Source of the DNA: a virus
IMG/VR virus record: IMGVR_UViG_3300045911_000143
Coordinates: 14,355 to 78,354 of that record
DNA: 64,000 bases
Reading direction: 5' to 3' (one strand)
Shown here: positions 1 to 64,000 of the stretch, piece after piece
Layout of the letters: every line of letters starts with the position of its first letter
Position numbering within the stretch: position 1 is the first letter of the stretch
Translations under genes and position numbers: made by a program
The notes under the pieces: model-generated
What the model saw: the letters and a program-made list of their open reading frames with translations, nothing else
What the model was told of the DNA's origin: nothing
Databases searched by the model: none

Positions 1-228
1 TATTTTGAAAATGCAGTTAAATATATGAAATTTATTTATGACTCTATAGGTGCCGTTTAGAAATATGCGAAAATATTATTTTTCCTTTTATTATGACCCA
101 GATTATGACATTCAGGATAGAATTTATGCATATCTGGGATTTGTTTCACCGCCATTATCGAAACGTACAATGAAGGATACCATTAATTTTGTCATTAGTA
201 ATCAGATTTTTAAAACAGTGGAGAAGAT

Positions 229-420
229 ATGAAACAAGTTGCAGATATAAAATTTATAAAATTCTCTAAAGGAAAATACAAATCCTATAGATTGAGATTT
301 ATGAACAAGTATGGTGTATCGAGAGGATTCACTCAATCTTTAATGAAATCTACTAGAATCAATAAACCATTACTAATTAAAAAGCTCTTAGAATATAGTT
401 TAAAAATATCTAGCATATAA
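229..420 (+). CDS. hypothetical protein
   Basis: ORF track; fits the gene tiling. Confidence 0.45.
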   Translation: MKQVADIKFIKFSKGKYKSYRLRFMNKYGVSRGFTQSLMKSTRINKPLLIKKLLEYSLKISSI

Positions 421-423
421 ATA
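416..423 (+). promoter_or_regulatory. T4-type late promoter (TATAAATA)
   Basis: Exact TATAAATA 5 nt before the kinase ATG. Exact or near copies precede genes at 2264, 3662(-), 10249, 13903, 15305, 16763, 18743(-), 45402(-), 54167(-). Confidence 0.65.
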
Positions 424-428
424 TATGC

Positions 429-1100
429 ATGAAGATACAAACTATACTAGAAGACTTAATTAGTACAAAAGTGAAAGACATTGATCTTTCTAATAAAAAT
501 GTTAATTTGCCATTAAAATCTAAAGATTCTACACGCAGGGTTACGGGTTCTTCTGGATATTACTCACATGGAATAGAAGATAAAGATCAACATTTATACA
601 AAAAAATTGCAAGAAGTCATAGTAGGCAAGCAGATGACCCTTATTGGGGATATGTTGAACTCTGTATTAAATATCAGGATTCTAATCCATTTTTCCCTAG
701 GATATATGAATTTAAAAAATACAGAGATAAAAATGGCAACGTGATTCCAAAGGTAAAACTAGAAAGATTAAACTCATTTCCTCCATTTGAAGGGAATGAA
801 AAACTGTTTGTTGCCGCGATTAATAATGTTAAAGGTACTTATGAATATACAGAAGAAGATGTTTGGGGTAGTCCACATTTATCATCCATTGTACAAAATA
901 TTATAGAAGGACGTGAGTATTCTGAAAATGAACATATTATAGAATTTTCTAAGATATTAAAAAAATTCATGACAGAACAAACATCTTATCCCAAAGTTCA
1001 ATTAGATTTACATCTCGCTAATATCATGTATAGAACTTCCAATCATGGAATACAGGTTGTAATTACAGACCCATTTGCTGGAGTAATTAATAAAACTTAA
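429..1100 (+). CDS. Ser/Thr protein kinase-like protein (phage type)
   Basis: Gly-rich GSSGYYS, FFPRIY, catalytic loop DLHLANIM, ITDP motif. Confidence 0.75.
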   Translation: MKIQTILEDLISTKVKDIDLSNKNVNLPLKSKDSTRRVTGSSGYYSHGIEDKDQHLYKKIARSHSRQADDPYWGYVELCIKYQDSNPFFPRIYEFKKYRDKNGNVIPKVKLERLNSFPPFEGNEKLFVAAINNVKGTYEYTEEDVWGSPHLSSIVQNIIEGREYSENEHIIEFSKILKKFMTEQTSYPKVQLDLHLANIMYRTSNHGIQVVITDPFAGVINKT

Positions 1101-1101
1101 T

Positions 1102-1752
1102 ATGAGAATACAAAAAATTTTAGAAAATCTCATTAGTGTAAACTATGGAAAAAGAGAAGTTAAAGACTTTCCAAAAGGATATGAATCTAAAAAAAGTTTT
1201 TCCGGTGGATCGTTTTCCTCAGTCAGAAACGATAAAGACCCACATTTAGTAATAAAATACCCCTATGGGGAAGGCACAGACGGGTTTTGGAAATTCATCG
1301 AACATGTAGTTATACCCAATCAAGATTCTAATATATTCTTACCAAAAGTATACAATTATAATATTTTACAAAAAAGAATTAGTGAAGAAGGTTACAGCTT
1401 TAAGCCTTATTTAAAAATGGAGAAATTACACACTGTTCATGATGTTGACCATGAGAATGGTATACATAAAAAGATCAGCAATGAATCTTTGATAGAATTA
1501 TATAAAAGATTATTTATCACCACTGAAAAGGACATTAAAGAAATGTCTTGGATGACAGCTAGTGAAATCCACGAAAAAATAGCAGAAAGTTTAAGACATA
1601 AAGTAAAAGATGAAGATTTAAAAGCAACCCTGAACATGATATATAATTTTTGTGAAAAATATAAGTATAACGTAGACTTACATCCCGGCAATATCATGTA
1701 TAGGTTAACCCCCCAAGGACCTCAATTAGTCTTGGTTGACCCTGTATATTAA
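1102..1752 (+). CDS. Ser/Thr protein kinase-like protein (paralog of 429-1100)
   Basis: GGSFSSV loop, VIK lysine, MEKL, DLHPGNIMYR, LVDP. Confidence 0.8.
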   Translation: MRIQKILENLISVNYGKREVKDFPKGYESKKSFSGGSFSSVRNDKDPHLVIKYPYGEGTDGFWKFIEHVVIPNQDSNIFLPKVYNYNILQKRISEEGYSFKPYLKMEKLHTVHDVDHENGIHKKISNESLIELYKRLFITTEKDIKEMSWMTASEIHEKIAESLRHKVKDEDLKATLNMIYNFCEKYKYNVDLHPGNIMYRLTPQGPQLVLVDPVY

Positions 1753-1769
1753 CTTTTTTATAATTTTTA

Positions 1770-2048
1770 ATGGTTATACAATTTGAAATTCCAAAGTCTT
1801 TTTATTTTGGTATAATAATACCAAGATACTGTTTTGATATTATACTGAACTTAGAACAAAAGTCTGATCTCTTATTGTTTACCTGTTGCAAATGGTTATA
1901 TGAAAATTTAGCACGGATCAATGGTAAAAAATATAAGATATCTGAAAGTATATTCTTTCCACAACAAGAATATGTGGATCAAATTATGCTAAAATATACT
2001 CAAAAATTTTATTATGATTTCATAGTGCATCAGGTGTTAAATGTCTAA
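1770..2048 (+). CDS. hypothetical protein
   Basis: ORF track; tiling. Confidence 0.45.
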   Translation: MVIQFEIPKSFYFGIIIPRYCFDIILNLEQKSDLLLFTCCKWLYENLARINGKKYKISESIFFPQQEYVDQIMLKYTQKFYYDFIVHQVLNV

Positions 2049-2268
2049 ACCATTGATAAAGTCTATTTCTTTACAAAAGTTTGAAGAAAAATATATTATT
2101 AAGTATAAGTATGAATGTACAGATTATACTAAAATTATAGGTGGGTTGACATTCGACAATGTTATCTCAAAAGGAATATCCAAAGAAGCTCTCGTATTAA
2201 AAATTAACATAGAGGCAGATGCCCCGATCATCTTAAATCTTGCTAACACTATATTAAGTTTACTATAA
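2041..2268 (+). CDS. hypothetical protein
   Basis: ORF overlapping the previous stop region. Confidence 0.45.
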   Translation: MSKPLIKSISLQKFEEKYIIKYKYECTDYTKIIGGLTFDNVISKGISKEALVLKINIEADAPIILNLANTILSLL

Positions 2269-2288
2269 ATATTTAAAAGGATTAAATC

Positions 2289-2846
2289 ATGACAACGAAA
2301 AAATTACTAATTGAATTAACTCAAGCTTTACATAAAAAAGATACTGCACTTGCTGAACAGTTAATGTCTAAAATTTTGACTTCAAAAAGTGCTAAAATTG
2401 TAAATGAAATTTATAACAGAGAATCTGACTATCATACAAAAGTTGAAAATGATTATTTCTCAAAAGAAATTACAATTGATGGAAAACCATACAGTATTGA
2501 TGTTATAGTCAGTATTGAAAAAGTCTATAGGTATGATAATGGTGGCATGGATTCTCCGAGTGGATATGATTTGGCAGGATATGGTAAAGTTGTAGATATT
2601 AGAGAGGTAAAAATTGTTGATTTAAAGAATAACCTTAAAGCAACTTTAGTTGTAGATGGTACTACAGATGTTAGTGTTCGCGGAATCTTAAATGCTCTTA
2701 TTGCAGATGTTAAAGAAATATTACCGGATCATTATCCTGAATTTTATCAAGCAAATAAATCAAATCTACACAATGGTGCGTTCTTACAAAAGCTTGCACA
2801 AGAAATTTATAGTGTTGTTTCTGATTTGGAAGATTCCGAAGCTTAA
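2289..2846 (+). CDS. hypothetical late protein
   Basis: TATAAATA at 2264-2271 and AAGGA RBS. Confidence 0.65.
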   Translation: MTTKKLLIELTQALHKKDTALAEQLMSKILTSKSAKIVNEIYNRESDYHTKVENDYFSKEITIDGKPYSIDVIVSIEKVYRYDNGGMDSPSGYDLAGYGKVVDIREVKIVDLKNNLKATLVVDGTTDVSVRGILNALIADVKEILPDHYPEFYQANKSNLHNGAFLQKLAQEIYSVVSDLEDSEA

Positions 2847-2848
2847 TA

Positions 2849-3640
2849 TTATTGGAGTATTTGCATAGGGTGTTTTACTTGATATGTACCAATTAAATCA
2901 CCTATATCTCCCCAATAAACTCCACTGTTAAGATTAAGTATACCTACAATTTTAGTAGCCCCAGAAAATCCTATCTGTTTATCTATTCTAACAGACTTAG
3001 AAGGATTTTCACCATAATTTAAGGTTCTTAGTCGTCTTGTCAATTTATCTTGTTCTCGTTTTATATCTGCGGGCTGTTGTTCTATTGCGGAATCGACAAT
3101 AACAGTAATGTATTCTTTCAAATCTTTTTCAAGATATGGTTTTAACTTTTCATAATGTTTCTTATTACTTGATGTAACCATTTTCTCTTCGATTATTTTA
3201 AGACACATTTTTACTTGTTCTTTTACAAAATCATAGAAAACATCATCTGAAATTTCATAATCATGCTCATTTAATAATTTCTTCAAATTTACGTCAATGG
3301 TATGGTGAATACTTGCTGAAACATAATCTTCATCTATGATTGTCTCTCTTTCTTGAGCCTTAATCACAACTATTATTTCAGGACTTTTGGTTTTAAAACT
3401 AATTTCTTTGGCCGCCGTGATTGCAGCTTGTTTGTCTTTAGACATATAAACGCCATAAAGTGGAGTTTGTGGTATGTGAAAATAAGCTTCTATTTCATCA
3501 CTTCCGTAGCCATCTTCACTTTTATTTGGAATAAGGCCATGTTTTAGTATAGAACGGAGATATGCTCCTCCTGTTCCATGATAAAAATATTTCTTTTCCT
3601 TAGAAAATTTTGCTTCTTTTAAAATATCAAAAATAAACAT
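2849..3640 (-). CDS. ADP-ribosyltransferase / Tpt1-like fold protein
   Basis: YHGT...SILKHGL.P...GVYMS...A..AA pattern of H-type ART folds; late-promoter-like AATAAATA upstream. Confidence 0.55.
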   Translation of the reverse strand: MFIFDILKEAKFSKEKKYFYHGTGGAYLRSILKHGLIPNKSEDGYGSDEIEAYFHIPQTPLYGVYMSKDKQAAITAAKEISFKTKSPEIIVVIKAQERETIIDEDYVSASIHHTIDVNLKKLLNEHDYEISDDVFYDFVKEQVKMCLKIIEEKMVTSSNKKHYEKLKPYLEKDLKEYITVIVDSAIEQQPADIKREQDKLTRRLRTLNYGENPSKSVRIDKQIGFSGATKIVGILNLNSGVYWGDIGDLIGTYQVKHPMQILQ

Positions 3641-3693
3641 TTCTCAATCAACTGTTTTTAGTATTTATTAAATAGTAATGGGAGATATAAAAT

Positions 3694-4227
3694 ATGATAG
3701 ATATACCAGTTATTCGAAATCCTTTAACATATGAATCTAGATCATTTACATTATTATTGATGGATATAATTTTTAGCGAATGTGAAATATACTCAGATAT
3801 TAGATATCCCGGTTCGTACTATATAGATGCTGTAGAAAAATTAAGAGAAGGTTTTTTTAAAGTCAATTCTTCCGATGAAGAATGGTCAAAATTTGAAAGA
3901 TACGAAAATGCTTTATCAAACGAAAAAATTCAAATAACCAGAGAAATGGATTATAATCTTTGTAAGAGATTCTATGAGCTATACAATCCATTCGGCAGCA
4001 TCACGGATAGAGTCAAAAGTTTATTTACAAGTATAAAGATTCTACATGATGAATTTCCATTTGTAAGAGAAATGATGATTTATGGTTTGATAAAATGTAT
4101 TCAAAACTTTGACTACATAAGAACACAGAGAATTTATAGACACTATAAAGATATATTTGGTAAATCATATAGTGAAATTACAGTTGATGATTATAGTAAT
4201 TTAAAAAATATAAAAATAAATATTTAA
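3694..4227 (+). CDS. hypothetical protein
   Basis: GGAG RBS, 177 aa ORF. Confidence 0.6.
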   Translation: MIDIPVIRNPLTYESRSFTLLLMDIIFSECEIYSDIRYPGSYYIDAVEKLREGFFKVNSSDEEWSKFERYENALSNEKIQITREMDYNLCKRFYELYNPFGSITDRVKSLFTSIKILHDEFPFVREMMIYGLIKCIQNFDYIRTQRIYRHYKDIFGKSYSEITVDDYSNLKNIKINI

Positions 4228-4240
4228 AATATGGAAATAT

Positions 4241-4885
4241 ATGAAAGTTGACTTTGGTAATAGAAAATGGAACGGTAATGGTAGCATATGGTATAAAGAC
4301 CAAGTGATGATGCAAAGCGAACTGATATATCCAGTTTTTGAAGAATTTTTTAAGATTAATAAGTTTGATAAAATGATAGAGATAGGCACGGCATATGCAG
4401 GATTTTCTTTATTCTTGGAAGATTTAACAAAAAAAGATGGAACAAAAATAATAAGTTATGATATTATGCCTATAGAAAATATGCCGTTTCATGAAGCGTC
4501 ACCAAACAAAAGAATTGAAAAATCAAAATATGTATTAGAGTCATCCATTGACTTTAGGATAAAAAATACATACACTCAAGAAGTTCAGCAAGAAATCAAA
4601 GATATTATCCATTCATCTGGTCGATGTGCAGTATTCTGTGATGGCGGAAATAAGCCTAAAGAGTTAAATATTTTTGCTAATATTATAAAGTCAGGAGACT
4701 TTATTTTTGCACATGATTATGCACAATCGCCTGAATACTATTCAGAAAATATTTTAAATAAATATTGGCGTTGGTCTGATTGTTTTTATAGTGATATAAA
4801 AGACTCTGTTGAAAGCAATAATATAAAATTATATTATCCAGAATATTTTGAAAAAGTTGCATGGTTTTGTGGAATTAAAGAATGA
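4241..4885 (+). CDS. class I SAM-dependent methyltransferase (Methyltransf_24/CmcI-like)
   Basis: IEIGTAYAG motif I, FCDGG, GDFIFAHD. Confidence 0.75.
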   Translation: MKVDFGNRKWNGNGSIWYKDQVMMQSELIYPVFEEFFKINKFDKMIEIGTAYAGFSLFLEDLTKKDGTKIISYDIMPIENMPFHEASPNKRIEKSKYVLESSIDFRIKNTYTQEVQQEIKDIIHSSGRCAVFCDGGNKPKELNIFANIIKSGDFIFAHDYAQSPEYYSENILNKYWRWSDCFYSDIKDSVESNNIKLYYPEYFEKVAWFCGIKE

Positions 4886-5877
4886 AAACAATAAGAATAA
4901 CAAGAGCAAATTTTCCAGAAAATGGAATGTTTTCATGGATGAATTATTTTAAATGGATATTAGAAAAGAAATATAATGTAATAATTGATTCAAAAACCCC
5001 TGATATTGTTTTTTGGACTAACTTCCATAATGAGGGGAAGAATATAGATCATTATACAAAAGACTTAAATCACACTATAGATAAGTTCCCAAATGCAAAA
5101 AAAATCTTTATAACTGGTGAATATTTTAATCATAGTGCATACTCAAATGTTTTAGCTTCAGGCGAAGATCATTATGCGCTTGGATTCTGTGATGCAATGG
5201 AACATGAGTCTAGATATTTGAGATTTCCAACTTATGTACTTGATACTTGGGTGCTTTATGATGAGTCTAGAATATTTGATGAACCTTTCTCTTGGTTGAC
5301 TAAACCAAAAGACCCCGAGAAAATGTTCAATAAATTTAAGCGTTTCTGCTCTATTGTTCAAGCCAGTGATAATCCAGTGCGTGGTAAGCTGTTTGATTTA
5401 CTTATAAAATACAAACCTATTAAAAGTTCTGGCCCTTGGCGACCAACTGTAGAACCAAACGAGTTGCCAGAAAAATATTTGTACTTACAACCGGAATACA
5501 TTGGTCGTGTAGATGGATTAACATATAGAAGTAAAATTGAATTCTTCAAAGATTGTAAATTTAATATAGCGTTTCAATTCACTGATACTCCATGTTTAAC
5601 ACAAGAGAAGATTGTACATGCATTTGCAGCAGGAACTATTCCTATATTTCATGGTAATAATAGAATATCTGAAGACTTTAATCCTGAAAGTTTTATCAAT
5701 GCTCACAGTTTTAATTCTTTTGAAGAGTTGACGGAGTATGTTATAAAAGTAGATCAGGATGATAATTTATGTAAGAAAATATTGGCAGCCCCATATTGTC
5801 ATAATAATACTTTACCTGAATACTATTCTTCTGAAAGATTGCTATCATTTTTCGAAAAGGTGATAAATGCAATATAA
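4882..5877 (+). CDS. alpha-1,3-fucosyltransferase-like glycosyltransferase (GT10)
   Basis: K.EF...CKFNIAF...TQEKI.HAF.AGTIPIF.G GT10 motif; PDIVF. Confidence 0.85.
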   Translation: MKTIRITRANFPENGMFSWMNYFKWILEKKYNVIIDSKTPDIVFWTNFHNEGKNIDHYTKDLNHTIDKFPNAKKIFITGEYFNHSAYSNVLASGEDHYALGFCDAMEHESRYLRFPTYVLDTWVLYDESRIFDEPFSWLTKPKDPEKMFNKFKRFCSIVQASDNPVRGKLFDLLIKYKPIKSSGPWRPTVEPNELPEKYLYLQPEYIGRVDGLTYRSKIEFFKDCKFNIAFQFTDTPCLTQEKIVHAFAAGTIPIFHGNNRISEDFNPESFINAHSFNSFEELTEYVIKVDQDDNLCKKILAAPYCHNNTLPEYYSSERLLSFFEKVINAI

Positions 5878-6604
5878 TATATTATTCTGTACTTTAGCAG
5901 TTGGTAAAGAATATAATGGCTATGCACAAAGATTATATCACACATTACAAAAAGTCCTCGGTTGTCCATTATTAATAGTAACTGATAACATAGAATATTT
6001 TAAAAATACACCTAAGAATAATTTAATTCTTCGAGAATTAACAAAAAATTATAAAACAGAAATAAATTGGGCTAATAATTATGCCCCCTTTAACTATAAT
6101 TTAAAATTTCTTCCTATAAAATTCGCTAGAAAAGATTCAAAAGAAAATAAAAAATTTGATTTCATTTTCTTTGTGGATTGTGATTGGTTTTTAAGACAAT
6201 CTCATTCTAAGCATAAATTTAATTTAGAGTTGCAAGGGCTTGGCGAATACGATGCTTTAGCTGGAAGAGATTTGAGATTATTTCATGAGAAGCAAAATAG
6301 ACAACTAATCCCTATACAAAAGTTAGAACTTTACAACTTATATAATACAACTAAGTATGATCAAGCTCAAATCGTCAATGAACAATATCTTTTATTTCGA
6401 AATAGTGATAAATTAGATGTGTTTATTGAATCATGGGAAAAATTAGAAAAGATATGCTCCGATAATAATGGAATTGCATATGCTGAAGGTTTAGAGATAG
6501 GAATGTCTGCAATAGATGCTAATATTAAATTTAAGATATCTAATATTGTAGGAGATTTATTTTGGTTTTATAGTAATAAACAATTAACATATTTCGGAGC
6601 ATAA
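5867..6604 (+). CDS. GT-A glycosyltransferase (GT6-like)
   Basis: TLAVGKEY N-terminal motif and DxD (FVDCD). Confidence 0.55.
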   Translation: MQYNILFCTLAVGKEYNGYAQRLYHTLQKVLGCPLLIVTDNIEYFKNTPKNNLILRELTKNYKTEINWANNYAPFNYNLKFLPIKFARKDSKENKKFDFIFFVDCDWFLRQSHSKHKFNLELQGLGEYDALAGRDLRLFHEKQNRQLIPIQKLELYNLYNTTKYDQAQIVNEQYLLFRNSDKLDVFIESWEKLEKICSDNNGIAYAEGLEIGMSAIDANIKFKISNIVGDLFWFYSNKQLTYFGA

Positions 6605-6605
6605 A

Positions 6606-7340
6606 ATGAAAGATTTAATAGTGGTAACTGTATTATATAACTATCCAACTTTTGCTTTACCTATTTTTTACAATAGAGCTTTACAATATTTTGAACCAAC
6701 AGACATACATACATTTAGATTTGAAAGTTTTAATGATGAAGAGTATATAAAATTCTCTAACGGAGAAAATGATTACTACTCAAAACTGTTCTTTTATAAA
6801 ACAGTAAAGTTGGTGCGAGAACTACGGAATATTCAGAACGAATCTGAGCATATCTTGTTTTTGGACGCGCTAGACACTGCAATTATAAAAGATAAAAACA
6901 CAATACTTGAAAGGTTTAAATCATTTGATTGCGACATTGTTTTAGGTGCTGAAAAGGGATTGTGGCCTGTTACGGAGTTTACCGACCAGTATAATAAAAT
7001 TCCTTCTTCACATGAAACTAAATACTTGAACTCTGGTACTTATATTGGTAAAACATATAAGGTTATAGAGGCTTTAAATAAAATTGTTACTTTTGGTAGA
7101 GAAAAAGTTTTAGAAGACCAAGGTGCTTGGACTCGCCTTTTTTTATCAAATGAAATGAATATAAAAATAGACTATGATAGAAAATTATTTTTTTCTACAC
7201 ATGAGTCAAAGGAAAAACTCATTATAGAGAATGGTGAATTTAAAGGATTTCTAGATACTGATCCTTGTGTTATTCATGATAACGGTCCATACAATGATCA
7301 ATTGACTTTTAAACTAGCTGAATACTATAAAATAGGTTAA
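6606..7340 (+). CDS. PLOD-type glycosyltransferase domain protein
   Basis: LFLDALD, GAEKGLWP, YLNSGTYIG, EDQ, HDNG. Confidence 0.75.
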   Translation: MKDLIVVTVLYNYPTFALPIFYNRALQYFEPTDIHTFRFESFNDEEYIKFSNGENDYYSKLFFYKTVKLVRELRNIQNESEHILFLDALDTAIIKDKNTILERFKSFDCDIVLGAEKGLWPVTEFTDQYNKIPSSHETKYLNSGTYIGKTYKVIEALNKIVTFGREKVLEDQGAWTRLFLSNEMNIKIDYDRKLFFSTHESKEKLIIENGEFKGFLDTDPCVIHDNGPYNDQLTFKLAEYYKIG

Positions 7341-7469
7341 TTTATGAAAATATCACAAAAAATAGGTGACATATTGATTAGGTTTTCGATTGCCTGTATA
7401 ATTGGCTTAATATTTGGCTTATTATTTATTTTAGGATTTTCTTTAGCATTTTTTCTGTTGAGTTAATAT

Positions 7470-7844
7470 ATGAACATTATCAAAGATTTAAACAAGACAG
7501 AAAATAAATTATTTCACATCGGGGAACAATTTATACTAAAAGTTGAAAAAGTTGAAAAACATGCAGATTGTTTTATCATAAAAACTGATCTTTATGAAAA
7601 AGATTTTTCAGATAGTCCAATATGCAATATTAATTTTAACATTCCAATTTTAACAGTAGAATACGATAATTCAGTATATGAAAATGAGAACAATATACAA
7701 AAACAAAAAATTATTGCTTTTAATAAAGTATTAATAGAAAATAATTCATCCTTTTTATCAAAAAAGATGTTGTTTCAAATTAATGAACAATCTTTGAATA
7801 TTATTCAAACTAATTTTAAGGAAATAGTTAATTATGAATGCTGA
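7470..7844 (+). CDS. hypothetical protein
   Basis: ORF track; tiling. Confidence 0.5.
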   Translation: MNIIKDLNKTENKLFHIGEQFILKVEKVEKHADCFIIKTDLYEKDFSDSPICNINFNIPILTVEYDNSVYENENNIQKQKIIAFNKVLIENNSSFLSKKMLFQINEQSLNIIQTNFKEIVNYEC

Positions 7845-8310
7845 TTCGGTTGTCGAAGTTAACTTAGAAGAAGAAATATTGTTTAACGTTCTAGGGTTAT
7901 TTTCTAGAATTGATTGTAATGAAATTATATTTCAGTCTAAGAAGGTTAACTTTAATGAAGGCATTCTTTATCTTTGTTATGAAATGAATGGAGAACGTCA
8001 AATAAGCATAGATATTTATTCTTCCAAAAATAATATCTTTATTTTAATAAATGAATTGGATTTTAGATTCAACAAAAATGATCCATATTTTTCATCTTAT
8101 GCAATTATAGGTTCTTATAGTAAGAAAAATGAAGCATTAATCTTAAATGCTGCTCTTCAAAGTGTAGACGTAACTAAAATATTTGAATTTATGCACCAAA
8201 ATAAAAATAAAGAAACATCTCAATTCTTTGAAGATGCGGTCAGCGCACATATTGATGACATAAATTCTATTCATATTCTTAAAAAATATAATTTAAAAAT
8301 TCAAAAATGA
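7834..8310 (+). CDS. hypothetical protein
   Basis: ORF with AAGGA RBS. Confidence 0.55.
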   Translation: MNADSVVEVNLEEEILFNVLGLFSRIDCNEIIFQSKKVNFNEGILYLCYEMNGERQISIDIYSSKNNIFILINELDFRFNKNDPYFSSYAIIGSYSKKNEALILNAALQSVDVTKIFEFMHQNKNKETSQFFEDAVSAHIDDINSIHILKKYNLKIQK

Positions 8311-8783
8311 TATTAGAATCTAATTTTGAAAAGGAATTTTCAAAACACCTTTCTTACTGCAGGGATGAATTTTATGAAAATGTAAGGAATGATGTTAATG
8401 TAGCATTGAAGAGTGGTATAAAAATCAATAACTTAAATATCCAAAAAGCTATTATAGCTGAAGCACTGTTTAAAGATACATACGAAAAGTTTGCAATTAA
8501 TGTCAAAAGATTAATTATTGAAAAGTTTAAAACACACAAAATAGAACAGCGTTTAAATAGTATAAACTCTTTTTTCTCAGAAATGTGGAAGATAGGGTTT
8601 TCTTGGAAAAATGACATAGAAGAAATAATTATATTCTTTACATTTGATCAAAATGATAATATTTTATATCAATGTAATAAATTAGATTATTCCTATTTTA
8701 TAAAGGAAAAATATTCAACACCACTAAGCAAAATTGAGAAACCATTTCCAGATTGGTTTGTAAATTCACTTAAATTAAACTGA
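8307..8783 (+). CDS. hypothetical protein
   Basis: ATGA overlap with upstream gene. Confidence 0.55.
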   Translation: MILESNFEKEFSKHLSYCRDEFYENVRNDVNVALKSGIKINNLNIQKAIIAEALFKDTYEKFAINVKRLIIEKFKTHKIEQRLNSINSFFSEMWKIGFSWKNDIEEIIIFFTFDQNDNILYQCNKLDYSYFIKEKYSTPLSKIEKPFPDWFVNSLKLN

Positions 8784-8811
8784 TATATAGAAACAAATAT
8801 GAGGACAAAAC

Positions 8812-9063
8812 ATGATAAAAATGACTGATGTTGTATTTAATAAAGAAAGAAAATTCGGCTCTGCTGATTCATATATTCATACACACGTACAATTAGATGA
8901 CGGAAAAGTTACACCCGCTCTTTTCACACCTAATGAAATTAGTAAAGGTATAAAGCGAGCTTCTGAAAACCCAGAAGACGTAAAAGACTTTACTGAACCA
9001 AGTCTTTGGAATTTTTTCATTTATAAATTGAAAAAGTGGTATAAATTTATGTTCAGCTATTAA
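8812..9063 (+). CDS. hypothetical protein
   Basis: GAGGA RBS. Confidence 0.6.
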   Translation: MIKMTDVVFNKERKFGSADSYIHTHVQLDDGKVTPALFTPNEISKGIKRASENPEDVKDFTEPSLWNFFIYKLKKWYKFMFSY

Positions 9064-9488
9064 CCTTTTAATAATTCTGCTGTACGTTTTGCTCTATTTG
9101 GCAACTGATTTGCCCATTTACTTTTAAGTACTTGGGCAGAAGCTTCTTGTAATTTACCAGCATTTAAAAATGTTAAAGTTTGTTTAAATTTAGAAAATCT
9201 AACATAACCTAAATTGAATGCCATATCCACTATACCCAATTTAGTCTTATATGGAAGAGAATCAAAATTTTTTACTAATAGTCTTGCAATCTTAACTGCT
9301 TCATTGAAATCTTCTTTCAGTTGCTGAATAGCCTTTTGTTTTGTCCATCTTATATTTTTGAATTTTTCATCTTTTCCTAGCATATGACCAACACCGATGG
9401 TCCAGTAACCGAATATATCAGGATAACTTTTTAATCTTAGTCCTTCTTCAAAAATGAAGTGATTTTCAATCTGTTTTGAATATTCCAT
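9060..9488 (-). CDS. lysozyme/endolysin (GH24, T4L-like)
   Basis: EEG.RL..Y.D..GY.TIGVGH, DMAFNLG, SKWA.Q.PNRAKR. Confidence 0.9.
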   Translation of the reverse strand: MEYSKQIENHFIFEEGLRLKSYPDIFGYWTIGVGHMLGKDEKFKNIRWTKQKAIQQLKEDFNEAVKIARLLVKNFDSLPYKTKLGIVDMAFNLGYVRFSKFKQTLTFLNAGKLQEASAQVLKSKWANQLPNRAKRTAELLKG

Positions 9489-9512
9489 AATAATCCCTTA
9501 TAGTGCATCTAT

Positions 9513-10205
9513 TTAAATTTCATGTATGATAAATTCAATTTCTTCATCATTACGAATATGTGGGAGCGCAACAGCGCATAACCGTTGTCTAAATCCACAC
9601 CCTATATCTATGTTTATAACATTATTGTACTTATAAGGTTTTAAATCTTTTGGGGGCGTATGACCGTGTACAACCATTTTAGTGTGTGTATCATAATATT
9701 GTGGTTCCATTCTACCCCATATTACAAAGTCTTCCTTTTGTTTGTTAACAGGTAATTGCTTATTAAATGCGCCATGCACAAAGGTGTAATCAACATCATT
9801 ATATAACAACACAGTTTTGGTTTGTATAAATTTTTTTATATAATTATATTCTTTTGTAGTAAATACATGTTGGGGATTATTAAAATTAATTCTAATTTCT
9901 TTAAGAAATGTTTCACCGCCATTTTCTAACCACATTTGCATAACTTTTTTATCAGTTTCTGCTTCAATAAACATTTTCTCGTGGTTGCCATATAAAAATA
10001 TATGTTGAATATCATTTCTATCTTTGAGTTTATTTAAAAAATCTATGACTTTAAAATTTTCTTTTCCTCTATCAATATAATCACCCAAAAAAATTATTTT
10101 TGCACCGAATGGGTCATTTTTAGTTTCAATATGTTTTAAGATTTTGTCATAGATTCTACATAAAAGTGTGAAATTCCCATGAATGTCACCGACTGCATAT
10201 ATCAT
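9513..10205 (-). CDS. Ser/Thr protein phosphatase (PPP metallophosphoesterase)
   Basis: GDIHG, GDYIDRG, GNHE, HGHT, IDIG. Confidence 0.9.
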   Translation of the reverse strand: MIYAVGDIHGNFTLLCRIYDKILKHIETKNDPFGAKIIFLGDYIDRGKENFKVIDFLNKLKDRNDIQHIFLYGNHEKMFIEAETDKKVMQMWLENGGETFLKEIRINFNNPQHVFTTKEYNYIKKFIQTKTVLLYNDVDYTFVHGAFNKQLPVNKQKEDFVIWGRMEPQYYDTHTKMVVHGHTPPKDLKPYKYNNVINIDIGCGFRQRLCAVALPHIRNDEEIEFIIHEI

Positions 10206-10287
10206 ATTTAATCCTTTTTATATTATAACAAATAATTTTTTCAAACATTATAAATAGAGTAGGGGATTATATTCAAGGAGAAATAAA

Positions 10288-10782
10288 ATGTTTAAGTATA
10301 TATTAGGTCTAATCATGATCTTAGTTGCTGGAAGTGTAAATGCTGGTCTACCGGTGTGTACGTCTGGTGCTTTTTTTGAACCTGAAAGAGCAGGTGAAGG
10401 AGTTTTATTGACTGTTTCTAATGAACTCATCACTGGAGGTCTTTTTACATATGACTACGTAAATGGATTTGTTACAAACACAGTACCAGTAAAAACTTGG
10501 TATAGTTTGGGTCCAGTGGTCAATGATGGTACCGTAAATACAGTGGTTTTACCAGTTTATGAAACCAAAGCTTTAGGACCAGCAAGCGGACCATTAGTTG
10601 TAGAGACTCGTGAAGTTGGTTTTGCTGAATTTACTTTTGTTGATACACAAACATTAAGATTTAGCTATAATATTGGTCAATTCTTATATCCAACTTGTGA
10701 TTTCGGTCCACTGCCATTCTGGTGCCAGAGACGAGATGTTATTCTTAAGAGAGCTTCTGCAGTTCTTCCACAGTGCTTGTGA
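10288..10782 (+). CDS. exported protein with signal peptide
   Basis: Hydrophobic N-terminus ending VNA; TATAAATA and AAGGAG upstream. Confidence 0.7.
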   Translation: MFKYILGLIMILVAGSVNAGLPVCTSGAFFEPERAGEGVLLTVSNELITGGLFTYDYVNGFVTNTVPVKTWYSLGPVVNDGTVNTVVLPVYETKALGPASGPLVVETREVGFAEFTFVDTQTLRFSYNIGQFLYPTCDFGPLPFWCQRRDVILKRASAVLPQCL

Positions 10783-10810
10783 TTGACATATCTGTTATTT
10801 TTGTGATATA

Positions 10811-10838
10811 AAAACCCCTCAACCCGAGGGGTTTTTTA
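10811..10838 (+). terminator. intrinsic terminator
   Basis: aaaacccctc-aaccc-gaggggtttttt hairpin plus U tract. Confidence 0.75.
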
Positions 10839-10841
10839 TTC

Positions 10842-11195
10842 ATGGCAGGAATTATAAAACTATTTGAATCTTCTAACTTTATACAAAAATATGTCGTAGA
10901 AAATACGATAAGAATTAACAACTATATCGGAACTCCATCATATGAAGTAAGCATCGATATAAATGATATTGAAGAAAAATGCATTTACAATATCATCCTA
11001 GATCATACTAGAATAAATGGTAAAATATATCTTACTTGTTACTTGCATATTGCTAATACTGTCATACTTCTTTATAATGACAATCCAAAGCATTGGGTTG
11101 ATCCTATCTTGAATGAAAAATTTAAAAATTTAGAATTTGTTATTCAACAATTCAACCGCTTTAACATCACTAAGAAAGGATTAAGCAATGTTTAA
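10842..11195 (+). CDS. hypothetical protein
   Basis: ORF track. Confidence 0.5.
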   Translation: MAGIIKLFESSNFIQKYVVENTIRINNYIGTPSYEVSIDINDIEEKCIYNIILDHTRINGKIYLTCYLHIANTVILLYNDNPKHWVDPILNEKFKNLEFVIQQFNRFNITKKGLSNV

Positions 11196-11640
11196 CAACT
11201 ATAGGATGTATTTTTTAGGAAATATGTATATCTCCCAAATACAACATGGTATACAGGCCGCACATGTAATTGCGGAAATGTTTACAAAATACAAAAATAC
11301 ATCTTCTATAGAATCGGAAATACTTGATGATTGGGCTAGAAAATATAAAACTATAATTGTATTAAATGGTGGTTATCAATCGGAATTGGAATCTGCCTTA
11401 ATTAAAATACAAAATTCTTCAGTACTCCGTAAGCTTCCTTATGCTTATTTTAGAGAGGAACAAACTGCCCTGAACGGAGCATTAACCTGTGTAGGTATTG
11501 TATTACCAGAGATATTCTATCAAGTTGATTCTGAAAAGATTAATGAGTTTCAATTTAATATGCACAAGATGTTTGGAACAGAAGAATCAGAAAAAATTAC
11601 AAATTTTGTAAAATTTATACAATCTAAGAGGTTAGCATGA
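11188..11640 (+). CDS. peptidyl-tRNA hydrolase 2-like protein
   Basis: IQAAH, W...KTIIVL, F.E...LNGALT.VG pattern. Confidence 0.55.
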
Positions 11641-12683
11641 GAATAGAAGAAGATGTAAAGTTAGATTTTAGTGATGTTTTAATTAGGCCAAAGAGAAGTT
11701 CACTTTCTTCAAGAAAAGATGTTTCATTGAATAGAACTTTTAAGATGAAACATAGACCTGATAAGTCTATTACCGGAGTTCCTATCATAGCCGCTAACAT
11801 GGATGGTGTTGGTACATTCGAGATGGCTGATGCTTTTATGAAGCACGAAGCATTTGTCGCAGTTACTAAACATTACTCATTATCAGATTTGACATCATTT
11901 TATAATCGTGATCTTGTTACCGTGGATAGGGTCTTCTATTCTGTCGGCTTGAATGATCTTGACTTACAGAAACTCGATCTATTCTTGAATGATAATAATT
12001 TACAGCCATATGTAAGAGATAATATAATGCTTTGTTTAGATGTTGCTAATGGTTATTCTCAAAAATTTATTGATTTTATTTTGAGAATACGTGAAAAATA
12101 TAATCCTCGTGCGATCATGGCTGGAAATGTTGTTACTGCTGAAATGACAGAAGAATTGATTCTTTCCGGTGCCGATATTGTAAAAATTGGTATTGGTCCC
12201 GGTTCAGCATGTACCACCAGAAGAGTTGCAGGTGTTGGTTACCCGCAATTATCGGCGATTATAGAATGCGCTGATGCGGCACATGGTTTGGGTGGGCTTG
12301 TATGTTCAGACGGTGGTTGTACGGTCCCCGGTGACTTCTCGAAGGCTTTTGGGGCTGGTGCAGACTTCATCATGGCTGGAGGAATATTTGCTGGTCACGA
12401 TCAAGGTGGCGGTGAAGTTATAGATGGTAAAGTTCAATTCTATGGTATGAGTTCTGACACTGCCATGAAAAAACATCATGGTGGAGTTGCTGAATATCGT
12501 GCTTCGGAAGGAAGAACTGTTTTTGTCCCCTATAAGGGTGATGTTAATAACACTCTTAGTGAAATTCTAGGAGGTGTTCGTAGTTGTATGACATACATCG
12601 GTGCTGCATCTTTAAAGGAGATTTCTAAGAGATGTACATTTGTAAGGGTTAATAGACAATTAAATACAATTTTTGATAAATGA
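11637..12683 (+). CDS. guaC: GMP reductase
   Basis: [53 protein letters not shown]. Confidence 0.95.
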
Positions 12684-12690
12684 GGATTAT

Positions 12691-13038
12691 ATGAATACAG
12701 AAAATATTTTTTGTTATAGATTATTGAATGGGCAAGATATTATTGGTAAATTTAATAGAGAGCAAGATGGTAAGATATACCTAGACAATGCGTTAGCGTA
12801 TGTTATTAGTGAAGGGAAGACCGATAATGGACAACCAGCTTTGTCCTTTGCTTTTGTCCCACTATCATTTGCATCTACTAGAAATCCAGAAGAAGTTAGA
12901 TATGGAATTTCTATTGAGTTAGAAAAGACTGCCATATGTTTTAAGTATGATTTAGCAAAAGATTATATTGAAGCTTATCTTCAACAAATTTCTATAGTTC
13001 AAAAAATCTCTAAACCCGGACTTATAATTCCCGGATAA
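12691..13038 (+). CDS. Sm-like fold hypothetical protein
   Basis: RLLNGQDIIG N-terminus and LIIP C-terminus typical of T4-like phage family; GAGGA RBS. Confidence 0.5.
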   Translation: MNTENIFCYRLLNGQDIIGKFNREQDGKIYLDNALAYVISEGKTDNGQPALSFAFVPLSFASTRNPEEVRYGISIELEKTAICFKYDLAKDYIEAYLQQISIVQKISKPGLIIPG

Positions 13039-13089
13039 TTTGACAACATGCAAAAATCAGGTAAGATAACTAGAACAACAGGAGAAAAT

Positions 13090-13368
13090 ATGTATTATTC
13101 AGTTTATTTCAAAGATGAAGAATCCGCATGGATGGGCCAAATAAATGATAATGGTGAAATCGATACCTTTATCCCTTTAGATATCAATAATGAATCTGTG
13201 GTTCCCTATACTTTATATTATAGTATCGTTGAAGAGAATGGTGACGATTTTACGATCACAAATATAGATTTTAAGCCAATTGATCCAGAGTTTATAGGAA
13301 ATGATGCTGAGATTTTTGAATTGGCTAATTCGATGCTAAATTATTTTAAATCTAAAAAATTGCACTGA
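13090..13368 (+). CDS. hypothetical acidic protein
   Basis: AGGAG RBS before ATG 13090. Confidence 0.55.
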   Translation: MYYSVYFKDEESAWMGQINDNGEIDTFIPLDINNESVVPYTLYYSIVEENGDDFTITNIDFKPIDPEFIGNDAEIFELANSMLNYFKSKKLH

Positions 13369-13633
13369 ATTCAAGTTTGTGTCTTTGCTGTTTAAAATCT
13401 GATATTAATAATTCAAGATCACCCCAGTTTTTTGGGTGTCTTGTGTAACATAAAAATGGCTGGTTTGTGTTTTCGTCATAATGAATCCAAAAGCCTACAG
13501 TACCAAAATATGACATGTTATTATAATCTGATTTACGCTTGTTTATTTTTGCTTTCAATATTAAAAAATCATATATCTCATCAAGCAATGGTTGAAGATT
13601 TTCACTTCTATTCTGAATTTTAATTTGACCCAT
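13352..13633 (-). CDS. hypothetical protein
   Basis: ORF track. Confidence 0.45.
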   Translation of the reverse strand: MGQIKIQNRSENLQPLLDEIYDFLILKAKINKRKSDYNNMSYFGTVGFWIHYDENTNQPFLCYTRHPKNWGDLELLISDFKQQRHKLEFSAIF

Positions 13634-13892
13634 ACATCACCTTCATTTTATGAGCATTTTTATTTAGCCATGCACTTAGGAGCATGAAATTATAATCTAA
13701 CATATACCGAATTACAAAATCTTTGATTTGCTCATAATAACAAAAGTTTTTATGCCTTTTAAACTTAAAAGTTAAAGGTATTCTCTTATCTGTATAATCA
13801 ATAAAAATATAATCGAAAATCTCCCCATCTTCTTCATTATTGAAACAATACCAGTAATTGATCTTAGATGTCTCTATATTTTTTTCGATCAT
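13620..13892 (-). CDS. hypothetical protein
   Basis: ORF track. Confidence 0.45.
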   Translation of the reverse strand: MIEKNIETSKINYWYCFNNEEDGEIFDYIFIDYTDKRIPLTFKFKRHKNFCYYEQIKDFVIRYMLDYNFMLLSAWLNKNAHKMKVMYGSN

Positions 13893-13932
13893 TTTAACTA
13901 TACATAAATAGTAATAATATTTATAATAAAAT

Positions 13933-14541
13933 ATGGAACTTTTTAAGAGAATTTTAATTGAGGAAGGCGAAAGGGCAGCAGACGCTCAAGTTAAACATGC
14001 CATTTCTGTTATTAACAAAATATATAATGAATGGAAAAAAACAAAGAGAAGAATTAACGCTGTTGATATTATAACAACATCGATCAATAAAATTTCTAAT
14101 ATATCTCCAGCACTATTACCTTTCATTCACGATGCTGCAAAATTGAAATTAGTAATAATTATAACTAGATGTATGGATTCACCACCTTGGGAAGATATAT
14201 CAAGACTAGAAAAAAGATATAAAAAACTATTCCCATTAATAAAATTACTACAGAACATAACTTCTACATCTGAAAGTGGCGGTAGTTTGAGAGAAGTTAT
14301 AATGACAAGACTTAGTGCCAATATTTGTTATAATGACAAGACTTGTAAAACTTTTGTTGGATATGAACCGATAATATCAAAAAATTATTTGAAGTATCTG
14401 TTAGGAACAAAACAGGTAGAGAAAGCATATAGAATGCAATCTCTACCATTACCCGATGATTTTGAAAGATTGATTGAAACTTTAAAAATAAATCACGAAA
14501 AGGCAAAATCAAAGTTCGAAAAACAAACTTCCGTTGAATAG
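13933..14541 (+). CDS. hypothetical late protein
   Basis: CATAAATA at 13903; N-terminal ILIEE. Confidence 0.6.
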   Translation: MELFKRILIEEGERAADAQVKHAISVINKIYNEWKKTKRRINAVDIITTSINKISNISPALLPFIHDAAKLKLVIIITRCMDSPPWEDISRLEKRYKKLFPLIKLLQNITSTSESGGSLREVIMTRLSANICYNDKTCKTFVGYEPIISKNYLKYLLGTKQVEKAYRMQSLPLPDDFERLIETLKINHEKAKSKFEKQTSVE

Positions 14542-15297
14542 TGGATTTTCACTACCATTGGAAGAATTTGAATAACCTCTTGGATTACAAATAATTCTCG
14601 TTTCACCAATAGTGTAGTCAAAACTGTCATGGGTGTGACCATGCAACCAGTAGTCAGGCCCATTCTCTTCAATCAGATAATCATATTCATTGCAGAATCC
14701 ATATGAAACATCGTCCGTTTTATAAATGTCTGCAATCGATTGCCAAGAAGGGCCATGATGCGTGACCACCACAGTTTTCAGTCCCTGTTTTTTATACTCC
14801 CTAAATGTTTTAAAAATATAATCCTTTGATTTTTTGTTTAATCCAACGGTATGAATAGCTCTGAGTTTATACTTATAAGGTTCAGAGTCTGTACCAATTC
14901 TTATGTTCCTATAATCATTCAAAGAATTTTCTACCTTCCAAGAAACTAAGGGGCAGTTATTTTTCAAATCAGTCCATAGTGTAGCTCCTATAAAGGCCAC
15001 TCCATTCTTTACGAATGACGAGTCATTCAAGTAATGGAAGTTTTTAAAGCCAAGGCTATTAAAAGTATTATGCACCTTATGGATGCAAGAGCCATAGAAC
15101 TCGTGGTTTCCTGCAACTAGAATAACATCTTCAAATCTAGAACAAGTTTCTTCCAAGAAAGGAATATAACTAGATGGTTTTTCGATCACACAGATATCAC
15201 CCGCCAACACAAGCGTGGAAGAGGAATCTTCTAAAGTTTGCGGGATATTAAAAATGCAAAACTCATTATGTAGATCACTAAGAAGTCTTATTTTCAT
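14509..15297 (-). CDS. metallophosphoesterase
   Basis: SDLH, AGD, GNHEFY, THH.P, HGHTH, CNPRGY. Confidence 0.9.
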   Translation of the reverse strand: MKIRLLSDLHNEFCIFNIPQTLEDSSSTLVLAGDICVIEKPSSYIPFLEETCSRFEDVILVAGNHEFYGSCIHKVHNTFNSLGFKNFHYLNDSSFVKNGVAFIGATLWTDLKNNCPLVSWKVENSLNDYRNIRIGTDSEPYKYKLRAIHTVGLNKKSKDYIFKTFREYKKQGLKTVVVTHHGPSWQSIADIYKTDDVSYGFCNEYDYLIEENGPDYWLHGHTHDSFDYTIGETRIICNPRGYSNSSNGSENPLFNGSLFFEL

Positions 15298-15343
15298 AAA
15301 CTTAAATAAATATTTACATACTGTTATCATACGAGGTATTTAA

Positions 15344-16063
15344 ATGGAAGTCAATAGAAAGTTTGGTAGAATAGAAGTTTTAGACAGCAGGGATTCACTA
15401 TATCCAGTTTCTACCATGTTACCACAGCAAAATTTTATCGAAGAAAAATATTGGTGGGCTGATGGATGGTGGGGTGACCAAAGAGATACATCGGAATGTG
15501 TTGCTTATTCTTGGATACATTGGTTAGAAGATGGCCCTGTTGTACAAGATGGAATTGAAAACCGTGCAAAACCTATCTTCAATCCAACTTCCTTTTATAA
15601 GGAAGCACAATTGAGAGATGGATTTCCCGGAAATAATTACAATGGTTCTTCTGTAAGAGCAGGTGCCAAAATTCTTAAAGAATTAGGTATTATAAAAGAA
15701 TATAGATGGGCTTTTAGTTTATCCGATGTGGTTGGATGTTTACTAAATTTAGGCCCCGTAGTGGTAGGCACGAAATGGTATGGCGACATGTATAAGCCAA
15801 ATAGCCGTGGGTTTGTTAAACTATCTGGGGCTGATATGGGCGGCCATGCATATTTACTGAATGGTGTGAACACCAAAGAGCAAGTGATTAGATTTAAAAA
15901 CTCTTGGGGTAGAAAATGGGGGGATGATGGCCACGGTTATATCAGTTTTAAAGATTTTGCTGAATTACTGACTAGAAATGGTGATGCATGTATTGCATTT
16001 GAAGTCAAATTAGATAAACTACCATTACTAGAGAATTTAAGCCCAGCAGTTGATCAAATGTAA
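15344..16063 (+). CDS. papain-like (C1) cysteine protease
   Basis: DQ....ECVAYS, GGHA, KNSWG..WG..G. Confidence 0.85.
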   Translation: MEVNRKFGRIEVLDSRDSLYPVSTMLPQQNFIEEKYWWADGWWGDQRDTSECVAYSWIHWLEDGPVVQDGIENRAKPIFNPTSFYKEAQLRDGFPGNNYNGSSVRAGAKILKELGIIKEYRWAFSLSDVVGCLLNLGPVVVGTKWYGDMYKPNSRGFVKLSGADMGGHAYLLNGVNTKEQVIRFKNSWGRKWGDDGHGYISFKDFAELLTRNGDACIAFEVKLDKLPLLENLSPAVDQM

Positions 16064-16133
16064 CAAAGATCAAAAGTTCTTTCGTATATTCTTCTAGTAA
16101 TTCATCCCAATATTAATTTTGAAATTTACATTT

Positions 16134-16577
16134 TTAAATTTTGCTTTTGAAGAGTCTAACATAATTTTCTATTGTTGTTGAATCTCCATTAAAGGTTTTC
16201 ATTGCTAACTTAATTAATTTAGACTCTTTTTCTAATTTATTTTGCTCTACAAATTCTTTTATTTGCTCTTTCAATGTTTTTACAGTTGGTGCAAAATCTT
16301 TCTTAATTTCTTTTTCTTTCAATAACTTACGATAATTTTCTGGGTTTTTCTTATATCGATCCCAATTCGTCGGCTTTTCTTCGGTTTTATACAGATCATT
16401 CTTGTCCACAATAAAACCAAAGAAACCTTCAGGACAATCTATCTCTATGGTGTTGGTGAAATCGTTTTTTGATAAAACTTCACCAATGTATTCTATTTTG
16501 CCCTTTTTGTCTTTATCGACAAACTTAACAAAGTCACCAATATTGACTTCTTCTAATTTATTAAACTTAGATTCCAT
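16134..16577 (-). CDS. hypothetical protein
   Basis: ORF from MESKFNK. Confidence 0.55.
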   Translation of the reverse strand: MESKFNKLEEVNIGDFVKFVDKDKKGKIEYIGEVLSKNDFTNTIEIDCPEGFFGFIVDKNDLYKTEEKPTNWDRYKKNPENYRKLLKEKEIKKDFAPTVKTLKEQIKEFVEQNKLEKESKLIKLAMKTFNGDSTTIENYVRLFKSKI

Positions 16578-16626
16578 GCGCCTATTTATGTGAAAAAAGC
16601 CGGATTGCACCGGCTTCCTATGGATT

Positions 16627-16713
16627 TGGTGCTGGCGGTGAGATTCGAACTCACGAAGGCTTTACGCCGCCTACTTACAAGGCAGGTCCAATTGGCCGCT
16701 ATGGGACACCAGC
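16627..16713 (-). tRNA. tRNA-Thr(UGU) with long variable arm
   Basis: Full cloverleaf GCTGGTG...CTTGTAA...TTCGAAT...CGCCAGC-ACCA, 87 nt. Confidence 0.75.
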
Positions 16714-16788
16714 ATTTTACATATTTAGTCTACTCAAAATTAATCTGAGTGTCAACCTCATCAATAAATAATAAAAAAAATAAAATTT

Positions 16789-17646
16789 ATGAAAATTGAT
16801 GACATTTTATATGAATCTGTAAGTTTCTTCGTTGACAGTAATACAGATGATAAAAGCGAGAACTACAAAGACTTATTATCGCTGGCAAACTTCATGTCGA
16901 ATCAGTTGTTTTATAACCATATAAAACCTGACACATTTTTTTATAAATTCTTACAAAGCAAAAAAGATGAAGATGGGCGTGTACGCTGGTGGCGAATGGA
17001 ACCAGACGGTGACGATCATTTTGAAAAAACCGGCACAATAAACCTGTATCTGCCAAATGGTTTCATAAACGATAAATGGTGGCCCACATTCAAGAAACAT
17101 CTATACGACATGATCCAAAGTTTAGATGAGCGAGTCACTGTTGGTAAAATAAAAATAGAAGGACACTGGAACAATCGTTCCAATTGGTCAGAAAAAAACT
17201 CTTGGGAAAATAGAAAAAGATTGCCTTATAACGAGGGAGAACCTGTTGCCAACATTGGAGTGATTAGAATTCCAATCTTAAAGAATGAAGTCACAGTAGA
17301 AGATAAACCAGAGATGACAATTGCAAATACAAATGTTGCTTCGCTATTGAGAATTTTGGGATTGGATTCTAACACTCTAATGGGTACTATTAGAAATAAA
17401 GACATTCCAAAGTTATTGCTTCGAATTAAAAACATTTCAGAAGACAGGCTGAAGCAAGAGCAAAGGCCAACGACAAGCTCTCAGGAGGCTAGGATAGGCG
17501 ATGTAGATGGTAGGCGAGGGATCATAAGAGGTCCAATGGTGATCGACATGGGACTCGATGTAGATCGAATCAGGGGGTATTTAAACCGTTTGCAAGAGAT
17601 ATTGATTTACGCTCATAAAAATGGAAAAGATGTCAGCTACAATTAA
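16789..17646 (+). CDS. hypothetical late protein (candidate internal head protein)
   Basis: AATAAATA at 16763; N-terminus MKIDDILYES. Confidence 0.65.
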   Translation: MKIDDILYESVSFFVDSNTDDKSENYKDLLSLANFMSNQLFYNHIKPDTFFYKFLQSKKDEDGRVRWWRMEPDGDDHFEKTGTINLYLPNGFINDKWWPTFKKHLYDMIQSLDERVTVGKIKIEGHWNNRSNWSEKNSWENRKRLPYNEGEPVANIGVIRIPILKNEVTVEDKPEMTIANTNVASLLRILGLDSNTLMGTIRNKDIPKLLLRIKNISEDRLKQEQRPTTSSQEARIGDVDGRRGIIRGPMVIDMGLDVDRIRGYLNRLQEILIYAHKNGKDVSYN

Positions 17647-17712
17647 ATGCTATATCTATTGATTCAACTTTCATTCATTGATAAAATATAAACTACCAAT
17701 AGGAAATAAATC

Positions 17713-18120
17713 ATGAAGTCCTTCAGAAACATGCGCCACAATGATTTTGTAATTTCAATCGCGGTTTTAATCGTATCAGCCATAATGCTCATTGGAACCC
17801 TATTTGTGAATGCAAAAATAAATGAATCATCACAACAAGTCTCACATCAAACCAACCCTGAACATGTCGCCAAATGTTCCCTGCTCTACATAATGACAGG
17901 AGATGAAGCAGCGTCCCTGACAATATTATCCTTGCATGATGGCAAAGAAGAAGCTATTAGACATCTAGAATTTGAAGTAGGATTAATAACGCAAATAGAA
18001 ACAAGACCCGATTTACTAAAAAGGGTAGTCAATTCTTATATCAAGTCTTGCAATATTATAGGTGAAAAATTACCCACGGTATTCATCGATCAAAAAAGAC
18101 ATAGTTATAAAAATCTTTAA
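17713..18120 (+). CDS. membrane-anchored hypothetical protein
   Basis: N-terminal TM helix; AGGA RBS. Confidence 0.6.
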   Translation: MKSFRNMRHNDFVISIAVLIVSAIMLIGTLFVNAKINESSQQVSHQTNPEHVAKCSLLYIMTGDEAASLTILSLHDGKEEAIRHLEFEVGLITQIETRPDLLKRVVNSYIKSCNIIGEKLPTVFIDQKRHSYKNL

Positions 18121-18721
18121 TCACCGCAAATCGTACCCATTAGCAAATTCGTGATTCACATCTCGATGCTTCATCTCATCATTCCTAACTGCAATCACCA
18201 CATCTCTCAAGGTTGCAGATGCATCAAGATTCCAATACTTAATGGCAATCAAAGGTGCAGGAGTATTAGGAATAGAACCAGAATCAATCTCTTTTAAAAA
18301 CTCCGTATAGCTATAAACTGCCTCTTCCTCAAAGTACCCAACAATTCTATGTGCAGTCTTAGGAGCAATAATGTATATAATAAGGTAAACATGCCAGAAT
18401 ATACCTTGAGCCAATAGTACCAATAACCTCTCAAACCACGTAGGCTTTGCAATCTCTATGAAAGTCATCAAGTGCATTCTTTCATTCTCAGCCTCATCCA
18501 ACAGAGTATGGATTATAGGACCATAGCCTGTTTTCATCTGTCTAAGACTCTTAAGATGAATCCACATACCAGCAACCATCCCCGGAACCGCTGCTACAGT
18601 TTCCAAAACAACTGCTCTATGACCATATCTCTTTTTAAAGAATGTATCAGCAAGGAAACGTAAAGATTTGGTAAAGAGTTTTGCAAACTTATCAGAAAGA
18701 GTAATAGGGGGTGTGTGTCAT
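18121..18721 (-). CDS. aox: alternative oxidase (ubiquinol oxidase) with +1 frameshift near codon 5
   Basis: [36 protein letters not shown] diiron motifs; upstream N-terminus is one base out of frame at G5 run 18707-18711. Confidence 0.85.
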
Positions 18722-18921
18722 ATGAATAAGAATTTTCAAGTCTATTTATGGGGTGTTACCAAAAATTTCCTAGGCCGAAAAAATTTTCTGGGAAAAATTT
18801 TTTGAGGTTTGAAATTTCAAAAATATTCGAAAAATGGCTGTGGAAATATCGGCAAACTTGTTTTTAAGATTCAGGAATGTGGTAATACCGTGATATAATA
18901 TTGTAAGAGGTTTAACAAAAT

Positions 18922-19010
18922 TTGTAAGGAATATTGTAAGGAATATTGTAAGGAATATTGTAAGGAATATTGTAAGGAATATTGTAAGGAATATTGTAAG
19001 GAATATTGTA
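18922..19010. repeat. perfect tandem repeat, 7 x TTGTAAGGAATA plus partial unit
   Basis: Read directly; flanked by near-direct repeats (ggtttaacaaaatttgtaa). Confidence 0.95.
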
Positions 19011-19188
19011 AAAAGGTTTTAACAAAATTTGTAATTTATATTGTTTTCGGTCGAGCAACCCCCATACCCTCTATTTTATCACGAAAAAAAAGTAAGTCAA
19101 TATTTTCCCAAACTTGTTTTTTGCTTTTACGATTGTACTACATAGTATCCCCTACAGTATAACATAGCGTTATACTGTAGATCAAGCC

Positions 19189-19365
19189 TTACTCATAGTC
19201 CAACTGAATGGTATTATCGGAGTCGCAATAATTAACTGAGGTTATCGCCGTCCATCCACCCAACGGGGGATAAGGATTTTCATCAGGATCATACACTTGA
19301 AAAACTTGAACTTCGGCGTCACTCGGCAACTTTTGCAATTTGGCAATTAATTCTGCCACCTTCAT
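19189..19365 (-). CDS. hypothetical protein
   Basis: GGGAG RBS before MKVAELIAKLQ. Confidence 0.6.
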   Translation of the reverse strand: MKVAELIAKLQKLPSDAEVQVFQVYDPDENPYPPLGGWTAITSVNYCDSDNTIQLDYE

Positions 19366-19588
19366 TTTATTCTCCCTTGATGATTGCTGGAACAAATTGA
19401 ACCAGCAATTTGATACTACACCAAACGAGGCCAATGATGCAAGCAGCCTGCGCAAACGGGAGAATGATTACGGAATACCAGAATGATTCAGTCATGCTAC
19501 TATCTCGTAATCATTCTCATCTTCATGATGGGAAACCCTTGACAATAGTATTGCATATTGGCATACCGTTGTCAAGGGTTATATTACA

Positions 19589-19789
19589 TTAACCGGTGGT
19601 CACTGCACTTCCACGGATAAGGCCACCGAAGCCAGCCTTTTCCATCGCTTCGTTCCACTGGTGCCCGGAGAGTCGCACCACGTGATCCATCTTACCATTG
19701 AGGCGAGGCGTGGTGACATTCGGAAGATTGACAAATATGGACTTGCGGCGACCTTCGACCATGAAGGAAATCAGCGTCAGTTTGTTCAT
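19589..19789 (-). CDS. hypothetical protein
   Basis: GGAG RBS before MNKLTL; own promoter. Confidence 0.55.
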   Translation of the reverse strand: MNKLTLISFMVEGRRKSIFVNLPNVTTPRLNGKMDHVVRLSGHQWNEAMEKAGFGGLIRGSAVTTG

Positions 19790-19816
19790 TGTCTTTCTCC
19801 GGTGAGTGGTGGCGAG

Positions 19817-19852
19817 TGACAACAGTATCGCATATTGGGATACTGTTGTCAA
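19817..19852 (-). promoter_or_regulatory. palindromic sigma70-type early promoter (related copies 19534-19580, 20080-20115)
   Basis: TTGACA-17-GATACT embedded in 13-bp inverted repeat TGACAACAGTATC/GATACTGTTGTCA. Confidence 0.7.
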
Positions 19853-19857
19853 GGTTC

Positions 19858-20055
19858 TTAGTAATAGTCCTCGGAGTAATAGTCCTCGCGGTAAGGCTTC
19901 CTGATGAAGAATCCCATACTGCGGGCACGGTAGATAATCATGCTGGCCACAACAATCGCCACGGTTGCCGACAGCCACAGCGGGGCAAAGTATGCCACAA
20001 CCCAAACAGTCAGCACGTCGAGGGACAGCAGAATGGCGGCGGTAAGGTTGCTCAT
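19858..20055 (-). CDS. small membrane protein
   Basis: GGGAG RBS, two hydrophobic segments. Confidence 0.55.
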   Translation of the reverse strand: MSNLTAAILLSLDVLTVWVVAYFAPLWLSATVAIVVASMIIYRARSMGFFIRKPYREDYYSEDYY

Positions 20056-20120
20056 GTTTTTCTCCCGTCGGTTGACCAGTGACAACAGTATCGCATGATG
20101 CGTTACTGTTGTCAAGGGTT

Positions 20121-20330
20121 TTAGTAAGTATCTCGGTTATATACCGCTTCGTCGAATCTCGCAGATTCAAAGAAACGCCATTCCTGTTCGGCCTTTTCTC
20201 CCGTGAAGATTTTCTTGGTGCGAGGATAGTAAAGGATCATGGTGCCAGCGTTGAAGGGGTTGCCGTAAAAGTCCCGACCAGCATACTTGGCCTTGATCCA
20301 GCGGGGGTCATCACGGTAGGAAGTCGCCAT
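20121..20330 (-). CDS. hypothetical protein
   Basis: GGAG RBS, own promoter. Confidence 0.6.
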   Translation of the reverse strand: MATSYRDDPRWIKAKYAGRDFYGNPFNAGTMILYYPRTKKIFTGEKAEQEWRFFESARFDEAVYNRDTY

Positions 20331-20398
20331 TGGTCATATCTCCACTTGGTGAAAGCATTATACTACAGCGGATGGTACGAGTCAAGAAAAATATTCTA

Positions 20399-20444
20399 TT
20401 GCATTGTATTCCATTCTATGATAAAATGGGATGGTAGGACGGGG
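20399..20444 (+). repeat. G-rich promoter repeat family (about 10 copies, both strands)
   Basis: Consensus TTGYAT..TG(A/C)TAAAAT-GGGATGGTNGGACGGGG at 20399+, 22049-, 24011+, 25357-, 26031+, 26423+, 27187-, 32726+ (diverged), 34226-, 41286-. Confidence 0.85.
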
Positions 20445-20596
20445 ATGGTGACAATATCCCCCTGTACCACACTTCCACTCCAATCTCCAAGATTGGAGAA
20501 TCGCAGTCTGCAACACTGGAGGACAATGTTGCAGACTGTAGATTCTGAATCAGGCACTCGGGGCTGTCAACCCCTGTTCCCTTTCCTTCATTTCGA

Positions 20597-20872
20597 TTAG
20601 ACAACGGTGGGGGAGAATCTAGTCTTGCGTCGGATGCTGGAATATCTGTTGCAGTTGCTTTCCTTGATATGGGGCCTTGCCTTTTCGTAGGTTCCCCATT
20701 TCGTTAAGATGAAAGTGTCGGCGTCCACATCCTCCTCCAGATAAGCATACTTCCCATCCTTTGACATATAGGAATAGAAAGTAATCTTATCCATGATGCC
20801 AAGGTCACGGAGTTCCTGCATCTTGACACGGAGCCAGCCATGACCGGGATCGCTGTAGAAAATGTATTGCAT
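20597..20872 (-). CDS. conserved hypothetical protein (DPGHGWL...YLEED family)
   Basis: AGGAGG RBS; motif seen in phage and plasmid proteins. Confidence 0.7.
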   Translation of the reverse strand: MQYIFYSDPGHGWLRVKMQELRDLGIMDKITFYSYMSKDGKYAYLEEDVDADTFILTKWGTYEKARPHIKESNCNRYSSIRRKTRFSPTVV

Positions 20873-20926
20873 GTGACTTCCTCCTAACGAGGATGTATTA
20901 TATCACGAATGTATTACAAGTCAAGC

Positions 20927-21127
20927 CTACCAGCGGCTTTGATTCCTAGGGATCAAGCCAAAGACAACAAGTAGGGTTACAAAGGCACCGATCAGGATGA
21001 TTAGGATTGTGCTTACAATCCACGGAAGCCAGAGCGGCGACAGAATCCAAACCCACGACCAAGTGACAACGCCGGCCAGTTTCAGGACGATGAAGATTGT
21101 GGTTAGTATGATGTAAAATCGTACCAT
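20927..21127 (-). CDS. small membrane protein
   Basis: VLKL.G...WSW.W.LSPLW family motif. Confidence 0.7.
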   Translation of the reverse strand: MVRFYIILTTIFIVLKLAGVVTWSWVWILSPLWLPWIVSTILIILIGAFVTLLVVFGLIPRNQSRW

Positions 21128-21128
21128 G

Positions 21129-21500
21129 CTACATTCCTAGTTGTCTTGACAGAATCGTCACGGCGTCATCAACATCCTGCTTTGTATAAGGCTTGAGTTC
21201 GCCTCGCATCACTTGCTCGTCAATCCATTCACCATCGACTTCCCAGACTTCACTATTGTCCAGACTGTCCCCGAAATGATCGAGATGACCAGTTGCATCA
21301 ATCCATTCGCCGCTAGGCTTACGGACAGCCAGATGATTCACGTGGAAGTCATCATCACTTTCTGCGTCATCATTGAAGAAAACGTCCGCCACGATGGTTC
21401 CGCCATAGAGTTTCTGGAGGGCAATTGAAGCAACATGGCACCAGCCATTGGTGTAGGCTTTGACGGCGAGACGATTCAGGGCTGCTTCGACATTGTTCAT
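21129..21500 (-). CDS. transglutaminase/papain-like Cys-His-Asp protein
   Basis: NGWC...NH...IDA.G; ATG 7 nt after TATAAT (leaderless). Confidence 0.5.
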   Translation of the reverse strand: MNNVEAALNRLAVKAYTNGWCHVASIALQKLYGGTIVADVFFNDDAESDDDFHVNHLAVRKPSGEWIDATGHLDHFGDSLDNSEVWEVDGEWIDEQVMRGELKPYTKQDVDDAVTILSRQLGM

Positions 21501-21549
21501 GAAATAGATTATACCACGGTTTTTAGAGTTTGTAAATGAGTGAGAGAGT

Positions 21550-21969
21550 TTAGGGTTGAACGCTTGGAGGACTGCCATAATTAGGGCAACCTCGTTCTGC
21601 ATCAACATCCGTGGCGTGGCAGGCGCAGGTTATGCTCTCGAAAGAATCACTGAGAAGATCAGTGTCGATGGTATAGATTACTGTCGTGCCGTTGACAGCA
21701 CCACGAGAATCAAACTTGAAAGAAAGTACCAGTTCCGCCTCCCTATCCTTGGTATGGACCCCATTCTGGCGGGACAGGAAATACACTACACCGGGTCCGG
21801 GGTTCTGGGTGCCTGTGTTGATATGCAGCGGCACCGTAGGATCGCCAGAATATGCACATTCATAAACAACATTTACGGGCATATTCGGGTTTTGCAGCAA
21901 GCAAAGTTGCTGTCCATCAGGATCAATGATGCAGAAGTTTGTCACGATCATCAAGATGGCGTAGAGCAT
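21550..21969 (-). CDS. exported Cys-containing protein
   Basis: GAGGA RBS, hydrophobic N-terminus, LLSDSFES motif. Confidence 0.55.
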   Translation of the reverse strand: MLYAILMIVTNFCIIDPDGQQLCLLQNPNMPVNVVYECAYSGDPTVPLHINTGTQNPGPGVVYFLSRQNGVHTKDREAELVLSFKFDSRGAVNGTTVIYTIDTDLLSDSFESITCACHATDVDAERGCPNYGSPPSVQP

Positions 21970-22133
21970 AATTTTTTCCTCTTGGACGAATATTATACCA
22001 CATGATATGGCAGTAGTAAAGTCAAATATTTTGTGCAGTGGAGTACCTCCGTCCGACCATCCCATTTTATCATATAATGGAATAGAATGCAAGAAAAAGG
22101 CGGTAGAAACCGCCCTTAAATGAATCCGCGATT

Positions 22134-22208
22134 TGGTGCCGCCTGAGCGACTTGCGCGCTCCTGATCTGCTTACAAGGCAGTTGCCTCGCTATCTAGGCT
22201 TAGGCGGC
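22134..22208 (-). tRNA. tRNA-Thr(UGU), non-canonical T and D loops
   Basis: GCCGCCT/AGGCGGC-ACCA acceptor, CTTGTAA loop, T-loop CGCAAGT. Confidence 0.65.
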
Positions 22209-22320
22209 TTTAATCGTAATGATCCAGCAAAATCCAGCATCCTGCAACGAGGATTGCTGCCACAGTGATCCAGAACATTCGGGAGATTCGATGCATTGGA
22301 TTCAATCTTGAGTTAAGGGA

Positions 22321-22454
22321 ATGGTGGCGGAAACGTATTAGCGCCTTATTGATTCTCTTAGCCGGTCATCGACCAAAGGTTTCCGGCGCTAATCGGAAAT
22401 CCTTTGCTGACCCATCCTAGCCATCCGCCTCAAGTGCGTTAGCAGGACCACCAT
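22321..22454 (-). ncRNA. unknown structured small RNA, copy 1
   Basis: Own TTGCAA/TATAAT promoter; 41-nt 5' block identical to 27002-27113; closing stem and pseudoknot. Confidence 0.65.
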
Positions 22455-22507
22455 ATGAAGCATTATACTACCATTGGATCAGGATTGCAAGGACTTTACT
22501 ATCTGGA

Positions 22508-22732
22508 TTAGTAATCGTCCCCGAAGTATCCATAATCTTCATCGGTTCCCATCCCAGCAGATGCCAGCGCCCAGCCGTCATCGGAATCATCGCAGTCGAT
22601 TTCAGGCTCCTCATCAGGGTCTTCATAGGCCAGCATGGGATCGAAAACTTCCCGGCAATCCATGCAAGTCCAATTGTCATCGTGCGTTTCCTGAGTGTTG
22701 AGGGAACCGCAGGCGGGGCAATGATAGTTCAT
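22508..22732 (-). CDS. zinc-ribbon protein with acidic tail
   Basis: CPAC...CMDC; GGAG RBS. Confidence 0.65.
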   Translation of the reverse strand: MNYHCPACGSLNTQETHDDNWTCMDCREVFDPMLAYEDPDEEPEIDCDDSDDGWALASAGMGTDEDYGYFGDDY

Positions 22733-22834
22733 TTGGGGTTCTCCGGTTGAGGAAAACATTATACTATGTTTGGTTGCAGGGTGCAAGCGATTACCTTGCT
22801 TTCCACCCTGCGCCTTCCACGAAAAGCGATTATC

Positions 22835-23038
22835 TTACTGATGCGAGATTTTTGCAATTCGCATCAAGTAGTTAGCCGCGTTGATGATGTATTCTTCATT
22901 CGTGATTGCGCGCTGCCAATACCATTGCTGGCGGGCCACGTATTCCCCCTTTCTTTCGTAAGGCATACGCTTTTCCCTTGCCTTCTCCCGATAGTGAAGA
23001 ATACGCTTGGCGAAAACTTCGAGGATTTCAGGATTCAT
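22835..23038 (-). CDS. hypothetical protein
   Basis: ORF; tiling. Confidence 0.45.
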   Translation of the reverse strand: MNPEILEVFAKRILHYREKAREKRMPYERKGEYVARQQWYWQRAITNEEYIINAANYLMRIAKISHQ

Positions 23039-23042
23039 AGTA

Positions 23043-23270
23043 TCATGCCTTATACTTTTTCACCAGTCCAGCCAAATTTTCTTCTGCCCCTTCAAGGCTT
23101 GTACGTTGCGAGCATGGCCGCCATTTGGTCTTAAAAGTGGGGCAAATGGCGGTATCAAAATTGTTGTAACAGAATGTTTCCAGCACAATATGCGAATCAT
23201 CCTCAAGCCGGACGATTGCATATTTCTTTTCTGCGCTGACCGTTACAACCCTGATCGCTTGCACTAACAT
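23043..23270 (-). CDS. hypothetical protein
   Basis: AGGAG RBS. Confidence 0.55.
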   Translation of the reverse strand: MLVQAIRVVTVSAEKKYAIVRLEDDSHIVLETFCYNNFDTAICPTFKTKWRPCSQRTSLEGAEENLAGLVKKYKA

Positions 23271-23298
23271 TCTCCTGATCGATTATGCTGCTATTGTA

Positions 23299-23511
23299 TC
23301 AGCCTTCCGCCCCAAGTTCAGCATAGGCAAGACTGATCGCAGCCGAATCTGATTCGGTGTAAAAAAGTTCCGGCCACGACTTGTCGGGGTTGCCGTGGCG
23401 GTTCCAAATGAATTGGCCCAACCGCAGATGGGTGCCCTTGCGCGCACCAACCTTGAAATACTCGTTAATCGTGGCGCTGAGGGTTTCGATGTTGCAGTTC
23501 AGGCGATCCAT
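23299..23511 (-). CDS. hypothetical protein (RLGQ...PELFY family)
   Basis: GGGAG RBS; common phage motif. Confidence 0.65.
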   Translation of the reverse strand: MDRLNCNIETLSATINEYFKVGARKGTHLRLGQFIWNRHGNPDKSWPELFYTESDSAAISLAYAELGAEG

Positions 23512-23577
23512 AGTGTTCTCCCTTGATATGGATTGTATTATATCACAAAATGGATACCAGTCAACCCCCTTGATAGA

Positions 23578-23611
23578 AAAAGGGCCGCCAGTTTTTTGGC
23601 GGCCCTTTTTT
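23578..23611. terminator. bidirectional intrinsic terminator
   Basis: aaaagggccgcca-loop-tggcggcccttttt. Confidence 0.75.
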
Positions 23612-23612
23612 G

Positions 23613-23852
23613 TCAGATCAGCCCTTCCCTTTTGGCCTTACTCACATATACCGCCGCGCTGGATTTCTTAATCCCAGACGCCACGACAGCATCCACGCGA
23701 GCCTTGTTCTCCGCATCGGCGGGGAGGGCCTTCAGAATCGCAACTGCGCGGTCATATGCGGTTTCGGCCAACTTGGGCCGTCCACGGCCACGCTTGGCTT
23801 GGATCACAGGGGCAGTGTTCTCGGGGTTTGTGACTTCGGTGTTATCATTCAT
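23613..23852 (-). CDS. AT-hook small DNA-binding protein
   Basis: KRGRGRPK plus helical domain; paralog of the 31979 C-terminus. Confidence 0.65.
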   Translation of the reverse strand: MNDNTEVTNPENTAPVIQAKRGRGRPKLAETAYDRAVAILKALPADAENKARVDAVVASGIKKSSAAVYVSKAKREGLI

Positions 23853-24181
23853 GTTTCAGTTCCTATTTTGGTGGTGGAGGCTGTATTATACAACGATTAG
23901 ATTAGACTTTCAAGCACCCCGTTGACGCATTCCAGTGACCGGGGTGGTGCAGGACCATTTGTTTTCAAGTGAGACTTACTATAGCACGCATCTTCTATCA
24001 AATACAAGTATTGTAATGTAAGATATTTCGTGCTAAAATGGGATGGTGGACGGGGATGGTATAAAAGAGAAAAAGGCGGGTGCCCTAGGACACCCGCCTT
24101 GTCTTGTCACCAGCCACCACGGCTGGTTTCTCGCTTCGCCCTCTCAAGGTGTAACTATTATCTCACAAATGGGGGAGGGTG

Positions 24182-25048
24182 TCAACCCTCCCCTTCCCCC
24201 GCGTCAGGCTTGCGGTTCAGGATGTAGTCTGCCGCCTTTTGCGCCCTTGCCGCTGCGGTGGCGAACAAATGCGGATCGCTTCGCAGCGCGCGGGACCATC
24301 CGTCAAGGTACGCCGCAGTATTCTCAATCACCTTGGGGGCAATCCCGGCTTCGGCACTCAGGAAACATGCTGCCAGTTCCGCCACAAGTTCCTCGCGGCT
24401 GTATTCGTGGGAACCGAAATAGGAAGGCTGATCGATTTCTTTTCGGTTCAAGCGAGACTTGTGGCCGGTGCTATGGGCAAGTTCATGGAACAGAGTAGCA
24501 TAGAAACTTTCCGCAGAATCGAAAGTCTCACGATGCGGTATATTGATTTTGTCAATCGTTGGGATGTAACATGCACGCTCCCCGCCGTAGCGGATTTCGG
24601 GGCGGTTCGGCATACCATTGACAATGGCCTCACATGCGTCCAGAACCGGGACAGCCTCGCGGGCCTCATGGGGCGGAAGTTCGATCCCGTCAACTTGCGC
24701 AATGTTGTAAACGAGGAAAAATCTGAAAATGGGGAAGGTTGATTCCTCGCCACTTTCATCGGTACGCTTCACCCAGTTCCAAAAATAGACCGGAGTATGC
24801 GCCTTTTCCTCGCCAGCCTTGATTGTTCCCCCGGCAGCCTTGATCTGATTGTAGGTCAGCCAGACCGATTCGGGATAACCCTTCATGACTTGTACCATGT
24901 TAAGCATGAAGGTGTTGATTCCCCGGTAGGTCCGTCCGCTGATGTTACGCGGGGGGTCCGATGCCTTCCACGGCTTCAACCACGGGGCCGTACCATTTTC
25001 GATCATCTTAAGAATCTGATCGGTCAGAATCTGATAGACTTTCGACAT
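24182..25048 (-). CDS. ardC: ArdC-family ssDNA-binding antirestriction protein
   Basis: APW.KPW, Y.GIN, W.TY.Q, FHELAHSTGH..RL.R, YS.EELVAE, AAY...W. Confidence 0.9.
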   Translation of the reverse strand: MSKVYQILTDQILKMIENGTAPWLKPWKASDPPRNISGRTYRGINTFMLNMVQVMKGYPESVWLTYNQIKAAGGTIKAGEEKAHTPVYFWNWVKRTDESGEESTFPIFRFFLVYNIAQVDGIELPPHEAREAVPVLDACEAIVNGMPNRPEIRYGGERACYIPTIDKINIPHRETFDSAESFYATLFHELAHSTGHKSRLNRKEIDQPSYFGSHEYSREELVAELAACFLSAEAGIAPKVIENTAAYLDGWSRALRSDPHLFATAAARAQKAADYILNRKPDAGEGEG

Positions 25049-25308
25049 AGCGTCGTCTCCGTTGATGGTGAAATCATTATCCGATATTAGCCTTTGGTTG
25101 TCAAGTGTCAATCGGCTATTTTTTGATCGTTTAAAGGCTTGACTATCAGATTGGATGATGTATAATGCTTTACATGGTTAGGGCGGTAACGACAGCCCCG
25201 ATCACAGCCCCGAAACGGGAACTTTGGCAACCTAGATTAATTGAGGGTAGGATGGTTTACCCCCGCGACGGCCCGTAAGAAAAATTGATGGTTGTAAACC
25301 AAACGAGC

Positions 25309-25344
25309 AAAAAATCCAGACCAAAGTTATGGTCTGGATTTTTT
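25309..25344. terminator. bidirectional terminator ending a + strand short transcript
   Basis: aaaaaatccagacca-aagtta-tggtctggatttttt. Confidence 0.75.
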
Positions 25345-25605
25345 AATTTACAGCATCCCGTCCGACCATCCCATTTTATCATATAATGGAATAGAATGCA
25401 ACAAAAAAGGGAGGCTTTTGCCTCCCTTTTGAGTTTGTTAGAATCCTTCCCCGTAAACGAACGCATCCTGATCCGCTGCACGCTCGGCGGCCAACCGATC
25501 CAGCCATTCGTGGTAGGCAATGTCGGATTCTAACATTTCAAGTTCTTCGTCGTTCATGGCTTCCTCCAGTTGGTGAAATCATTATATTACATCAACGCAG
25601 TTGAG

Positions 25606-25992
25606 TCAAGCGAAAACTTCGGAAATTTTCTGACGCCATTTTAGTTTTGCAGATTCTTTCACGAAAGCAATTTGCGTGCCGGACACCCCCATTTTCCAAC
25701 ACTCAACACCATCGTTATTTGCAGGGCCGAGATTGTAACAGGAAACCAAGAAACCGGCTTCATGAAGGTGAAGGTCTAAGTATAGGGGGAACCACTGGCG
25801 CAGTTTTCTGACTGAAGGTGCGCCATAATACACTGTTCCGGGGTGTTGTCCCTTTAGTTTGTGGATGCCATCATTATATGGTGATGGATAACTTTCCCCA
25901 ATGATTTCTCGGATAAGATCAGCCTGTCCGTCCCATTCATCGCAACGGAATGGTCCCAAACCTTTCTCGTTTTCAACTCTATAGGCCAGCAT
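25606..25992 (-). CDS. hypothetical protein (YRVE...G.GP family)
   Basis: ORF directly after promoter. Confidence 0.6.
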   Translation of the reverse strand: MLAYRVENEKGLGPFRCDEWDGQADLIREIIGESYPSPYNDGIHKLKGQHPGTVYYGAPSVRKLRQWFPLYLDLHLHEAGFLVSCYNLGPANNDGVECWKMGVSGTQIAFVKESAKLKWRQKISEVFA

Positions 25993-26111
25993 TGTAGTAT
26001 CATACCATATATTATTTTATTTCTCAAGTGTTGTATTCTATTCCATTCTATGATAAAATGGGATGGTCGGACGGGGTTGGTAATAAGTGATTAAAACCTC
26101 CCTATATCTTT

Positions 26112-26384
26112 TCACGTTGGGTATTCCAAACGATGCTTTTTCAGTGCATCGGCACGATCCCATGCACGATAATAACACTCGACCTCACCATCCGCATCAT
26201 AGACGCAATAGAGGGGGATATAAGAACCCCAATAGGTACCGCTCGGATCATATCCGCCACGATCCAATCGAACCTTGCGGCAGTAGAGTTTGGCCGAACG
26301 ATTGGCGTTGTAGTTGCGCCGACCCAAGGGAGCGCCACGAGAGCAGTTGACGGGGTTGGCTTTCAGACGTGCGTTAATGTCCAT
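26112..26384 (-). CDS. conserved hypothetical protein (GAP.GR...GYD..G.YWG)
   Basis: Motif; leaderless geometry. Confidence 0.6.
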   Translation of the reverse strand: MDINARLKANPVNCSRGAPLGRRNYNANRSAKLYCRKVRLDRGGYDPSGTYWGSYIPLYCVYDADGEVECYYRAWDRADALKKHRLEYPT

Positions 26385-26507
26385 GACCATCATTCTACAC
26401 TGATTGGAATAGAAATCAAGTCTTGTAATGTAATTGATTTCGTGCTAAAATGGGATGGTGGTCGGTGATAGTGGTGAAGAAGTGAGTTGCCTCACTTCGG
26501 TCATACT

Positions 26508-26891
26508 CTAGTCGAGGAAAGAATACAAGGCTTCAACATTCAGCGAGCGATCATTATAGGCTGCCTCCCTCATCGCATAGAATCGCTCGCTCAATTCTTC
26601 GGTACATTTCTCAACATACTTCCACAGGGAAACATTGTAAAGCAACAGGGTTAGGGCAACCCCGAAGGTGCGGTGATTCATCGTACCTTCATAGTAGTTG
26701 TTATCATTTACCACATTGTAAAGGCCCTCCGGGGCGATGACAAAATCAAAGCCGCCGATGTTCTCGACAGTCCATTGACCGCCAGTGTAATCCTCAGAAT
26801 GGTTCCGCGCAAGATTATACAGGCCATTCTCAGCCACGTGCGGGGGAAGTAGCGGAAAGATGCGAGCAAGATCATTCCAATTCATTGCCAT
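26508..26891 (-). CDS. ArdB/KlcA-family antirestriction protein
   Basis: Y.GG.W, N.YEG.M...FG...TL, C-terminal FLD. Confidence 0.75.
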   Translation of the reverse strand: MAMNWNDLARIFPLLPPHVAENGLYNLARNHSEDYTGGQWTVENIGGFDFVIAPEGLYNVVNDNNYYEGTMNHRTFGVALTLLLYNVSLWKYVEKCTEELSERFYAMREAAYNDRSLNVEALYSFLD

Positions 26892-27001
26892 CAGATTTCT
26901 TTCTTTCAGTGTTGGGGTATTATATTCCATTATAGGATGGTTGTCAAGCGTTTTGGTTAGTCAACCCGCAAACATCCCTTGTCCAGTTCACTTAGGTTGG
27001 T

Positions 27002-27113
27002 TGGTGGCGTGGTCTAATCGACATTAACCCTCTTGTTGACACTACGCAGTCGATATTCGCGTTATACGTCTTATCCTAGCCATCCGCCTCAAGTGCGTTA
27101 GCAGGACCACCAT
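27002..27113 (-). ncRNA. unknown structured small RNA, copy 2
   Basis: Own TTGACA/TATAAT promoter; same scaffold as 22321-22454. Confidence 0.65.
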
Positions 27114-27354
27114 GCAAAACATTATACAGTGTTTTCTTCCGTTGTCAATAGTGGAGTTATCAGATTGGTGACTTTAAAGATGCATTCCCCCCGTCCTCCT
27201 GTCACCATTTTAGCATGGAATGTAATACAATGCAAGTCTTGACAAACGATTTTTTTTATGGGAGACTAATCGCAAGGCATCCTCTTGTCACAAAAGATTC
27301 ATAAGATATTTTTCAAAAAACGCTTGACAGTAACATTTCATTATGTTACACTAA

Positions 27355-27780
27355 TCAGTTGGCCAGTTTCAGTGCCAGCACTTCAATATTACCAAACGAT
27401 TCAAAGTAATTGCTCCAAGGGTTATCCAATTTAACCTGTTTACCATCGGATGATGTGTATACAAGGTATTGATTTTTCTGACAATTATTCAATTCAGATT
27501 CAGCCCTTCTAGCATCACATTCTGTTTCATATACGTCAAAAAATTTTATATTTGCATCCATGTTCCATCCGAGTGAGTCGTCAGTATCATAGATTGCAAC
27601 AAGGGCGTAATAGAGTTGGCCCACCTTTGGTGTGAAGCCAACATCAACAAATTCGTTGCCGTATGTCAACGATAGTTGACCAAACTTCCATTCAGTAATG
27701 GTGTTGGGATGTGAATGATCTTGCGATCCAAAACCGTCTTCATAAGACAATTTTGAATATTGCAAATAGATTCTAGGCAT
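27355..27780 (-). CDS. hypothetical protein (cargo of module 1)
   Basis: 141 aa ORF. Confidence 0.65.
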   Translation of the reverse strand: MPRIYLQYSKLSYEDGFGSQDHSHPNTITEWKFGQLSLTYGNEFVDVGFTPKVGQLYYALVAIYDTDDSLGWNMDANIKFFDVYETECDARRAESELNNCQKNQYLVYTSSDGKQVKLDNPWSNYFESFGNIEVLALKLAN

Positions 27781-27793
27781 CTGGATGACCTAT

Positions 27794-27841
27794 TAAGTCC
27801 TAACGCATACGTTAGTAGGGTCCAGTATACACTAGTTGTGG
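27794..27841. repeat. 48-bp hairpin element (copies at 34803-34850 and 41856-41903)
   Basis: taagtcCTAACGcataCGTTAGtagggtccagtatacactagttgtgg conserved three times. Confidence 0.9.
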
Positions 27842-28120
27842 GAAAATTAAAAGCTTACAGTTTAACAAAGTGATAGTCAGTTTTTCGACCTTCTTTGTCC
27901 TGTTATTCTGAGACGTAGGAAACCTTGACTTCAACACCATTAATGGTGAAAACCTTGTCCTTCTTTTGGGGAAGGTCAGCAAAGAATAGATCAACGCTCT
28001 CTGTGGTGAATCGTCTGGAAAGTACCTCTGCCAATTCTTTGCTGGTCATGATAAGATCATTTTTTCCGATGGCGCTAACTTTGACAATCATGACTTTCTC
28101 CAACCTACGAGGATATCATA

Positions 28121-28363
28121 TCAGTCCTTTTTGTAGAATTCAAACTTTGCGCCATTTTTACAAGTGGCAATAATCAAACCTTTTCTATTGTAGGACAATT
28201 CCTTGAGTCCGCTATTATTATCACACTTTTTGGCAGCCAACTCGTAGGTTTCGGGAGCAAGGGGTGAGGACATAATCAAGGGATCGAAAACAAGTGCCTC
28301 CAGCATCAGAGTGATGGCCACGCCAAGAAGAGCAGAAATCAGATTCGTGAAAAAATCAGTCAT
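28121..28363 (-). CDS. small membrane protein
   Basis: N-terminal TM, Cys pair. Confidence 0.55.
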   Translation of the reverse strand: MTDFFTNLISALLGVAITLMLEALVFDPLIMSSPLAPETYELAAKKCDNNSGLKELSYNRKGLIIATCKNGAKFEFYKKD

Positions 28364-28364
28364 G

Positions 28365-28562
28365 TTACCCTTTCCTCTTGTGAATGTCTTTACAATACTT
28401 TACCACAATGTCGGGTGGGAGTCCATCATGGTTAATCAAAGAAAGGCGAACAGTTTCGGCGTCAGGTGCATCCATGTAAACAGTGTCATGGGGGATCAAG
28501 TCGCCATTCCGATTCTTACGATATACTGTCCATGCTCGCAGCGTCATTGGAATCTCCTTCAT
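28365..28562 (-). CDS. hypothetical protein (V..SL.NHDG family)
   Basis: ORF after promoter. Confidence 0.55.
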   Translation of the reverse strand: MKEIPMTLRAWTVYRKNRNGDLIPHDTVYMDAPDAETVRLSLINHDGLPPDIVVKYCKDIHKRKG

Positions 28563-28622
28563 TTGATGAAACCATTATACCGCAATGGAAAGGAAATTGC
28601 AAGAGTGGGGATTATCATCCAT

Positions 28623-29003
28623 TTAGGGGTTATACTGTTCTCCATTTACCCACCACTCTTGTGTTCCGTCAGAACGGATTACAGCGGGTTGGCCATTGTC
28701 GCGGTGACGTACTCCGTTAACCCACCACTCTTGTGTTCCGTCAGAACGGATTACAGCGGGTTGGCCATTGTCGCGGTGACGTTCTCCATTAACCCACCAC
28801 TCTTGTGACCCATCGGGGTGAATTACAGCAGGTTGGTCTCCAAGGCGGTGCTTTACTCCGTCCTTCCACCAGCCTTGATACCCATTAGTTAGAATTAAAG
28901 CCGGTAAATCATCTCCTCGATGCCGAACACCATACTGATTTTGGTACTCAGTCCGTATTAGCCTGCCGTCATCATCAAAAGTTTCTAGCCTATTGATCGT
29001 CAT
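28623..29003 (-). CDS. HRD..PA 24-aa repeat protein
   Basis: Four repeats, two near-identical 72-bp units. Confidence 0.8.
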   Translation of the reverse strand: MTINRLETFDDDGRLIRTEYQNQYGVRHRGDDLPALILTNGYQGWWKDGVKHRLGDQPAVIHPDGSQEWWVNGERHRDNGQPAVIRSDGTQEWWVNGVRHRDNGQPAVIRSDGTQEWWVNGEQYNP

Positions 29004-29416
29004 TATTATCTCCAATTTTTGGGATATTTATAATAGTATTTCATGATGGAAATCTAGGATTCCATCATCTCCCAAAAATGTTTTCACACTTTCAACGAGG
29101 ATTGAGGGTGTCAACAATCCTCGTTGAAAACTCACCGTCAAACTGGGTTTTCTGCAAAACCACAATTTTACGATTTTGTTCCTTTGCCAAAGCCTGTGCC
29201 AGTGCAATAGCAAACTTGTAATGCTTTTCAGGGAAAACCAAACCTTCAACCAGATATTCACCGACATTCGCACTCATTATTTTTTCCCTTATGTTTTGGG
29301 TTGCGTTGGTAGTCGTTCTTGCGGTCCTTATGCTTTGCCGCTTTGTTGAATTTTCGGAAATGTTTGGCAACAGGATTCTTCACGTCCCTATTCTCTAAAT
29401 TGATTGAAGCATTATA

Positions 29417-29896
29417 CTATGGATTGATTGTGCTGTCAATCATGATTTGTTCATTTGTCGTTTGGGGTGAGGCCGGAGTGAATGAAAAAATACATGATGA
29501 CTGACCGAATTGGTCAAGTTCCTCGAAACTATCAATCAATTCTGCACTTAATTTAATTAATCCAGTGACAACGGCTACACCGTTTTCATTACGTACCACT
29601 TCTTTACGGTGGGCGTAACCAGAAATCTCATATGGTGGCAGACACCATCCCAAAGGCCCTACGAATTCTTCTGGGCATTGATCCGTTAAAAGAACGTACC
29701 GGAAGGGATTTAAAAATTCTGTGAAGATTCCTCCGGGTGTTACCCCTTCTTTCTCTGAACAAAATCTTCTGCCTCTATAGACGTTTGTGTCATAGCACAC
29801 AATGTCTGTGAAAACTTGAGGTTCAGATTCAATTACTGTGCAGATCGGATAACCCGCTGAAATAATTGATGATATTAGTAGAACATTTGTCAACAT
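29417..29896 (-). CDS. exported Cys-containing protein
   Basis: Signal-like N-terminus, GYPICT, LIDSFE motif. Confidence 0.55.
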   Translation of the reverse strand: MLTNVLLISSIISAGYPICTVIESEPQVFTDIVCYDTNVYRGRRFCSEKEGVTPGGIFTEFLNPFRYVLLTDQCPEEFVGPLGWCLPPYEISGYAHRKEVVRNENGVAVVTGLIKLSAELIDSFEELDQFGQSSCIFSFTPASPQTTNEQIMIDSTINP

Positions 29897-29964
29897 TTTT
29901 CAATTCCAATAGGAAATCAATCCAAAAAGGATTGATTCCATGATACTATGGAATTTGTAAAATG

Positions 29965-30249
29965 TCAATCAAGATTTGCTTCTACAAGAATCGTAATCTG
30001 TGATTCATGACCTTCATGGTCGATCAAGAACATTGACGATCCAGACACTTCAATTTCTTGGTTTTCCCCTTCCATGAACTTGGTACTGTATTCACAACCA
30101 TCTGCACTATACCAAGTGACATACATGAATTCATTTTCATCCTTGCCGGTAAGAATGCCCAGCGATGGAAACGTCACTACACCATCCAAAACGATTCCGG
30201 CAGCGTTTTGGATAATCTTAAGAGCCTCGGGAAGTGTGATCTTTTTCAT
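29965..30249 (-). CDS. hypothetical protein
   Basis: ORF track. Confidence 0.55.
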   Translation of the reverse strand: MKKITLPEALKIIQNAAGIVLDGVVTFPSLGILTGKDENEFMYVTWYSADGCEYSTKFMEGENQEIEVSGSSMFLIDHEGHESQITILVEANLD

Positions 30250-30637
30250 AGTATGACTTACCTGCTGTATGACTTACGTGCTGGAAAACTTGCGGGTGAA
30301 CCACATCCCCGCTACCCGGTGGTATTGCCACAAATATTTCCTATCTACATCATCGGTGGGTTGTGGCACCCGGTTTGTTTAATGATTTTTGCTATGCTTC
30401 CATTATAGCATGTTTTTCAAGATTGTCAAACTGGCTCGCCTTCATCATCCACGGTCAGGCGTGTAATATGCCTCAAATCTTCCACACTTACATATTCATA
30501 TGTATTCATGTCGAGCAATGCTTGCCAATCCCATCGAGATGGATCGTCATTCTCAGATGAAGTCTGAATCTTAAGTGTGATTACATATTGATCTACACTA
30601 AACTGACGACTCATACTATTTTCTCAGTGAGGTTGGA

Positions 30638-30713
30638 TGGTGGAACCGGTGGGACTCGAACCCACAACCAATAGATTAAAAGTCTACTGCGCTACCAATT
30701 GCGCCACGGTTCC
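30638..30713 (-). tRNA. tRNA-Lys(UUU)
   Basis: Canonical cloverleaf, CTTTTAA loop, CCA. Confidence 0.95.
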
Positions 30714-30861
30714 AATATACTTACATTATACTTTGTTTTTCGACTTTGTCAACCCATCTTGCTTCAACAAACCCGAAAGGATAATTCTGGCTCGGATGAT
30801 AGCATTGAATTCAGCCGTTGACAACGGCTTTCCGCTACCTTTTACAATGATGCGAGAAAGA

Positions 30862-31086
30862 TCAGTGATTGCCTGCTGAACCTGTTCCTTGTTGATTACT
30901 TTCACGCAGATTCTCCAAGTAGGTTAGTCTTTCTCTCGCAGCATCAGCCAATCGTTGGACATGCTCAATTTGAGCCCTGAAATACTCTAGGCGGCTATTA
31001 TACCATCCCACCCCTTGTCGTGTCAAGGAAATTGCCCATTCGATTTCCTCATTGGTTTGAGGATTGTTGAGATTGAGCATGTTCAT
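30862..31086 (-). CDS. hypothetical coiled-coil protein
   Basis: ORF track. Confidence 0.5.
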   Translation of the reverse strand: MNMLNLNNPQTNEEIEWAISLTRQGVGWYNSRLEYFRAQIEHVQRLADAARERLTYLENLRESNQQGTGSAGNH

Positions 31087-31511
31087 GGCTTCACTTATTC
31101 TTGAGAAATTCCATTAATATCAGCGGCCAAAAAAGACCGACTACAATGTATTCAATTATACTCCATTCTTTGTGTTCGTCAACCAAGTTAGAATTCAGCA
31201 TCAGGGTTAAGGCCATAGCAACGGCAGCAGTCAGATAGAAGTCCCAGAAATTCATTCCGGCTCCACATCAATGACTACATCCTTCAACGATGCACCGGTG
31301 ATGTTGGCAAACGCTTGACGCAGTACCGCAATGGAATACTCACGGTGCTCGTCATCAATAAACTCAAGATGCTGAATTTCGTAGCGTTCATTTGGGAGAC
31401 CAACCGAAGGATCGTTACGGACCAGAATGTTAACGGTGTGCATGGTGTTCTCCAACCGATGAAATCATTATATTTCAACATGGGAGGCTTGTCAATAGCC
31501 TCCCATGTTTT

Positions 31512-31838
31512 TCAAGAACAAGACTTGATAACGTTGATAACATCCTGAACGCGGGTCGAAACTTTCGTCAAAATGTCACGCTCACGCTCACTACGCTGAA
31601 TCCCACATTCATCAAAAATCTTCCGAATGCTGCGAGCAGCGTTACGGGCAGCATCGCGGGTTTTCATCCCGCCGATTCGCTTTCCACTGTTAGGGTCGGT
31701 TACGGCCCAACCAGTGAGATTTTTCACCGCACCGGACGGTACTACTTGCACGTTACGATGGATATAAAAACCAGCAACAGTTTCACCGTTGACCGGCTTG
31801 AACCCGTAATCATTGAAGTAAACCTTAACATTACGCAT
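31512..31838 (-). CDS. hypothetical protein
   Basis: GGAG RBS, own promoter. Confidence 0.6.
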   Translation of the reverse strand: MRNVKVYFNDYGFKPVNGETVAGFYIHRNVQVVPSGAVKNLTGWAVTDPNSGKRIGGMKTRDAARNAARSIRKIFDECGIQRSERERDILTKVSTRVQDVINVIKSCS

Positions 31839-31978
31839 TTAATTTCTCCGGTGCGTTAGAATGGGAGCATTGTAATATGCTCCCATCCTTCAGTCAAGTG
31901 TTAGGTGGCTGTTAAACTTCCAGTATCGTAAGGACAGGGAAAATTATAAACCCTGAACTCAGGCAATACCGGAAACCG

Positions 31979-32596
31979 TCAAACTCGCGGAATCACGCCC
32001 GCCTGCCGTGCGTTGCACAGATAAACGTGGGCACTCGACTTCTTAATACCAGCGGCTTCCAGCGCAGAGATAACCGTCTTGGTATCATACTTGTCGAGGC
32101 TTCGCATGATCTTAACGGCGCGGTCATATGCGGTTTCGGCCAGTTTGGGACGACCACGGCCACGCTTGGCTTGGATCACTTCGGGGACGGCCACGATAGG
32201 TGCAGCATCTACAGCGGGCGTTGGGGCCTCCACCGTGGTTTCCGGGGCATCATCGACCGTCACCGTCACTTCCGGCTCAGGCGCGACTTCCACGACCACA
32301 GGGGCGGAATAGACAACCGGCACGAGGTCAGCCGGGACTTCCTTCACGACGGCGGCAGAAAGAGCCTTAACCCGGCTCGAAACATATGCCTTAACCCTGT
32401 TTAGGTCATTCTCACCCTTGAGGACGGCATTGCAGATATACTTGGCGATCAGATTTGGGTTGTCGCCACCATGAATGTCAAACAGGGACGTAAACAGGGA
32501 CGCATCTTCACTCGGCATGGCATCCACGAAAGCCGTGGCATCCACGACCGAGGTCAGGGGGATATCAAACTTTTCCAGATACGATGTCAGGTTCAT
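31979..32596 (-). CDS. AT-hook DNA-binding protein with Pro/Ala/Val linker
   Basis: VIQAKRGRGRPKLAETAYDRAV identical to the 23613 gene; AAGGA RBS. Confidence 0.7.
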   Translation of the reverse strand: MNLTSYLEKFDIPLTSVVDATAFVDAMPSEDASLFTSLFDIHGGDNPNLIAKYICNAVLKGENDLNRVKAYVSSRVKALSAAVVKEVPADLVPVVYSAPVVVEVAPEPEVTVTVDDAPETTVEAPTPAVDAAPIVAVPEVIQAKRGRGRPKLAETAYDRAVKIMRSLDKYDTKTVISALEAAGIKKSSAHVYLCNARQAGVIPRV

Positions 32597-32820
32597 TTGC
32601 TTTCCTTTGTTAGTGCCGGGACCATCCCCGACCATGTGAAGCATTATACACCGTTTCAGTTGAATTGCAATATCCCGATGTGTTGTATTTTTACCACAAC
32701 TCTTGTTGTATTTTTACCACATCGCTTGACAATCTTTACATTACATGTTAAAATAGGTTGGTGGTTGAGATGATAACAAATAACCCCAAGCCCATTGTGG
32801 CGGGCTTGGGGCGGAAGCCC

Positions 32821-33585
32821 TTAGAAATCAAGGGCTTCGAGCAGCAACGTGGCTTGAGGAGAGGCAGCAATATCATCCGGGGTGATATTCTCCCGATTGA
32901 TTGTAATACTTTCAAAGTTATCAGCCTTGAGGCTGAAAGTCTTGATCCCCACACTACGCTTGTTTAAGCAGCGTTCAATACAATTCTTCATGCGGACACT
33001 CGCACCAGAATTGACCACCTTCCGCTCACCCTCTACAACTGTCGTCGATGAAAGTTCCAGATAAAAGAGCATGATGGTTTCCGCTACCGGCAAACCATTG
33101 AATAGAACAGGCTCCATGATGCCATTTTCCTTTCGGCAGTCAAGGTTGACCTTAACACCATCAGCCACCGTGACATAACAACGATCATGCCCTTTCCGGT
33201 ATCCATCGCTACGGTCGCCGTCATTGGTCTTAATCAGGGACTCCAATTCCTGAGCCTTACGACCAGCGAACAGGGTCTTGAGAGTAGTATGGTCCATCAC
33301 GGACAAAACCGGATCATTCTTGACGTACTCTGCCACATCGTCGAACGCGATGGCTTCCAGTGCCTTGATCTTGCGATCATACAAATTCCGAATGGAAAAC
33401 CGGGTGATGAAATTGATATTCTTGGACGGGGGCTTAGTGTATCCAGTGGAAGGCTTGTAACCGTGAATGGTTCCAATGCCGCCCTTCTGAATGGTAATGA
33501 GACGATCCAGCGTTTCGGCCTGAGCCGGGGTGCAAAGGAAAGGGCGGCTACCCTTGGTATATGTGACCAGCGATTCAGTATTCAT
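32821..33585 (-). CDS. hypothetical protein
   Basis: GAGGA RBS, 254 aa. Confidence 0.7.
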   Translation of the reverse strand: MNTESLVTYTKGSRPFLCTPAQAETLDRLITIQKGGIGTIHGYKPSTGYTKPPSKNINFITRFSIRNLYDRKIKALEAIAFDDVAEYVKNDPVLSVMDHTTLKTLFAGRKAQELESLIKTNDGDRSDGYRKGHDRCYVTVADGVKVNLDCRKENGIMEPVLFNGLPVAETIMLFYLELSSTTVVEGERKVVNSGASVRMKNCIERCLNKRSVGIKTFSLKADNFESITINRENITPDDIAASPQATLLLEALDF

Positions 33586-33633
33586 AGCAGTGTTATCCTC
33601 TCTGCGAGCGTGAGAACAGTATAGCAGGATTTT

Positions 33634-34143
33634 TCAATCTGTCAATGTACGACGAAAAACATCTTCAATATATGCTCGCATAGTGGGGATTTGTGCTCGG
33701 TTGAATTCAGAATTCCAATTATCTTCTGTTTCCACAATAGCCTCAAGCGCCTCTAGCGAAAGTTCACCGTCAAGCAGATAGTAGGCATATTCATAATTAT
33801 ACCCATCTACACGATCAACGGGACCATCAACGGCGTCCCAAAAGAATCCGTCAAACTCCAATCGAATATGATTGAAGTAAACATTATTAGCGTTCCATAG
33901 GTCAGCGTCATTTGGGACGCAACCCTCTTGTGCAATCAAGGTTTTTTCTACTTCTGAAACATCAACAGGGTCATCGTGGGACCACACACGAATTTTATAA
34001 TTAAACACCCCATATCGTTCCAGAATCTTTGCTAATTCAAGAGCAAAGATGCCGCAACCACCTCGATTAATACGGTGAACGCAGTCGCAGATATGACCAC
34101 AAATCTTATCCAAAGCGTTGCAGATGGATTCGTTAGTGTGCAT
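33634..34143 (-). CDS. transglutaminase/papain-like Cys-His-Asp protein
   Basis: INRGGCGIFA...NH...WDA; ATG 7 nt after TATACT. Confidence 0.5.
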   Translation of the reverse strand: MHTNESICNALDKICGHICDCVHRINRGGCGIFALELAKILERYGVFNYKIRVWSHDDPVDVSEVEKTLIAQEGCVPNDADLWNANNVYFNHIRLEFDGFFWDAVDGPVDRVDGYNYEYAYYLLDGELSLEALEAIVETEDNWNSEFNRAQIPTMRAYIEDVFRRTLTD

Positions 34144-34225
34144 GACAAGTAGTATAACACAATTAAATAACTTGTCAATCATTTCAAGTGTTGTATTTTT
34201 ACCACAACAAATCTATGTATTACTA

Positions 34226-34350
34226 TCCTCCCTCCACCATCCTATTTTAGCACAAGCATCCTGAACAGAAGCTGAATATTCAGGAAATTATTTGCTTGAC
34301 ACATACAAATTATTATTGTATACTAATCCTGCCGGGGCGTTCATGTTTGT
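34226..34350. repeat. ~120-bp repeat with divergent promoters (second copy 41283-41405)
   Basis: ccctccaccatcctattttagcacaagca...gctgaatattcaggaaattatttgcttgacac...tatact. Confidence 0.9.
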
Positions 34351-34855
34351 AAAAGGATGAGCACCTGTGGAACCGCCTTCGCATTTATAATAATAAATTA
34401 CACAGATCGATTTTACATAGAAAGATTGGTAGACTCGCCATCTGTGGGTTATGATGGTGGACACATAAAAAACATTTACAGATAGATAAAGATTGGCTTC
34501 TAGTTGTAAATTCACAAGAATATTATTTTGAAGAGTGTAGCCGATTTGTTATCTTATAATCCTACACCGTCTTTCACTCTTTCTAATAATCAATCTTAGT
34601 ACCTATCAATTGTATGATTGTAATAATTCTAAATGACAGGTTTCAACAATTCATTTAATGATGCAAAGACAGTGGTCTCTGATACGTAAATTAGATTGAT
34701 TTCAGTGAAATTATTAGTTTTCTGATATAAGTATTATCTTTTAAAGATAGAATTTGAAATATACCAGCCACATTTAAATAACATGTGGTGGGTAATACCC
34801 ACTAAATCCTAACGCATACGTTAGTAGTGTCCAGTATACTTTAGCTGTGGGTTTA

Positions 34856-35077
34856 TCAACTACGAGCAAAGATATACCACATGATGTACGCAAAACTTGC
34901 ACTAGCAATAATAATCAAATTTAAGACTTTGGAAAACTCGACATTTTCTGTTTTACCATTAATGATTAGAATAACCTTGCAAATGTCATAAATTTTTGCA
35001 TTAATAAATGCAACTGTATTGACGAAAAACAGATAACTAGCAAAAACGAACAGACCAACCAAGATTGGATCGAGCAT
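34856..35077 (-). CDS. small membrane protein
   Basis: Two hydrophobic segments; GGAG RBS. Confidence 0.55.
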   Translation of the reverse strand: MLDPILVGLFVFASYLFFVNTVAFINAKIYDICKVILIINGKTENVEFSKVLNLIIIASASFAYIMWYIFARS

Positions 35078-35079
35078 TT

Positions 35080-35448
35080 TTATCTCCAGTGTCGTGATAA
35101 AATGTTGATGTTCTGACTATATTCCTGATTGGAATAGTATTGCCAGTGTTCTGCATTGTTGTTATGGATCGCTGCGAGGAAAAGAGCGACTGCCGGTTCA
35201 GACTTGGCGGCCACACTAAAGTGTCCAACCGGGTTAATATCATACTGATATACAGTCACAGGGCCTTCTTCAGTTTCCAGAACCCAGTGCTCTCCAACCT
35301 TACCATCTGCCGATGGTTTTGCGTTCGGCGGCCCTAGCATGTTCAGCAGGGTGTTATTATTGGTCATCAGCACTCCAAGACGGAATGAACCTTCCGTTTT
35401 TTGTGTAGGAGTGCTTGGGACGACACAATAATTAGAAAGGATTTTCAT
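35080..35448 (-). CDS. hypothetical protein (LG.P....DGKV..HW family)
   Basis: Common phage motif. Confidence 0.55.
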   Translation of the reverse strand: MKILSNYCVVPSTPTQKTEGSFRLGVLMTNNNTLLNMLGPPNAKPSADGKVGEHWVLETEEGPVTVYQYDINPVGHFSVAAKSEPAVALFLAAIHNNNAEHWQYYSNQEYSQNINILSRHWR

Positions 35449-35839
35449 GGCTATTCTAGATATAAGTGTTATTCAACATCTTCATACTTGGAATTCCAAA
35501 TTGCAGCAATTGCTGATACAAGGATGATAAGTCCTACAGCAATCGCACCGGTCACAAGCATCTGCATCATTTATGAATTCTCTTGGTAATTTGTCTACAA
35601 TTTGTCAGCATTATATCATTAATGGGGAGGGGTGTCAAGACAATCTAGTGACTTTCAAAGTCACCGGGTCAACATCGAGAATGACAGGCTTATGGTGAGA
35701 TTCCTTAATCTCGAATACCGTTGCAGTAGACGTAGGATCGCGCTGAATCGAAAATGCTTCCAGAACAGCATCTTCCGGTGTTTCAGCATCAATGTTTATA
35801 GCCCAAGTGACAGTAAATTCTCTCATTTTATTCCTACCT

Positions 35840-36169
35840 TTAAGGAAGTGTGATAGTTGCAATAAACTCACGACCCATTTGTTGATAAATTTCCCAAGCC
35901 CGAACGATTTCTTGCACGGTGGGGAAACGATTTTCTTTCTTCTCGTTGCACTTTCTACATGCTAGCACAATGTTTCCGGTCTTGCCATATCCTTTAGAAC
36001 GCGGGAATAGATGGTCTACAGTGTAGCCTTTCTTACGAGAATCATTGTAAGTAATATACTCCATAAAACTATCGCAATAAAAACAGCGGCAGTTCTGATG
36101 GGAGTAAAGCAACGAGACAGGAACATGACGAGGCCGTAGAGCCTTAATTTCCACGATTGCCGGTTGCAT
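35840..36169 (-). CDS. HNH endonuclease
   Basis: CFYC, TVDHL.PRS.G, N.V.AC..CN..K. Confidence 0.85.
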   Translation of the reverse strand: MQPAIVEIKALRPRHVPVSLLYSHQNCRCFYCDSFMEYITYNDSRKKGYTVDHLFPRSKGYGKTGNIVLACRKCNEKKENRFPTVQEIVRAWEIYQQMGREFIATITLP

Positions 36170-36741
36170 GACACGGAGATTGGTTATTTGTAAAGTTGAT
36201 TGTGGATTAGCGAACTACACTCAGGACTACAGTATACTTGACTTCCATCTTCTTTCCAATACCTTGAGATTGGATAATTTACACCATCATTGATGCCTAG
36301 CCCGGTCGGTGCAGACTCAACTAGAACAAGTGTACCACAAACATGACACTTATAGTGAAATGTTCTCGGTACAGGCTTTACCAACCATTTATAGTTCAGG
36401 TTCACCATCTTCATCAAGATTAGGTGTAGTTTTAGACGGGATATAAACCCACTTAATTATTAGTGGAATTTCGTACCCTAGTTCTTCGGCTCGTTCAAGC
36501 ATTTTATTTCTCGCAATAAAAATCACCAATATTTAGATCATTCCATATTTCTTTTTCAACATGATAATATTTTTCACGTATTCTAACCTGATACGTACTA
36601 TCACCGTCAAATTCACCGTGATACTTTTTTTGTATCATACCACACGGAAGATCAGATTGGAATGCTTCGTTTATTAAAGCCCCTAAAATAAGACAGATAG
36701 CCATAACTCCTATGGCTATCTGTCCACTCGTTTTGCTATTT

Positions 36742-37737
36742 TTATCCATTCAATGCAGCATCCTGAACCGCTTTGATGAAGTATGCACGGGCTTTGGTGG
36801 AAACGTAACTATTAACCTGCTTCCATTCATAACCATTGGCTGCAATCTCTTCCGTACATTCTTTCAAAATGTCCTTATGAATCCATTTAATATACTCACC
36901 AGTGAATTTGGAATTCACTTCCATCCCATTTTCCTTCAGGTAAGAGATGCCCTGCTCCAGCCTCCATTCAGGCAAGATGTTATCAACCAGATTATTGATA
37001 CCCTCAACAATGGTTGGGTCAACGGTAATTTTCTTACCTTCCTTATTCGGTTTCTTATGCTTCAGCCCCTTTGTCTTGAACCAAAGTGAGGTATCTTGGG
37101 CCAGTGTATTGATGACTGGCATCCAGACAATTCCCTCACCAGTGCCAACCACACCATGCAACTTACCCCAAGGACATTCCGTTTCGACCATATTGGTCAG
37201 TTTTTCAATGTCATTGAGAACATCGGTGTTGTCAGCATTTTCCGAAAAATCAAGCGTAATACCAAAAATTGGAGCCTCCGCCACCCAACGGAACGGCGAA
37301 TTATCATACGCTCCCGGAAAGAAAAACTTTCCGTCAAAATGAATCATAAAACAAACGAAATGCTTTTCCAATTCAGAAACAGCAACTCCCTTCTGGATTC
37401 CCTTACCAATCCATTCACCATAGAATCGCACGACACCGTTGTTAAAATACTTCTTAGCAAATTCAAGAATGGCCTGACTATTGGCAGCAACCCAAAAGGC
37501 AAACCCGTAATTATCAGATTCGACGGTAAGCGGACGCTCACGAGAGAACGCTTCAACTTCACCCGTTTCAGTATTCACGGCAATAGAGCCGTTGGTACCA
37601 TGCAACTTGACCGAGCCAATATAATCTACAGTCCTGATAAACTTCTCAGGCTGATTGTTACCAAGGCACCAGTTATTGTGCTTGTGAACATGCTTGAAAA
37701 CGTGATGAATAGAATCAATCGAAGGGAACTTCAACAT
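36742..37737 (-). CDS. RNA ligase 2 family protein
   Basis: KLHGTN, YGEW.G.GIQ, GEG.V, KTK. Confidence 0.8.
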   Translation of the reverse strand: MLKFPSIDSIHHVFKHVHKHNNWCLGNNQPEKFIRTVDYIGSVKLHGTNGSIAVNTETGEVEAFSRERPLTVESDNYGFAFWVAANSQAILEFAKKYFNNGVVRFYGEWIGKGIQKGVAVSELEKHFVCFMIHFDGKFFFPGAYDNSPFRWVAEAPIFGITLDFSENADNTDVLNDIEKLTNMVETECPWGKLHGVVGTGEGIVWMPVINTLAQDTSLWFKTKGLKHKKPNKEGKKITVDPTIVEGINNLVDNILPEWRLEQGISYLKENGMEVNSKFTGEYIKWIHKDILKECTEEIAANGYEWKQVNSYVSTKARAYFIKAVQDAALNG

Positions 37738-38477
37738 GTTAATTCTCCAACGCGAGAGGAAGAATTATACAGCAATGGTTATTGGACTGTCAACTCGTTT
37801 GAGGACAATTCCAGTGTGTGGGCTTCCATTCTTCTTGACCCAGATGTTTCTGTCTATCTTCCAGACACCCCATTTGCTATGAATCATAGCATAATAAATT
37901 CCTTGACCACCGTAATCAGCAAATTCAATGCTACCCGAGTACCAATAATCTCCGAATTGGTCTTTGAAAATTGTACCACTCTTTGGATACGTAACCTTCG
38001 TTAGAAAACGTCTAATCAAAGTTTCCATTAAAATCTTGAACTTTCTGCATTGCAATGAAGTTATCATACTTGCTAATCTTTTCCATTTCAATATCGACTA
38101 GCTTGCTAATATGATTAGCAGCTTCTGTTAGCCCACGTTCCTCAAACTCAAAGGCTTTGTTCATCAGACTGTTTACTTTCCGAAACTTCCGAGAGGAAAG
38201 GCAGTGTAGCGTTTCCAGCATGTTGATAACATTGCTCATTTGATTCAGCCCTCGAAAATGGTTTAAAATCAACAACTTGAATATCTTCTGCGTATGGTTT
38301 AAAGACCAATTTGTTGTTTTTTTGCAACAAAGTGCCTATGTCACCATCTTTCCAGAATTTTAAAACTGATTCATCAGCTTTTGCTATAGTACCATCTTCA
38401 AGATAGATGTAGGTATACTTTCTGTGAAGGGGTGTAAATCGTAACGCAGCCTTCATGGAAGGTAATTAACTTCCGTA

Positions 38478-38690
38478 TTAATCACCATCATAGGTATAAT
38501 CAAGGACAGCCTTAGCGGCTTCCATCCGAGCATCGACCTTGCCACGAGTGTATGCGGCTTCAAGTGCATTTTTAATAAGCGATACATGAAGTTCGTGGAA
38601 ATCCAGAGAATCTGAATTCTGAGTCTTAAGGGTACGAATGCCTAGAATTCGATTTGCGATGCCTTCGTAAATATCATTAATTTGGTTCAT
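38478..38690 (-). CDS. DUF6900-like protein
   Basis: TL.T.NSDSLDFH...V..I..ALEAAY..G. Confidence 0.6.
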   Translation of the reverse strand: MNQINDIYEGIANRILGIRTLKTQNSDSLDFHELHVSLIKNALEAAYTRGKVDARMEAAKAVLDYTYDGD

Positions 38691-38850
38691 GTTCAATTTA
38701 TCCTTTATTTTCAATATGTTACATCAAGTTTTTGACAAATTAGATTATTCCTCCAACAAGGAGGAATAAAATAACAATTATGCCTCCCTCTGTCAATAGA
38801 GGTCAAATTTGTAAATGTCGAGACTTATTTATTTACTATATAAGGTTAAT

Positions 38851-38945
38851 GTTCACTGGTGGGACTCGAACCCACATCGGAAGACTTTGTTCTCCCATGA
38901 CATAACCTAAACTAAGGTTATCGCTTACCTTTTGCTACAGTGAAC
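38851..38945 (-). ncRNA. atypical tRNA-like RNA
   Basis: 8-bp GTTCACTG/CAGTGAAC stem, canonical T arm, aberrant anticodon arm, extra arm, no CCA. Confidence 0.55.
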
Positions 38946-38957
38946 ACGTTTAAAATT

Positions 38958-39033
38958 TGGTAGGGCCACCCGGACTCGAACCGAGACTCAAGCGATTATG
39001 AGTCGCTGGCTTTAACCATTAAGCTATAGCCCT
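38958..39033 (-). tRNA. tRNA-Ile2(CAU, lysidine type; Met not excluded)
   Basis: GCGA-CTCATAA-TCGC anticodon arm as in bacterial Ile2; tilS in window. Confidence 0.8.
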
Positions 39034-39172
39034 AATATTCAGATTACACGCAAAACCCTTATTTCATTCTTACAACATCAAGCGAAAGTCATTATACCAT
39101 GTTTCTTCCGCTTGTAAATTTTTATTTATATATCCTGTATTTCAGGTAGCAGTCTGTGTCGTTATCCGTACA

Positions 39173-39292
39173 TCATAGCATAGTTTGTGGAGCAGAAATG
39201 ATGGCAGGATTATCATCATCCCGATGAAATACACCATTTTTATAGTACTCAATAGAACTATCAAGGTGTTTGAATAAATAAATGTCATTCAT
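39173..39292 (-). pseudogene. truncated HRD..PA repeat gene
   Basis: MNDIYLFKHLDSSIEYYKNGVFHRDDDNPAII then early TGA. Confidence 0.55.
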
Positions 39293-39343
39293 ATTTATTC
39301 CTTAATCTCAGCCAAGATTTTATCAATCAAATCCATTTTTTCC

Positions 39344-39997
39344 TCAGTCCATTTCAGCCTTTGTCTTTCCATAAATGATAACATACAGACGCTCAATTGC
39401 TTTGTCAATTTCAAGAGATGCGTCATAAATGTCTTTAGGCCAGTGGCTACGATATTCTTCTTTTTTCTTTTCGTTACTAACGCCATATTCCATATTCAAA
39501 CTGACCAGCCAGTAACGCAAGAAATCATAAAGTAGGATGGCCCATTCTTTGTTAATATTGTCAGGAAAGTTAAGACCCCTAGCATATTTTGTGCTAATAC
39601 CCTTAGTGACATAAGGGCCGGAAGGTGCAGAACAAACGGAGCCTGCATTAAAATCATAAGTATACTTAGAATTAACAATTTCCTCAATATTCTCAATAAC
39701 GAAATTCCATCTAATTTGTTCCCATTTAGATTGAAGTCTACGACTTGTATTGAAGGCTTCCATACTAGGATTTTCAGGGAATTCATTTTTGAATTCCATA
39801 GGTTCGTGAATTTCGCTTTCAAACTCACTGTGATGCTTCAGTTTACCATCCTCTTCATCCCATTTCATCCCATTGCCACTAACGGCAAACCAATGAAACA
39901 AAACATAGTTCGGAGATGGGAAAATTTCGTGACAAGTTAGCAGAGCATGACGCATCATGCTCTTAATGTCACCGTTGGTAAACGTAATGTTAGTCAC
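39344..39997 (-). CDS. hypothetical protein
   Basis: 217 aa ORF after rnlA. Confidence 0.65.
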   Translation of the reverse strand: MTNITFTNGDIKSMMRHALLTCHEIFPSPNYVLFHWFAVSGNGMKWDEEDGKLKHHSEFESEIHEPMEFKNEFPENPSMEAFNTSRRLQSKWEQIRWNFVIENIEEIVNSKYTYDFNAGSVCSAPSGPYVTKGISTKYARGLNFPDNINKEWAILLYDFLRYWLVSLNMEYGVSNEKKKEEYRSHWPKDIYDASLEIDKAIERLYVIIYGKTKAEMD

Positions 39998-39999
39998 TG

Positions 40000-41127
40000 T
40001 TATTCTCCAAATTCTACGGGATCATCCTTGATCCCGTAGTCTTTATAATGCTTAATCATGAATTCCTTAAGGTTGACTTCCTTACCAACATAAAGATTCA
40101 TTGCCAAACCAAAAATTCCATCCTTCGACAATTCCTGTTGACCAAGGATAGCATAAGACTTGCGATCAAGTCCACGATTAGCATCATAGAATTCATACAA
40201 AGTCTTATGGAGATGATTATAAATCTTTGCAACCTTCTCCTCCATTTCATTAATTTGCGAGATTGCAACAACATCACCATGCAACATGCCGCGAAGATCA
40301 TCGGCACCTTCATTCACGCAAGCCTCAAACAAGCGACGTGGCGAGGAAATGCTATCCTTAGTTTTATGCAGCGAGCAATACTTATCAGTCTTGACCTTCA
40401 CCCACTTACCGTCACGGAACTTAAAGATAAAACCTTCAATATTATCCTGTGATTCGTATACGGACTTTACGAAGGTTTCAACATCAGCCGGGATAGGCAG
40501 TGAATCAACCCAATACTTTTGCAAGATGGTAGTCTGCTCCAGCGGGATGTATTCGCCAGTTGCATTGTCCCGCACGTTCAGAACAACAAGCGAAGGCTTT
40601 TCATACCCAATAACAATTCGATTGTCTGGTGAAACATATTCCATATTGACAGTCCAATTGTTTTGGACACAATTGATAATTCCAAAAAGCAAGTCTTCAA
40701 ATTCCTCAGTGTGCAAAAGCGACTCCGCAGCCTTAGCCTGCTCAGAATGAAAAGAACCCTTGGTCTTAAGGCAAAAACTACCACCATCGCCTAGAATCAC
40801 TGTAGAAACCAGCGAGCCATCCATCTTATTTTGAATTTCGACTACGTTGGAAAAATCCAACGACATGACATACGGATTTTCACCGTTGTTGAAAAACTTC
40901 TGCATAGGAAGCGATGCAAGTTCTACCGGCTCGCCGTCAACCATACGGAAGGTGTGTCCACGGCACTCCATAGCGTTAGGGAGCATGAAGTCAGTATAGG
41001 ATGCCAGTCGGTACAGGAAGATGCGGAACGAGGCTCCTAGAGCTTCCTGATCGACGTAATAAAACGCCTCCGAGGATGCACAGAGAGTCATCAAATCATT
41101 ATAGAGGGTGCGCTGGAAGTCGTTCAT
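40000..41127 (-). CDS. rnlA: T4-type RNA ligase 1
   Basis: YRLASY.DF....A.ECRG, KFFN..EN, KMDGSL, N.IV..Y, IEG, K.K...Y..LH. Confidence 0.9.
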   Translation of the reverse strand: MNDFQRTLYNDLMTLCASSEAFYYVDQEALGASFRIFLYRLASYTDFMLPNAMECRGHTFRMVDGEPVELASLPMQKFFNNGENPYVMSLDFSNVVEIQNKMDGSLVSTVILGDGGSFCLKTKGSFHSEQAKAAESLLHTEEFEDLLFGIINCVQNNWTVNMEYVSPDNRIVIGYEKPSLVVLNVRDNATGEYIPLEQTTILQKYWVDSLPIPADVETFVKSVYESQDNIEGFIFKFRDGKWVKVKTDKYCSLHKTKDSISSPRRLFEACVNEGADDLRGMLHGDVVAISQINEMEEKVAKIYNHLHKTLYEFYDANRGLDRKSYAILGQQELSKDGIFGLAMNLYVGKEVNLKEFMIKHYKDYGIKDDPVEFGE

Positions 41128-41403
41128 GGGATTCTCTATGATGTTGGAACATCATAACAGTAGTTTCAGGAAGATGCAAGGCAATCCACATTTATACCCT
41201 CGGGGGGGGGCGTTTTAATCGCGTCTTTATAGTACTAAAGATGGTTTTCCTTGTAAAGCCCCCTCAAAAATGAAAGATGCCGTTCTCCCTCCACCATCCT
41301 ATTTTAGCACAAGCAACCTGAATGGAAGCTGAATATTCAGGAAATTATTTGCTTGACACGGGCTAATTATTAATGTATACTATTCCTGCGGGGTTATGTT
41401 TTG

Positions 41404-41853
41404 TCAAAAATCTGATCCTGCTGTGGCCATGCTGTTTTTGTAACTTTGCACGACACCGACGTTTTCAAAATGGTAAGAACGCTTGATTGAAAGGTGGATT
41501 TCCTGAGAGGAATTCAGTGCGGTAACATACAAGTCACGATATTCTTGTTTAGGTGTATTGAAAGCGTCCTCAAACGCGGTAGGATGATAAAAGATAGTCA
41601 AATCACCATAATCCAAATTCAATTGAATATTGGAAATTGATTCCATGCTGATAGTAATGGGGGGAATAGCTTCATCGTTCTGATCCTTACCGAGTAAGAT
41701 TAGACTGTTGGTTTTATCTACGGCAAAGTGGAAATCAGACCACAAACCCTGAATATTATTCCAAGTCACACAGTATATGCCGTTGGTGTCTGAAATCTTT
41801 TTCAGGGTTTCAGCAATATGCTGCTTTTCAGTAATTTTAACAATATCGGTCAT
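41404..41853 (-). CDS. hypothetical protein (cargo of module 3)
   Basis: AGGA RBS overlapping the hairpin element. Confidence 0.65.
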   Translation of the reverse strand: MTDIVKITEKQHIAETLKKISDTNGIYCVTWNNIQGLWSDFHFAVDKTNSLILLGKDQNDEAIPPITISMESISNIQLNLDYGDLTIFYHPTAFEDAFNTPKQEYRDLYVTALNSSQEIHLSIKRSYHFENVGVVQSYKNSMATAGSDF

Positions 41854-41905
41854 ATTAAGTCCTAACGCATACGTTAGAAGGGTCTAGTATACTCTAGTTG
41901 TGGAG

Positions 41906-42661
41906 TTAAGGGAAGAGAAGTTTGTCAGGAATCTGTGAGATGAATTCCATGTCATTCTTATCAATCTTCAATGTCCTATACATTTCTCTCAGAACATCTG
42001 TGGACTTGGGAACATTCCTAACCTTTTCAAGAAACCAAACAGGTGGCTTTTCTTCCATAGCCACTTGGATGGGAACACCCTTGGCAGTTTCATGCTTAAG
42101 AGTTTGACCGTCTTCCCTGTAATGAAAATACAGATTCATACGGCTGGCAATGTAATCGATATCATATCCAAAGGATAAACAATAGTTTTGCTTAGGCCAA
42201 GAATTGAAAAGATCAAACCAAGTAAAGAATCCCTTCCAAGTCGCAGCAGCAACGTCCATATCCTTATGGTTGCTACCAGTAGGATACGGATACATCAAAT
42301 AATCAATGAAACCATGCTTGGTAGCATACTCATGAATCGTCTTATGATGCAACTTCACGATTTCAATTTGACGAAGAAGACCATTAATGATCTTTTGATG
42401 GCCATTGAAAAGATCGGCCTCCCAGACTTCATTATGCAGTGCATCATATTTGAAAGCAAGGTCATAATTCCTTTCGATCTCGCTAGAGGTTTCAGTTCTC
42501 ATGAAATTTTTAATAGTTTCCATCAGGCTCATAGCCTTAACCTCACTTACTTGATCGATGAGAGTCTCGAATCCCTGCTTACAATACATACCATTCAATT
42601 CCTTCCTTTCAGGTTGGAGACCTTGTGGAAGATCAACAATATGTTGACGCAGAGGTTTCAT
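41906..42661 (-). CDS. hypothetical protein
   Basis: 251 aa ORF. Confidence 0.65.
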   Translation of the reverse strand: MKPLRQHIVDLPQGLQPERKELNGMYCKQGFETLIDQVSEVKAMSLMETIKNFMRTETSSEIERNYDLAFKYDALHNEVWEADLFNGHQKIINGLLRQIEIVKLHHKTIHEYATKHGFIDYLMYPYPTGSNHKDMDVAAATWKGFFTWFDLFNSWPKQNYCLSFGYDIDYIASRMNLYFHYREDGQTLKHETAKGVPIQVAMEEKPPVWFLEKVRNVPKSTDVLREMYRTLKIDKNDMEFISQIPDKLLFP

Positions 42662-44223
42662 ATTATTATTCTGTAAAGTTGATTGTCAGACTCTTAGCAT
42701 ACTTCATTTCTGGTGTAATATCAATAGGGCGATTATGAATCGCAATACACTTTTTACCTTTCTCGTCCCGATAATTGATCACAAAAATTGTATGATCTCT
42801 GAGATCAACCATCTCAACATTGTTGTAAGTTTTAACTTCATCGGTGTTGAGAGTAACAACAACAGTTTTGTCATTCATTCAGATACACTCCGTCAGAAGG
42901 ATTCAGCATACCATCTTCATATGCGATTTCAAGATGATGCTGGGGCTTGAAATTTTGATAGTAAACTTCGTCTACTCGAATGACGCCGCCACACTCATTG
43001 ACATATTCTACAATGTCACGAACATTCTCAATTTTATCTACACCGCCACGATGTTCATTGTAATATGCATTAACTTCACAGTTTGTTTCGACATGTTTTG
43101 CCCCCAATGTATGCAAATGCTCTGCAACACTATTGTCACCATATTCTTTGGGAATAAATGCTTGAATTGTATACATATTTTTCCTTAAATGAGAAAGTAA
43201 ACTCGACCAAAGATCAATACTACAGAAACTAAAGCCCCGAGGCCGAGCAAAACGGGGAAAATTTCTTGTATAAGATTTTTCATATTTTTCATTTGTGGCT
43301 ATTCTCCATAAAGGCTTATTTAGCCACAATCCTCTAGAGTGATGTTACTAGAATTTTTTCTTTCGTCTAAACAAATAGTCTATTAGAAGAAAAAACCAAC
43401 CTAAACCGAAAATAAACAACGGAAGTACAGCAGGTAGAAGATTGGTCCACACATTAGCTATGGTGAAAACCAAGCCTCCAATAAAAATCATGGAGGCTAT
43501 GGTTCGAAGCATATCACCTTTCATCCAAATACTCGAATGTTGGGAGTACCAGTCTCCACCTCACCTACAACAAGCTTGATATGATTATCAGACAGCATAA
43601 TCTTACCAAAAGTCTTCTTAGTATCTGAGAGATAGACAGTACCTTTCGGAGTTACACTAATCATAGAGACATCAATATTAAATGCTTCAAGAATTGGATT
43701 TGAAATCATAGTTAACTCCTAGAGTAGACTATTATTTATCAAACTTCAACCTCACGACCACGAGAATCTAGAATGAAGACTGTGGGGCTATTACGATGAC
43801 GAACGAGTTCCTTGTGATATTCAAGACTAGTCACCGTAGGGCCTTCAGGGAGGTTAATCTCCTTCTTAGGGTTAAAGGAATAATAAGTGCCATCACTAGC
43901 AAAAGTATAGTTCTGATTCATAGATGTTTCACTCTTGTTAAGATTAATTAATGGTTTCTTGGAAGGTGCCTACCTTTTGTGTCATACGGCTGGTAGCGTG
44001 GTAGGTGAATGCAAAACAGGTAAAACCAGCATTTACCTTTTTGTCAATAAAATCATCGAGTTGCGTTTCATCGACAAAAACTGTGTCACGATTAAGGAGC
44101 GGTTTACTGATCAAATCGCTCAAGGTCATTCCACTATCCTTAATGCTAAGAACTAGATACATCTTCATATTTAAGCGAGAGTAGTTAAACAGGGTTTTAG
44201 TATAGGTGAGGATTGCGGAAGTG

Positions 44224-45384
44224 TCAAGCCTTCCCTTCCGCAATCTTAGACAATGCCATCTTACCAGCCCACGTACCGGGAGCCTGAATTTCTTCAATAC
44301 TTTCAAAGACCATCGGACGACCACGGATGCGCGACATAAACTCACCAGTCTTACCCATCTTAGGCATACCAATATCAACCTTGGTACCGTATTCCGGCCA
44401 CGATGCGCCTTCACGAGTACCAATCAGATAGGCAGGCTCACCCACCGGCTTGATAAGAACTGAATCTTGCCCATACATCTTACCAAGTTCGACAAGATCA
44501 CGTTCTAGATTATTTTTAGTATCATTCGGCTTGCGAGCAACAAACAGCGAGCGTTCAGATACTTCTGCCATATCTTTAAACTGTGTTTCCTTATCAGTTA
44601 CTTCAAGGGAAGGATTGGCCTTACGTTCCTTACGACGACGCAGAACATCCTCAATTTCAGAAGCATTATTCTTATCATATCCTTCAATGTAAGTTCCGGC
44701 AACTTCTGTAACATCGTAACCAAGTTTAATCAATTTGGCACGAAGTTGGCGATGGAGTCGCATGTTTTCATCAAAATTACGCTCGTTACGAAACGCAGAA
44801 ATGATTCCAATATCATTACGAGCCATTTTGGCGTGAAGGCGTGCAAGACCCGATTCAACAAGATCGACTTCCATATTAGGAAGGGCAGCCATTTCAACAA
44901 TACGTGCGATGCGGTTAGACATTGCATTCTCCGATTCATTCAAGTGACCAGCGATGATATCATTGGCCTCGTAAGATTTCAAATCGTCAGTACTGACCAC
45001 GTTTATCTTTATATCAGCATACTTATCCATTACACCACTCTTAACAAAGGAGCGAACACCAACTTGAATATTATTTTTTGTAAGATTATTTAATTGCCAG
45101 ACTGTAAATGACCAATGGTTTCTATATGCACGGATTCTGATCCATCCACGCTTCAATGCATTCACAATAATTAATTCTCTAGCTTCACCTTCCTGACCAA
45201 CCTTTTCACCATATTCCTTATGAATATCGTTAATGAACTGGCTTGTGGTTCCAAATTTTTCAGGATTAGAGATAATATCTTGAATATGGGTTGTGTTGAC
45301 TCTTAAGATTTCACCAGTAGGAGCGATCCATGCTCCTGCTAGGAATCCTCGTCCAAAGGTGTTCTTCAAATCTTGTAGCTTCAT
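44224..45384 (-). CDS. two-domain late protein with C-terminal T3-SAMase (SAM lyase)-like domain
   Basis: IISAFR...EN...HR.L, G.Y.E, E.S, QDSVL match the T3 0.3 motif order (from memory); TATAAATA at 45402-45409. Confidence 0.55.
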   Translation of the reverse strand: MKLQDLKNTFGRGFLAGAWIAPTGEILRVNTTHIQDIISNPEKFGTTSQFINDIHKEYGEKVGQEGEARELIIVNALKRGWIRIRAYRNHWSFTVWQLNNLTKNNIQVGVRSFVKSGVMDKYADIKINVVSTDDLKSYEANDIIAGHLNESENAMSNRIARIVEMAALPNMEVDLVESGLARLHAKMARNDIGIISAFRNERNFDENMRLHRQLRAKLIKLGYDVTEVAGTYIEGYDKNNASEIEDVLRRRKERKANPSLEVTDKETQFKDMAEVSERSLFVARKPNDTKNNLERDLVELGKMYGQDSVLIKPVGEPAYLIGTREGASWPEYGTKVDIGMPKMGKTGEFMSRIRGRPMVFESIEEIQAPGTWAGKMALSKIAEGKA

Positions 45385-45428
45385 AATAATCCTTTTATTA
45401 TTATTTATATGCCCCCTTTACGAAGCGA

Positions 45429-46082
45429 CTAGATTGTTTCCCTTTTGTCTTTGTAGAACACATGCCGCTGGATGGATGCCACTCTAACATACCGGCGAGC
45501 CTTGGACCAATTTGGACTCACATATGAAGCATGATAGTGAGTAACATTTTTTCCGAGGAAGTTTTCGACATTGCCGCTCAAAACTTCTACTGCAATTGTG
45601 TGAGCAGTATTCCACGCAATCAATTCCTTTTTGTTTTTCAGAGATGGAATATCCGGCTTACCATCGCATGTCCAAGAAAACTGACACTGATTTTTAAGAC
45701 GCTTTCCATCGCTCATGCGACCTTGGAAAACAACATCACAGATCGTATCGGGATAAAATTTACTAGCAACACGATTCATTGTGACGAGGGCAACAGCCTG
45801 CATAGCCTCTACCGATTGATTCCGAGCCTCGAAAAAAATGTTCTGCTGCAAACAGAACAAATCATCTTCCGAATATTCTACAAAGTCAGTTTCTTCTGGA
45901 AGAATAGTTTCGATCCCTTCCGGTTGAAGAATAACCGGAGTTGGCAACACATTTGCTTGATTGCTGTAAGCGATATAAAAACTGGAAGGGTTCACCCCCA
46001 AAAGAACAAGCGAAATCGCAGCCATCGTAATTACAGCAAAAACGCGGACTGCAAGGTGCATGAACCGATCAAGGGAATCCAT
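45429..46082 (-). CDS. cell wall hydrolase (SleB/Hydrolase_2)
   Basis: CL..NI.FEAR, NRV....FP.TIC.VV.Q, CQFSW, THYHA.YV.P.W, H.FY. Confidence 0.9.
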   Translation of the reverse strand: MDSLDRFMHLAVRVFAVITMAAISLVLLGVNPSSFYIAYSNQANVLPTPVILQPEGIETILPEETDFVEYSEDDLFCLQQNIFFEARNQSVEAMQAVALVTMNRVASKFYPDTICDVVFQGRMSDGKRLKNQCQFSWTCDGKPDIPSLKNKKELIAWNTAHTIAVEVLSGNVENFLGKNVTHYHASYVSPNWSKARRYVRVASIQRHVFYKDKRETI

Positions 46083-46138
46083 TTCAATCTACCGTGGTGG
46101 TTAAGGTGGGACTAGAATAGAACGGAACTGATCAGTTG

Positions 46139-46543
46139 TCAATAGACCTTAAATTTGTTATGTTTCCAATATTTTATATTACCTTCTGTTATAGGATTTG
46201 AAAGGTGCATCTGTAAATTCAGGCGAAGTGCATTTTCGACACACTTCTTATTTAAGCCTTTGTTTCTAAAGGATTTTTGAGTGTATGAATGGATGTATCT
46301 ATCTTTACCCATTTGCATGTCACCATCACCGTTGAAGAAATAACGGCTAAAGATGATAGTCCATGAACGAGCAACACCATCAATTTCAGCAATAGAAAGA
46401 ATTAATTTAGACTCTGGATTGTTCTTATAATCCCTGAAACAGGGCCACATCATACCATCTCTAAAATGAATCTTTTGTAATTGGGAGATGACACGCGGGG
46501 GGATGAACTGGCCGGGACGATAAACAACAAATTTGGTGTTCAT
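46139..46543 (-). CDS. GNAT-like acetyltransferase
   Basis: YT...FRNKGL acetyl-CoA-binding-like motif. Confidence 0.4.
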   Translation of the reverse strand: MNTKFVVYRPGQFIPPRVISQLQKIHFRDGMMWPCFRDYKNNPESKLILSIAEIDGVARSWTIIFSRYFFNGDGDMQMGKDRYIHSYTQKSFRNKGLNKKCVENALRLNLQMHLSNPITEGNIKYWKHNKFKVY

Positions 46544-46571
46544 GGACAGTCCCCATTTTGATTGAGAGAAA

Positions 46572-47428
46572 TGTAAGCCTGAGATTAAGACTTAACGCAG
46601 CAACCTTTCCGGTCATTATCCCACACTTGCAGGTGTAGGTTCTACCGTTATCCACGCACTCGTGTGCGTATTTGCCATACCTGCTCATTTATTTAAAGCG
46701 CGCGAGCTTATTGCGCTTGTCACCAATGACACTACTCATGGTTCTGTCTACCGCTTGCCTTGCGGGCAATAAGAGGACGCTAATCCCCTACGTGCGACTT
46801 TCCCACAACAATCTATCACCTTGCGAGTTCTAGACTGGCTTGATTCAGTTGCCTGTCAAGCATTAAGGTACTTTTCATCATTGGCCGGTGACAACTTTGC
46901 TATGTACTTATATACCATTCAAAGTTTTAATACCGCCTGAACTTGCGTGCCACCGTTGCTTCATAACCTTTTGGGCTACAAAATACAACACAAGTTCGTA
47001 TCCGTTCATTGGCATTACTAGGATTGTCATTTTCGATCAAGCTGTTAACTTGACCTATTGACTGGATTACGCACTTGCCTGCCAAGACTCGCACTAAAAT
47101 CCTACACCTTAGATAGTAAACTATGAAAGTTGCATCTACTAGAGGTTTGCTGCCTCAACAATTTCAGTTTTACCCTCAATTGCTTTCGTAGCATTCAGTC
47201 GTTTACCCCCTCACCCAACTCGGTAAGTGGATACCCCCTCTTTTGGAGAGGAATACATCCGGTGCTTTCTTGAATAGACCATATTGCTATGGCGAACGGG
47301 TTGGCGACCCATCCTTTATGCATATCACTATGCACTATCCTTGCACTTAAAGAGTTGCCCCTTTAAGTGTGTCAAGCCAGACCTTTCGGTTTCGTTCCTT
47401 TATGGTGGAACTCATCAGTGGCTACCGT
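46572..47428 (-). ncRNA. large ornate RNA, GOLLD-like
   Basis: About 850 nt without credible ORF, dense hairpins, own TTGACA/TAAGAT promoter (47435-47462), next to tRNA cluster; motifs GAAAAGT..TAATG, CTCGCAAG, GAAAGT, TGAGTAG, GTGGATA, TAATCTCAG recalled from GOLLD. Confidence 0.65.
47375..47423 (-). ncRNA. type I hammerhead ribozyme
   Basis: AGCCA-CTGATGA-GTTCC(ACCATAAA)GGAAC-GAA-ACC(GAAA)GGT-C-TGGCT; all core nucleotides present. Confidence 0.85.
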
Positions 47429-47740
47429 TTAAACATCTTAACACAAATTTATCGCTTGTCAACACTTATTAAAAAGAATTGGGATGGGCTACATCGTGAT
47501 TATCAGCTTCATGGTTCGATGTTAGTTTCGCATTGTACCCCCATCCAGTACAAGCATAGCACATTCTCACTAGTGGACTACAGACAGGAACGTGCAACCA
47601 TCTGTATATTTTTGAAACATGTAAAATTAACCTACATTTGATTCTATTTATTCTAACATAAAGAGACAGTTTGTCAATTTTAATTAGAACAATTTTTCAT
47701 AGAAAACAAAAAGAGACAATTCTGTGTTTTAAACGTAAAT

Positions 47741-47814
47741 TGGAGCGTCCTGTCAGAATCGAACTGACACCTTAAGATTGGAAGTCTTTGATTCTACCAT
47801 TAAACTAAGGACGC
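47741..47814 (-). tRNA. tRNA-Gly(UCC)
   Basis: Cloverleaf, CTTCCAA loop, U73-CCA. Confidence 0.9.
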
Positions 47815-47861
47815 ACAAAACTATATATCAATTCAACAAAATCAGTATAAACTTTCCCCTA

Positions 47862-48080
47862 TCACTTGTCAATATCTGGCATCACGGGTGGATCAGGGTG
47901 CCACCAAGGCACATCGTGTATATCACAAAACCCGGACCTACCATGAAAAGTTTGGTACTCTGCATCATAAGTGCCAATATACCAAATTTTAAACGGCGCA
48001 AAATAATAAAGAACCCGCTGACCATCTTTCGGTGGATTCTCAAGTGTCTTTTGAGGATTCCAATCAAACAAAACAGTCAT
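47862..48080 (-). CDS. hypothetical protein
   Basis: ORF track. Confidence 0.5.
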   Translation of the reverse strand: MTVLFDWNPQKTLENPPKDGQRVLYYFAPFKIWYIGTYDAEYQTFHGRSGFCDIHDVPWWHPDPPVMPDIDK

Positions 48081-48129
48081 TTGTATTCTCTTCTTGAACT
48101 AACCTTTAATAAAGGGCTTACGAAAGATG

Positions 48130-48468
48130 TTAAAGATTCTTATCAATCCAGCCTGCAATATAAGAAAAAGATTTATGAGCAAAATCATTTAGAGAAATGA
48201 GCCTTTCCTCTATTGTGTCTCCACGATTATTAATTTTCCCCCACTTTATACAAGTCAATCCATTTGCTGCATACCATCTTGTAGATGGGGTGTCACCTGA
48301 TTCAACTTTACCAGTCAAACACTTTTGCAAAACACCTAAGCAGCAATAAGCATCGCTATCTTTATTGTATAAAGTACCAACGCGAGTCTGTTTATATTTA
48401 CCGCTGCGCAATGCTTTGATCCACTTATTCTTAATCTTCTTGTCTAGTTTATTAGATGTATTTTTCAT
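48130..48468 (-). CDS. conserved phage hypothetical (W..ALRSG.Y.Q...CCLGV)
   Basis: Motif. Confidence 0.7.
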   Translation of the reverse strand: MKNTSNKLDKKIKNKWIKALRSGKYKQTRVGTLYNKDSDAYCCLGVLQKCLTGKVESGDTPSTRWYAANGLTCIKWGKINNRGDTIEERLISLNDFAHKSFSYIAGWIDKNL

Positions 48469-48527
48469 GTGTTAACCTTAAGTTTGATTAAGTATAGACT
48501 ATACTGAAATTATAGTCAAGTCAAGGT

Positions 48528-48570
48528 TGATGGAGTGTCACGGTATCCAATATAGGGCTTGACCGTGCAA
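48528..48570 (-). pseudogene. decayed 3' half of tRNA-Ala
   Basis: Aligns to 49743-49785 with substitutions in the T arm and CCA. Confidence 0.55.
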
Positions 48571-48591
48571 TATTTTTATTGCAGTTTAATT

Positions 48592-48666
48592 TGGTCGGAG
48601 TGTGGTGAATCGAACACCAGAATTTCTCGCCCCAAACGAGACCCCGTACCACTCGGGAACACTCCG
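48592..48666 (-). tRNA. tRNA-Pro(UGG)
   Basis: Cloverleaf, TTTGGGG loop, CCA. Confidence 0.9.
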
Positions 48667-48696
48667 ATTTATCTTTATTTATACTTACAGATATTT

Positions 48697-48773
48697 TGGT
48701 ACAACCGACGAGATTCGAACTCGCAATCCCCAGATTGAAAGTCTGGTGGCTTAACCTGTTTGCCTACGGTTGT
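48697..48773 (-). tRNA. tRNA-Glu(UUC)
   Basis: Cloverleaf, CTTTCAA loop. Confidence 0.9.
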
Positions 48774-48853
48774 ACTGTATGTGTACAGTATATATACATC
48801 TTTCATATTTGTCAAGGATGATGAAACTTTTCATTCTTGACGACTAATTATCC

Positions 48854-49306
48854 TCAAATTTTTACAGTTTTATACTTTACTCCATTTTTATACCATGCTT
48901 TGCCACCATTAGGCCAAACTACGGCAGGTTCATCACCATCTCGGTGCAATACTCCGTATCTGTACCAACATTGTTTGCCATTAATGCATATAGACGCAAC
49001 CTGATTATTCTCTCTATGCCGCAACCCAAATTTGTACCAGTGCATTTCTCCATTTGGAAATATAATGGAGGGTTCATCACTGTCACGATGGAGAACACCG
49101 TTATAGTAGTAGTACAGCCTGCCGTCAAAGTATTCTAATGCAGGTAAGTCATTGTTTCTATGGAACAATCCATCCTTAAACCAAGCCTTACTACCATTAC
49201 TCCAGACTATTGCAGGTTCATCATCGTCACGATGAATTACGCCAAATTCGTTACGGTATTCTACTCTTGAAAATTTACCGTCTTTGATTTCAACTTTCGT
49301 TAGCAT
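48854..49306 (-). CDS. HRD..PA 24-aa repeat protein
   Basis: Five diverged repeats. Confidence 0.8.
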   Translation of the reverse strand: MLTKVEIKDGKFSRVEYRNEFGVIHRDDDEPAIVWSNGSKAWFKDGLFHRNNDLPALEYFDGRLYYYYNGVLHRDSDEPSIIFPNGEMHWYKFGLRHRENNQVASICINGKQCWYRYGVLHRDGDEPAVVWPNGGKAWYKNGVKYKTVKI

Positions 49307-49742
49307 CTTCGTCTATAACTCTGATCTGCCAGTCATTATGAACCACTTTGTCACCAGCATCAAGAGTTACATAGATTTCATTATAATCGTATTGCCCCCT
49401 GAATCCCTTCTTGGCTTCAACGGCAGTCACGATACCCTGACGTTTAGAGCCATCTAGTATCTGAACTCTCTGTCCTTTTTTAATAGTCCAAGACTGTTTC
49501 AATTCCGGCTCCTAATCATAGAGGCACAGTTTTTCGCTACAGAAATTGCAATCTGTGCGTTTTTACCTCTACTCGCACAAGATGCGGATACAGCCACGGC
49601 TTCACAAATCGAAGCACAGATTTCTCTCTCAGACTTTGATCCTGCATTATAAGCAATTTCCAAGAGTTCACGCTGTAGTTTTACATCTTGGGGCTGGCTA
49701 TTGATCCATTCATTGAAGTTCATATTCAATTCTCGTTAAAAT

Positions 49743-49817
49743 TGGTGGAGCGTCACGGAATCGAACCGAGGACTTGACCGTGCAAAGGTCGTGTTTTTCC
49801 AACTAAACTAACACCCC
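49743..49817 (-). tRNA. tRNA-Ala(UGC)
   Basis: G3.U70 pair, TTTGCAC loop. Confidence 0.9.
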
Positions 49818-49876
49818 ATTAGCAGCATTATAACATCAATGGATTTACTTTGTCAAGTTATTAAGTAATTAATGAA

Positions 49877-49954
49877 TGGGGTGTATGAAGGGCTTCGATC
49901 CCTCAAAATCCACTTTCACAGAGTGGCGTGTCTACCAGTTCCACCACATACACC
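49877..49954 (-). tRNA. tRNA-His(GUG)
   Basis: G-1:C73, CTGTGAA loop. Confidence 0.9.
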
Positions 49955-49966
49955 ATTATATAATAT

Positions 49967-50050
49967 TGGTGGGGGTGGAGAGACTCGAACTCTCAAAACC
50001 GAGGTTACGGACTTCTAAGGCCCGCGCGTTTACCATTTCGCCACACCCCC
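49967..50050 (-). tRNA. tRNA-Leu(UAG)
   Basis: Class II cloverleaf, CTTAGAA loop. Confidence 0.9.
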
Positions 50051-50188
50051 GTAGGTCGCCTTGCTCGCCAGTCATTCAACGAGGCTTCTCGTTGATGCTA
50101 ATCTCAACTTATTGAGATAATACAGGCATGTGATATATGTAGCAAGTCCATATGCAGGAATGTCTGGGCCTGCACCCATTTTACAAAT

Positions 50189-50262
50189 TGGTAGCGAGCC
50201 TCCGAGTTGCACGGGCTTTGAAAGGTTATGAGCCTAACCAAGACACTGGTCTTACACTCGCT
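50189..50262 (-). tRNA. degenerate tRNA-Met(CAU)
   Basis: AGCGAGT/GCTCGCT-ACCA, CTCATAA loop, weak anticodon and T stems, T-loop TGCAACT. Confidence 0.5.
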
Positions 50263-50292
50263 GTATAATTATATATTTATCTTTCAACCAGC

Positions 50293-50580
50293 TTAATATT
50301 GAATATACTTAGGTTCACTAAAATCAAACTCACCAACAGCCTTTACTTGAAAAACCTTAAGTTTATTAGTTCCATATAACTTGATAGCATCATGTAGATT
50401 ATTCTTAAGATCATCAATATTTTTATCATAAAACCCTAACTCTAAGGCATCGTTAACAAATGTTGTGAGGGTATCTATATCATCCGAACCACTTGGAACT
50501 AAAATAAACACAGTAGATTCGTTTTTGGGGGATTTTTCAGATTTAATGGCTTTTTTATTTTTCACACGATTAATCGTCAT
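50293..50580 (-). CDS. hypothetical protein
   Basis: AGGAG RBS before MTINRV. Confidence 0.55.
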   Translation of the reverse strand: MTINRVKNKKAIKSEKSPKNESTVFILVPSGSDDIDTLTTFVNDALELGFYDKNIDDLKNNLHDAIKLYGTNKLKVFQVKAVGEFDFSEPKYIQY

Positions 50581-50624
50581 ATTGTCTCCTATTTTTATCA
50601 GTATACGACAATTTGTATGAATTG

Positions 50625-51137
50625 TCAAACATTAAACCAATACTCACTTGACTTTAGTTTTCCAAACTTGTGTTCACAAATATCAAGTTTATACTTAATG
50701 AATTCAAGCTCGTAGTAGAACTTACACCCCTCAAGAAATTGTAACATCCGAGTAACGCGGAGAGTATTATGATTTTCATCACTCCACCACTCCTTTACTC
50801 GATTGTAATTGATAATTGGCGAATACAGGGAGAATCCCAAGAATGAACACATCTTCCGAGTAGCTTCAATAGCACGATCCTTGCGAATATTATTATAAAA
50901 GAAATCAGTAACAACTGGTGCAATAGGATTGAAATTACTAAGGGTCTTCGTTGGAAAAAGCCATTGGATAAAATCATGGCATTCTTCAAACTGTTCATTA
51001 GTCATGTCCATGACTTGCTCATATGTATACGGAAGATGTTCAGGTTCAAGATTATCAAAGAAACCTCGATTTGCATGATCCATGTTATAAAACATGATTG
51101 CATAATCTTCTGAGAACCGATCAAGATTGGTATTCAT
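50625..51137 (-). CDS. opioid growth factor receptor (OGFr_N)-like protein
   Basis: E..HDFIQWLFP, S.FNP.AP, HN.LR.TRML. Confidence 0.75.
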   Translation of the reverse strand: MNTNLDRFSEDYAIMFYNMDHANRGFFDNLEPEHLPYTYEQVMDMTNEQFEECHDFIQWLFPTKTLSNFNPIAPVVTDFFYNNIRKDRAIEATRKMCSFLGFSLYSPIINYNRVKEWWSDENHNTLRVTRMLQFLEGCKFYYELEFIKYKLDICEHKFGKLKSSEYWFNV

Positions 51138-51162
51138 TTTATTATCAATATTAGAAGAAAAC

Positions 51163-51237
51163 TGGTAGTCCCGGAGAATTTCGAAATCTCGACCTTCGCC
51201 TTGTAGGGGCGCTGCTCTGCCTCTGAGCTACAGGACT
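51163..51237 (-). tRNA. tRNA-Val(UAC)
   Basis: Cloverleaf; loop CCTACAA (C33). Confidence 0.85.
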
Positions 51238-51277
51238 ATAGTCATAAACTATAGCATATTTTGCTATGTTGTCAATG

Positions 51278-51369
51278 TGGCGGAAGGTGAGGGATTCGAA
51301 CCCCCGGACCCTTATGGGGGCCTCTAGTTTTCAAGACTAGCGTAATAAACCGGACTCTACCAACCTTCC
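51278..51369 (-). tRNA. tRNA-Ser(UGA)
   Basis: Class II, G73. Confidence 0.9.
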
Positions 51370-51379
51370 GTTTTAATCT

Positions 51380-51455
51380 TGGCATGTCGTGAGGGACTTG
51401 AACCCCCAACCTGCGGTTTTGGAGACCGCCGCTCTGCCAATTGAGCTACCGACAT
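51380..51455 (-). tRNA. tRNA-Trp(CCA)
   Basis: CTCCAAA loop, G73. Confidence 0.9.
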
Positions 51456-51564
51456 ATAATATTTGTATACAGTATATATTCTTCTTGATTTCTTGTCAAT
51501 GTTATTCCAGACGAAGGATTTTATAATCTCAGACCATTTTTAGATTCCAAGCCTATATGTAAAA

Positions 51565-51655
51565 TGGCGGAAAGTGAGGGATTCGAACCCCCGGAACCTT
51601 TATTAGATTCGCTTCTTTAGCAAAGAAGTGTAATAGACCACTCTACCAACTTTCC
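51565..51655 (-). tRNA. tRNA-Ser(GCU)
   Basis: Class II, TTGCTAA loop. Confidence 0.9.
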
Positions 51656-51661
51656 TTAATA

Positions 51662-51738
51662 TGGCAGCCCCGGAGGGACTCGAACCCCCATAATACAGAT
51701 TCAAAGTCTGCCGCCTAAACCATTCGGACCACGGGGCA
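51662..51738 (-). tRNA. tRNA-Gln(UUG)
   Basis: CTTTGAA loop, G73. Confidence 0.9.
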
Positions 51739-51758
51739 ATATTTATATAACCTTTATC

Positions 51759-51835
51759 TGGCCCGCCCGGAGGGATTCGAACCCCCAGCCATCGGATTAG
51801 AAGTCCAATGCTCTATCCTATTGAGCTACGGGCGG
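51759..51835 (-). tRNA. tRNA-Arg(UCU)
   Basis: CTTCTAA loop. Confidence 0.9.
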
Positions 51836-51858
51836 ATTATTCAGATAGTATACGTTAT

Positions 51859-52062
51859 TTATGTGAGATTTCCAAGTGCCTTAAGGGCGGGTGCAATCCA
51901 CAAAATAAACTCCCTAATACCAATACCCACGACGCAAAAAATAACAAAGACAATGTAAGACCCCACAAGGATGACGATTGCAAGACCGAGGCAAATCATT
52001 ATATAAGCAACTGCGGTGCCAAACAAATTTCTGATAAATGCAACAACGTCACCGAAAGTCAT
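51859..52062 (-). CDS. small membrane protein
   Basis: Hydrophobic; AAGGA upstream. Confidence 0.5.
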   Translation of the reverse strand: MTFGDVVAFIRNLFGTAVAYIMICLGLAIVILVGSYIVFVIFCVVGIGIREFILWIAPALKALGNLT

Positions 52063-52146
52063 TATCTTGTTCCTTGTAATTAAGAAATAGTGCTTTGATG
52101 CACGCTTATATGTTTAGTTATACTTCTAATTATGAATGTTTTAGTT

Positions 52147-52233
52147 TGGTAGGGCCGGAGGGACTCGAACCCACACGCTCGTAAGAGCAAGAGATTTTAA
52201 GTCTCCGTTGTCTACCAATTCCAACACGGCCCC
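52147..52233 (-). tRNA. tRNA-Leu(UAA)
   Basis: Class II, CTTAAAA loop. Confidence 0.9.
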
Positions 52234-52306
52234 ACATCTATTCAGTTGTAATCACATCGTTCAACAATTATATGCTACAGAACTTCAAATGTCAACGTTT
52301 ACAATT

Positions 52307-52390
52307 TGGTACCATCGGTCGGACTCGAACCGACAAGGCTTTCGCCAGCAGTTTTTGAGACTGCCGTGTATACCGTTCCACCACGATGGC
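52307..52390 (-). tRNA. tRNA-Leu(CAA)
   Basis: Class II, CTCAAAA loop. Confidence 0.9.
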
Positions 52391-52472
52391 ATAAAGCTAT
52401 TTAGTGTCGTCTTCAATTTTCTATGTTTCGTTTATTGAACTCCTAATCTTGCTGAGGGTCAACAAACTCAAT

Positions 52473-53093
52473 TCACTCCAACAATTTCTTTTTAATAACA
52501 GTATAAAGTCCCGGATTCACCTTCAAAGCGTGGGGGATCATATCATGCCTGACCACATTACGCATATAGTCTCTAGATTCATTTGAAGGATCGTCAATAA
52601 ACGGTACACCGTGTTTAATACAAAAATCTCTAAGCTGTTGTTTCGTATTAACCATGAAAGGCCGCCAGATGTTAGCGTGATTGACCGGGATCAATCTAGG
52701 ATTTCCATGACAGGCCGTCATCAGCCAATTCTCGACACAATCATCCAGAGTATGTCCGGTAAGAATGTTGATATCGGAAAAACTCTTGAAAAATTTAAGA
52801 CGTTGATTTCGCCAGAACTCTTCCTTAGATTCGTTACTAGGCTTCTGTTCTGTAATTGTCATCTTATGGTAATGACAACGCTTGCGTCCAGCAACATATT
52901 CCTCTACCAAGTTACTGGCCTTATCTGCAAACTCTCCGGTCCCATGATTGACATGAAAAACGTGAATCTCATTTTTAGGAAAAAGACTCAGTAGATGAAG
53001 AACCGCCATAGAATCAGAACCGCCAGAAACAGCAACGCCGATTTTATTATCGGCGTTGAGTAGTCTGTAGGGTTTGAAAATCGATTCAATCAT
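52473..53093 (-). CDS. tilS: tRNA(Ile)-lysidine synthetase (N-terminal domain only)
   Basis: AVSGGSDS, HVNHG, TGHTLDD..E, RP, DPSN....Y.RN..RH. Confidence 0.9.
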   Translation of the reverse strand: MIESIFKPYRLLNADNKIGVAVSGGSDSMAVLHLLSLFPKNEIHVFHVNHGTGEFADKASNLVEEYVAGRKRCHYHKMTITEQKPSNESKEEFWRNQRLKFFKSFSDINILTGHTLDDCVENWLMTACHGNPRLIPVNHANIWRPFMVNTKQQLRDFCIKHGVPFIDDPSNESRDYMRNVVRHDMIPHALKVNPGLYTVIKKKLLE

Positions 53094-53449
53094 AGCGTCA
53101 TTGACCAACCATTGAAGTAACTTGTTAGGATCAGTTTAGCATCATCTTCTTTCTTAAGGAAATGATGCTTTACGAGCATGTCATAATGGGCTTTCACCAA
53201 TTCTGCGAGTTTTATCGCATAATCATTGATGAAATCGTCTTCCTCGCTAATTTCAGATAGCACAACTTTAATAGTTGTTGCAATTACTGCCGCATGATCT
53301 AGTCTGATTCCTTCCTCCACTAATCTAGTTCTAAAAGAAATCAGAAACTTATGATTAGCAGTGTTAGGACCAATATTCTTTAAGTTCTCTACTTGTTGCA
53401 GCAGTAATGTCTTTCTTTCTGAAATTGTAAGACTCATTGTTAATGCCAT
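53090..53449 (-). CDS. hypothetical protein
   Basis: ORF; tiling. Confidence 0.5.
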   Translation of the reverse strand: MALTMSLTISERKTLLLQQVENLKNIGPNTANHKFLISFRTRLVEEGIRLDHAAVIATTIKVVLSEISEEDDFINDYAIKLAELVKAHYDMLVKHHFLKKEDDAKLILTSYFNGWSMTL

Positions 53450-53628
53450 TCCTTGTTATGATGCTCATCATAATCCATGTTTGTGGTTTCCTCAATCTGA
53501 TCCTCAATATCAGCAATCTGTGCTTCGAGGTCCGCGATCATATCTTCATCCGGTTCCACAGCATTTCGAGCGGCGGTAAGTTCAGCCGAGAGGGTACGAA
53601 GTTTAGCGGTCAAGTTCTTAAGGTTCAT
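53440..53628 (-). CDS. small coiled-coil protein
   Basis: GAGGA RBS. Confidence 0.55.
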   Translation of the reverse strand: MNLKNLTAKLRTLSAELTAARNAVEPDEDMIADLEAQIADIEDQIEETTNMDYDEHHNKEWH

Positions 53629-53684
53629 CGGTGCTACAATTCCTCTTTGAGTTTGTAAGTATTATACCACTTATGTTTTGGTTG

Positions 53685-54161
53685 TCAAGAAAATTTTTTA
53701 TTTAAAAATCTTTTTACTAAAGGTTTTTCGTTTTTAACTGCTTCTGCTTCCCAAGGAAGATTTAAAAAATTATTATCTGACTTGGTAGCATGGTCATATA
53801 CATTTGACCCATATGATATACCATTCCATATCCAGTCAACGCTACCTTTATATTCTTTAATCTGTAACTTTCCTGTTACAAATTGCTTGCAGTGAGTTGC
53901 TTCGTGAGCCAATGTTAAAAGTATATCATAAACTGGTATGCGTCTATCAACAGATATTATTACAGTTTTCCCATCGAGGTACGCAGTACCTTGGTTTCCA
54001 TCTAGGTGGACAGAGTTTTCATGTTTTGCTAAAATTAACTTAATCTTCAGTTTTTTCAAATACTTAGCGGGTATTAAATAGGTTAAAAAATCCTCTAATG
54101 CTTCTTTATAGAAGCCTAGATTTTGTCTTTCTCCGCCACGTTGGGAAACTTTAATCTTCAT
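53685..54161 (-). CDS. zincin metallopeptidase
   Basis: LAHEATHCKQ, PWE.EA; late-type promoter. Confidence 0.75.
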   Translation of the reverse strand: MKIKVSQRGGERQNLGFYKEALEDFLTYLIPAKYLKKLKIKLILAKHENSVHLDGNQGTAYLDGKTVIISVDRRIPVYDILLTLAHEATHCKQFVTGKLQIKEYKGSVDWIWNGISYGSNVYDHATKSDNNFLNLPWEAEAVKNEKPLVKRFLNKKFS

Positions 54162-54217
54162 ACCACTATTTATTAAAAAGGTTTGGGGGGATTACTCCCC
54201 CCTCCCCTCACCCTTGA

Positions 54218-55219
54218 TTACTTAACATCAGTATAAGCCTGACCGTCGCGGATTCGTCCCACCGTGCGGCGGCTAGTACCGTAATGATTGGCGATTTCCG
54301 TAAGCGTCCAACCCTGCTTGAGTGCCTTTCGGATATTACGGACGGTTTCATCATCGAGGGAGCGGTTGGGGATGACAAAGGGTTCCTCTTCCTGCACCTC
54401 TTCCCAAACATTACTATCCTCTTCCTGAGTCTCTTCCGGCTCATCCCAAATATCATAAATGGAATTGCCAGCCGTGTTTACAAAAGAATCAGGAATTCGC
54501 TGAGACCAATCAATTTCCTCAAGAATCAAATACTTACAGGCACGACCCTTGGAATTGTTATAATCTACCGGGATTGAAACAACGTCACGGGGATTAATCT
54601 TCAAGACCACAAGACGATGACCTTGCTGCCGACTTCCATAGTTGCCATTTTCGACGTAATTCAGACTTGCAAAATGCAGGCCGGTGGAACAAGTGCGATT
54701 GCGGTCGCTGTCAACAGTCTCACGAGGCACTTCAACAACACTGCCAACGGCATTATCCATAGTGCCACTGTAAATGTCCTTATAATCACCACGAATCATC
54801 TTGTAAGCCAGAAAATGACCATCTTCAGTGATCGGAAGTTCCGAACACGAAAGAAAATCGTAGAGTTCATTAATAGCAGACTGCGATGGATTCTGCATCA
54901 GATTATCCATAAAACGGATCAACGGATCAATTTCAAAGCCATTAGCAAACATATCCAAAATGCGGTTCGTGAGAGCATTATGGATCGGAGTACCATTGTA
55001 GTAAATGGCATCTTCACAAACACTGATTGCACCATGCGACTTAAGAACAATCAAATCCTTCATGCGAGACAATCCGCGAACAGCATCCCAATTCTTGATC
55101 TTAATTGCATCAAGAATCATGTTATACAACTTATTGCTTGCCGTAACAGCAAAGGTACGACCGTCAACAAAAACAGTAAGACTATTTGCGTTGACGATAA
55201 ACGGAACAGGATTGTTCAT
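54218..55219 (-). CDS. rIIB: rIIB lysis-inhibition/anti-Rex protein
   Basis: NPS...I.ELY.FL, IT.DG.F.AYK, CS.GLH, INPRDVVSIP.DY...KGR.C.Y; C-terminal HTH. Confidence 0.9.
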   Translation of the reverse strand: MNNPVPFIVNANSLTVFVDGRTFAVTASNKLYNMILDAIKIKNWDAVRGLSRMKDLIVLKSHGAISVCEDAIYYNGTPIHNALTNRILDMFANGFEIDPLIRFMDNLMQNPSQSAINELYDFLSCSELPITEDGHFLAYKMIRGDYKDIYSGTMDNAVGSVVEVPRETVDSDRNRTCSTGLHFASLNYVENGNYGSRQQGHRLVVLKINPRDVVSIPVDYNNSKGRACKYLILEEIDWSQRIPDSFVNTAGNSIYDIWDEPEETQEEDSNVWEEVQEEEPFVIPNRSLDDETVRNIRKALKQGWTLTEIANHYGTSRRTVGRIRDGQAYTDVK

Positions 55220-55297
55220 AAATTAACTCCAAGGGTTTTTTGGTTTAGTGTGTCGGCTGGTTCTCCAACCGACACACATATCTTACTTCAAATAGTG

Positions 55298-57421
55298 TCA
55301 GCCGTCAACAACCTTATCAAAGTGTTTGATATAATCAGCGGTATGCTGGTCCCATCCGTTACCGAGACCATAAATACACTTCCACTGAATCATGCCAAGA
55401 TTTTTACTAATCTTTTCCATAGCATTTTGAATATTTTTCTTATACACAGTTCCATTAAGCCCTGTTGATAGCGTATTGAAGAACTTTTTGTTAAAAGTAT
55501 AACTTTCAAGGTCTGACCATGCGCTGATTTCCTTATTGAAGTGATTAACAAACTTACTAAGGCGATTCTTGACCTGAATAATATTCATCAGGTTAGTTCC
55601 AGAAATGTCATACTTTCTAGCAAAATTAACAACATCTTCAGTGATACCAATTCGACCCAAAAGATCAACGGCTTCCTTTGCGAGAACGTATTTAGTGTAA
55701 CGCTTCTTAGTAAAACGCTTATCAATTTCTCTGTCGAGCCTTTCCACCATCGAAGACAACGATACGGCTTCCGGGTTTTCCTTCATAAACCTATCGTATT
55801 CCTTACTACGGATGCCGATAATCGTATTACCTTGACGTGTAATGTGCCTCATATGATAAATATGAGCGGAACCATTTTCGACATTAGAACGCTCGACCTT
55901 CACAACCACAATATTGTCATACTCGGTCGGGTCGAAATCAGTAATGCGATTCCAAGTGCGAGTAGAATATTCATTTGATGAAGTAGCATCAAAAGAATAC
56001 GCTTCCGGCACCTTGTAACCGCTACGAGAACCGCGAACCGCTACAGTCTTAGGTGGCTCAGGAATATCCGAGACAGCAATAACCTTAGCACCACCAAGCG
56101 CCTTAGAAATATCAGCAGCCGAGTGCAACACAGATGGATTTACAATGTAAACCTTCTGCGGCTTATCAGCCAGATTTTCAATATAAGAATTAATCCGCTT
56201 TACATAAGACTTCGTGGTGTTCTTATAAATAAACAACGTGCTAAAATTGGGAGTTACAATGCTAATCCCGGTAATACGGGGGCGACGACTGTCACCATAA
56301 AAATATTGATTACCATAGCAAGAAATCGCCTTATTCAATTGCAGATCAATACGACCGTAAACGGCATGATAAGCATTGTTAGTAAAATTGTTCATTGCCA
56401 TCTTGGCAAACTTACCAAAGAAATGATTTGTGTTAATCACACACGCTCGTTCCCAATCCGTAGTCGCTGTGGCAAGACGATCAGCAATAGCATCATTCAC
56501 TTGATCCGACGCCTTTTCCAGATATTCATTAAGTGAATCAATCGTGACCTTGGAGTAAGAAATACCTTCACGGGAAGCAATAACTTCAATCTTACCAATA
56601 GGCACGGTCAAAGTGCCACCAATATCTTGAATATTGGAAAGGAATTCACGGGCCTTTGGCGTCAACTTAGCCATTTCTGCAAAGTTTGCGTTAGCCAGCG
56701 GATAACCCACCTGCCCCTGAATAACATAAATCCCATGATAAGAGCGATTCAGGGTGAGGTTAGAAACCTTAAGAGTATCTGGGGTAGTGGGCGTGACAAA
56801 TTCAAATCCGGGACAATTTTTAATTTCCGGCTTGACAGTAAAGAAACGCAACTGCTCCGCTACTGCATTACGGAAATTGACGAAATCACCACGGTTCACC
56901 GGAACCTTGATTTCCACACCATTATGATTATCGGTTTGCTGGCGACCAAGTTCTGCAATTGCAGGCACCCCATCATCATTCAGGTACGCACTATAAAAAA
57001 CAGTCTGACCATTATAAGTGGAAGTGACCGTGAACGTATCGGTGTAGGCAAAGGGAGTCTTAGACCCAAGGCCAAAGGCACCAATAACGTCATTAGAATT
57101 TTCTTTGGTGGACGAAAAATAAGTCGTAAAAATATTACGGACAGCATCTTCCGACAGACCAAGACCATAGTCAGTCACCGAAAAATAAGGTTCCATCGCA
57201 TCCGGCAGATGGATAACAAAAGGCATATCAGGACGGCCAGCCTGAACATGACTGTCATACGCATTGCAGGAAATCTCCCGAACGAGAGAGCCGATCTTAT
57301 CCTTATAAATGGTGTCCGACAAAACGCGAAACGCTTTGCCATTCATCGCAATAGAAAACGAGGACTCAGCCCCGACATTCGACTTGATAACGCCAGCATC
57401 AGAAGGCTTAGAAAGAATCAC
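55298..57421 (-). CDS. rIIA: rIIA protein (GHKL ATPase N-terminus)
   Basis: KAF..LSD.IY, RE...NA.DSH, D.G.G, STK..SN..IG.FGLGSK, SRE.ISY. Confidence 0.9.
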   Translation of the reverse strand: MILSKPSDAGVIKSNVGAESSFSIAMNGKAFRVLSDTIYKDKIGSLVREISCNAYDSHVQAGRPDMPFVIHLPDAMEPYFSVTDYGLGLSEDAVRNIFTTYFSSTKENSNDVIGAFGLGSKTPFAYTDTFTVTSTYNGQTVFYSAYLNDDGVPAIAELGRQQTDNHNGVEIKVPVNRGDFVNFRNAVAEQLRFFTVKPEIKNCPGFEFVTPTTPDTLKVSNLTLNRSYHGIYVIQGQVGYPLANANFAEMAKLTPKAREFLSNIQDIGGTLTVPIGKIEVIASREGISYSKVTIDSLNEYLEKASDQVNDAIADRLATATTDWERACVINTNHFFGKFAKMAMNNFTNNAYHAVYGRIDLQLNKAISCYGNQYFYGDSRRPRITGISIVTPNFSTLFIYKNTTKSYVKRINSYIENLADKPQKVYIVNPSVLHSAADISKALGGAKVIAVSDIPEPPKTVAVRGSRSGYKVPEAYSFDATSSNEYSTRTWNRITDFDPTEYDNIVVVKVERSNVENGSAHIYHMRHITRQGNTIIGIRSKEYDRFMKENPEAVSLSSMVERLDREIDKRFTKKRYTKYVLAKEAVDLLGRIGITEDVVNFARKYDISGTNLMNIIQVKNRLSKFVNHFNKEISAWSDLESYTFNKKFFNTLSTGLNGTVYKKNIQNAMEKISKNLGMIQWKCIYGLGNGWDQHTADYIKHFDKVVDG

Positions 57422-57492
57422 TTTGTGTCTCCGCTGTGAAAGGAAGAACAGTATAGGGTAATGAAACTAGATTGTCAACTAATTAGTTATTA

Positions 57493-57741
57493 CTATTCGA
57501 TCAAGTAATCGGATGGAATACTATCAATCAATTTAATGTCGTCATCGATTTCATGAAATTCAATGAATTCTTCAAGATCAGGTTCAAAGTCAATCCCAAG
57601 AACCTTGTTTACAAAATCAACAGCTAAATCAGTGTCAGTATCACTCAAATTATTGTAAATAGTCAACAGATCATACGGCGTCCTATAGTAGTGAACAGAG
57701 GTTCCGTACTCATGATTGTGTATAACGGAATACTTTTTCAT
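57493..57741 (-). CDS. hypothetical protein
   Basis: ORF; tiling. Confidence 0.5.
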   Translation of the reverse strand: MKKYSVIHNHEYGTSVHYYRTPYDLLTIYNNLSDTDTDLAVDFVNKVLGIDFEPDLEEFIEFHEIDDDIKLIDSIPSDYLIE

Positions 57742-57985
57742 AACACTTCCTTATAAATTGAGGTCATCATACTAATATGATTGATTTCTACCACGCGATA
57801 ACCTTTCTTAAACTCTCTACCAAATTTGTCTAATAGCGGAGTTCCGTAAGGAAGCATATAAAATTCCGCCCGCATGAGTGGAATTCCCAGTTTCCCATTA
57901 GGAAGACAAATTGGTAATTGTGTTTGGAGTTCGCGCATGGTAAATTGGTGGGGCAGTCGATGCTACCCCACCATCCTAGCACATA

Positions 57986-58231
57986 TTACGACCGACTGCC
58001 TTCACGGACAAGACTATGGTAATAAGTATTTGCGCTACCCTTCGGGAGACCGAGTTCTGACACAAACGCAGCCTTAACATCCTTTGCAGGCGAACCAGCA
58101 AGGCGCTGGTAAATGCTACGAGCCTGAGAATACTTAGAATTCGGATCAGGCTTGCGACCCGACTTGCGACCAGAAACGGTAGCCGGAACAACTTCATTGG
58201 TAACAACGGTATTAGCATTAACTTCACTCAT
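57986..58231 (-). CDS. small basic DNA-binding protein related to the AT-hook pair
   Basis: RKSGRKP..SKY..A..IY...G....SA.TY; AGGAG RBS. Confidence 0.55.
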   Translation of the reverse strand: MSEVNANTVVTNEVVPATVSGRKSGRKPDPNSKYSQARSIYQRLAGSPAKDVKAAFVSELGLPKGSANTYYHSLVREGSRS

Positions 58232-58345
58232 GGTGTTTCTCCTAGTTTATGGTGGTTTTGGAAACGCCCCTATTCACCATGAATAGGGGAAATCTGAAAG
58301 GTACCACACCGAACCTTTATGTTCCAGTTTTTACATTCTATATCG

Positions 58346-59122
58346 TTATGCAGCCTTTGTCAATACATTACCAAAAACATTTTGAGTTTTAATGTCGCGG
58401 ACGAAACCGGACTTATCTTTACGTGCCTCACCCTTTGCAGTCAAAAGAACAAAATGTCCCCCCTTGGGGTCATAAAACCGCACGTCAGACTTGTCCCCAT
58501 CCACAGCAGGATAACCCGCAAATGTATCAGGCTTGATTTCCTTACGTTTTGTATTCACTACAACTGCAACATTATAGCCGGTTTTGATTGCAATTGCAGC
58601 CTCAGCATCATTATTCTCAGCGAGAGAAAAGGTAAGATGATAATTCGGTTCACGGATTGCAGCATCACGGCCAAGAATTTTCGTGTAATCATAAAACATG
58701 ATTTCACGAAACGCTTGCATAACATTACGATAAGTAATCCCGCCACGCATAACAGAAATCTTCTCCCAAGGAATATCGCTAGTCCCATTGAGACGGGCGG
58801 CTGGAATCATATTCTTACGCTTGGCCTTGCGAATCAAGCGTTCAAGGTCATTGACCAAAGTTTCCATGAAAGATTTACGGTCAATAAAAAACCAACGAGT
58901 TTTATTTACCCGAGCATTACGAGTCTTTTGGTAATACCCACGTCCAGCCGTATAAAGGCACGCAGCCTTACAACCATCGGAGGCTTTAGGGCAAACTTGA
59001 AACCCCGAAAGATTCACCGGAGCGAGATAAAGAATGCCAGTCATAACCCCAAGACTATTACCCTTAATTGTCTTGGCATCAGCCGAGATTGCCAGCAGTT
59101 TCTTGACCTTATTGAATTGCAT
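58346..59122 (-). CDS. Gp88-like (radical-SAM-related) protein
   Basis: CP.AS.GC...CL..AGRG, RLNGTSD, FYDYTK, NYHLTFS, DGD.SD.RF.D. Confidence 0.8.
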   Translation of the reverse strand: MQFNKVKKLLAISADAKTIKGNSLGVMTGILYLAPVNLSGFQVCPKASDGCKAACLYTAGRGYYQKTRNARVNKTRWFFIDRKSFMETLVNDLERLIRKAKRKNMIPAARLNGTSDIPWEKISVMRGGITYRNVMQAFREIMFYDYTKILGRDAAIREPNYHLTFSLAENNDAEAAIAIKTGYNVAVVVNTKRKEIKPDTFAGYPAVDGDKSDVRFYDPKGGHFVLLTAKGEARKDKSGFVRDIKTQNVFGNVLTKAA

Positions 59123-59185
59123 GTATGCCTCCCTAGAAGGTAGGAGAACACTATAAGATTAATAGAATGGAATGTCAAGTACTTA

Positions 59186-59213
59186 AAAAGAAAGCCCCTA
59201 TATGGGGCTTTCT
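59186..59213. terminator. intrinsic terminator
   Basis: aagaaagcccc-tatat-ggggctttctt. Confidence 0.7.
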
Positions 59214-59218
59214 TCTAT

Positions 59219-59824
59219 TCAAAACAAAGCAACACCGGAAATTATCATAAAACTTACTGTGAAGACAGTACCAAAACAAACAAATCCACTGGTCCATTCA
59301 GGGTCTATAGATTTTTCAGAAGCCACTCGCTTAACCGAAGTAAGACCCCATAAGATAGGCACATACTGATATTCATAAGAAAATGCAAAGGCTTTATAAA
59401 ATTTATAAAAGGAAAATAACCACACACATACCATAAATATCCAAAGGATTGCTGAAATAAATGTGCTACCGCCGAAATTAAAGATCAACAATCCGGCTAG
59501 AATCCAACCCGCTGGGCTGTTAAGAAAATCATTGACTGCAATTCCAAGTTCCTTGGCTGCAATACCAATCGCGTGTGCAAAGTCTTTACTTGCTTGCCCC
59601 CAAGCTGAAACCTTATCTTTATTTTCTACTGCATTTTTAACAGCATGATCCACTACATTGGTTTTTACTTGACAATGTGCCAGCCAACTTTCAAGCTCTA
59701 TGACTGAGATTTTAGTAAGTTCAACTGCGGGAATATCACAATTAAACCCTTGCTTAGGTGCAGGCTGATCGGCACTGGCAATTCCACTAACGATTAACAA
59801 AGCAAAAGCAATCAAGTTCTTCAT
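59219..59824 (-). CDS. membrane protein with signal peptide
   Basis: AIG.AAKELG.AVNDF..SP.G motif, several TM segments. Confidence 0.7.
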   Translation of the reverse strand: MKNLIAFALLIVSGIASADQPAPKQGFNCDIPAVELTKISVIELESWLAHCQVKTNVVDHAVKNAVENKDKVSAWGQASKDFAHAIGIAAKELGIAVNDFLNSPAGWILAGLLIFNFGGSTFISAILWIFMVCVWLFSFYKFYKAFAFSYEYQYVPILWGLTSVKRVASEKSIDPEWTSGFVCFGTVFTVSFMIISGVALF

Positions 59825-59880
59825 TATTTTCTCCAAGAGTTAAATTGCGTGATCTATTCTATGATTAATAGAATGTAATA

Positions 59881-60519
59881 TCAATAGGCAAGTTTGTTTT
59901 TGACAATTGCAGAATGCATCCAATGTTCGGAAGTAGCAACATGGTTTGCTCTAACAAATTTAGCAACCGACTTACTAAAATCATTATAGTCGAACGCCCC
60001 CGCCAAACGTAGGACATACCCCTCATCCCTTTCAAGATTTAGATGATTTTTAATGATACGGTTCAATTCCATTTCATCATAAATCCCTTCATACAGGACC
60101 GGAACACTAGTTACACCAAGGTTTTCAAACTTGGCCAGAGTTTCTGACCAACTTAGACAAAGATCATCACGCCAGAACGAAAAGCCCAAAAAATAACTTG
60201 GCAAGTTTTCGTAAAGAATAGAGTGCTTAGCGAAGCAATTTTCGCCACAAATTCGTTCGTTTTCATTCAATCGACCTTTGATATAATTACCCCAAAACTG
60301 TTTCACCCAAGCCCTAGATGGATGATCCTTAGAATCAATCGACCTTGCATGGATATAGTTATTATACATGGTTGTATTCTCACCGTCCATCTTCACGGTG
60401 ACTACAATCTGTTTGTCCTTGAAATTTTCTTGAACCTGCTCCATAGTCATTATCTTGTCGTCAGACGTTACATGCTGACTCCAAGGCAGATGCGGAGTTC
60501 TAGGATATTTCTTGTACAT
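59881..60519 (-). CDS. RNA ligase family protein (KYPRTPH type)
   Basis: KYPRT.HLPWS, KMDGEN, GEN..AKHS, EG.V.R, K.VR..H. Confidence 0.85.
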   Translation of the reverse strand: MYKKYPRTPHLPWSQHVTSDDKIMTMEQVQENFKDKQIVVTVKMDGENTTMYNNYIHARSIDSKDHPSRAWVKQFWGNYIKGRLNENERICGENCFAKHSILYENLPSYFLGFSFWRDDLCLSWSETLAKFENLGVTSVPVLYEGIYDEMELNRIIKNHLNLERDEGYVLRLAGAFDYNDFSKSVAKFVRANHVATSEHWMHSAIVKNKLAY

Positions 60520-60568
60520 TTTCTAACTATCCATTTATTTGGGGCTTCAAGTATCCAAAATTCTGGAA

Positions 60569-61207
60569 TCAAGTATCTAAATCAACCATGAATCTTACTT
60601 CATACCCCTTTTCGTACATCATTCTTTTCCAAACTTCAAACGAGATCAATGTCATTTGACGGTCAACATACAATGATGAAGTACCCGCTTCAATTTTTTC
60701 CAACTCCCAATTCAGATGCATCAAAATATGAAAATCTGATGGTAGTATGTCAGACGTGCCAATAGACCATTGACTGGAGGATACATTATCATCCTCCTCC
60801 AGCCTAAGAGTATAGGGCAGCCCAAGCGTCCCATCAAACATTTCAACACCAAAGGTTGGGTAAATATTATAATACCTAAAATTTGGCATTAAAAACCTTA
60901 ATGCAGATTTAATTCTGCCCTTTTTGAGGGCAATAAAAAATTCTTTAATCGCACACTTAAAAATGTGAAGATTTGAAAGACTAAATCTGATGTTATCTAA
61001 AATATTTTTCAAATGAAATCTAACCCACGGGAATTCTCGATAACTAAAAATCGTATCGAGTCCCATAGGATGAAATTCTGAGGTTCTATACCATAGAATC
61101 TTATTATCCGCTTTAGGATACATCTTAGGATCATAAGCATATGGGTGGAGATACAGACGCTCTCCACCCTTTACAATTTTAACACCTTTAAATGTAGATT
61201 TTTTCAT
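60569..61207 (-). CDS. hypothetical protein
   Basis: 212 aa ORF. Confidence 0.6.
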   Translation of the reverse strand: MKKSTFKGVKIVKGGERLYLHPYAYDPKMYPKADNKILWYRTSEFHPMGLDTIFSYREFPWVRFHLKNILDNIRFSLSNLHIFKCAIKEFFIALKKGRIKSALRFLMPNFRYYNIYPTFGVEMFDGTLGLPYTLRLEEDDNVSSSQWSIGTSDILPSDFHILMHLNWELEKIEAGTSSLYVDRQMTLISFEVWKRMMYEKGYEVRFMVDLDT

Positions 61208-61796
61208 TCCATTTAGTCTCTGATTGAATCAATCTGTACCGCTTGCCATCAATGATAACAGACTTGCTTTCTTGATTGCAACTCTGGTTAAGATTGTATA
61301 AAAGGCCATTCTTGTACCATTCCTGAGTACCATCTGCACGAATCATAGCAGGCTTGTCTCCATCTCTGTGACATTTGTCAGTTTTGTACCAAAACTGACT
61401 ACCATCTGCATAAATGATGGCAGGCTTGTCTCCATCCCTGTGTTTTTTTCCATCTTTGTACCAAACCTGAGTACCATCCGCATAAATCACAGCAGGCTTG
61501 TCCCCATCCCTGTGGCGTTTGCCATTCTTGATCCAAAACTGGCTACTATCCGCACGAATGGCAGCAGGCTTGTCGCCATCCCTATGGGCTTCGCCATCCT
61601 TGAACCAAAACTGACTACCACCTGCATAAATGATAGCAGGCTTATCATCATCCCGATGAAGTTTGCCATCCTTGTACCAATGCTGACTACCATCTTTATA
61701 AACGATAGCAGGCTTATCATCATCCCGATGAAGTTTGCCATTCTTATAGAACTCAGTCCTATCTGAGTAATCTTTGTAGCTATAAACGTCAGTCAT
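61188..61796 (-). CDS. HRDGDKPA repeat protein (6 repeats)
   Basis: Direct translation. Confidence 0.85.
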   Translation of the reverse strand: MTDVYSYKDYSDRTEFYKNGKLHRDDDKPAIVYKDGSQHWYKDGKLHRDDDKPAIIYAGGSQFWFKDGEAHRDGDKPAAIRADSSQFWIKNGKRHRDGDKPAVIYADGTQVWYKDGKKHRDGDKPAIIYADGSQFWYKTDKCHRDGDKPAMIRADGTQEWYKNGLLYNLNQSCNQESKSVIIDGKRYRLIQSETKWNEKIYI

Positions 61797-61801
61797 GAAT
61801 G

Positions 61802-62239
61802 TTATCCCTCAGGAACAAGTTTGTATTTCTTTCCATCAATGATAACAAACTTATTTGATGGATTGCAAGTCTGACTAGGTTTATATCTAAGGCCATTTTT
61901 AAACCATTCCTGAGTACCATTTGCATGAATCACGGCGGGCTTGTCTCCATCCCTGTGGAGATTGTTATTCTTATACCAATACTGGCTACCATCTGCCAAA
62001 ATTATAGCAGGTTTGTCTCCATCTCTATGGCGTTTGCCATCCTTCCACCATTCCTGCGCACCATTTGCATAAATCACGGCAGGCTTGTCGCCATCCCTAT
62101 GGCGTTCGCCATAATCATACCAATACTGGCTACCATTTGCATAAATGATAGCAGGCTTATCCCCACCCCGATGAAGTTTTCCGTTCTTATAGAACTCAGT
62201 CCTGTCTGGAAAATCTTTATATGTATAAATGTCAGCCAT
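61802..62239 (-). CDS. HRDGDKPA repeat protein (4 repeats)
   Basis: Direct translation. Confidence 0.85.
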   Translation of the reverse strand: MADIYTYKDFPDRTEFYKNGKLHRGGDKPAIIYANGSQYWYDYGERHRDGDKPAVIYANGAQEWWKDGKRHRDGDKPAIILADGSQYWYKNNNLHRDGDKPAVIHANGTQEWFKNGLRYKPSQTCNPSNKFVIIDGKKYKLVPEG

Positions 62240-62241
62240 GA

Positions 62242-62967
62242 TTATTCCTCTGGAACAAGTCTGTATCGCTTGCCGTCAATGATAACAGACTTGTTAGATG
62301 GGTTACAAGTCTGACTAGGTTTATATCCAAGGCCATTTTTAAACCATTCCTGAGTACCATTTGCATGAATCACAGCAGGCTTGCCTCCATCCCTGTGGAG
62401 ATTGTTATTCTTATACCAATACTGAGTACCATATACACTAATCACAGCAGGCTTGTCTCCGTCTCTGTGAAGTTTGTCATTCTTATACCAAAATTGGCTA
62501 CCATCTGCATAAATCACAGCAGGCTTATCATTATCCCTCTGACGTTCGCCATCCTTGTACCAATGCTGGCTACCATTTGCATAAATGGCGGCAGGCTTGT
62601 CACCATCTCTGTGAAGATTACCGTTCTTATACCAAAATTGGCTACCATCTGCATAAATCACAGCAGGCTTATCATCATCCCGATGAAGTTTGCCATCCTT
62701 GTACCAATACTGGCTACCATTTGTATAAATGTTAGCAGGCTCGTCCCCATCCCTATGTTGTTTACCATTCTCATACCAAAATTGGGTACCATCCGCCCAG
62801 ACGATAGCAGGCTTGTCTTCATCTCTATGGAGTTTTCCATCCTTGTACCAATACTGACTACCATCTGCACGAATGATAGCAGGCTTATCTCCATCCCTGT
62901 GAAGTTTGCCATTCTTATAGAACTCGGTCTTGTCTGGAAAATCTTTATATGTATAAACGTCAGCCAT
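62242..62967 (-). CDS. HRDGDKPA repeat protein (8 repeats)
   Basis: Start at MADVYTY by homology with paralogs. Confidence 0.85.
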   Translation of the reverse strand: MADVYTYKDFPDKTEFYKNGKLHRDGDKPAIIRADGSQYWYKDGKLHRDEDKPAIVWADGTQFWYENGKQHRDGDEPANIYTNGSQYWYKDGKLHRDDDKPAVIYADGSQFWYKNGNLHRDGDKPAAIYANGSQHWYKDGERQRDNDKPAVIYADGSQFWYKNDKLHRDGDKPAVISVYGTQYWYKNNNLHRDGGKPAVIHANGTQEWFKNGLGYKPSQTCNPSNKSVIIDGKRYRLVPEE

Positions 62968-62969
62968 GA

Positions 62970-63479
62970 TTATTCTTCTGGAACAAGTTTGTATTTCTTG
63001 CCGTCGATAATAACAGACTTGCTTTCTGGATTGCAAGTTTGTTTAGGCTCGTATGATATGCCATTCCTGTACCAAAATTGGCTACCATCTGCATAAATGA
63101 CGGCAGGCTTATCTCCATCTCTGTGGGGTTTGTCGTCTTTCCACCACTCCTGAGTACCATCAGCCAAAACCACAGCAGGCTTGTCACCATCCCTGTGTTT
63201 TTTGCCATCTTTGTACCAATATTGACTACCACTTGAATAAATCACAGCAGGATTGTCTCCATCCCTGTGGATTTTGTTGTTTTTATACCACCACTGACTA
63301 CCATCTGCATAAACGATAGCAGGCTTGTCTCCATCTCTGTGGAGTTTGCCATCCTTATACCATTCCCGAGTACCATCATTTTGATCGATAGCAGGCTTGT
63401 CACCATCTCTGTGGAGTTTGCCATTCTTATAGAATTCGATCTTATTTTCAAAATCTCTGTAAGTATAAACGTCAGCCAT
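62970..63479 (-). CDS. HRDGDKPA repeat protein (5 repeats)
   Basis: Direct translation. Confidence 0.85.
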   Translation of the reverse strand: MADVYTYRDFENKIEFYKNGKLHRDGDKPAIDQNDGTREWYKDGKLHRDGDKPAIVYADGSQWWYKNNKIHRDGDNPAVIYSSGSQYWYKDGKKHRDGDKPAVVLADGTQEWWKDDKPHRDGDKPAVIYADGSQFWYRNGISYEPKQTCNPESKSVIIDGKKYKLVPEE

Positions 63480-63481
63480 GA

Positions 63482-63919
63482 TTATTCCTCGGGAACGAGT
63501 TTGTACCTCTTTCCGTCAATGATAACAGACTTGCTTTCTGGATTGCAAGTCTGACTAGGCTTGTATCTAAACCCGTCCTTGTACCATTCTTGAGTACCAT
63601 CAGCCAAAACCACAGCGGGCTTATCTCCACCCCTGTGCTGTTTGTCATCCTTGTACCAAAACTGACTACCATCTGCATAAATGATGGCGGGTTTGTCATC
63701 ATCCCTGTTTAATTTCCCATGTTTGTACCAAAACTGACTACCATCTGGATAAACAACAGAAGGCTTATCCCCATCACGATGAATTTTACCGTCCTTATAC
63801 CAATACTGCCTACCATCTGCATAAATGACGGCAGGCTTATCCCCATCCCTATGTTGTTTTCCGTTCTTATAGAATACAGTCCTGTCTTCAAAATCTTTAT
63901 ATGTATAAACGTCAGTCAT
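63482..63919 (-). CDS. HRDGDKPA repeat protein (4 repeats)
   Basis: Direct translation. Confidence 0.85.
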   Translation of the reverse strand: MTDVYTYKDFEDRTVFYKNGKQHRDGDKPAVIYADGRQYWYKDGKIHRDGDKPSVVYPDGSQFWYKHGKLNRDDDKPAIIYADGSQFWYKDDKQHRGGDKPAVVLADGTQEWYKDGFRYKPSQTCNPESKSVIIDGKRYKLVPEE

Positions 63920-63921
63920 CT

Positions 63922-64000
63922 TTATTCCTCTGGAACAAGTCTGTATCTCTTGCCGTCAATGATAACAGACTTGCTTGATGGATTACAATCTTGTGCAGGT
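63922..64000 (-). CDS. C-terminus of a further repeat-protein paralog (runs off the window)
   Basis: Encodes the ...CNPSSKSVIIDGKRYRLVPEE* cap. Confidence 0.8.
   Translation of the reverse strand, partial: PAQDCNPSSKSVIIDGKRYRLVPEE

Follow-up and report, generated by a model that had tools for sequence, protein, structure and literature searches.

A repeated early-region promoter module that may mark gene-cassette borders in a T4-like jumbo phage and three relatives

Background

In an uncultured T4-like jumbo phage from hot-spring mats, a promoter sequence recurs in both orientations within the early-gene region, which raises the question of what the copies pointing against the genes could be for. 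The source was a 78-kb fragment, of which a 64,000-nt stretch, the window, was analysed. An earlier note on this DNA had described about ten such promoters, nine of them with positions, as convergent pairs, many driving no gene, and had suggested R-loop priming of replication, polymerase trapping, genome entry or operator function.

Anatomy and distribution of the promoter copies

The cassette consisted of TTGYAW, a 17-bp spacer and TGnTAAAAT followed by GGGATGGTnGGACGGGG, and was present in 10-11 copies, all within 19-41 kb, the early-gene region, with five on the + strand. The strict 17-mer, searched with up to three mismatches, occurred four times against 0.11 expected, and none of 100 shuffles reached four. 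All nine sites were found at the positions and on the strands claimed. A scan of the 78-kb record using the looser pattern TGnTAAAAT[AG]G revealed 11 sites, spanning 19081-41309, and no match in the rest of the record. Every credible gene of 19-42 kb was placed on the - strand by a codon-usage gene call; thus the five + copies are antisense to the local genes, as had been stated, and are termed backward here. The identities proposed for ardC and klcA (a KlcA/Antirestrict protein) were confirmed. The region is patchy in composition (39-54% GC) and rich in orphan genes.

Judged by sequence, each copy joins a near-complete promoter of the host sigma-70 type (-35, 17-bp spacer, TG extension, TAAAAT, GGG(A) discriminator) to a constant G-rich sequence that would be transcribed first, an anatomy that supports strong promoters. 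Type A copies (20399+, 22049-, 25357- and 26031+) share 89-98% identity over ~50 nt between unrelated flanks, and Type B comprises 24011+, 26423+ and 27187-. Type C (34226- and 41285-) is devoid of a -35 hexamer and has two TTCAG boxes in its place, while 32726+ and 19056-19101(-) are diverged members. Conservation does extend through the discriminator and initial transcript. The accompanying claim that ordinary promoters need no such conservation was right in part; it fails for GGGA after the -10, a described basal element (PMC3526302), and further promoter families in the same early region likewise have conserved leaders.

Placement relative to gene cassettes

Forward copies lie directly after a terminator hairpin, where they would open a gene cassette, an arrangement known from the promoter-early stem-loop (PeSL) cassettes of T4-type phages. 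The - strand copies and their terminators were as follows.

19056..19101, - strand: weak member, TTGACT-16-TGATAAAAT-AGAGGGTATGGGGG, predicted to fire into a 12-bp tandem repeat array
22047..22092, - strand: Type A copy, followed by a second promoter (21992-22020) and then ORF 21550-21969
22094..22115, - strand: terminator hairpin with T-run adjoining the -35 of the 22047..22092 copy, a PeSL-like layout
25356..25401, - strand: Type A copy, forward by strand but gene-less, with a perfect intrinsic terminator ~20 nt past its predicted start
25309..25344, no strand assigned: bidirectional terminator (A6, 10-11 bp stem, T6) ending a predicted ~58-nt RNA from the 25356..25401 copy; a + strand promoter at 25139-25166 likewise faces it
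25403..25426, no strand assigned: terminator hairpin with T6 adjoining the -35 of the 25356..25401 copy, again PeSL-like
27190..27235, - strand: Type B copy, followed by a small-RNA-paralogue promoter (27121-27148) and then klcA
34227..34272, - strand: Type C copy, two TTCAG boxes and no -35 hexamer, with the layout of module U1 of the relatives
41284..41329, - strand: Type C copy within a 109-nt repeat, 91% identical to 34228-34336

Backward copies adjoin, back-to-back, the promoter that opens the next cassette, the -35 hexamers being 3-13 bp apart, and would fire into the hairpin at which the preceding cassette terminates.

20399..20444, + strand: Type A copy, TTGCAT-17-TGATAAAAT and then a G-rich start, facing the 3' end of a four-gene block, 20597-21969(-)
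20357..20385, - strand: partner promoter, TTGACT-17-TATAAT, driving ORF 20121-20330(-); -35s 13 bp apart
24011..24056, + strand: Type B copy, predicted to fire into the ardC terminator
23978..24007, - strand: partner promoter, TTGTAT-18-TGcTATAGT; -35s 3 bp apart
24073..24100, no strand assigned: ardC terminator, a GC hairpin terminating on the - strand (T-run 24063-24072) and met ~27 nt past the predicted + start of the 24011..24056 copy; a second hairpin lies nearby at 24110-24126
24182..25048, - strand: ardC, with ArdcN and zincin peptidase domains and its own promoter (25076-25104)
26031..26076, + strand: Type A copy facing the stop codon of ORF 26112-26393(-)
25999..26027, - strand: partner promoter, TTGAGA-17-TGgTATGAT, serving ORF 25606-25992; -35s 3 bp apart
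26423..26468, + strand: Type B copy facing hairpin 26479-26498 and the stop codon of klcA; the start of this copy, GGGATGGTGGTCGG, shares its register with the core of the relatives
26392..26419, - strand: partner promoter, TTGATT-16-TAGAAT, serving ORF 26112-26393; -35s 3 bp apart
26508..26930, - strand: KlcA-like antirestriction gene (PF03230)
32726..32771, + strand: diverged copy, TTGACA-17-TGTTAAAAT-AGGTTGGTGG, predicted to fire into terminator hairpin 32784-32811 of gene 32821-33585(-)

A divergent - promoter was present behind four of the five + copies (-35 distances of 3, 3, 3 and 13 bp), and GC hairpins occurred 20-30 nt past the predicted start of + copies. The facing pairs described earlier are a by-product of the actual rule, forward at cassette starts and backward at cassette ends, while the existence of many gene-less copies was borne out.

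Conservation in related phages

The comparison set consisted of three related uncultured phages, G001, G002 and G003, two of which are complete (307 and 315 kb). G001 has ArdC, rIIA/B, Rnl1 and structural genes in common with the window phage, at 31-72% amino-acid identity. A homologous core, TAAAAT-GGGTGCGTGGTCGG, was confined to the early region of the relatives, where it occurred on either strand, with 17 matches in G001 (7+/10-), 13 in G002 (6+/7-) and 16 in G003 (9+/7-), all within ~50-65 kb; a reversed control pattern gave 0-1. Approximately 40-50% of copies were backward in all four phages. Neighbouring copies swapped orientation in 8 of 10 steps in the window phage (P ~0.05, a binomial estimate) and in just 7 of 16 in G001.

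The core of the relatives was invariant from the -10 to about +8; among 47 copies, positions 7-14 after the -10 were the same in 42-47, except position 8, which was T in 34. Between G002 and G003, identity by sub-window was 42-100% across the cassette (-60 to +20) and 90-100% in the core, and mostly 22-64% in the flanks, some flanking windows reaching 79-93%. One backward copy conserved in position (G002 88573+/G003 103063-) was 67-90% identical over the cassette, with most sub-windows at 79-90%, compared to 44-64% in its flanks.

In G002 and G003 together, 12 of 18 TTCAG-box modules were backward compared to none of nine -35-type modules (P = 0.001), and a strong hairpin followed 11 of 18 backward compared to 4 of 21 forward copies (P = 0.01). 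The upstream half of backward copies is of the -35 type in the window phage and of the TTCAG-box type in the relatives. Empty tight convergent pairs could be seen in G001 (44849+/44941- and 50870+/50970-) and G003 (129619+/129708-). No inversion or deletion joints were found at the repeats in the source-sample contigs. Compared with random positions, G002/G003 synteny breakpoints showed no significant tendency to fall near cassettes (P = 0.15 and 0.8), so a recombination role of the cassettes is only putative.

Interpretation

We tentatively favour a lineage-specific, portable promoter/boundary module as a quite possible explanation, in which backward copies would insulate the cassettes of a variable early region. 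Because they are predicted to fire into the preceding hairpin terminator, only short dead-end RNAs, roughly 50-100 nt, would be expected. Read-through polymerases may be stopped by head-on firing and/or by short antisense RNA over the terminator, and would thus be blocked before reaching and occluding the next promoter; every small cassette would thereby remain an autonomous, movable unit. The invariant -10-to-+8 core may let one polymerase form, possibly with one phage factor, serve all copies jointly, and the shared core would be homology available for recombination. Since an insulator requires no invariant initial transcribed sequence, the core must have a further use. The U-tracts of hairpins in the backward direction are only partial; therefore, some backward RNAs may extend antisense into ardC and other genes. 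The design looks like a real, undescribed way to mark gene-cassette borders, as three related giant phages share it.

It is conceivable, if unlikely, that the copies represent a common operator or factor-loading site, with a phage protein binding the invariant -6 to about +8 plus the purine run. The protein could be a repressor silencing the promoters jointly, or an antiterminator or activator that joins polymerase where transcription starts; this would unite ~15 promoters in a single timed regulon, and backward copies could silence immediate-early cassettes, ardC and klcA among them, by timed antisense transcription. The core stands at a fixed register from the -10 in all 47 copies from the relatives, regardless of upstream module, orientation and downstream context. 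The core is also uniform inside each genome and different between the window phage and its relatives, a pattern that co-evolution with a factor would produce; however, gene conversion could also yield within-genome uniformity. The distinct upstream half of the relatives' backward copies, in which a pair of TTCAG boxes 11 bp apart stands in place of a -35 hexamer, suggests an activator, and the promoter-proximal terminators that follow many copies fit the operator or factor-loading reading. On the other hand, the core has no dyad symmetry, and a search for a candidate DNA-binding protein common to the four phages found none, the most conserved small early protein among them being an HNH endonuclease.

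Multi-copy short RNAs acting in trans appear quite unlikely. Here, backward and gene-less copies would each make a ~50-100 nt RNA that carries a terminator hairpin and a conserved unstructured G-rich 5' end (GGUCGGACGGGG in the window phage; GUGGUCGG plus purines in the relatives) and that pairs with or sponges a host RNA or RNA-binding protein. The expected order, in which a conserved 5' segment is followed by an A/U-rich linker and then by a U-tailed GC hairpin, can best be seen at 25309-25401, with a like layout at G001 46648+ and 48305+ and G002 72105+, 79658+ and 82858+, and conservation falls on the extreme 5' end, a trait of many seed-bearing small RNAs. However, just ~8 transcribed nt are invariant, ordinary mRNAs begin with the same start, and the A-rich linker is merely the complement of the facing terminator's T-run. 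The seed and its complement occurred at or below chance outside cassettes in G000-G002, with two extra 10-mers in G003; leaders matched the anti-Shine-Dalgarno tail no better than shuffled sequences (-9.47 vs -9.19 kcal/mol), and no Rfam family matched.

Backward copies could also be functionless by-products of cassette shuffling, landed or flipped inverted through recombination, which we consider very unlikely. The high identity between Type A copies with unrelated flanks, the patchy, orphan-rich region and the PeSL recombination documented in T4-type phages would fit. Set against this are the steady backward share in all four phages, the relatives' own upstream module and hairpin association of backward copies, the fixed back-to-back spacing in the window phage, and the G002/G003 backward copy conserved above its flanks; a functionless strong antisense promoter should moreover be selected against.

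The physical models of the earlier note, in which persistent G-rich R-loops prime replication or amplification, or the sites trap polymerase or pull the genome in, are highly improbable: a G-rich non-template strand just past a strong promoter does favour a stable RNA-DNA hybrid, a GGG discriminator long-lived open complexes, and the array that the weak member 19056-19101 would fire into resembles an iteron-type origin, but G-richness ends after ~25 nt (the next 100 nt equal the genome background), the usual R-loop initiation pattern occurred in 3 of 55 copies, a hairpin terminator lies within 20-35 nt in many copies, 11-17 sites per genome occur in both orientations, half of the copies are plain mRNA promoters, and transcription-driven entry would need a single orientation. 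No three-tetrad G4 was found at the 55 copies. These results lend no support to R-loop origins or transcription-driven entry; a role in holding RNA polymerase is still conceivable.

Comparison with known systems

In T5 early promoters (N25, P25, P26) and similar very strong phage promoters, homology reaches past the hexamers and takes in the initial transcribed region, which affects promoter escape. These promoters are not known to have an invariant G-rich start, and backward gene-less copies have not been reported for them.

Bacillus 5' polypurine/STAB-SD mRNA stabilisers (Hue et al. 1995; Agaisse and Lereclus 1996; cited in PMC3997798) likewise place purine-rich sequence near the 5' end of phage or bacterial transcripts; unlike them, the leaders here pair with the anti-Shine-Dalgarno tail no better than shuffled sequence, and such a model would leave gene-less copies unexplained.

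The GGGA downstream basal element of extended -10 promoters (Feklistov et al. 2006; Barinova et al. 2008; PMC3526302) binds sigma region 1.2 and increases affinity ~100-150-fold for Thermus aquaticus polymerase. Such promoters similarly have TGnTAnAAT directly followed by GGGA. The element accounts for positions -6 to -3 only; no contact has been described for the invariant GGTCGG (about +3 to +8) or for the purine run that follows it.

In phiKMV-like phages, LUZ19 P001 (PMC10914365) is a conserved antisense early-region promoter with a proposed elongation block, and PAK_P3 antisense RNAs are also known. As here, P001 is conserved across relatives, opposes the coding strand and is proposed to stop elongation into early genes. 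However, it is a single promoter of the phage's own single-subunit polymerase with long antisense transcripts, whereas the window phage has many host-type promoters, each paired with a cassette-border hairpin.

PeSL cassettes of T4-type phages (Arbiol et al. 2010, PMC2839356; Comeau et al. 2014, PMC4122927) are likewise small and repeated, place a strong sigma-70-like early promoter immediately after a terminator stem-loop, are clustered amid small non-essential genes of the hyperplastic early region, and are near-identical inside one genome. The nt-1/KVP40 PeSL consensus, TTGYVH-N17-TAWWAT, resembles the TTGYAW-N17-TAAAAT of the window phage. In contrast to the present cassettes, PeSLs include, at their 3' end, a Shine-Dalgarno sequence together with the start codon of the gene that follows, and PMC2839356 and PMC4122927 mention no backward or antisense copies. 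The cassettes of the window phage and its relatives differ from PeSLs in having no demonstrated recombination, judged by contig joints and synteny breakpoints. Approximately half of the window phage copies oppose the genes without driving any of them, conservation lies in the -10 to +8 core and not in the hairpin, and one core is joined to three different upstream halves.

Genomic region carrying the promoter copies

The virus is represented by a single record of 78,354 bp without terminal repeats, of which the window covers bases 14355–78354. The DNA runs containing window DNA were labelled as hot-spring or microbial-mat metagenomes. The GC content was zoned, with approximately 29% at 1–19 kb, a patchy 47% (39–54%) at 19–34 kb, and approximately 40% beyond. 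The ArdC and KlcA-like proteins could be confirmed, and a SAM-lyase-like protein is encoded; the 17–18 tRNAs and a GOLLD RNA are all on the − strand. The diagnostic phage genes are as follows.

55298–57421: rIIA
54218–55219: rIIB
40000–41127, 36742–37737, and 59881–60519: T4-type RNA ligases

Based on rIIA, rIIB, the RNA ligases, and the tRNA cluster, the window could be assigned to the early/accessory region of a large T4-like phage; orphan and anti-restriction genes accompany them in DNA of patchy GC. Like the promoter-early stem-loop (PeSL) cassettes, the promoter cassettes thus lie among small accessory genes in the hyperplastic part of a T4-type phage genome. Megablast of 20–35 kb of the window against phages and plasmids gave no match, protein-based locus searches using a 254-aa protein and rIIA retrieved no loci, and the Rfam scan returned only the tRNAs and GOLLD above threshold, with no match at the cassette sites.

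Several further features of the region were recorded. The rIIB homologue (54218–55219) has an extra C-terminal helix-turn-helix segment (residues ~287–327) with weak matches to HTH_23 and sigma-70 region 4. A 72-nt tandem repeat (28637–28852; 2.4 copies, 94% identical) lies within the ORF 28623–29003. The proteins encoded at 23613–23852 (79 aa) and 31979–32635 (~218 aa) have in common a 24-residue block, VIQAKRGRGRPKLAETAYDRAV (71 nt, 90% identity), which is AT-hook-like, so that both may bind DNA; the start of the latter gene is probably an internal ATG downstream of a G-rich leader.

Promoter copies in the window

The existence of the G-rich promoters reported in the earlier note was confirmed. 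A strict 17-mer occurred four times in the window against 0.11 expected, and the looser pattern TGnTAAAAT[AG]G revealed 11 sites, all within 19081–41309; no G-rich copies were found elsewhere in the 78,354-bp record. The copies, named by position and strand, could be classified as follows.

20399+, 22049−, 25357−, 26031+: type A, approximately 50 nt, 89–98% identical
24011+, 26423+, 27187−: type B
34226−, 41285−: type C, two TTCAG boxes in place of the −35 hexamer
32726+ and 19056–19101(−): diverged members

The shared plan consisted of TTGYAW, 17 bp, TGnTAAAAT, and then a start of approximately 17–25 nt that is G/T-rich and C-poor. The promoter part of this plan, which is of the strong sigma-70-like early kind seen in PeSL, was present in 9 of the 11 copies, while the type C copies had TG and TAAAAT and no −35 hexamer. 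The −10 is of the GGGA-type extended form, with a TG extension and with TGnTAAAATGGGA after the −10 in six copies and AGGA or AGGT in three; in related phages, GGG precedes T, C, or A. GGGA placed 3′ of the −10 raises polymerase affinity approximately 100–150-fold in Thermus and 7–10-fold in E. coli (PMC3526302), and TG, TAAAAT, and GGG(A) are all promoter elements already known. The likely transcription start is the G located 6–7 nt downstream of the −10, and the predicted transcripts would begin with GGUCGGACGGGG in the window and with GUGGUCGG plus purines in the relatives.

The conservation downstream of the −10, which the earlier note had taken as special, is real, but conserved leaders were also present in other promoter families of the region (e.g., TATAAT-GNTTTCACCA...GGAG). 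It is thus a habit of the genome and not peculiar to the G-rich class.

Orientation, terminators, and boundary layout

All credible genes at 19–42 kb were placed on the − strand by the codon-usage gene call; therefore, the five + copies are antisense, and 5 of the 11 copies point against the genes (backward copies). The forward copies 22047–22092 and 25356–25401 have a hairpin and T-run immediately upstream (22094–22115 and 25403–25426, respectively), touching the −35, an arrangement known from PeSL. For the five + copies, the hairpin is downstream, and none is immediately upstream as PeSL would have. All of them aim at the 3′ terminus of the − strand unit before them, and its GC hairpin is reached within approximately 20–30 nt at 24073–24100, 26479–26498, and 32784–32811. 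At four of the five, a divergent − strand promoter lies 3, 3, 3, or 13 bp away (−35 to −35) and is predicted to drive the next − strand gene. This anatomy gives a unit order of forward promoter, genes, terminator, backward promoter, and next forward promoter. A perfect terminator (25309–25344) lies approximately 20 nt past the predicted start of the 25356–25401 copy, which should therefore yield only an RNA of approximately 58 nt.

The same terminator is bidirectional and is faced by a + promoter (TTGACT-16-TATAAT) in the 25139–25344 stretch, with a predicted + RNA of approximately 170 nt. The start of this promoter, TATAATGCTTTACATGGT, resembles the starts of two small-RNA paralogues (promoters 22462–22490 and 27121–27148) and that of the promoter at 32643–32670. 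A 55-nt repeat (93% identical) at 22414–22468 and 27073–27127, just 3′ of two − strand promoters, marks these paralogous small-RNA candidates.

Conservation of the core in related phages

A similar motif was detected at an ArdC-retrieved locus of an uncultured phage (G001; IMG/VR 3300005683_000019, 129.6 kb), which has ArdC, rIIA/B, Rnl1, and structural genes in common with the window phage at 31–72% amino-acid identity. Its version reads TAAAAT-GGGTGCGTGGTCGG, or GGG-N-TGGAGGTCGG. A small HNH endonuclease of the window (35840–36169) is 61% identical to its G001 counterpart, far above most early proteins, as expected for a mobile gene. The pattern scan further revealed two relatives, G002 (306,759 bp) and G003 (314,956 bp), both complete and carrying direct terminal repeats.

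The core, from the −10 to approximately +8, matched 17, 13, and 16 times in G001, G002, and G003, respectively, against 0–1 for the reversed control pattern. The copies were all confined to approximately 50–65 kb of each genome and occurred on both strands (7+/10−, 6+/7−, and 9+/7−), with approximately 40–50% pointing against the genes. Positions 7–14 after the −10 were the same in 42–47 of the 47 copies, except position 8 (T in 34); a purine run follows, after which conservation fades. The window copy 26423+ (GGGATGGTGGTCGG) has the identical register. Exact type A searches found nothing in viral contigs and two matches in metagenome contigs, both within coding sequence and taken as chance, as were 11 single matches of the type B/C pattern in viral contigs; the relatives' cassette had no match in cultured phages.

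One core is combined with three upstream halves in the relatives.

U1: GTTCAG-N5-GTTCAG, 11 bp apart, without a −35 hexamer; the layout of window type C
U2: hairpin, then TTTACW-17; PeSL-like, with the terminator immediately upstream
U3: TTGACN-17; like window types A and B

When backward and forward were scored relative to the dominant gene strand in G002 and G003, 12 of 18 U1 copies were backward compared to none of nine U2/U3 copies (Fisher P = 0.001), and a strong hairpin followed 11 of 18 backward copies compared to 4 of 21 forward copies (P = 0.01). Between these two genomes, the cassette (−60 to +20) was 42–100% identical by sub-window and the core 90–100%, compared with mostly 22–64% in the flanks, where some windows reached 79–93%. 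One backward copy whose position is conserved (G002 88573+ / G003 103063−) was more conserved than its flanks. Tight convergent core-promoter pairs, approximately 90–100 bp apart with no gene between, were present in G001 (44849–44941 and 50870–50970) and G003 (129619–129708), and each facing transcript would fold onto the complement of its partner's start.

Three copies of the element GTGTTGTATTTTTACCACAAC lie in the window, at 32680–32723 and 34188–34208, and it is present again downstream of −35-type copies in G002 and G003; this recurrence points to a second regulatory site that the phage family has conserved.

Interpretation of the promoter copies and the invariant core

The favoured reading is a portable promoter/boundary module whose nearest published kind is PeSL. 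Backward copies of such a module would stop read-through polymerases and thereby shield the next promoter.

The invariant core, together with the separate U1 half of the backward copies, suggests an added layer, namely an operator common to the copies or a switch that depends on a factor. Likenesses of the core to Chi-type sequences and to the complement of a tRNA 3′ end were also considered; its fixed register relative to the −10 argues for a place in transcription initiation. The same sequence in fixed register across many promoters is as expected of an operator. No dyad symmetry was found in the core, and a search for a cognate DNA-binding regulator common to the phages identified none. No contact has been described for the invariant GGTCGG at approximately +3 to +8, which may point to a new polymerase or phage-factor contact with the initial transcribed region. 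Three other candidates for the core found no support. The match to the anti-Shine-Dalgarno was no better than that of shuffled leaders, leaving a Shine-Dalgarno mimic or ribosome-bound 5′ stabiliser unsupported; a leaderless mini-ORF from the ATG of GGGATGG (MVGRGW and similar) has an unconserved frame and an ATG upstream of the likely start site; and for a G-quadruplex, the three-tetrad pattern was absent and the two-tetrad pattern trivial given the composition.

Cassette copies may alternatively produce a short RNA acting in trans. Seed-bearing small RNAs have their own promoter and an intrinsic terminator, which yield a short stable RNA; such an architecture is predicted at 25309–25401 and at several backward copies. 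Seed/complement sites outside the cassettes were at or below chance in G000–G002, with two extra 10-mers in G003. The distribution of GGATGG as a general phage RNA motif was not decisive, with one third of its 69 sites being intergenic.

The same cassette adjoins unrelated cargo in G002 and G003. A recombination hot spot is nevertheless unsupported, as the association of G002/G003 synteny breakpoints with cassettes was not significant, and no inversion or deletion joints at repeats were seen in contigs from four runs of one sample, only contig breaks. Repeats at approximately 7.0-kb spacing (27791–27841, 34800–34850, and 41853–41903; also 34228–34336 and 41285–41393) frame three modules with unrelated cargo, of which the type C copies are part.

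The earlier interpretation stands in part: the promoters and their gene-less or antisense copies hold, while the R-loop/origin and genome-entry readings are not supported. Origins of the T4 oriF/oriG type are few per genome and have a promoter transcript that remains hybridised over an unwinding or G-rich zone downstream. In a comparison with such origins, whose sequence criteria are heuristic only, the R-loop initiation pattern was found in 3 of 55 copies; the G fraction was 0.51–0.53 over 25 nt and 0.19–0.23 over the next 100 nt. Origins are also hard to reconcile with the 11–17 sites in each genome, given that half of these serve as ordinary mRNA promoters and many point at terminators. Genome entry driven by transcription would need one orientation, and the copies occur in both.

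Two other repeat structures were recorded. At the 29%-to-47% GC boundary (region 18891–19101), the 12-bp unit TTGTAAGGAATA is repeated in tandem (7.5 perfect copies, 18922–19011). Two ACAAATTTTGTTAAA copies frame this array, as do two convergent promoters, 18891+, which has a TTCAG box, and 19081−, whose start is G-rich; the array could serve as an iteron-type origin or bind a protein. A palindrome of approximately 35–47 bp (TGACAACAGTATCGCAT...GATACTGTTGTCA) is present in three copies (19533–19587, 19810–19864, and 20073–20127) spaced approximately 270 bp apart, each overlapping the TTGACA −35 hexamer that precedes a small ORF; these look like operators.

In large phages, most anti-defence and host-takeover genes lie in the early region, and how the small cassettes there stay independent and exchangeable is poorly understood. 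Here, a promoter module with an invariant start-site core is conserved across a family of ~300-kb phages and used in both orientations. Should early expression be insulated or timed by the backward copies, the PeSL idea would widen from a 'recombination linker' to a 'boundary element', and compact insulator parts could be offered to synthetic biology. A bolder proposal, which we consider rather unlikely, is that backward gene-less promoters, each paired with a terminator, form a deliberate, separately regulated control layer of phage early regions. In the relatives, these promoters would depend on a factor that recognises the tandem TTCAG boxes; by way of the invariant core, they would either insulate the early cassettes or, following a timed switch, shut them down, anti-restriction genes included. 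This would be an undescribed principle recurring in unrelated phage families.

Comparison with known systems

The nearest published kind, PeSL, has the same strong sigma-70-like promoter and upstream terminator layout as two forward copies here. PeSL cassettes are gene-oriented and are followed by a Shine-Dalgarno and start codon, whereas 5 of the 11 copies here run against the genes; likewise, PeSL leads into genes, whereas the 25356–25401 copy runs directly into a terminator. The PeSL papers describe co-oriented, gene-leading copies only (PMC2839356, PMC4122927). PeSL copies also recombine with one another, which shows as indels at cassettes and as mini-circles. In phiKMV-like phages, a conserved antisense early promoter has a proposed role similar to that of the backward copies (PMC10914365). 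Two features go beyond PeSL and were found in no paper: gene-less copies that systematically point backward and are paired with terminators, and an invariant start-site core common to a jumbo phage family.

Follow-up and report, generated by a model that had tools for sequence, protein, structure and literature searches.

What kind of gene does this phage carry twice on one strand, with the same beginning and the same end but with a different middle? Large phages are a recurring source of small folded RNAs without assigned function. The window analyzed here, a 64,000-nt stretch within a 78-kb record (~21% of the genome), comes from an uncultured hot-spring giant phage. The phage is T4-like and a jumbo phage, and the best reading of its two loci is that they are paralogues encoding a structured, small non-coding RNA that has not been described before. 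As to what the RNA does, our tentative preference is for a stable, processed small RNA in which a common handle carries two different effector knots. Both RNA units lie on the minus strand, copy 1 at 22454-22322 and copy 2 at 27113-27002, and their fixed parts are as follows.

22322..22454, minus strand: copy 1 RNA domain, 133 nt; the U at 22321 could add one pair to helix P1
27002..27113, minus strand: copy 2 RNA domain, 112 nt
22414..22454, minus strand: copy 1 invariant 41-nt module, made up of the P1 5' strand (22454-22448) and hairpin P2 (22447-22415)
27073..27113, minus strand: copy 2 invariant module, 41 nt
22329-22322 (copy 1) and 27009-27002 (copy 2), minus strand: shared 3' octamer CGCCACCA, the P1 3' strand

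The original prediction placed a two-copy element at these sites, and the element was confirmed there together with its identical 41 nt and its pairing 3' ends. The 41-nt module and the 3' octamer are exactly duplicated, while all other sequence differs, promoters included. The 39-nt core of the module has two exact occurrences with 0 mismatches (0 expected from shuffles), and the whole 78-kb record contains only 2 copies. A covariance model of the module matched only these two, at 69.6 bits each, with the next best match at 11 bits. CGCCACCA and the 5' end pair as P1 (7-8 bp, -12.2 and -11.3 kcal/mol), and the transcript 5' end lies flush within this helix. P2, an irregular 11-bp hairpin of 33 nt with a 7-nt loop, is identical in both copies, and the energies of P1 and P2 are -11 to -12 kcal/mol each. 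Complete identity over 41 nt could stem from recent gene conversion rather than from selection on each base. The RNA 3' end at CCACCA we infer solely from pairing, because CCACCA is accompanied by neither a terminator nor a known processing site. No terminator was found directly after either copy, and transcription must run on. A Rho-utilization-like tail with C>G was considered and set aside as inconsistent between the copies. The P2 loop is weakly complementary to each 3' flank (CUCAAG; UAAGUG), in differing registers. It also equals the anticodon loop of the phage tRNA-Leu(CAA) over 5 nt, which is chance level among 17 tRNAs, and sites complementary to the loop are not enriched.

The start of each unit is set by its own sequence upstream. 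Strong sigma70-type promoters stand directly ahead of both copies, as had been predicted, and in each the distance from the -10 hexamer to the A of AUGG is 7 nt.

22462..22490, minus strand: copy 1 promoter, TTGCAA-17-TATAAT; predicted start A 22454
27121..27148, minus strand: copy 2 promoter, TTGACA-16-TATAAT (12/12); predicted start A 27113

Over 158-183 nt, neither copy contains a Shine-Dalgarno sequence or a credible ORF, and the protein collection has no ORFs overlapping the RNAs. Other early units of the phage, roughly 20, typically have leaders of 16-25 nt with GGAG. These observations support the description of a promoter-driven, non-coding, structured element in two copies. They also bear on an alternative raised at the outset, that each unit is a leaderless micro-ORF encoding a peptide of 21 or 23 residues, the first 13 in common (MVVLLTHLRRMAR...), perhaps an anti-restriction peptide like T4 Stp. 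The predicted start is indeed an AUG in both copies, the frames stay open for 21 and 23 codons, and the units lie within the early anti-restriction region. However, AUGG also stands at the start of transcripts other than leaderless ORFs, namely that of tRNA-Ala and, for the gene at 32635, a leader with an SD, and in the RNAs the AUG is buried in P1. The 13 codons show 0 synonymous differences while the remainder has diverged beyond recognition, and the open run of 8-10 codons past the shared part matches chance expectation. A peptide would leave unexplained the octamer, 45-60 nt past the stop codons, and the RNA architecture common to both copies. The peptide reading is weakened by all of this, and we consider it distinctly improbable.

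The neighborhood of the two copies was also predicted to be an anti-defense region, and this is supported by an ArdC gene and by an ArdA-like gene that immediately follows copy 2.

22213..22296, minus strand: spacer downstream of copy 1, with a 28-codon hydrophobic ORF without a Shine-Dalgarno sequence; a doubtful gene, absent from the protein collection
22134..22208, minus strand: tRNA-Thr(UGU)-like gene with a 7-bp acceptor stem and ACCA; cloverleaf-compatible, with non-canonical D and T loops
22091..22117, minus strand: intrinsic terminator closing the copy 1 operon (z = -5.1)
26508..26947, minus strand: second promoter (26947-26919, 12/12) and ArdA-like antirestriction gene (26930-26508), 3' of copy 2
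24182-25111: ArdC, in the anti-restriction region

The 364-nt operon that begins with copy 1 is RNA-only and runs from the RNA through the spacer and a degenerate tRNA-Thr-like gene to the terminator. Co-transcription of copy 1 with a tRNA-like gene, with a terminator 230 nt on, is new relative to the original prediction; the tRNA-like gene (22134..22208) was missed by both ARAGORN and the Rfam tRNA model. ARAGORN found 18 tRNAs in the phage, neither copy among them. All 18 encode CCA, and several have close promoters of their own, so the phage expresses stable RNAs in such a manner. After copy 2, the ArdA-like gene has a separate, perfect promoter and is therefore independent of the promoter of the RNA. 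Strong intrinsic terminators follow 3' of copy 2 (25430-25405, 24100-24073, and 23610-23577), and the region is dense in early promoters and bidirectional terminators. The sequencing runs listed as carrying the stretch include no RNA run.

This arrangement speaks to a further possibility, nearly as likely as the processed small RNA, in which the element is a cis-acting 5' leader module. It might be a put-like suppressor of RNA polymerase pausing or termination, or a 5'-end cap against 5'-end-dependent decay. Two copies stand behind early promoters, their structure sets in at nt 1-2, a helix takes in the 5' end flush, and strong intrinsic terminators lie downstream of both copies; the invariance of the module would be accounted for if it bound a conserved host machine. 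However, such a leader does not explain why a variable knotted domain is kept, why the closing 3' strand is conserved, or why a 7-nt spacing is fixed. Copy 1 heads only the 364-nt RNA operon, closed by its strong terminator, and the gene that follows copy 2 is served by a perfect promoter of its own. For stabilization, a simple 5' hairpin like that at the gene starting 32635 would be enough.

A DNA-level origin must be weighed against the same map. T4-like phages shuffle early-region cassettes via PeSLs, which are short conserved promoter/terminator motifs (PMC4122927). The 41-bp repeat could be a scar left by recombination or shuffling in a hyperplastic region of the T4 type, or could mark the boundary of a cassette there, with the RNA folds incidental. 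The abundance of early promoters and bidirectional terminators fits this, the copies bracket the ArdC/ArdA-like block, and perfect identity suggests recent conversion. However, PeSLs are composites of terminator and promoter, whereas conservation between the present copies does not extend to their promoters, and the conserved 41 nt are transcribed and lack a U-run; identity as a PeSL was rejected on these grounds. An unrelated yet perfectly spaced promoter at both copies also argues against a scar, as does the separate 8-nt match at the 3' side, which is complementary to the 5' end and too short for upkeep by recombination. DNA assembly contigs break at the 41-nt repeat, with no variants in either copy and no rearranged form across it. 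On balance, a repeat acting only as DNA appears unlikely.

If the fixed parts form a handle, what does it hold? Between P2 and the P1 3' strand lies a domain of 63-85 nt that is different in each copy. The middles have no significant mutual similarity; a 7-mer common to both, CGAUUAG, has an E of 0.2. Each can nevertheless be drawn in the same way.

22364..22412, minus strand: copy 1 variable hairpin P3, with outer pairing GGUCA/UGACC and an inner 11 bp with one bulge (22405-22375)
22393-22386, minus strand: copy 1 P3 loop, AUUAGCGC
22337..22359, minus strand: copy 1 A-rich linker and 3' arm, with AAGAG at 22359-22355 and the pseudoknot arm GCGCUAAU at 22344-22337
27070-27038, minus strand: copy 2 P3, with loop arm AUCGAC at 27054-27049
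27034-27030 and 27022-27017, minus strand: copy 2 linker (AAGAG) and 3' arm (GUCGAU), respectively

In copy 1, AUUAGCGC(C) in the loop can pair with GGCGCUAAU in the 3' arm, and in copy 2, AUCGAC can pair with GUCGAU. In both copies, the 3' arm comes after AAGAG and ends 7 nt before CGCCACCA. The architecture of copy 1 arose in 4/5000 shuffles and that of copy 2 in 226/5000 (58/5000 with identical spacing). MFE folding does not yield the pseudoknot model, and nested alternatives are equally or more stable at 37-70 C. The knot of copy 2, with -5.9 kcal/mol at 37 C and -2.7 kcal/mol at 60 C, is weak given a hot-spring host. An H-type pseudoknot in each middle is thus plausible but unproven, because nested folds are as stable. 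The prediction that each hairpin loop pairs with a 3' segment past AAGAG stands insofar as the pairings exist and are rare in shuffles; as a fold it competes with the nested alternatives. To call the pairings "natural covariation" was too strong. The middles are non-homologous and cannot be aligned, so what they have in common is shared architecture and not compensatory covariation, and no orthologues were found. The layout as a scaffold plus a variable module, also proposed earlier, is supported.

Searches for relatives were broad. Across the whole window, Rfam 15 at gathering cut-offs gave only GOLLD and tRNAs, and when E was relaxed to 10, for a 5.5-kb stretch and for each copy by itself, it gave only noise at 12.6 and 16 bits. 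The suspicion that the family was unrecognized is borne out by this covariance-model search. No relative emerged when the two copies were compared by blastn with 50,697 phage records, when IMG/VR was searched for an exact 20-mer and for a stem pattern, when JGI metagenomes were searched for the 20-mer, or when a transition-tolerant 38-nt pattern of the module was sought in IMG/VR and GTDB genomes. An IMG/VR pattern of promoter, P1 5' strand, and CCACCA gave 27 matches, all of them coding sequence or tRNA tails. An 18-mer taken from the apex of the hairpin in copy 1 matched a single terminator hairpin (L035), where ~1-2 chance matches were expected and there was no further resemblance. With rIIA and the ArdA-like protein as queries, IMG/VR and GTDB held no close relatives, and a metagenome scan with the ArdA-like protein reached only distant ArdA loci; homologues 65-69% identical to it occur on short Logan contigs. 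A scaffold model run on XacN1 and Xoo-sp13, the closest cultured jumbo phages, returned coding-sequence noise only. No complementarity of at least 11 nt to other parts of the phage sequence exceeded chance, and the search for antisense targets therefore gave none.

Phage genomes are rich in small ribozymes, and a new self-cleaving or self-processing element that frees itself from an early transcript had been suggested. A compact closed fold with a pseudoknot, the lack of a terminator, and the need for a 3' end at CCACCA are what such an element might present. However, no Rfam ribozyme family or known catalytic core was matched even with E up to 10, and the middles have no common core nucleotides beyond AAGAG, which would be unusual for a catalytic center. 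Nothing points to a ribozyme, and we give this suggestion very little credence.

The processed small RNA would work as follows. Host sigma70 RNA polymerase would start transcription at the first A in both copies, and the first 7-8 nt and the shared 3' octamer would close a compact domain through P1, which leads straight into P2. In each variable domain, the hairpin loop may pair downstream across the A-rich linker, 7 nt from P1. The domain would then be released or trimmed to a ~112- or 133-nt species with both ends buried in P1; classic stable RNAs likewise have their ends buried in a terminal helix. For copy 1, trimming could be carried out by the tRNA-processing machinery, because it is co-transcribed with the tRNA-like gene and terminator. 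P1-P2 may be a common handle that confers stability and binds one shared partner, and the two knotted domains may be two specificities, most plausibly protein-binding decoys expressed early from this anti-restriction region. Taken further, this becomes a modular RNA anti-defense platform, in which an invariant P1-P2 handle with a common partner displays swappable pseudoknot "warheads". These would act as aptamer-like decoys for different host defense or RNA-binding proteins, and recombination at the 41-nt handle would pass them from phage to phage. We see that version as a long shot.

The anatomy is clean: two unrelated promoters fix the start, the handle is shared, and two different knotted inserts take the same geometric position. 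This layout suggests a separable scaffold and effector. Were the RNAs trans-acting decoys, they would represent RNA-based counter-defense with exchangeable specificity; were they cis-acting leaders, T4-like jumbo phages would be added to the cases in which RNA alone controls polymerase or decay. The pair is a single-genome orphan, and its value is as a well-defined candidate rather than as a result.

Several known RNAs invite comparison. Small size and a pseudoknot characterize type III antitoxin RNAs and the pseudo-ToxI decoys of phages, RNAs that could act as early neutralizers of a host defense protein. ToxI-type RNAs, however, are tandem 34-45-nt repeats processed by the toxin, and TRF found no such array at 21900-27400. 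No host element similar to a ToxI-type RNA was found, and nothing points to the mimic proposed earlier. As an RNA anti-CRISPR repeat mimic, the module had no match to its transition-tolerant pattern in 185,579 species genomes, although real mimics may be less close. Identity as a tRNA was rejected: the ACCA-overhang register gives an "acceptor" of 4-5 bp, the 7-8-bp register is blunt, and neither ARAGORN nor Rfam gave a match. A retron msr-msd also has paired ends, but the 78-kb record holds no RVT_1 match; that fragment (~21% of the genome) carries no partner gene for Ro60, RtcB, a CCA-adding enzyme, or reverse transcriptase. Y RNAs and the YrlA of bacteria and phages are modular in a similar way, with a terminal 5'/3' stem that has a conserved protein-binding part and a second, variable module. 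The RNAs here differ in that they have no Rfam match, their contig has no TROVE (Ro60) or RtcB gene, and their terminal stem is only 7-8 bp. Matches to the short words that we take to be typical of Y RNAs do not pair in the Y-RNA manner, and no model supports these words or the GGUGGU that is presumably T-box-like.

Closer in kind are rnaC (species 1, 139 nt) and rnaD (species 2, 119 nt) of T4, likewise non-coding RNAs of ~110-140 nt in a T4-type phage, which to our knowledge have gone unexplained for decades. They are expressed with tRNA genes and have no terminator of their own; copy 1 likewise lies beside a tRNA-like gene, whereas copy 2 does not. The ends of rnaC pair, as in the RNAs here. 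However, there is no sequence similarity (blastn-short words of 7-8 nt, E 0.4-1.5), and the folds differ. The T4 RNAs lie inside a tRNA cluster without a 5' promoter, whereas the RNAs here have their own promoters, 5 kb apart, in an anti-restriction region; rnaC bears a canonical T-arm, whereas the RNAs here share a handle with swapped middles.

For the cis-acting leader, the model is put of phage HK022. putL and putR lie behind PL and PR, the putL fold begins at A3, and the effect extends over at least 10 kb (PMC9378689). The likeness is that there are two copies, each behind an early promoter, that folding sets in at the transcript start, that no ORF is needed, and that terminators lie downstream. 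The architecture differs, which counts against the leader reading: put measures ~70 nt and consists of two stem-loops, stem I containing a minor-groove triplex, and it binds the zinc-binding domain of RNAP beta' (PMC9378689). Compared by description, the put copies are similar over their full length, whereas the copies here share only 41+8 nt, and in these RNAs a 5'/3' helix is predicted to close a three-helix domain with a variable knot.

The two-copy element is a real, cleanly delimited and uncatalogued structured RNA pair, with each unit lying behind a promoter of its own:

22454-22322, minus strand: copy 1 (133 nt), a predicted transcription unit beginning at A 22454 behind a strong sigma70-type promoter, TTGCAA-17-TATAAT
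27113-27002, minus strand: copy 2 (112 nt), a predicted transcription unit beginning at A 27113 behind a strong sigma70-type promoter, TTGACA-16-TATAAT

The 41 nt at the 5' end of the two copies (the module, or handle) are identical, and the 3' octamer CGCCACCA occupies RNA positions 126-133 in copy 1 and 105-112 in copy 2. The 39-nt core of the module occurs exactly twice in the window without a mismatch, where none is expected, and the 78-kb record as a whole adds no third occurrence. Searched with filters off, a covariance model built on the module gave 69.6 bits for each copy and at most 11 bits for everything else. The observation behind the original prediction, that of two copies sharing both ends and each placed behind a sigma70-type promoter, is confirmed, and the interpretation attached to it is supported in part. 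Beyond their hexamers the two promoter sequences are unrelated, and the spacing from the -10 hexamer to the first A is 7 nt in both. That different promoters keep a common register to a common first nucleotide is, in our view, the strongest single argument for selection acting on the transcript. A repeat of the PeSL kind (PMC4122927), acting purely at the DNA level, is unlikely, since the conservation lies in the transcribed part and not in the promoters, and a match of 8 nt is too short for recombination to maintain.

Rfam returned no family for either copy, even when each was searched separately at E values of up to 10. There is no similarity to T4 rnaC or rnaD. No relative of the pair was found by blastn of the RNA copies against phage records, by scans for DNA patterns in IMG/VR, JGI metagenomes, and GTDB genomes, by protein-anchored searches from neighboring genes, or by searching the nearest cultured jumbo phages with a model. 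The sole evident phage relatives are two Logan contigs encoding ArdA-like proteins (65-69% identical). A tRNA identity was ruled out, with no tRNA call on either copy. The region of the copies contains no tandem repeats, and the 78-kb contig (~21% of the genome) encodes no reverse transcriptase, Ro60, RtcB, or CCA-adding enzyme.

In the predicted fold, a closing helix, P1, joins the 5' AUGGUGG(U) to the 3' octamer, with 8 bp in copy 1 (counting one extra U; -12.2 kcal/mol) and 7 bp in copy 2 (-11.3 kcal/mol). It is directly continuous with P2, the irregular 11-bp hairpin of the module, which has a 7-nt loop (-11.4 kcal/mol). Because the copies are identical there, P1 and P2 show no covariation; support for these predicted helices comes from thermodynamics and from the conservation of both P1 strands. 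The chance of a common 6-8-mer complementary to the 5' end in two unrelated ~100-nt tails is ~1e-4 or less, by our own estimate from the sequence rather than by a tool. The middles, between P2 and the octamer, have no alignable similarity. Both can form a bipartite hairpin, P3. Its loop (AUUAGCGC for copy 1, AUCGAC for copy 2) is the complement of a segment 3' of an A-rich, AAGAG-containing linker, and the 3' arm of this putative H-type pseudoknot (the knot) ends exactly 7 nt ahead of the octamer in both. The loop pairings behind AAGAG are present as predicted. To call them natural covariation was too strong, as the middles are non-homologous and the two inserts have only topology in common. 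In a post hoc test with 5000 dinucleotide shuffles, the architecture of copy 1 (8 or more Watson-Crick pairs in a loop that 6 bp or more close) arose in 4/5000 and that of copy 2 (6 or more pairs, stem of 4 bp or more) in 226/5000, or in 58/5000 when the distance to the octamer also had to match. Consequently, and allowing for the post hoc design, chance alone is an unlikely source of the shared hairpin-plus-knot architecture. The pseudoknot fold itself is not secure, because minimum free energy (MFE) folding returns nested alternatives that equal or exceed the combination of P1, P2, P3, and knot in stability at 37-70 C, and the copy 2 knot is worth just -5.9 kcal/mol at 37 C, weakening to -2.7 at 60 C.

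The source record is a 78-kb IMG/VR fragment, ~21% complete by CheckV, from a hot-spring/microbial-mat metagenome. The phage is T4-like, encoding rIIA, rIIB, and two RNA ligases, and among cultured phages it is closest to Xanthomonas jumbo phages (rIIA identity, 31-36%). It carries 18 tRNAs, with CCA encoded in 18/18. Copies 1 and 2 flank an early hyperplastic-type region rich in promoters and bidirectional terminators, and an ArdA-like protein is encoded directly after copy 2. Two features belong to the wider genome context:

24182-25111: ArdC gene, between copies 1 and 2
46576-46998, minus strand: GOLLD RNA (189.5 bits vs a gathering score of 150), adjoining the tRNA cluster

The usual early units of this phage have a leader of 16-25 nt with a GGAG Shine-Dalgarno (SD) sequence, whereas the two copies lack an SD and any credible ORF across 158 and 183 nt, which sets them apart as non-coding. 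A leaderless peptide starting at the 5' AUG, offered as an alternative in the original prediction, is unlikely: the tRNA-Ala and an SD-bearing leader of the phage likewise start with AUGG, the AUG is paired inside P1, and the peptide would leave the 3' octamer unexplained.

Several other features of the phage were observed. The tRNA genes at 49819, 30717, and 16720 (minus strand) have their own sigma70-type promoter 9-11 nt upstream, and their primary-transcript leaders are therefore 2-5 nt; the tRNA-Ala transcript begins with AU followed by GGGG, its first letters being those of copies 1 and 2. The remainder are as follows:

25174-25430, plus strand: ~255-nt unit with promoter TTGACT-16-TATAAT and a transcript also initiated with AUGGU; its sole ORF has 34-37 codons, it ends at a bidirectional terminator (25405-25430), it is convergent with a 39-codon minus-strand gene, and it may be a further non-coding RNA
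~22040-22075, minus strand: recurring TAAAAT promoter-like element, then a G-rich stretch (GG..GGACGG..GG), just past the copy 1 terminator
27165-27205, minus strand: the same element immediately 5' of the copy 2 promoter, with an SD and a 3-codon mini-ORF; others lie near 20.4, 24.0, 25.3, 26.1, and 26.4 kb, on both strands overall, and in spurious frames the element surfaces as short repeats at the protein level
28623-29015, 48854-49306, and 61188-63919, minus strand: family of protein paralogs with internal repeats of ~24 residues (40-77% identity), one member near the early region
23613-23852 and 31979-32644, minus strand: genes 8 kb apart for a 79-residue protein that carries the AT-hook-like motif RGRGRPK and for the 218-221-residue protein to whose C-terminal part it is 61% identical

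Copy 1 is followed by a 113-nt spacer, a 75-nt cloverleaf-compatible element, and an intrinsic terminator:

22213-22296, minus strand: hydrophobic ORF of 28 codons in the spacer, without SD
22134-22208, minus strand: degenerate tRNA-Thr(UGU)-like gene with a 7-bp acceptor stem (G1-C, C2-G) and an ACCA end
22117-22091, minus strand: strong intrinsic terminator (z = -5.1)

Judged by this order, copy 1 is the first gene of a putative RNA-only operon of ~364 nt. The product of the 28-codon ORF would be a small peptide with a single predicted membrane helix flanked by charged ends, and the ORF is absent from the protein collection. The anticodon arm of the tRNA-Thr-like element almost equals that of the phage tRNA-Thr(UGU) at 16627-16713. 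Position 8 of the element is an A, and its D and T loops are non-canonical. It is undetected by ARAGORN and the Rfam tRNA model, and in its 5' half weakly matches an Aeromonas phage tRNA-Thr (86% over 35 nt, E 0.2). It may act as a decoy or as a specialized tRNA. After copy 2, a second perfect promoter lies 55 nt further on, followed by the ArdA-like gene.

We tentatively read the pair as a processed, stable small RNA. The closed domain with both ends inside P1, the absence of an SD, the position of copy 1 in an RNA-only operon beside a tRNA-like gene, and the separate promoter of the gene after copy 2 all point this way. A common handle combined with knots that differ but keep a fixed geometry suggests one partner and two specificities, such that the handle would serve the partner and each knot would confer its own specificity. 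The anatomy is observed; release, stability, action in trans, and a decoy function we infer. A cis-acting, put-like leader comes close behind in likelihood. In HK022, putL and putR are two copies behind early promoters that fold from transcript nucleotide 3 and take polymerase through terminators (PMC9378689); copies 1 and 2 are also paired elements behind early promoters, with strong terminators downstream. A leader would leave unexplained the conserved closing strand, the variable knot, and the fixed spacing of the knot. For the stable small RNA, our model is the T4 tRNA cluster, and by analogy copies 1 and 2 would be processed as the RNAs of that cluster are.

Follow-up and report, generated by a model that had tools for sequence, protein, structure and literature searches.

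Our reading, to which we give about an even chance, is that P0001, a 386-residue protein encoded on the minus strand of the window (the whole stretch of 64,000 nucleotides of viral DNA analysed here), is a two-domain phage protein in which a SAM lyase of the T3 type is joined to an N-terminal domain (N-domain), and which is transcribed late, loaded into the capsid and delivered with the DNA. In the proposed mechanism, the lyase domain would, most likely, cleave SAM to methylthioadenosine and homoserine lactone, and defences that depend on SAM, among them type I restriction-modification and BREX, would be disarmed as SAM is lost. The gene would be transcribed from a T4-type late promoter, and the protein would enter the capsid during head assembly and then the next host together with the DNA, like gp6 of cyanophage S-CREM2. 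Delivery into the next host is the most likely logic of this arrangement, because a SAM lyase that is produced late can no longer protect the genome from which it is expressed. In T3-like podoviruses, SAM lyases are known to act early, against restriction and BREX. The initial sequence-only reading of this DNA knew of no description of the delivery route, but entry of a virion-associated SAM hydrolase with the DNA had already been proposed in 2023 for S-CREM2 (PMC10665884); what is new in this work is the two-domain architecture, N-domain plus lyase, and the correlation between leader and virion association. The features of the gene and its surroundings are as follows, with positions counted in the window:

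44224..45384, minus strand: ORF of P0001, 386 aa, stop codon included in the coordinates (translated part 44227..45384)
45402..45409, minus strand: T4-type late promoter box TATAAATA, 17 nt 5' of the ATG; exact match in the sequence
45390..45394, minus strand: Shine-Dalgarno AAGGA, 5 nt 5' of the ATG; read from the sequence
45337..45384, minus strand: N-terminal leader, residues 1-16 (MKLQDLKNTFGRGFLA), modelled as a flexible helix ahead of the conserved W19 (pLDDT 55-75)
44944..45336, minus strand: N-domain, residues 17-147; from alignment A3 and the structural model
44854..44943, minus strand: inter-domain linker, residues 148-177, with LNE-S, IVE and LVE-S; from the sequence and alignments
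44227..44853, minus strand: predicted SAM lyase domain, residues 178-386, with G230, Y232, E277 and Q306-D307-S308; from Pfam PF23780, the family profile and structure matches
44566..44658, minus strand: insertion of 31 residues (243-273) into the loop that leads from G-x-Y to the catalytic Glu; from alignment A1
46114..46142, minus strand: sigma70-like promoter TTGACA-17-TATTCT, 5' of the neighbouring cell-wall hydrolase gene; from the sequence

The lyase domain and its substrate

Residues 178-386 almost certainly belong to the S-AdoMet_lyase family of the T3 type, as judged from sequence profiles and from the modelled structure, and the original suggestion of a SAMase-like C-terminal half is thus borne out. 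The Pfam profile PF23780 (S-AdoMet_lyase) matches residues 194-243 with a score of 37 bits, well over its cut-off of 28 bits (E 3.9e-9), but covers profile positions 2-52 only; the match ends early because the 31-residue insertion breaks the alignment, and homologs that lack the insertion (32-57% identity) match positions 2-128 of 133. A phmmer search with the single P0001 protein against PDB sequences gave no match, and the T3 SAM lyase (PDB 7OCK/8BB1) was reached only by the profile of 114 family members (E 5.6e-4), in an alignment that pairs E277 with T3 E68 and Q306 with the Gln of the T3 motif EQDCVL. All the strings quoted from the C-terminal half by the sequence-only reading are present in the translation, namely, GIISAFRNERNFDENMRLHRQL at residues 193-214, AGTYIEG at 229-235, SERSLFV at 276-282 and LGKMYGQDSVLI at 300-311. 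The T3 gp0.3 motifs that it named are real as well: the alignment of the family profile to T3 SAM lyase pairs, in the same order, AFR..N..R, then G.Y.E, then the catalytic Glu, and finally QD(S/C)VL.

Consistent with the profile searches, the AlphaFold2 (AF2) model (pLDDT 90) matches the PII-like fold of the solved SAM lyases in both structure searches. The top Foldseek match is the T3 SAM lyase chain 8BB1_E (probability 1.0, TMt 0.71), and an exhaustive VIA search ranked the T3 chain 7OCK_L first, with Z 13.8, rmsd 3.1 and 136 of 152 residues aligned, followed at Z 7.3 by 6ZM9, the other solved SAM lyase, Svi3-3. Together, the PF23780 score and the fold match indicate a similarity far beyond chance. 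Beyond the common fold and motif order, the two proteins differ substantially: T3 gp0.3 is a 152-residue, single-domain early protein, whereas the P0001 domain makes up the C-terminal half of a 386-residue protein that has a T4-type late promoter, and adds an N-terminal helix (ESGLARL), the 31-residue loop insertion and a C-terminal helix, at a sequence identity of ~13-15%.

Among proven SAM lyases, the only strictly conserved residues are Gly56, Glu69 and Gln104 (Svi3-3 numbering; Guo et al., PMC7877911), and Tyr58 of Svi3-3, the counterpart of P0001 Y232, packs on the sulfonium (PMC7877911). In alignment A1, which includes 16 homologs of P0001, the invariant columns are G230, E277 and Q306, which correspond to these three residues; the Tyr two residues past the Gly, Y232, is also present, and the Q306-D-S motif is retained.

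Apart from catalysis, binding and blocking of MetK is a second activity of the T3 SAM lyase, and the chains that P0001 matches best in structure come from complexes with MetK (7OCK, 8BB1). The domain might, accordingly, be a catalytically weak or inactive SAM lyase-like module that mainly binds and blocks a protein of the host (the SAM synthetase MetK, for example), with the N-domain adding a further binding function. The T3 mutant E68Q keeps 20-30% of the activity (PMC7877911), so that in T3 there is more to the protein than catalysis. Nevertheless, we give this explanation very little credence: full conservation of the G, Y, E and Q-D-S residues, in a family with hundreds of divergent members, speaks for selection on catalysis.

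The substrate of the domain is probably SAM, with some uncertainty because the loop that carries the insertion closes the active site and differs between SAM and SAM-AMP lyases (PMC12255297). The latter resemble SAM lyases in their fold and in having the catalytic Glu and Gln, the main difference being the loop before the Glu (PMC12255297), which is exactly where P0001 carries its 31 additional residues, modelled as a helix. P0001 could, then, cleave a derivative of SAM, for instance, the type III CRISPR signal SAM-AMP, and act as an AcrIIIB4-like anti-CRISPR, with the enlarged loop fitting the extra nucleotide. [quoted passage not shown] In the Clostridium botulinum SAM-AMP lyase, the T-loop and B-loop residues W64, T110, T112 and Y122 bind the AMP moiety. 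We consider cleavage of such a derivative quite improbable, given that the T3 SAM lyase is closest to P0001 in both structure and sequence by a wide margin, and that the G-x-Y motif, which packs on the ribose and sulfonium of SAM, is retained. Furthermore, the insertion does not define the family, being confined in alignment A1 to P0001 and the 87%-identical P0002, whereas other close homologs (55-57% identity) lack it. The matches that Foldseek and VIA ranked for the P0001 model included no chain of a SAM-AMP lyase.

The N-domain as a recurrent partner

The N-domain (residues 17-147) is confidently modelled (pLDDT 90, pTM 0.82) and, in alignment A3, displays the invariant or near-invariant residues W19, P22, H33, E65, R69, R83 and R85. 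It matched no Pfam family, a protein atlas search produced no usable match, and tblastn with the N-domain alone against the phage record collection returned nothing at E 0.1. The fold candidates from the structure search, the Stay-Green protein (Z 6.1) and weak gelsolin-like rows, all fell below background, and no fold is named here.

The domain is widespread. A comparison of the whole two-domain protein with 1.84 billion representative proteins yielded 1,734 matches (E <= 0.001), covering both domains. Among the best 160 of the 1,734, the N-domain and the lyase domain are fused in the P0001 order in 43 proteins and in the reverse order in 10, whereas 60 proteins contain the N-domain without the lyase and 47 the lyase without the N-domain. 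In the IMG/VR loci L099, L100, L108, L115 and L125, the two domains are encoded by directly adjacent genes. This Rosetta-stone pattern, with fusions in both orders and adjacent genes, argues for a functional partnership of the N-domain and the lyase; as far as sequence comparison goes, the N-domain is a recurrent genomic partner of the lyase domain across phages. A complex prediction for the C-domain and the N-domain scored 0.00, which carries no weight either way. As a side observation, a few of the proteins in the single-domain groups among the best 160 hold tandem copies of one domain.

A bolder proposal, which we regard as tentative and rather doubtful as a whole, is that the N-domain and the SAM lyase form an unrecognised two-part anti-defence module of T4-like phages, which would be loaded into capsids by a portable N-terminal leader and, accompanied by kinases and further enzymes of host takeover, act within seconds of the start of infection. 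In this proposal, the N-domain is a new enzyme or inhibitor that complements the depletion of SAM; its target could be, for instance, SAM synthesis or a defence that depends on SAM. In any case, an uncharacterised domain that is repeatedly fused to, or encoded next to, a SAM lyase is a concrete target for experiments.

Likely late transcription and proposed packaging

P0001 is likely to be transcribed from a T4-type late promoter, because the placement of the promoter box is nonrandom and the box is kept in orthologs; late expression, claimed from the sequence at the outset, accordingly gains support from both. The exact TATAAATA that had been reported upstream of the gene is found there, 17 nt before the ATG; the coding strand ahead of the start reads gcaTATAAATAataataaaAGGAttatt-ATG, with the Shine-Dalgarno sequence between the late box and the ATG, and ORF 2289-2846 has the same TATAAATA...AAAAGGATTA arrangement. 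The contig contains 12 copies of TATAAATA against ~14 expected, so there is no numerical excess; as for placement, half of the copies (six of 12) have their end 5-40 nt ahead of the start of an ORF, compared with 3.3% expected (p ~9e-7).

Two syntenic orthologs were identified near RNA ligase 1, one in G001 (~35% protein identity) and the other in G002, where the gene is broken into fragments, in phages with rIIA proteins 34-41% identical to that of the window phage. TATAAATA is kept upstream of both, at 28 nt and 22 nt, respectively. In these two contigs, 14 of 170 and 25 of 382 genes have the box at a distance of 21-39 nt upstream, including unannotated ORFs of up to 3,396 aa and the gene directly upstream of the gp21-type protease. 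In IMG/VR loci, TATAAATA precedes only 11 of 143 family genes, a point against packaging, although this is still ~5x background. A search of viral and metagenome contigs for the loci of the closest homologs (P0002-P0005) found none.

Late transcription is not necessarily exclusive. No convincing terminator was found between the sigma70-like promoter at 46142-46114 and the P0001 ORF, so that early read-through may occur as well and could make packaging unnecessary. This layout would suit a cytoplasmic SAM lyase that is never packaged, being made early by read-through and again late, and acting only in the cell that makes it, where it might, for instance, suppress SAM-dependent restriction, BREX or methylation during the whole infection and on progeny DNA. 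Most of the stand-alone homologs are encoded in arrays of small early-type genes without TATAAATA, in line with such a role, but the retention of the late promoter in syntenic orthologs at ~35% protein identity speaks against it. Overall, we consider an exclusively cytoplasmic function possible, if on the unlikely side; part of the evidence on it comes from the leaders and virion proteomes described below.

In phage T4, the leader MKTYQEFIAE, known as the capsid targeting sequence (CTS), directs internal proteins to the prohead, where they are cut after it (PMC8442874). [quoted passage not shown] They differ from it in being small and basic, with a single cut after the [LI]xE of the leader, whereas P0001 is a 386-residue, approximately neutral protein (57 K+R vs 54 D+E) with no Glu at the matching position. 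The MKLQDL proposed as a leader is indeed the N-terminus of P0001, which starts with MKLQDLKN and contains no canonical [LI]xE there, a point in favour of the cytoplasmic alternative; it also departs from the MKxFxxFLxE type of leader present in S-CREM2. The same contig encodes two paralogous kinase-like proteins, behind TATAAATA, with the leaders MKIQTILE and MRIQKILE; P0001 has only the pattern M-[KR]-[IL]-Q-x-[IL] in common with both late kinases, with Asn where the kinases have Glu.

Across the family, an N-terminal leader is absent from about half of the members. Those with an N-terminal extension have CTS-like leaders, defined as an M[KR] start plus [LIVMFY]xE ending at positions 7-12, in 41% of cases, compared with 3.5% of the contig's own ORFs (p 3e-9), and this enrichment weighs against a cytoplasmic role. 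Stand-alone lyase proteins frequently start with MKxFKEYLNE-SSLSR, and seven genes of one IMG/VR contig share a leader of the MKxFKEYLNE type. In some homologs, the leader comprises only 4-5 residues and is too short for a signal function. The gp21-type protease (Peptidase_S77, PF03420) is encoded in seven of 10 contigs with family members, as well as in S-CREM2, but its absence from the 95%-complete G010 counts against packaging. The SAM lyase has a large family of relatives, and a head protease like gp21 of T4 is found in most of the phage contigs that were analysed. The leader could be used as a tag to predict, from metagenome sequences, which phage proteins are injected.

The closest parallel for packaging comes from the T4-like cyanophage S-CREM2, whose virion proteome includes three 'regulatory proteins', the SAM hydrolase ORF6, the kinase ORF14 and the cytidylyltransferase ORF154, with gp6 detected at 26% coverage (PMC10665884). 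The authors cautioned that the protein could be a co-purifying contaminant (PMC10665884). The gp6 protein, annotated as 'SAM hydrolase (virion protein)' (OR473000; PMC10665884), is a member of the P0001 family (PF23780 E 2.3e-19; 26% identity over residues 175-364) and of the same subfamily, with an LxE-SSLSRL helix; its gene has an exact TATAAATA 21 nt upstream, and its short N-terminal leader is MKDFDSFLEE. When the S-CREM2 genome was scanned in all six frames, a leader of this type turned up in no more than three ORFs, and these are exactly ORF6, ORF14 and ORF154. PMC10665884 makes no mention of a leader common to the regulatory virion proteins. S-CREM2 thus possesses a late kinase with the same kind of leader as its SAM lyase, and the pairing of kinase and SAM lyase is seen also on the window contig, between the late kinases and P0001. 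The link between leader and virion in S-CREM2 supports a general rule that such phages pre-load counter-defence and takeover enzymes. There are clear differences as well: in gp6, the lyase domain is N-terminal and is followed by a long Lys-rich tail, with no N-domain; its leader is much closer to the T4 CTS than MKLQDLKN is; and virion association was measured for gp6 but is a prediction for P0001.

The detection of gp6 in virions argues against a purely cytoplasmic function of the family, whereas the homolog from Campylobacter phage IBB_35 (gene 5-9) points the other way, as a sigma70 promoter is predicted for it and it was missing from the 38 virion proteins of a gel-based mass spectrometry survey of 2012, which, however, failed to detect known structural proteins too. 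By analogy with S-CREM2, we put the chance that P0001 is packaged in virions a little short of even.

Cleavage of P0001 by the prohead protease between the two domains is a separate matter, and we judge it clearly unlikely. The LNE, IVE and LVE triplets that the sequence-only reading noted between the domains are present, at residues 148, 162 and 175, but the release by protease that it envisaged there found no support: [LI]xE sites occur at chance frequency in P0001 (six, against 5.1 expected), and LNE-S and LVE-S are kept as family motifs. LNE-S closes the N-domain in stand-alone proteins too, and the Glu of LVE-S is near-invariant at the start of the lyase domain, even in stand-alone proteins with a leader of 4-5 residues, and may thus belong to the fold instead of marking a site of cleavage. 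The IVE segment is docked in the full-length model and confidently placed (residues 161-170, pLDDT 95). Release at these three sites was therefore rejected.

The phage carrying the gene

The contig is 78 kb in length and represents an uncultured large T4-like myovirus, with genes for rIIA, rIIB, RNA ligases 1 and 2 and NrdAB, as well as 18 tRNA genes; no head or tail genes were found on it. Among phage records, the matches that cover its rIIA protein best show only 31-37% identity to it, and megablast of the region against the phage record collection gave no match. DNA matching the contig is present in hot-spring and microbial-mat metagenomes, which may be the source of this DNA.

Leader-bearing genes in S-CREM2 and L011

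Across the whole 175-kb genome of S-CREM2, a T4-like Synechococcus phage (OR473000; loci L163-L170), three ORFs only begin with the pattern M[KR]x[FY]xxFLxE:

3837-5081, 10579-12846 and 124608-125468: leader-bearing ORFs of S-CREM2

These coincide exactly with the three published 'regulatory' virion proteins of this phage, a SAM hydrolase, a kinase, and a cytidylyltransferase. This leader resembles a capsid targeting signal; it goes unmentioned in the virion proteome paper (PMC10665884). In another viral locus, L011 (IMGVR_UViG_3300023276_000639, 4732-9666), leaders of the same type stand at the start of seven genes within 5 kb, namely, MKDFKEYLEE, MRSFKETLQE, MKSFKQIIQD, MKTFTEILTE (in two genes), MREFKKILTE, and MKTFKEYMEE. 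One of the seven is SAM lyase-like, and the layout of the cluster is reminiscent of the T4 internal-protein locus.

Kinase-like gene pair of the window

429-1100, plus strand: kinase-like gene 1, starting with MKIQTILE, paralogous to gene 2
1102-1752, plus strand: kinase-like gene 2, starting with MRIQKILE, paralogous to gene 1

The two paralogs share 26% identity and the motif DLHxxNIMYR...DP, and one of them weakly matches the T7 gp0.7-type kinase in PHROG. An exact copy of the T4-type late promoter box, TATAAATA, lies upstream of the pair (feature span 416-1752, plus strand); of the two homologs in the related 270-kb contig G002, one is preceded by the same box. By analogy with gp14, the S-CREM2 kinase, the window proteins are candidate virion-delivered kinases.

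Relatives and surroundings of the SAM lyase ORF

The G002 ortholog of the SAM lyase ORF (locus L095; G002:C1:29675-30693) comprises two ORFs, of 68 and 225 aa; a frameshift, decay into a pseudogene, or faulty assembly may account for the split. Both the late promoter box and the leader, MKLFELK, are intact. In five IMG/VR loci (L099, L100, L108, L115, and L125), stand-alone genes for the N-domain and the lyase domain are immediate neighbours or overlap, and either may come first; thus the two parts of the window protein are also carried as paired genes.

44199-44227, minus strand: near-consensus sigma70-type promoter (TTGACA-17-TATACT, 11/12 matches)
45429-46082, minus strand: cell-wall hydrolase gene (217 aa), immediately upstream of the SAM lyase ORF
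46142-46114, minus strand: sigma70-like promoter upstream of the hydrolase gene

The hydrolase is of the SleB type (Pfam Hydrolase_2, E 2.6e-22), and its N-terminal segment is hydrophobic. The near-consensus promoter overlaps the final codons of the SAM lyase ORF and is directed toward small downstream genes.

Other window genes

24182-25111, minus strand: anti-restriction family protein (309 aa; phrog_7245, E 5.5e-74)
38850-38945, minus strand: tRNA-like gene (96 nt; ARAGORN), its two-base anticodon (ta) left undecided by the tool

The former gives the contig a second counter-defence gene; the latter adjoins tRNA-Met and is counted among the 18 tRNA genes of the window.

Follow-up and report, generated by a model that had tools for sequence, protein, structure and literature searches.

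GOLLD RNAs are about 800 nt long, which places them among the largest noncoding RNAs of bacteria and phages, and their function and biogenesis are unknown. The family (Rfam RF02032; Weinberg et al. 2009) is characterized by a conserved 3' domain, a more variable 5' domain and a phage setting beside tRNA genes, and cryo-EM of GOLLD has revealed RNA-only cages (bioRxiv 10.1101/2024.12.08.627333; review PMC12990946). Neither a ribozyme nor a defined maturation of the 5' end is mentioned in the latter two descriptions.

Hammerhead ribozymes cleave themselves to leave a 5'-OH and a 2',3'-cyclic phosphate. RiboJ, an engineered insulator of the hammerhead type, is placed after a promoter, where it strips the promoter-derived 5' sequence from the transcript and leaves a fixed 5'-OH. 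Natural type I hammerheads with a pseudoknot between stems I and II are common in prophages, the known phage examples flanking protein-coding genes, and such pseudoknots are an established activating feature that is present in about 40% of natural hammerheads (Perreault et al. 2011, PMC3088659). In another pseudoknot-activated hammerhead (PMC11300833), the pseudoknot itself makes up helix II.

Here we describe a viral locus in which a GOLLD RNA is headed by a hammerhead. The stretch of DNA that was analysed (64,000 nt, hereafter the window) belongs to a viral contig of 78 kb in IMG/VR with a CheckV completeness of 21%, and probably comes from a jumbo phage; a search of sequence runs with the window DNA returned DNA metagenomes from hot springs and microbial mats, and no RNA run among the matches listed. 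The first-pass annotation of this DNA was not aware of any described fusion of GOLLD with a ribozyme, and a full-text literature search likewise found none, returning passing co-mentions of GOLLD and self-cleaving ribozymes only (the 2009 GOLLD paper lay outside its scope).

The GOLLD RNA and its surroundings

All features of the window discussed below lie on the minus strand. The Rfam GOLLD model matches the window at 46576-46998 with 189.5 bits (cut-off 150, E = 8e-52), over its full length (model positions 1-416); the match terminates at its 3' side with ...UAAUCUCAGGCU, where 46576 marks the end of the model rather than a mapped 3' end of the RNA. RF02032 spans the 3' half of GOLLD only, and the 5' domain (46999-47379, 381 nt) was assigned by alignment with relatives. 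Its entire length shows homology to the corresponding domains in the Xanthomonas jumbo phage XacN1 (locus L001), the Stenotrophomonas jumbo phage RAS14 (L002) and two IMG/VR contigs (L039 and L055), the GOLLD matches of which score 198-227 bits; phage CM1 gave match statistics identical to those of RAS14. From the predicted ribozyme cut to the end of the model, the RNA of the window measures 804 nt (47379-46576), and in all nine loci that share the arrangement described below this distance is 793-869 nt, in agreement with the known size of GOLLD. With a 3' domain above the cut-off, a 5' domain of several hundred nt, a total length of the order of 700-850 nt and a viral setting near tRNAs, the RNA is, judged by its sequence, a true GOLLD and not merely GOLLD-like, as the annotation had more cautiously termed the RNA of about 800 nt that it placed at 46572-47462.

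The setting is equally typical of the family. The nearest upstream tRNA is a tRNA-Gly (47741-47814) that belongs to a same-strand cluster, in which it is followed by 14 more tRNAs reaching 52390, so that the 15 same-strand tRNAs upstream of GOLLD bear out the tRNA cluster noticed earlier. Some relatives of the window also carry the tRNA-like insert in the linker that is a further point of likeness to RF02032: such elements were found within GOLLD at L055:3239-3304 (+), L025:348-414 (+) and L099:10957-11028 (-), and one is reportedly present in the GOLLD of Mycolicibacterium. The linker of the window GOLLD is short and lacks the insert.

Downstream, an ORF of 134 aa (46139-46543), for which no family match was obtained, starts 33 nt past the end of the GOLLD model. 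A terminator was looked for between 46576 and this ORF and none was found, so the ORF may be co-transcribed with GOLLD. In the relatives it is a tRNA that comes next, 74-135 nt downstream of GOLLD. On the upstream side, a separate small unit (47470-47677) is located between tRNA-Gly and the GOLLD promoter; it comprises a promoter of its own (TTGACA, 16 nt, TAGAAT with TG; 47677-47650) and a body of about 170 nt that ends in a GGAUGGG...CCCAUCC hairpin and a U-rich tail; its product may be a peptide of 16 aa or else a small RNA. The 180 nt upstream of GOLLD (47645-47466) are not unusually structured (z = 0.24). In XacN1, the GOLLD promoter is preceded, at a distance of about 500 nt, by a tmRNA gene of the beta/permuted type (L001:3861-4280, minus strand, 108-123 bits).

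A pseudoknotted hammerhead ahead of GOLLD

Immediately 5' of the GOLLD sequence, and overlapping its first nucleotides, we find a complete type I hammerhead (47375-47427). It begins with a 5' tail, the pseudoknot strand (C)GGU (47427-47424), followed by the 5' strand of stem I (AGCCA, 47423-47419), the catalytic core CUGAUGA (47418-47412, corresponding to C3-U4-G5-A6-N7-G8-A9), the stem II hairpin (47411-47394, GUUCC/GGAAC with the loop ACCAUAAA), the core segment GAAA (47393-47390, of which GAA at 47393-47391 corresponds to G12-A13-A14) and the stem III hairpin (47390-47381, ACC/GGU with a GAAA loop). The 3' strand of stem I, UGGCU (47375-47379), would supply nucleotides 1-5 of GOLLD after cleavage. 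The three helices are closed by the G10.1-C11.1 and A15.1-U16.1 pairs; stem I is open while stems II and III are capped, and their lengths according to the descriptor match are 5, 5 and 3 bp, respectively. Nucleotide 17 is C (47380), and it is C or A, never G, in all relatives, which puts the predicted cut between C17 at 47380 and U47379, and the leader predicted to be released, from the pseudoknot strand through C17, at 47380-47427 (about 48-49 nt). The minimum-free-energy fold of 47431-47366 is precisely the hammerhead three-way junction. The annotation had read a complete type I hammerhead with a cut at 47380/47379 from the letters alone, and the sequence elements it called for are all present; its guess that the ACC of loop II might contact an upstream GGU corresponds to a stem I/II pseudoknot (GGU 47426-47424 with ACC 47406-47404).

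In its core, three-helix junction, open stem I, phage setting and pairing of loop II with the tail just outside stem I, the element resembles the type I hammerheads of prophages (PMC3088659). However, instead of flanking a protein-coding gene it is fused to the 5' end of a large structured noncoding RNA, it is located a few nucleotides from the predicted transcription start, and the 3' strand of its stem I is reused in a GOLLD helix. It shares pseudoknot activation with the hammerhead of PMC11300833, but helix II of the window element is an ordinary hairpin, of which only the loop takes part in the pseudoknot.

None of the Rfam hammerhead models reached its gathering cut-off. The best of them, HH9 (RF02275), scored 26.6 bits where 52 are required (E = 4.7e-4 for a search of 1.4 kb); the low score is explained mostly by the long stem I of the model, absent from the window element, which qualifies as a hammerhead by its defining core and helices. 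The hammerhead descriptor matches a single site in the window (128 kb, counting both strands), and composition-preserving block shuffles of the window yielded 0.25 loose matches per shuffle and 0.01 as good as the real site. The hammerhead did not arise as a chance match: nothing else in the window fits the descriptor, and the element occupies the same position in eight other GOLLD loci. No second ribozyme was detected in the contig by searches with our covariance model of this hammerhead (R1, on the whole contig) or with Rfam models and the descriptor of type I, II and III hammerheads (on the window).

The eight other loci with the same hammerhead directly 5' of GOLLD are those of XacN1 (predicted cut at L001:3270/3269), RAS14 (L002:3282/3281) and six metagenomic contigs (L039, L055, L116, L117, L125 and L141). 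Two of them, L116 and L117, were found via a pattern specific to the 3' domain of the clade and were not selected for the ribozyme; every locus retrieved by this pattern that has upstream sequence carries the hammerhead. Another two, L125 and L141, are the contigs behind the shortened loci L025 and L013, and their hammerheads were found with R1 on the whole contigs (L125:1501-1567, 41.9 bits, and L141:877-966, 25 bits), in both cases next to a distant GOLLD; that of L125 lies about 50 nt past an array of 12 tRNAs. In XacN1, the hammerhead-GOLLD unit occurs in two copies (record positions 38097-38199 and 356892-356994), which presumably sit in the long terminal repeats.

The catalytic core is kept in 9/9 loci, with variation at N7 only, while the helices around it change. 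In a structural alignment of seven sequences (A4), which was fitted to the model and to that extent favours the structure, 95% of cells are paired and 13 of 21 pairs, pseudoknot included, are changed on both sides, compared with 28-43% of cells paired in controls with the partners slid by 1-3 columns; the basis is 7-9 sequences, perhaps 4-5 independent lineages. For the stem pairs alone, 10 of 17 are changed on both sides, and stem I is 100% paired in the seven sequences, with a change from G:C to A:U. Compensation is plain even in the raw sequences of stem II, which reads GUUCC/GGAAC, GGCCC/GGGCC, GCCCA/UGGGC, GACCC/GGGUC, GUCUC/GAGAC or GAUC/GAUC. The pseudoknot is 96% paired and covaries in three of its four pairs, one position being occupied by UA, GC and CG; its variants are GGU:ACC in the window, CGGU:ACCG in XacN1 and L116, CGGC:GCCG in L117, CGGG:CCCG in L039 and L055, and AUCGG:CCGAU in RAS14. 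These sequence elements, their conservation and their covariation are direct observations.

In XacN1, RAS14 and L117, one or two additional U residues are inserted between A9 and G10.1, a change that could lower the activity of their ribozymes. Such insertions beside A9, together with the Rfam score below the cut-off, would fit a motif that does not cleave, whether as an inactive relic or as a structural element within the 5' domain of GOLLD. We regard this as extremely unlikely: across nine diverged loci the catalytic core is preserved at each position and the stem changes are compensatory, the core of L116, which is closely related to XacN1, is canonical throughout and free of the extra U, and the conserved C17 or A17 and the pseudoknot are hard to explain otherwise. 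To our knowledge, the only known role of a stem I/II pseudoknot is the activation of cleavage.

Occurrence among GOLLD loci

The first scan of IMG/VR with a GOLLD pattern, which was leaky, gave at least 105 loci, and an nhmmer profile built from Rfam-verified copies confirmed the GOLLD 3' domain in 59 of 105 among the matches listed. A 5' hammerhead is present in 4 of the 57 GOLLD loci with checkable upstream sequence, again among the matches listed (L039, L055, L025 and L013), so a hammerhead-led GOLLD is a recurrent minority feature. The remaining sampled loci (about 53 of the 57 among the matches listed) have no such ribozyme, which means that it is not needed for GOLLD function generally. 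On the other hand, a profile of the first 200 nt past the cut matches only GOLLD loci that bear a hammerhead, which ties the ribozyme to one subtype of the 5' domain.

In the other GOLLDs, no substitute for the hammerhead was detected: at the Rfam gathering threshold, no twister, pistol, hatchet, HDV-like or other hammerhead ribozyme was found in 37 pattern loci, including 16 true GOLLDs without the hammerhead, and with the descriptor of type I, II and III hammerheads the GOLLD loci yielded no further match on the strand of GOLLD and none at all on the other. The idea that hammerhead-less GOLLDs obtain their 5' ends by processing of an abutting upstream tRNA was also considered; a same-strand tRNA within 2.5 kb upstream is present in 11 of 76 pattern loci, about 40% of which are not GOLLD, and in none of them does it abut. 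Several candidates were rejected: L109-L115, L127-L137, L139 and L140 are chance pattern matches with neither a hammerhead fold nor a GOLLD, and the weak R1 matches in L099 (which overlaps the tRNA embedded in its GOLLD), L057 and L020 were dropped.

The scans also brought up other RNAs. L138 contains two canonical type I hammerheads (2491-2564 and 3568-3647, plus strand) about 1.08 kb apart, each just before the start of an ORF; these are ordinary hammerheads in the classic gene-flanking phage arrangement. In L125, a second candidate type I hammerhead (L125:2428-2489, plus strand, equivalent to L025:755-816; R1 24.8 bits), with a 5-bp pseudoknot AGCCC:GGGCU and a stem I that has 3 bp and a mismatch, begins 8 nt past the 3' end of GOLLD, so that this GOLLD would be bracketed by ribozymes; it is followed by a moderately structured RNA of 246 nt (z = -2.3) and then by tRNA-Gly. 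In L099, a 105-kb viral contig, a match of about 200 nt to archaeal RNase P RNA (10325-10525, minus strand; 46.8 bits, cut-off 84, E = 2e-10) lies between tRNAs and adjoins GOLLD, and could be a minimal RNase P-like RNA borne by the phage. L032 (7490-7760, plus strand) has a 5' region that resembles the 5' domain of the L141 GOLLD and shares its UGAGUGCCAAU start, and is preceded by a non-canonical hammerhead-like core (CUAGUAG ... CGAAAC) without a stem III hairpin; no GOLLD 3' domain was detected nearby, and the RNA may be a decayed or variant relative of GOLLD.

Promoter, helix P1 and a proposed maturation of the 5' end

The promoter proposed in the annotation (47435-47462) is indeed there and is of the sigma70 type: TTGACA, a 16-nt spacer and the TG-extended -10 element TAAGAT match the consensus at 10 of 12 positions. 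Judged by spacing, transcription would start at about 47429-47427, 1-3 nt upstream of the ribozyme. TTGACA is invariant in a five-way alignment of the window, XacN1, RAS14, L039 and L055, though its surroundings vary, and in the seven closest loci, including the window, the promoter is found at the same place without exception, its -10 element ending 7-16 nt before the pseudoknot strand.

A new point, for which comparative analysis of the sequences argues, is that the first nucleotides of the cleaved RNA would belong to a covarying long-range helix of the GOLLD 5' domain, P1, in which nt 3-8 after the cut pair with a stretch some 105-115 nt downstream. In the window, its 5' strand CUUGA (47372-47376, nt 4-8 of the cleaved RNA) overlaps the 3' strand of stem I at 47375-47376 and pairs with UCAAG (47269-47273). 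Across seven sequences, 95% of P1 cells are paired and three of six pairs are changed on both sides, compared with 21-50% of cells paired in slid controls. All nine loci have the partner at the homologous position, six of them with a perfect 6-bp match and the other three with five of six pairs; the variants are GUUUGA/UCAAAC in XacN1, RAS14 and L116, GUUUAG/CUAAAC in L039 and L055, GUAUAG/CUAUAC in L125 and CUUGA/UCAAG in the window (47376-47372 with 47273-47269). As P1 (nt 3-8) and stem I (nt 1-5) share a strand, the two helices are mutually exclusive. A likeness between the 5' end GGCUUGACA and a strand of an internal hairpin, UGCUUGACA, was rejected, as by eye it shows no covariation in L039 and L055.

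Taken together, the true GOLLD, the conserved and covarying hammerhead with its pseudoknot, and the invariant promoter just upstream make self-maturation of the 5' end, by which the triphosphate would be removed as well, the best-supported reading of the locus. Its benefit may lie in stability, in evasion of sensing or in ligation, the three options named in the annotation. We think it quite probable that the ribozyme acts as a device for 5'-end maturation and insulation that is coupled to the closure of P1. Promoter, hammerhead and GOLLD would form a single transcription unit, which the host RNA polymerase would transcribe from about 47428 onwards. Its initial ~49 nt would fold as a type I hammerhead, held in its active form by the pseudoknot between the ACC of loop II and the GGU of the 5' tail, and cut co-transcriptionally after C47380; the leader would leave with the 5'-triphosphate and a 2',3'-cyclic phosphate, and the product would be a GOLLD of about 804 nt beginning with 5'-OH-UGGCUUGA. 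Stem I has only 5 bp, which would allow the leader to be released and the freed nt 4-8 to re-pair with 47273-47269, closing P1. In this relay, the ribozyme would fold first and cut, the leader would go, and the new 5' end would close P1, which would also hinder re-ligation. Every molecule would have the identical, exact 5' nucleotide whatever the start of transcription, and a U would be allowed as the first nucleotide. Cleavage would also free the strand that P1 requires, the 5'-OH being a by-product. According to work with hammerheads in E. coli, a 5'-OH end is a poor entry for RppH and for 5'-end-dependent decay by RNase E, and the 5'-OH might thus benefit stability; this benefit, like the transcription start, the cleavage and the order of folding, is what we infer from the elements above. 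The 3-bp stem III of the window and the sub-threshold Rfam hammerhead score are points against this maturation.

The L125 locus bears on how the device should be understood. Its ribozyme lies downstream of a tRNA array, which implies that a position right at the transcription start is not universal and makes the conserved job look like definition of the 5' end rather than removal of the triphosphate. The same position, the second candidate hammerhead behind that GOLLD, the gene-flanking hammerheads that are known from phages (PMC3088659) and present in L138, and the location of the window GOLLD inside a same-strand tRNA cluster would all fit a role in punctuating long polycistronic transcripts of tRNAs and noncoding RNAs, where the hammerhead separates GOLLD from whatever lies upstream, in the manner proposed for those between prophage genes, and the promoter is secondary. 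We consider this rather unlikely, since the invariant TTGACA promoter 7-16 nt upstream in the seven closest loci implies that most transcripts start at the ribozyme; punctuation, however, overlaps with maturation by the ribozyme more than it opposes it, as the ribozyme fixes the 5' end in both.

The chemistry of the ends calls for one more comparison. The 5'-OH and 2',3'-cyclic phosphate that hammerheads leave are substrates of RtcB, the GOLLD of L125 lies between a 5' hammerhead and a candidate 3' hammerhead, and proteins of the RNA-ligase family PF09414 are encoded in all five hammerhead-GOLLD phage records examined, the contig of the window containing two matches (59953-60411, 100.8 bits, and 37339-37623, 41 bits, both on the minus strand). 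These features would fit a 5'-OH that is made for joining, through circularisation of GOLLD or its ligation to another RNA, by an RtcB-type enzyme or by a kinase plus a ligase. We nevertheless find this very improbable: the searches described above revealed no second ribozyme in the contig of the window, RtcB is found in none of the five phage records, and the presence of RNA ligases says little, since they are common in tRNA-rich jumbo phages, where they serve tRNA repair. Moreover, circular or spliced products of clustered phage hammerheads were sought and not found by Perreault et al. (PMC3088659). It is likewise improbable that the 5'-OH is a joining handle by which GOLLD becomes circular, as in loci like L125, or is ligated, for instance to a tRNA or other partner in the lineage of the window; if this were true, the working subunit of the cage would differ from the linear RNA studied so far.

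Returning to self-maturation, the window GOLLD would differ from those described to date in having its own promoter and a hammerhead leader, both tied to one subtype of the 5' domain. The closest functional parallel is RiboJ, in which a self-cleaving ribozyme also directly follows a promoter; however, RiboJ is synthetic and keeps a hairpin on the downstream RNA, whereas the device of the window is natural and its leader is predicted to be discarded. Provided that it cleaves as predicted, it would offer a clear example from nature of a promoter-proximal insulator that is a ribozyme and serves a noncoding RNA.

For one GOLLD subfamily, the conserved ribozyme at the front end indicates that the exact 5' nucleotide matters, and it predicts the chemistry of that end to be 5'-OH. 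The first nucleotides of GOLLD would be needed for P1, which could not form with the leader attached, and the ribozyme cut would provide natural construct boundaries for structural work. An uncleavable core mutant would be a simple genetic handle in the cultured phages XacN1, RAS14 and CM1, and could be used to probe how far the assembly of cages, the stability of the RNA or the fitness of the phage depends on maturation.
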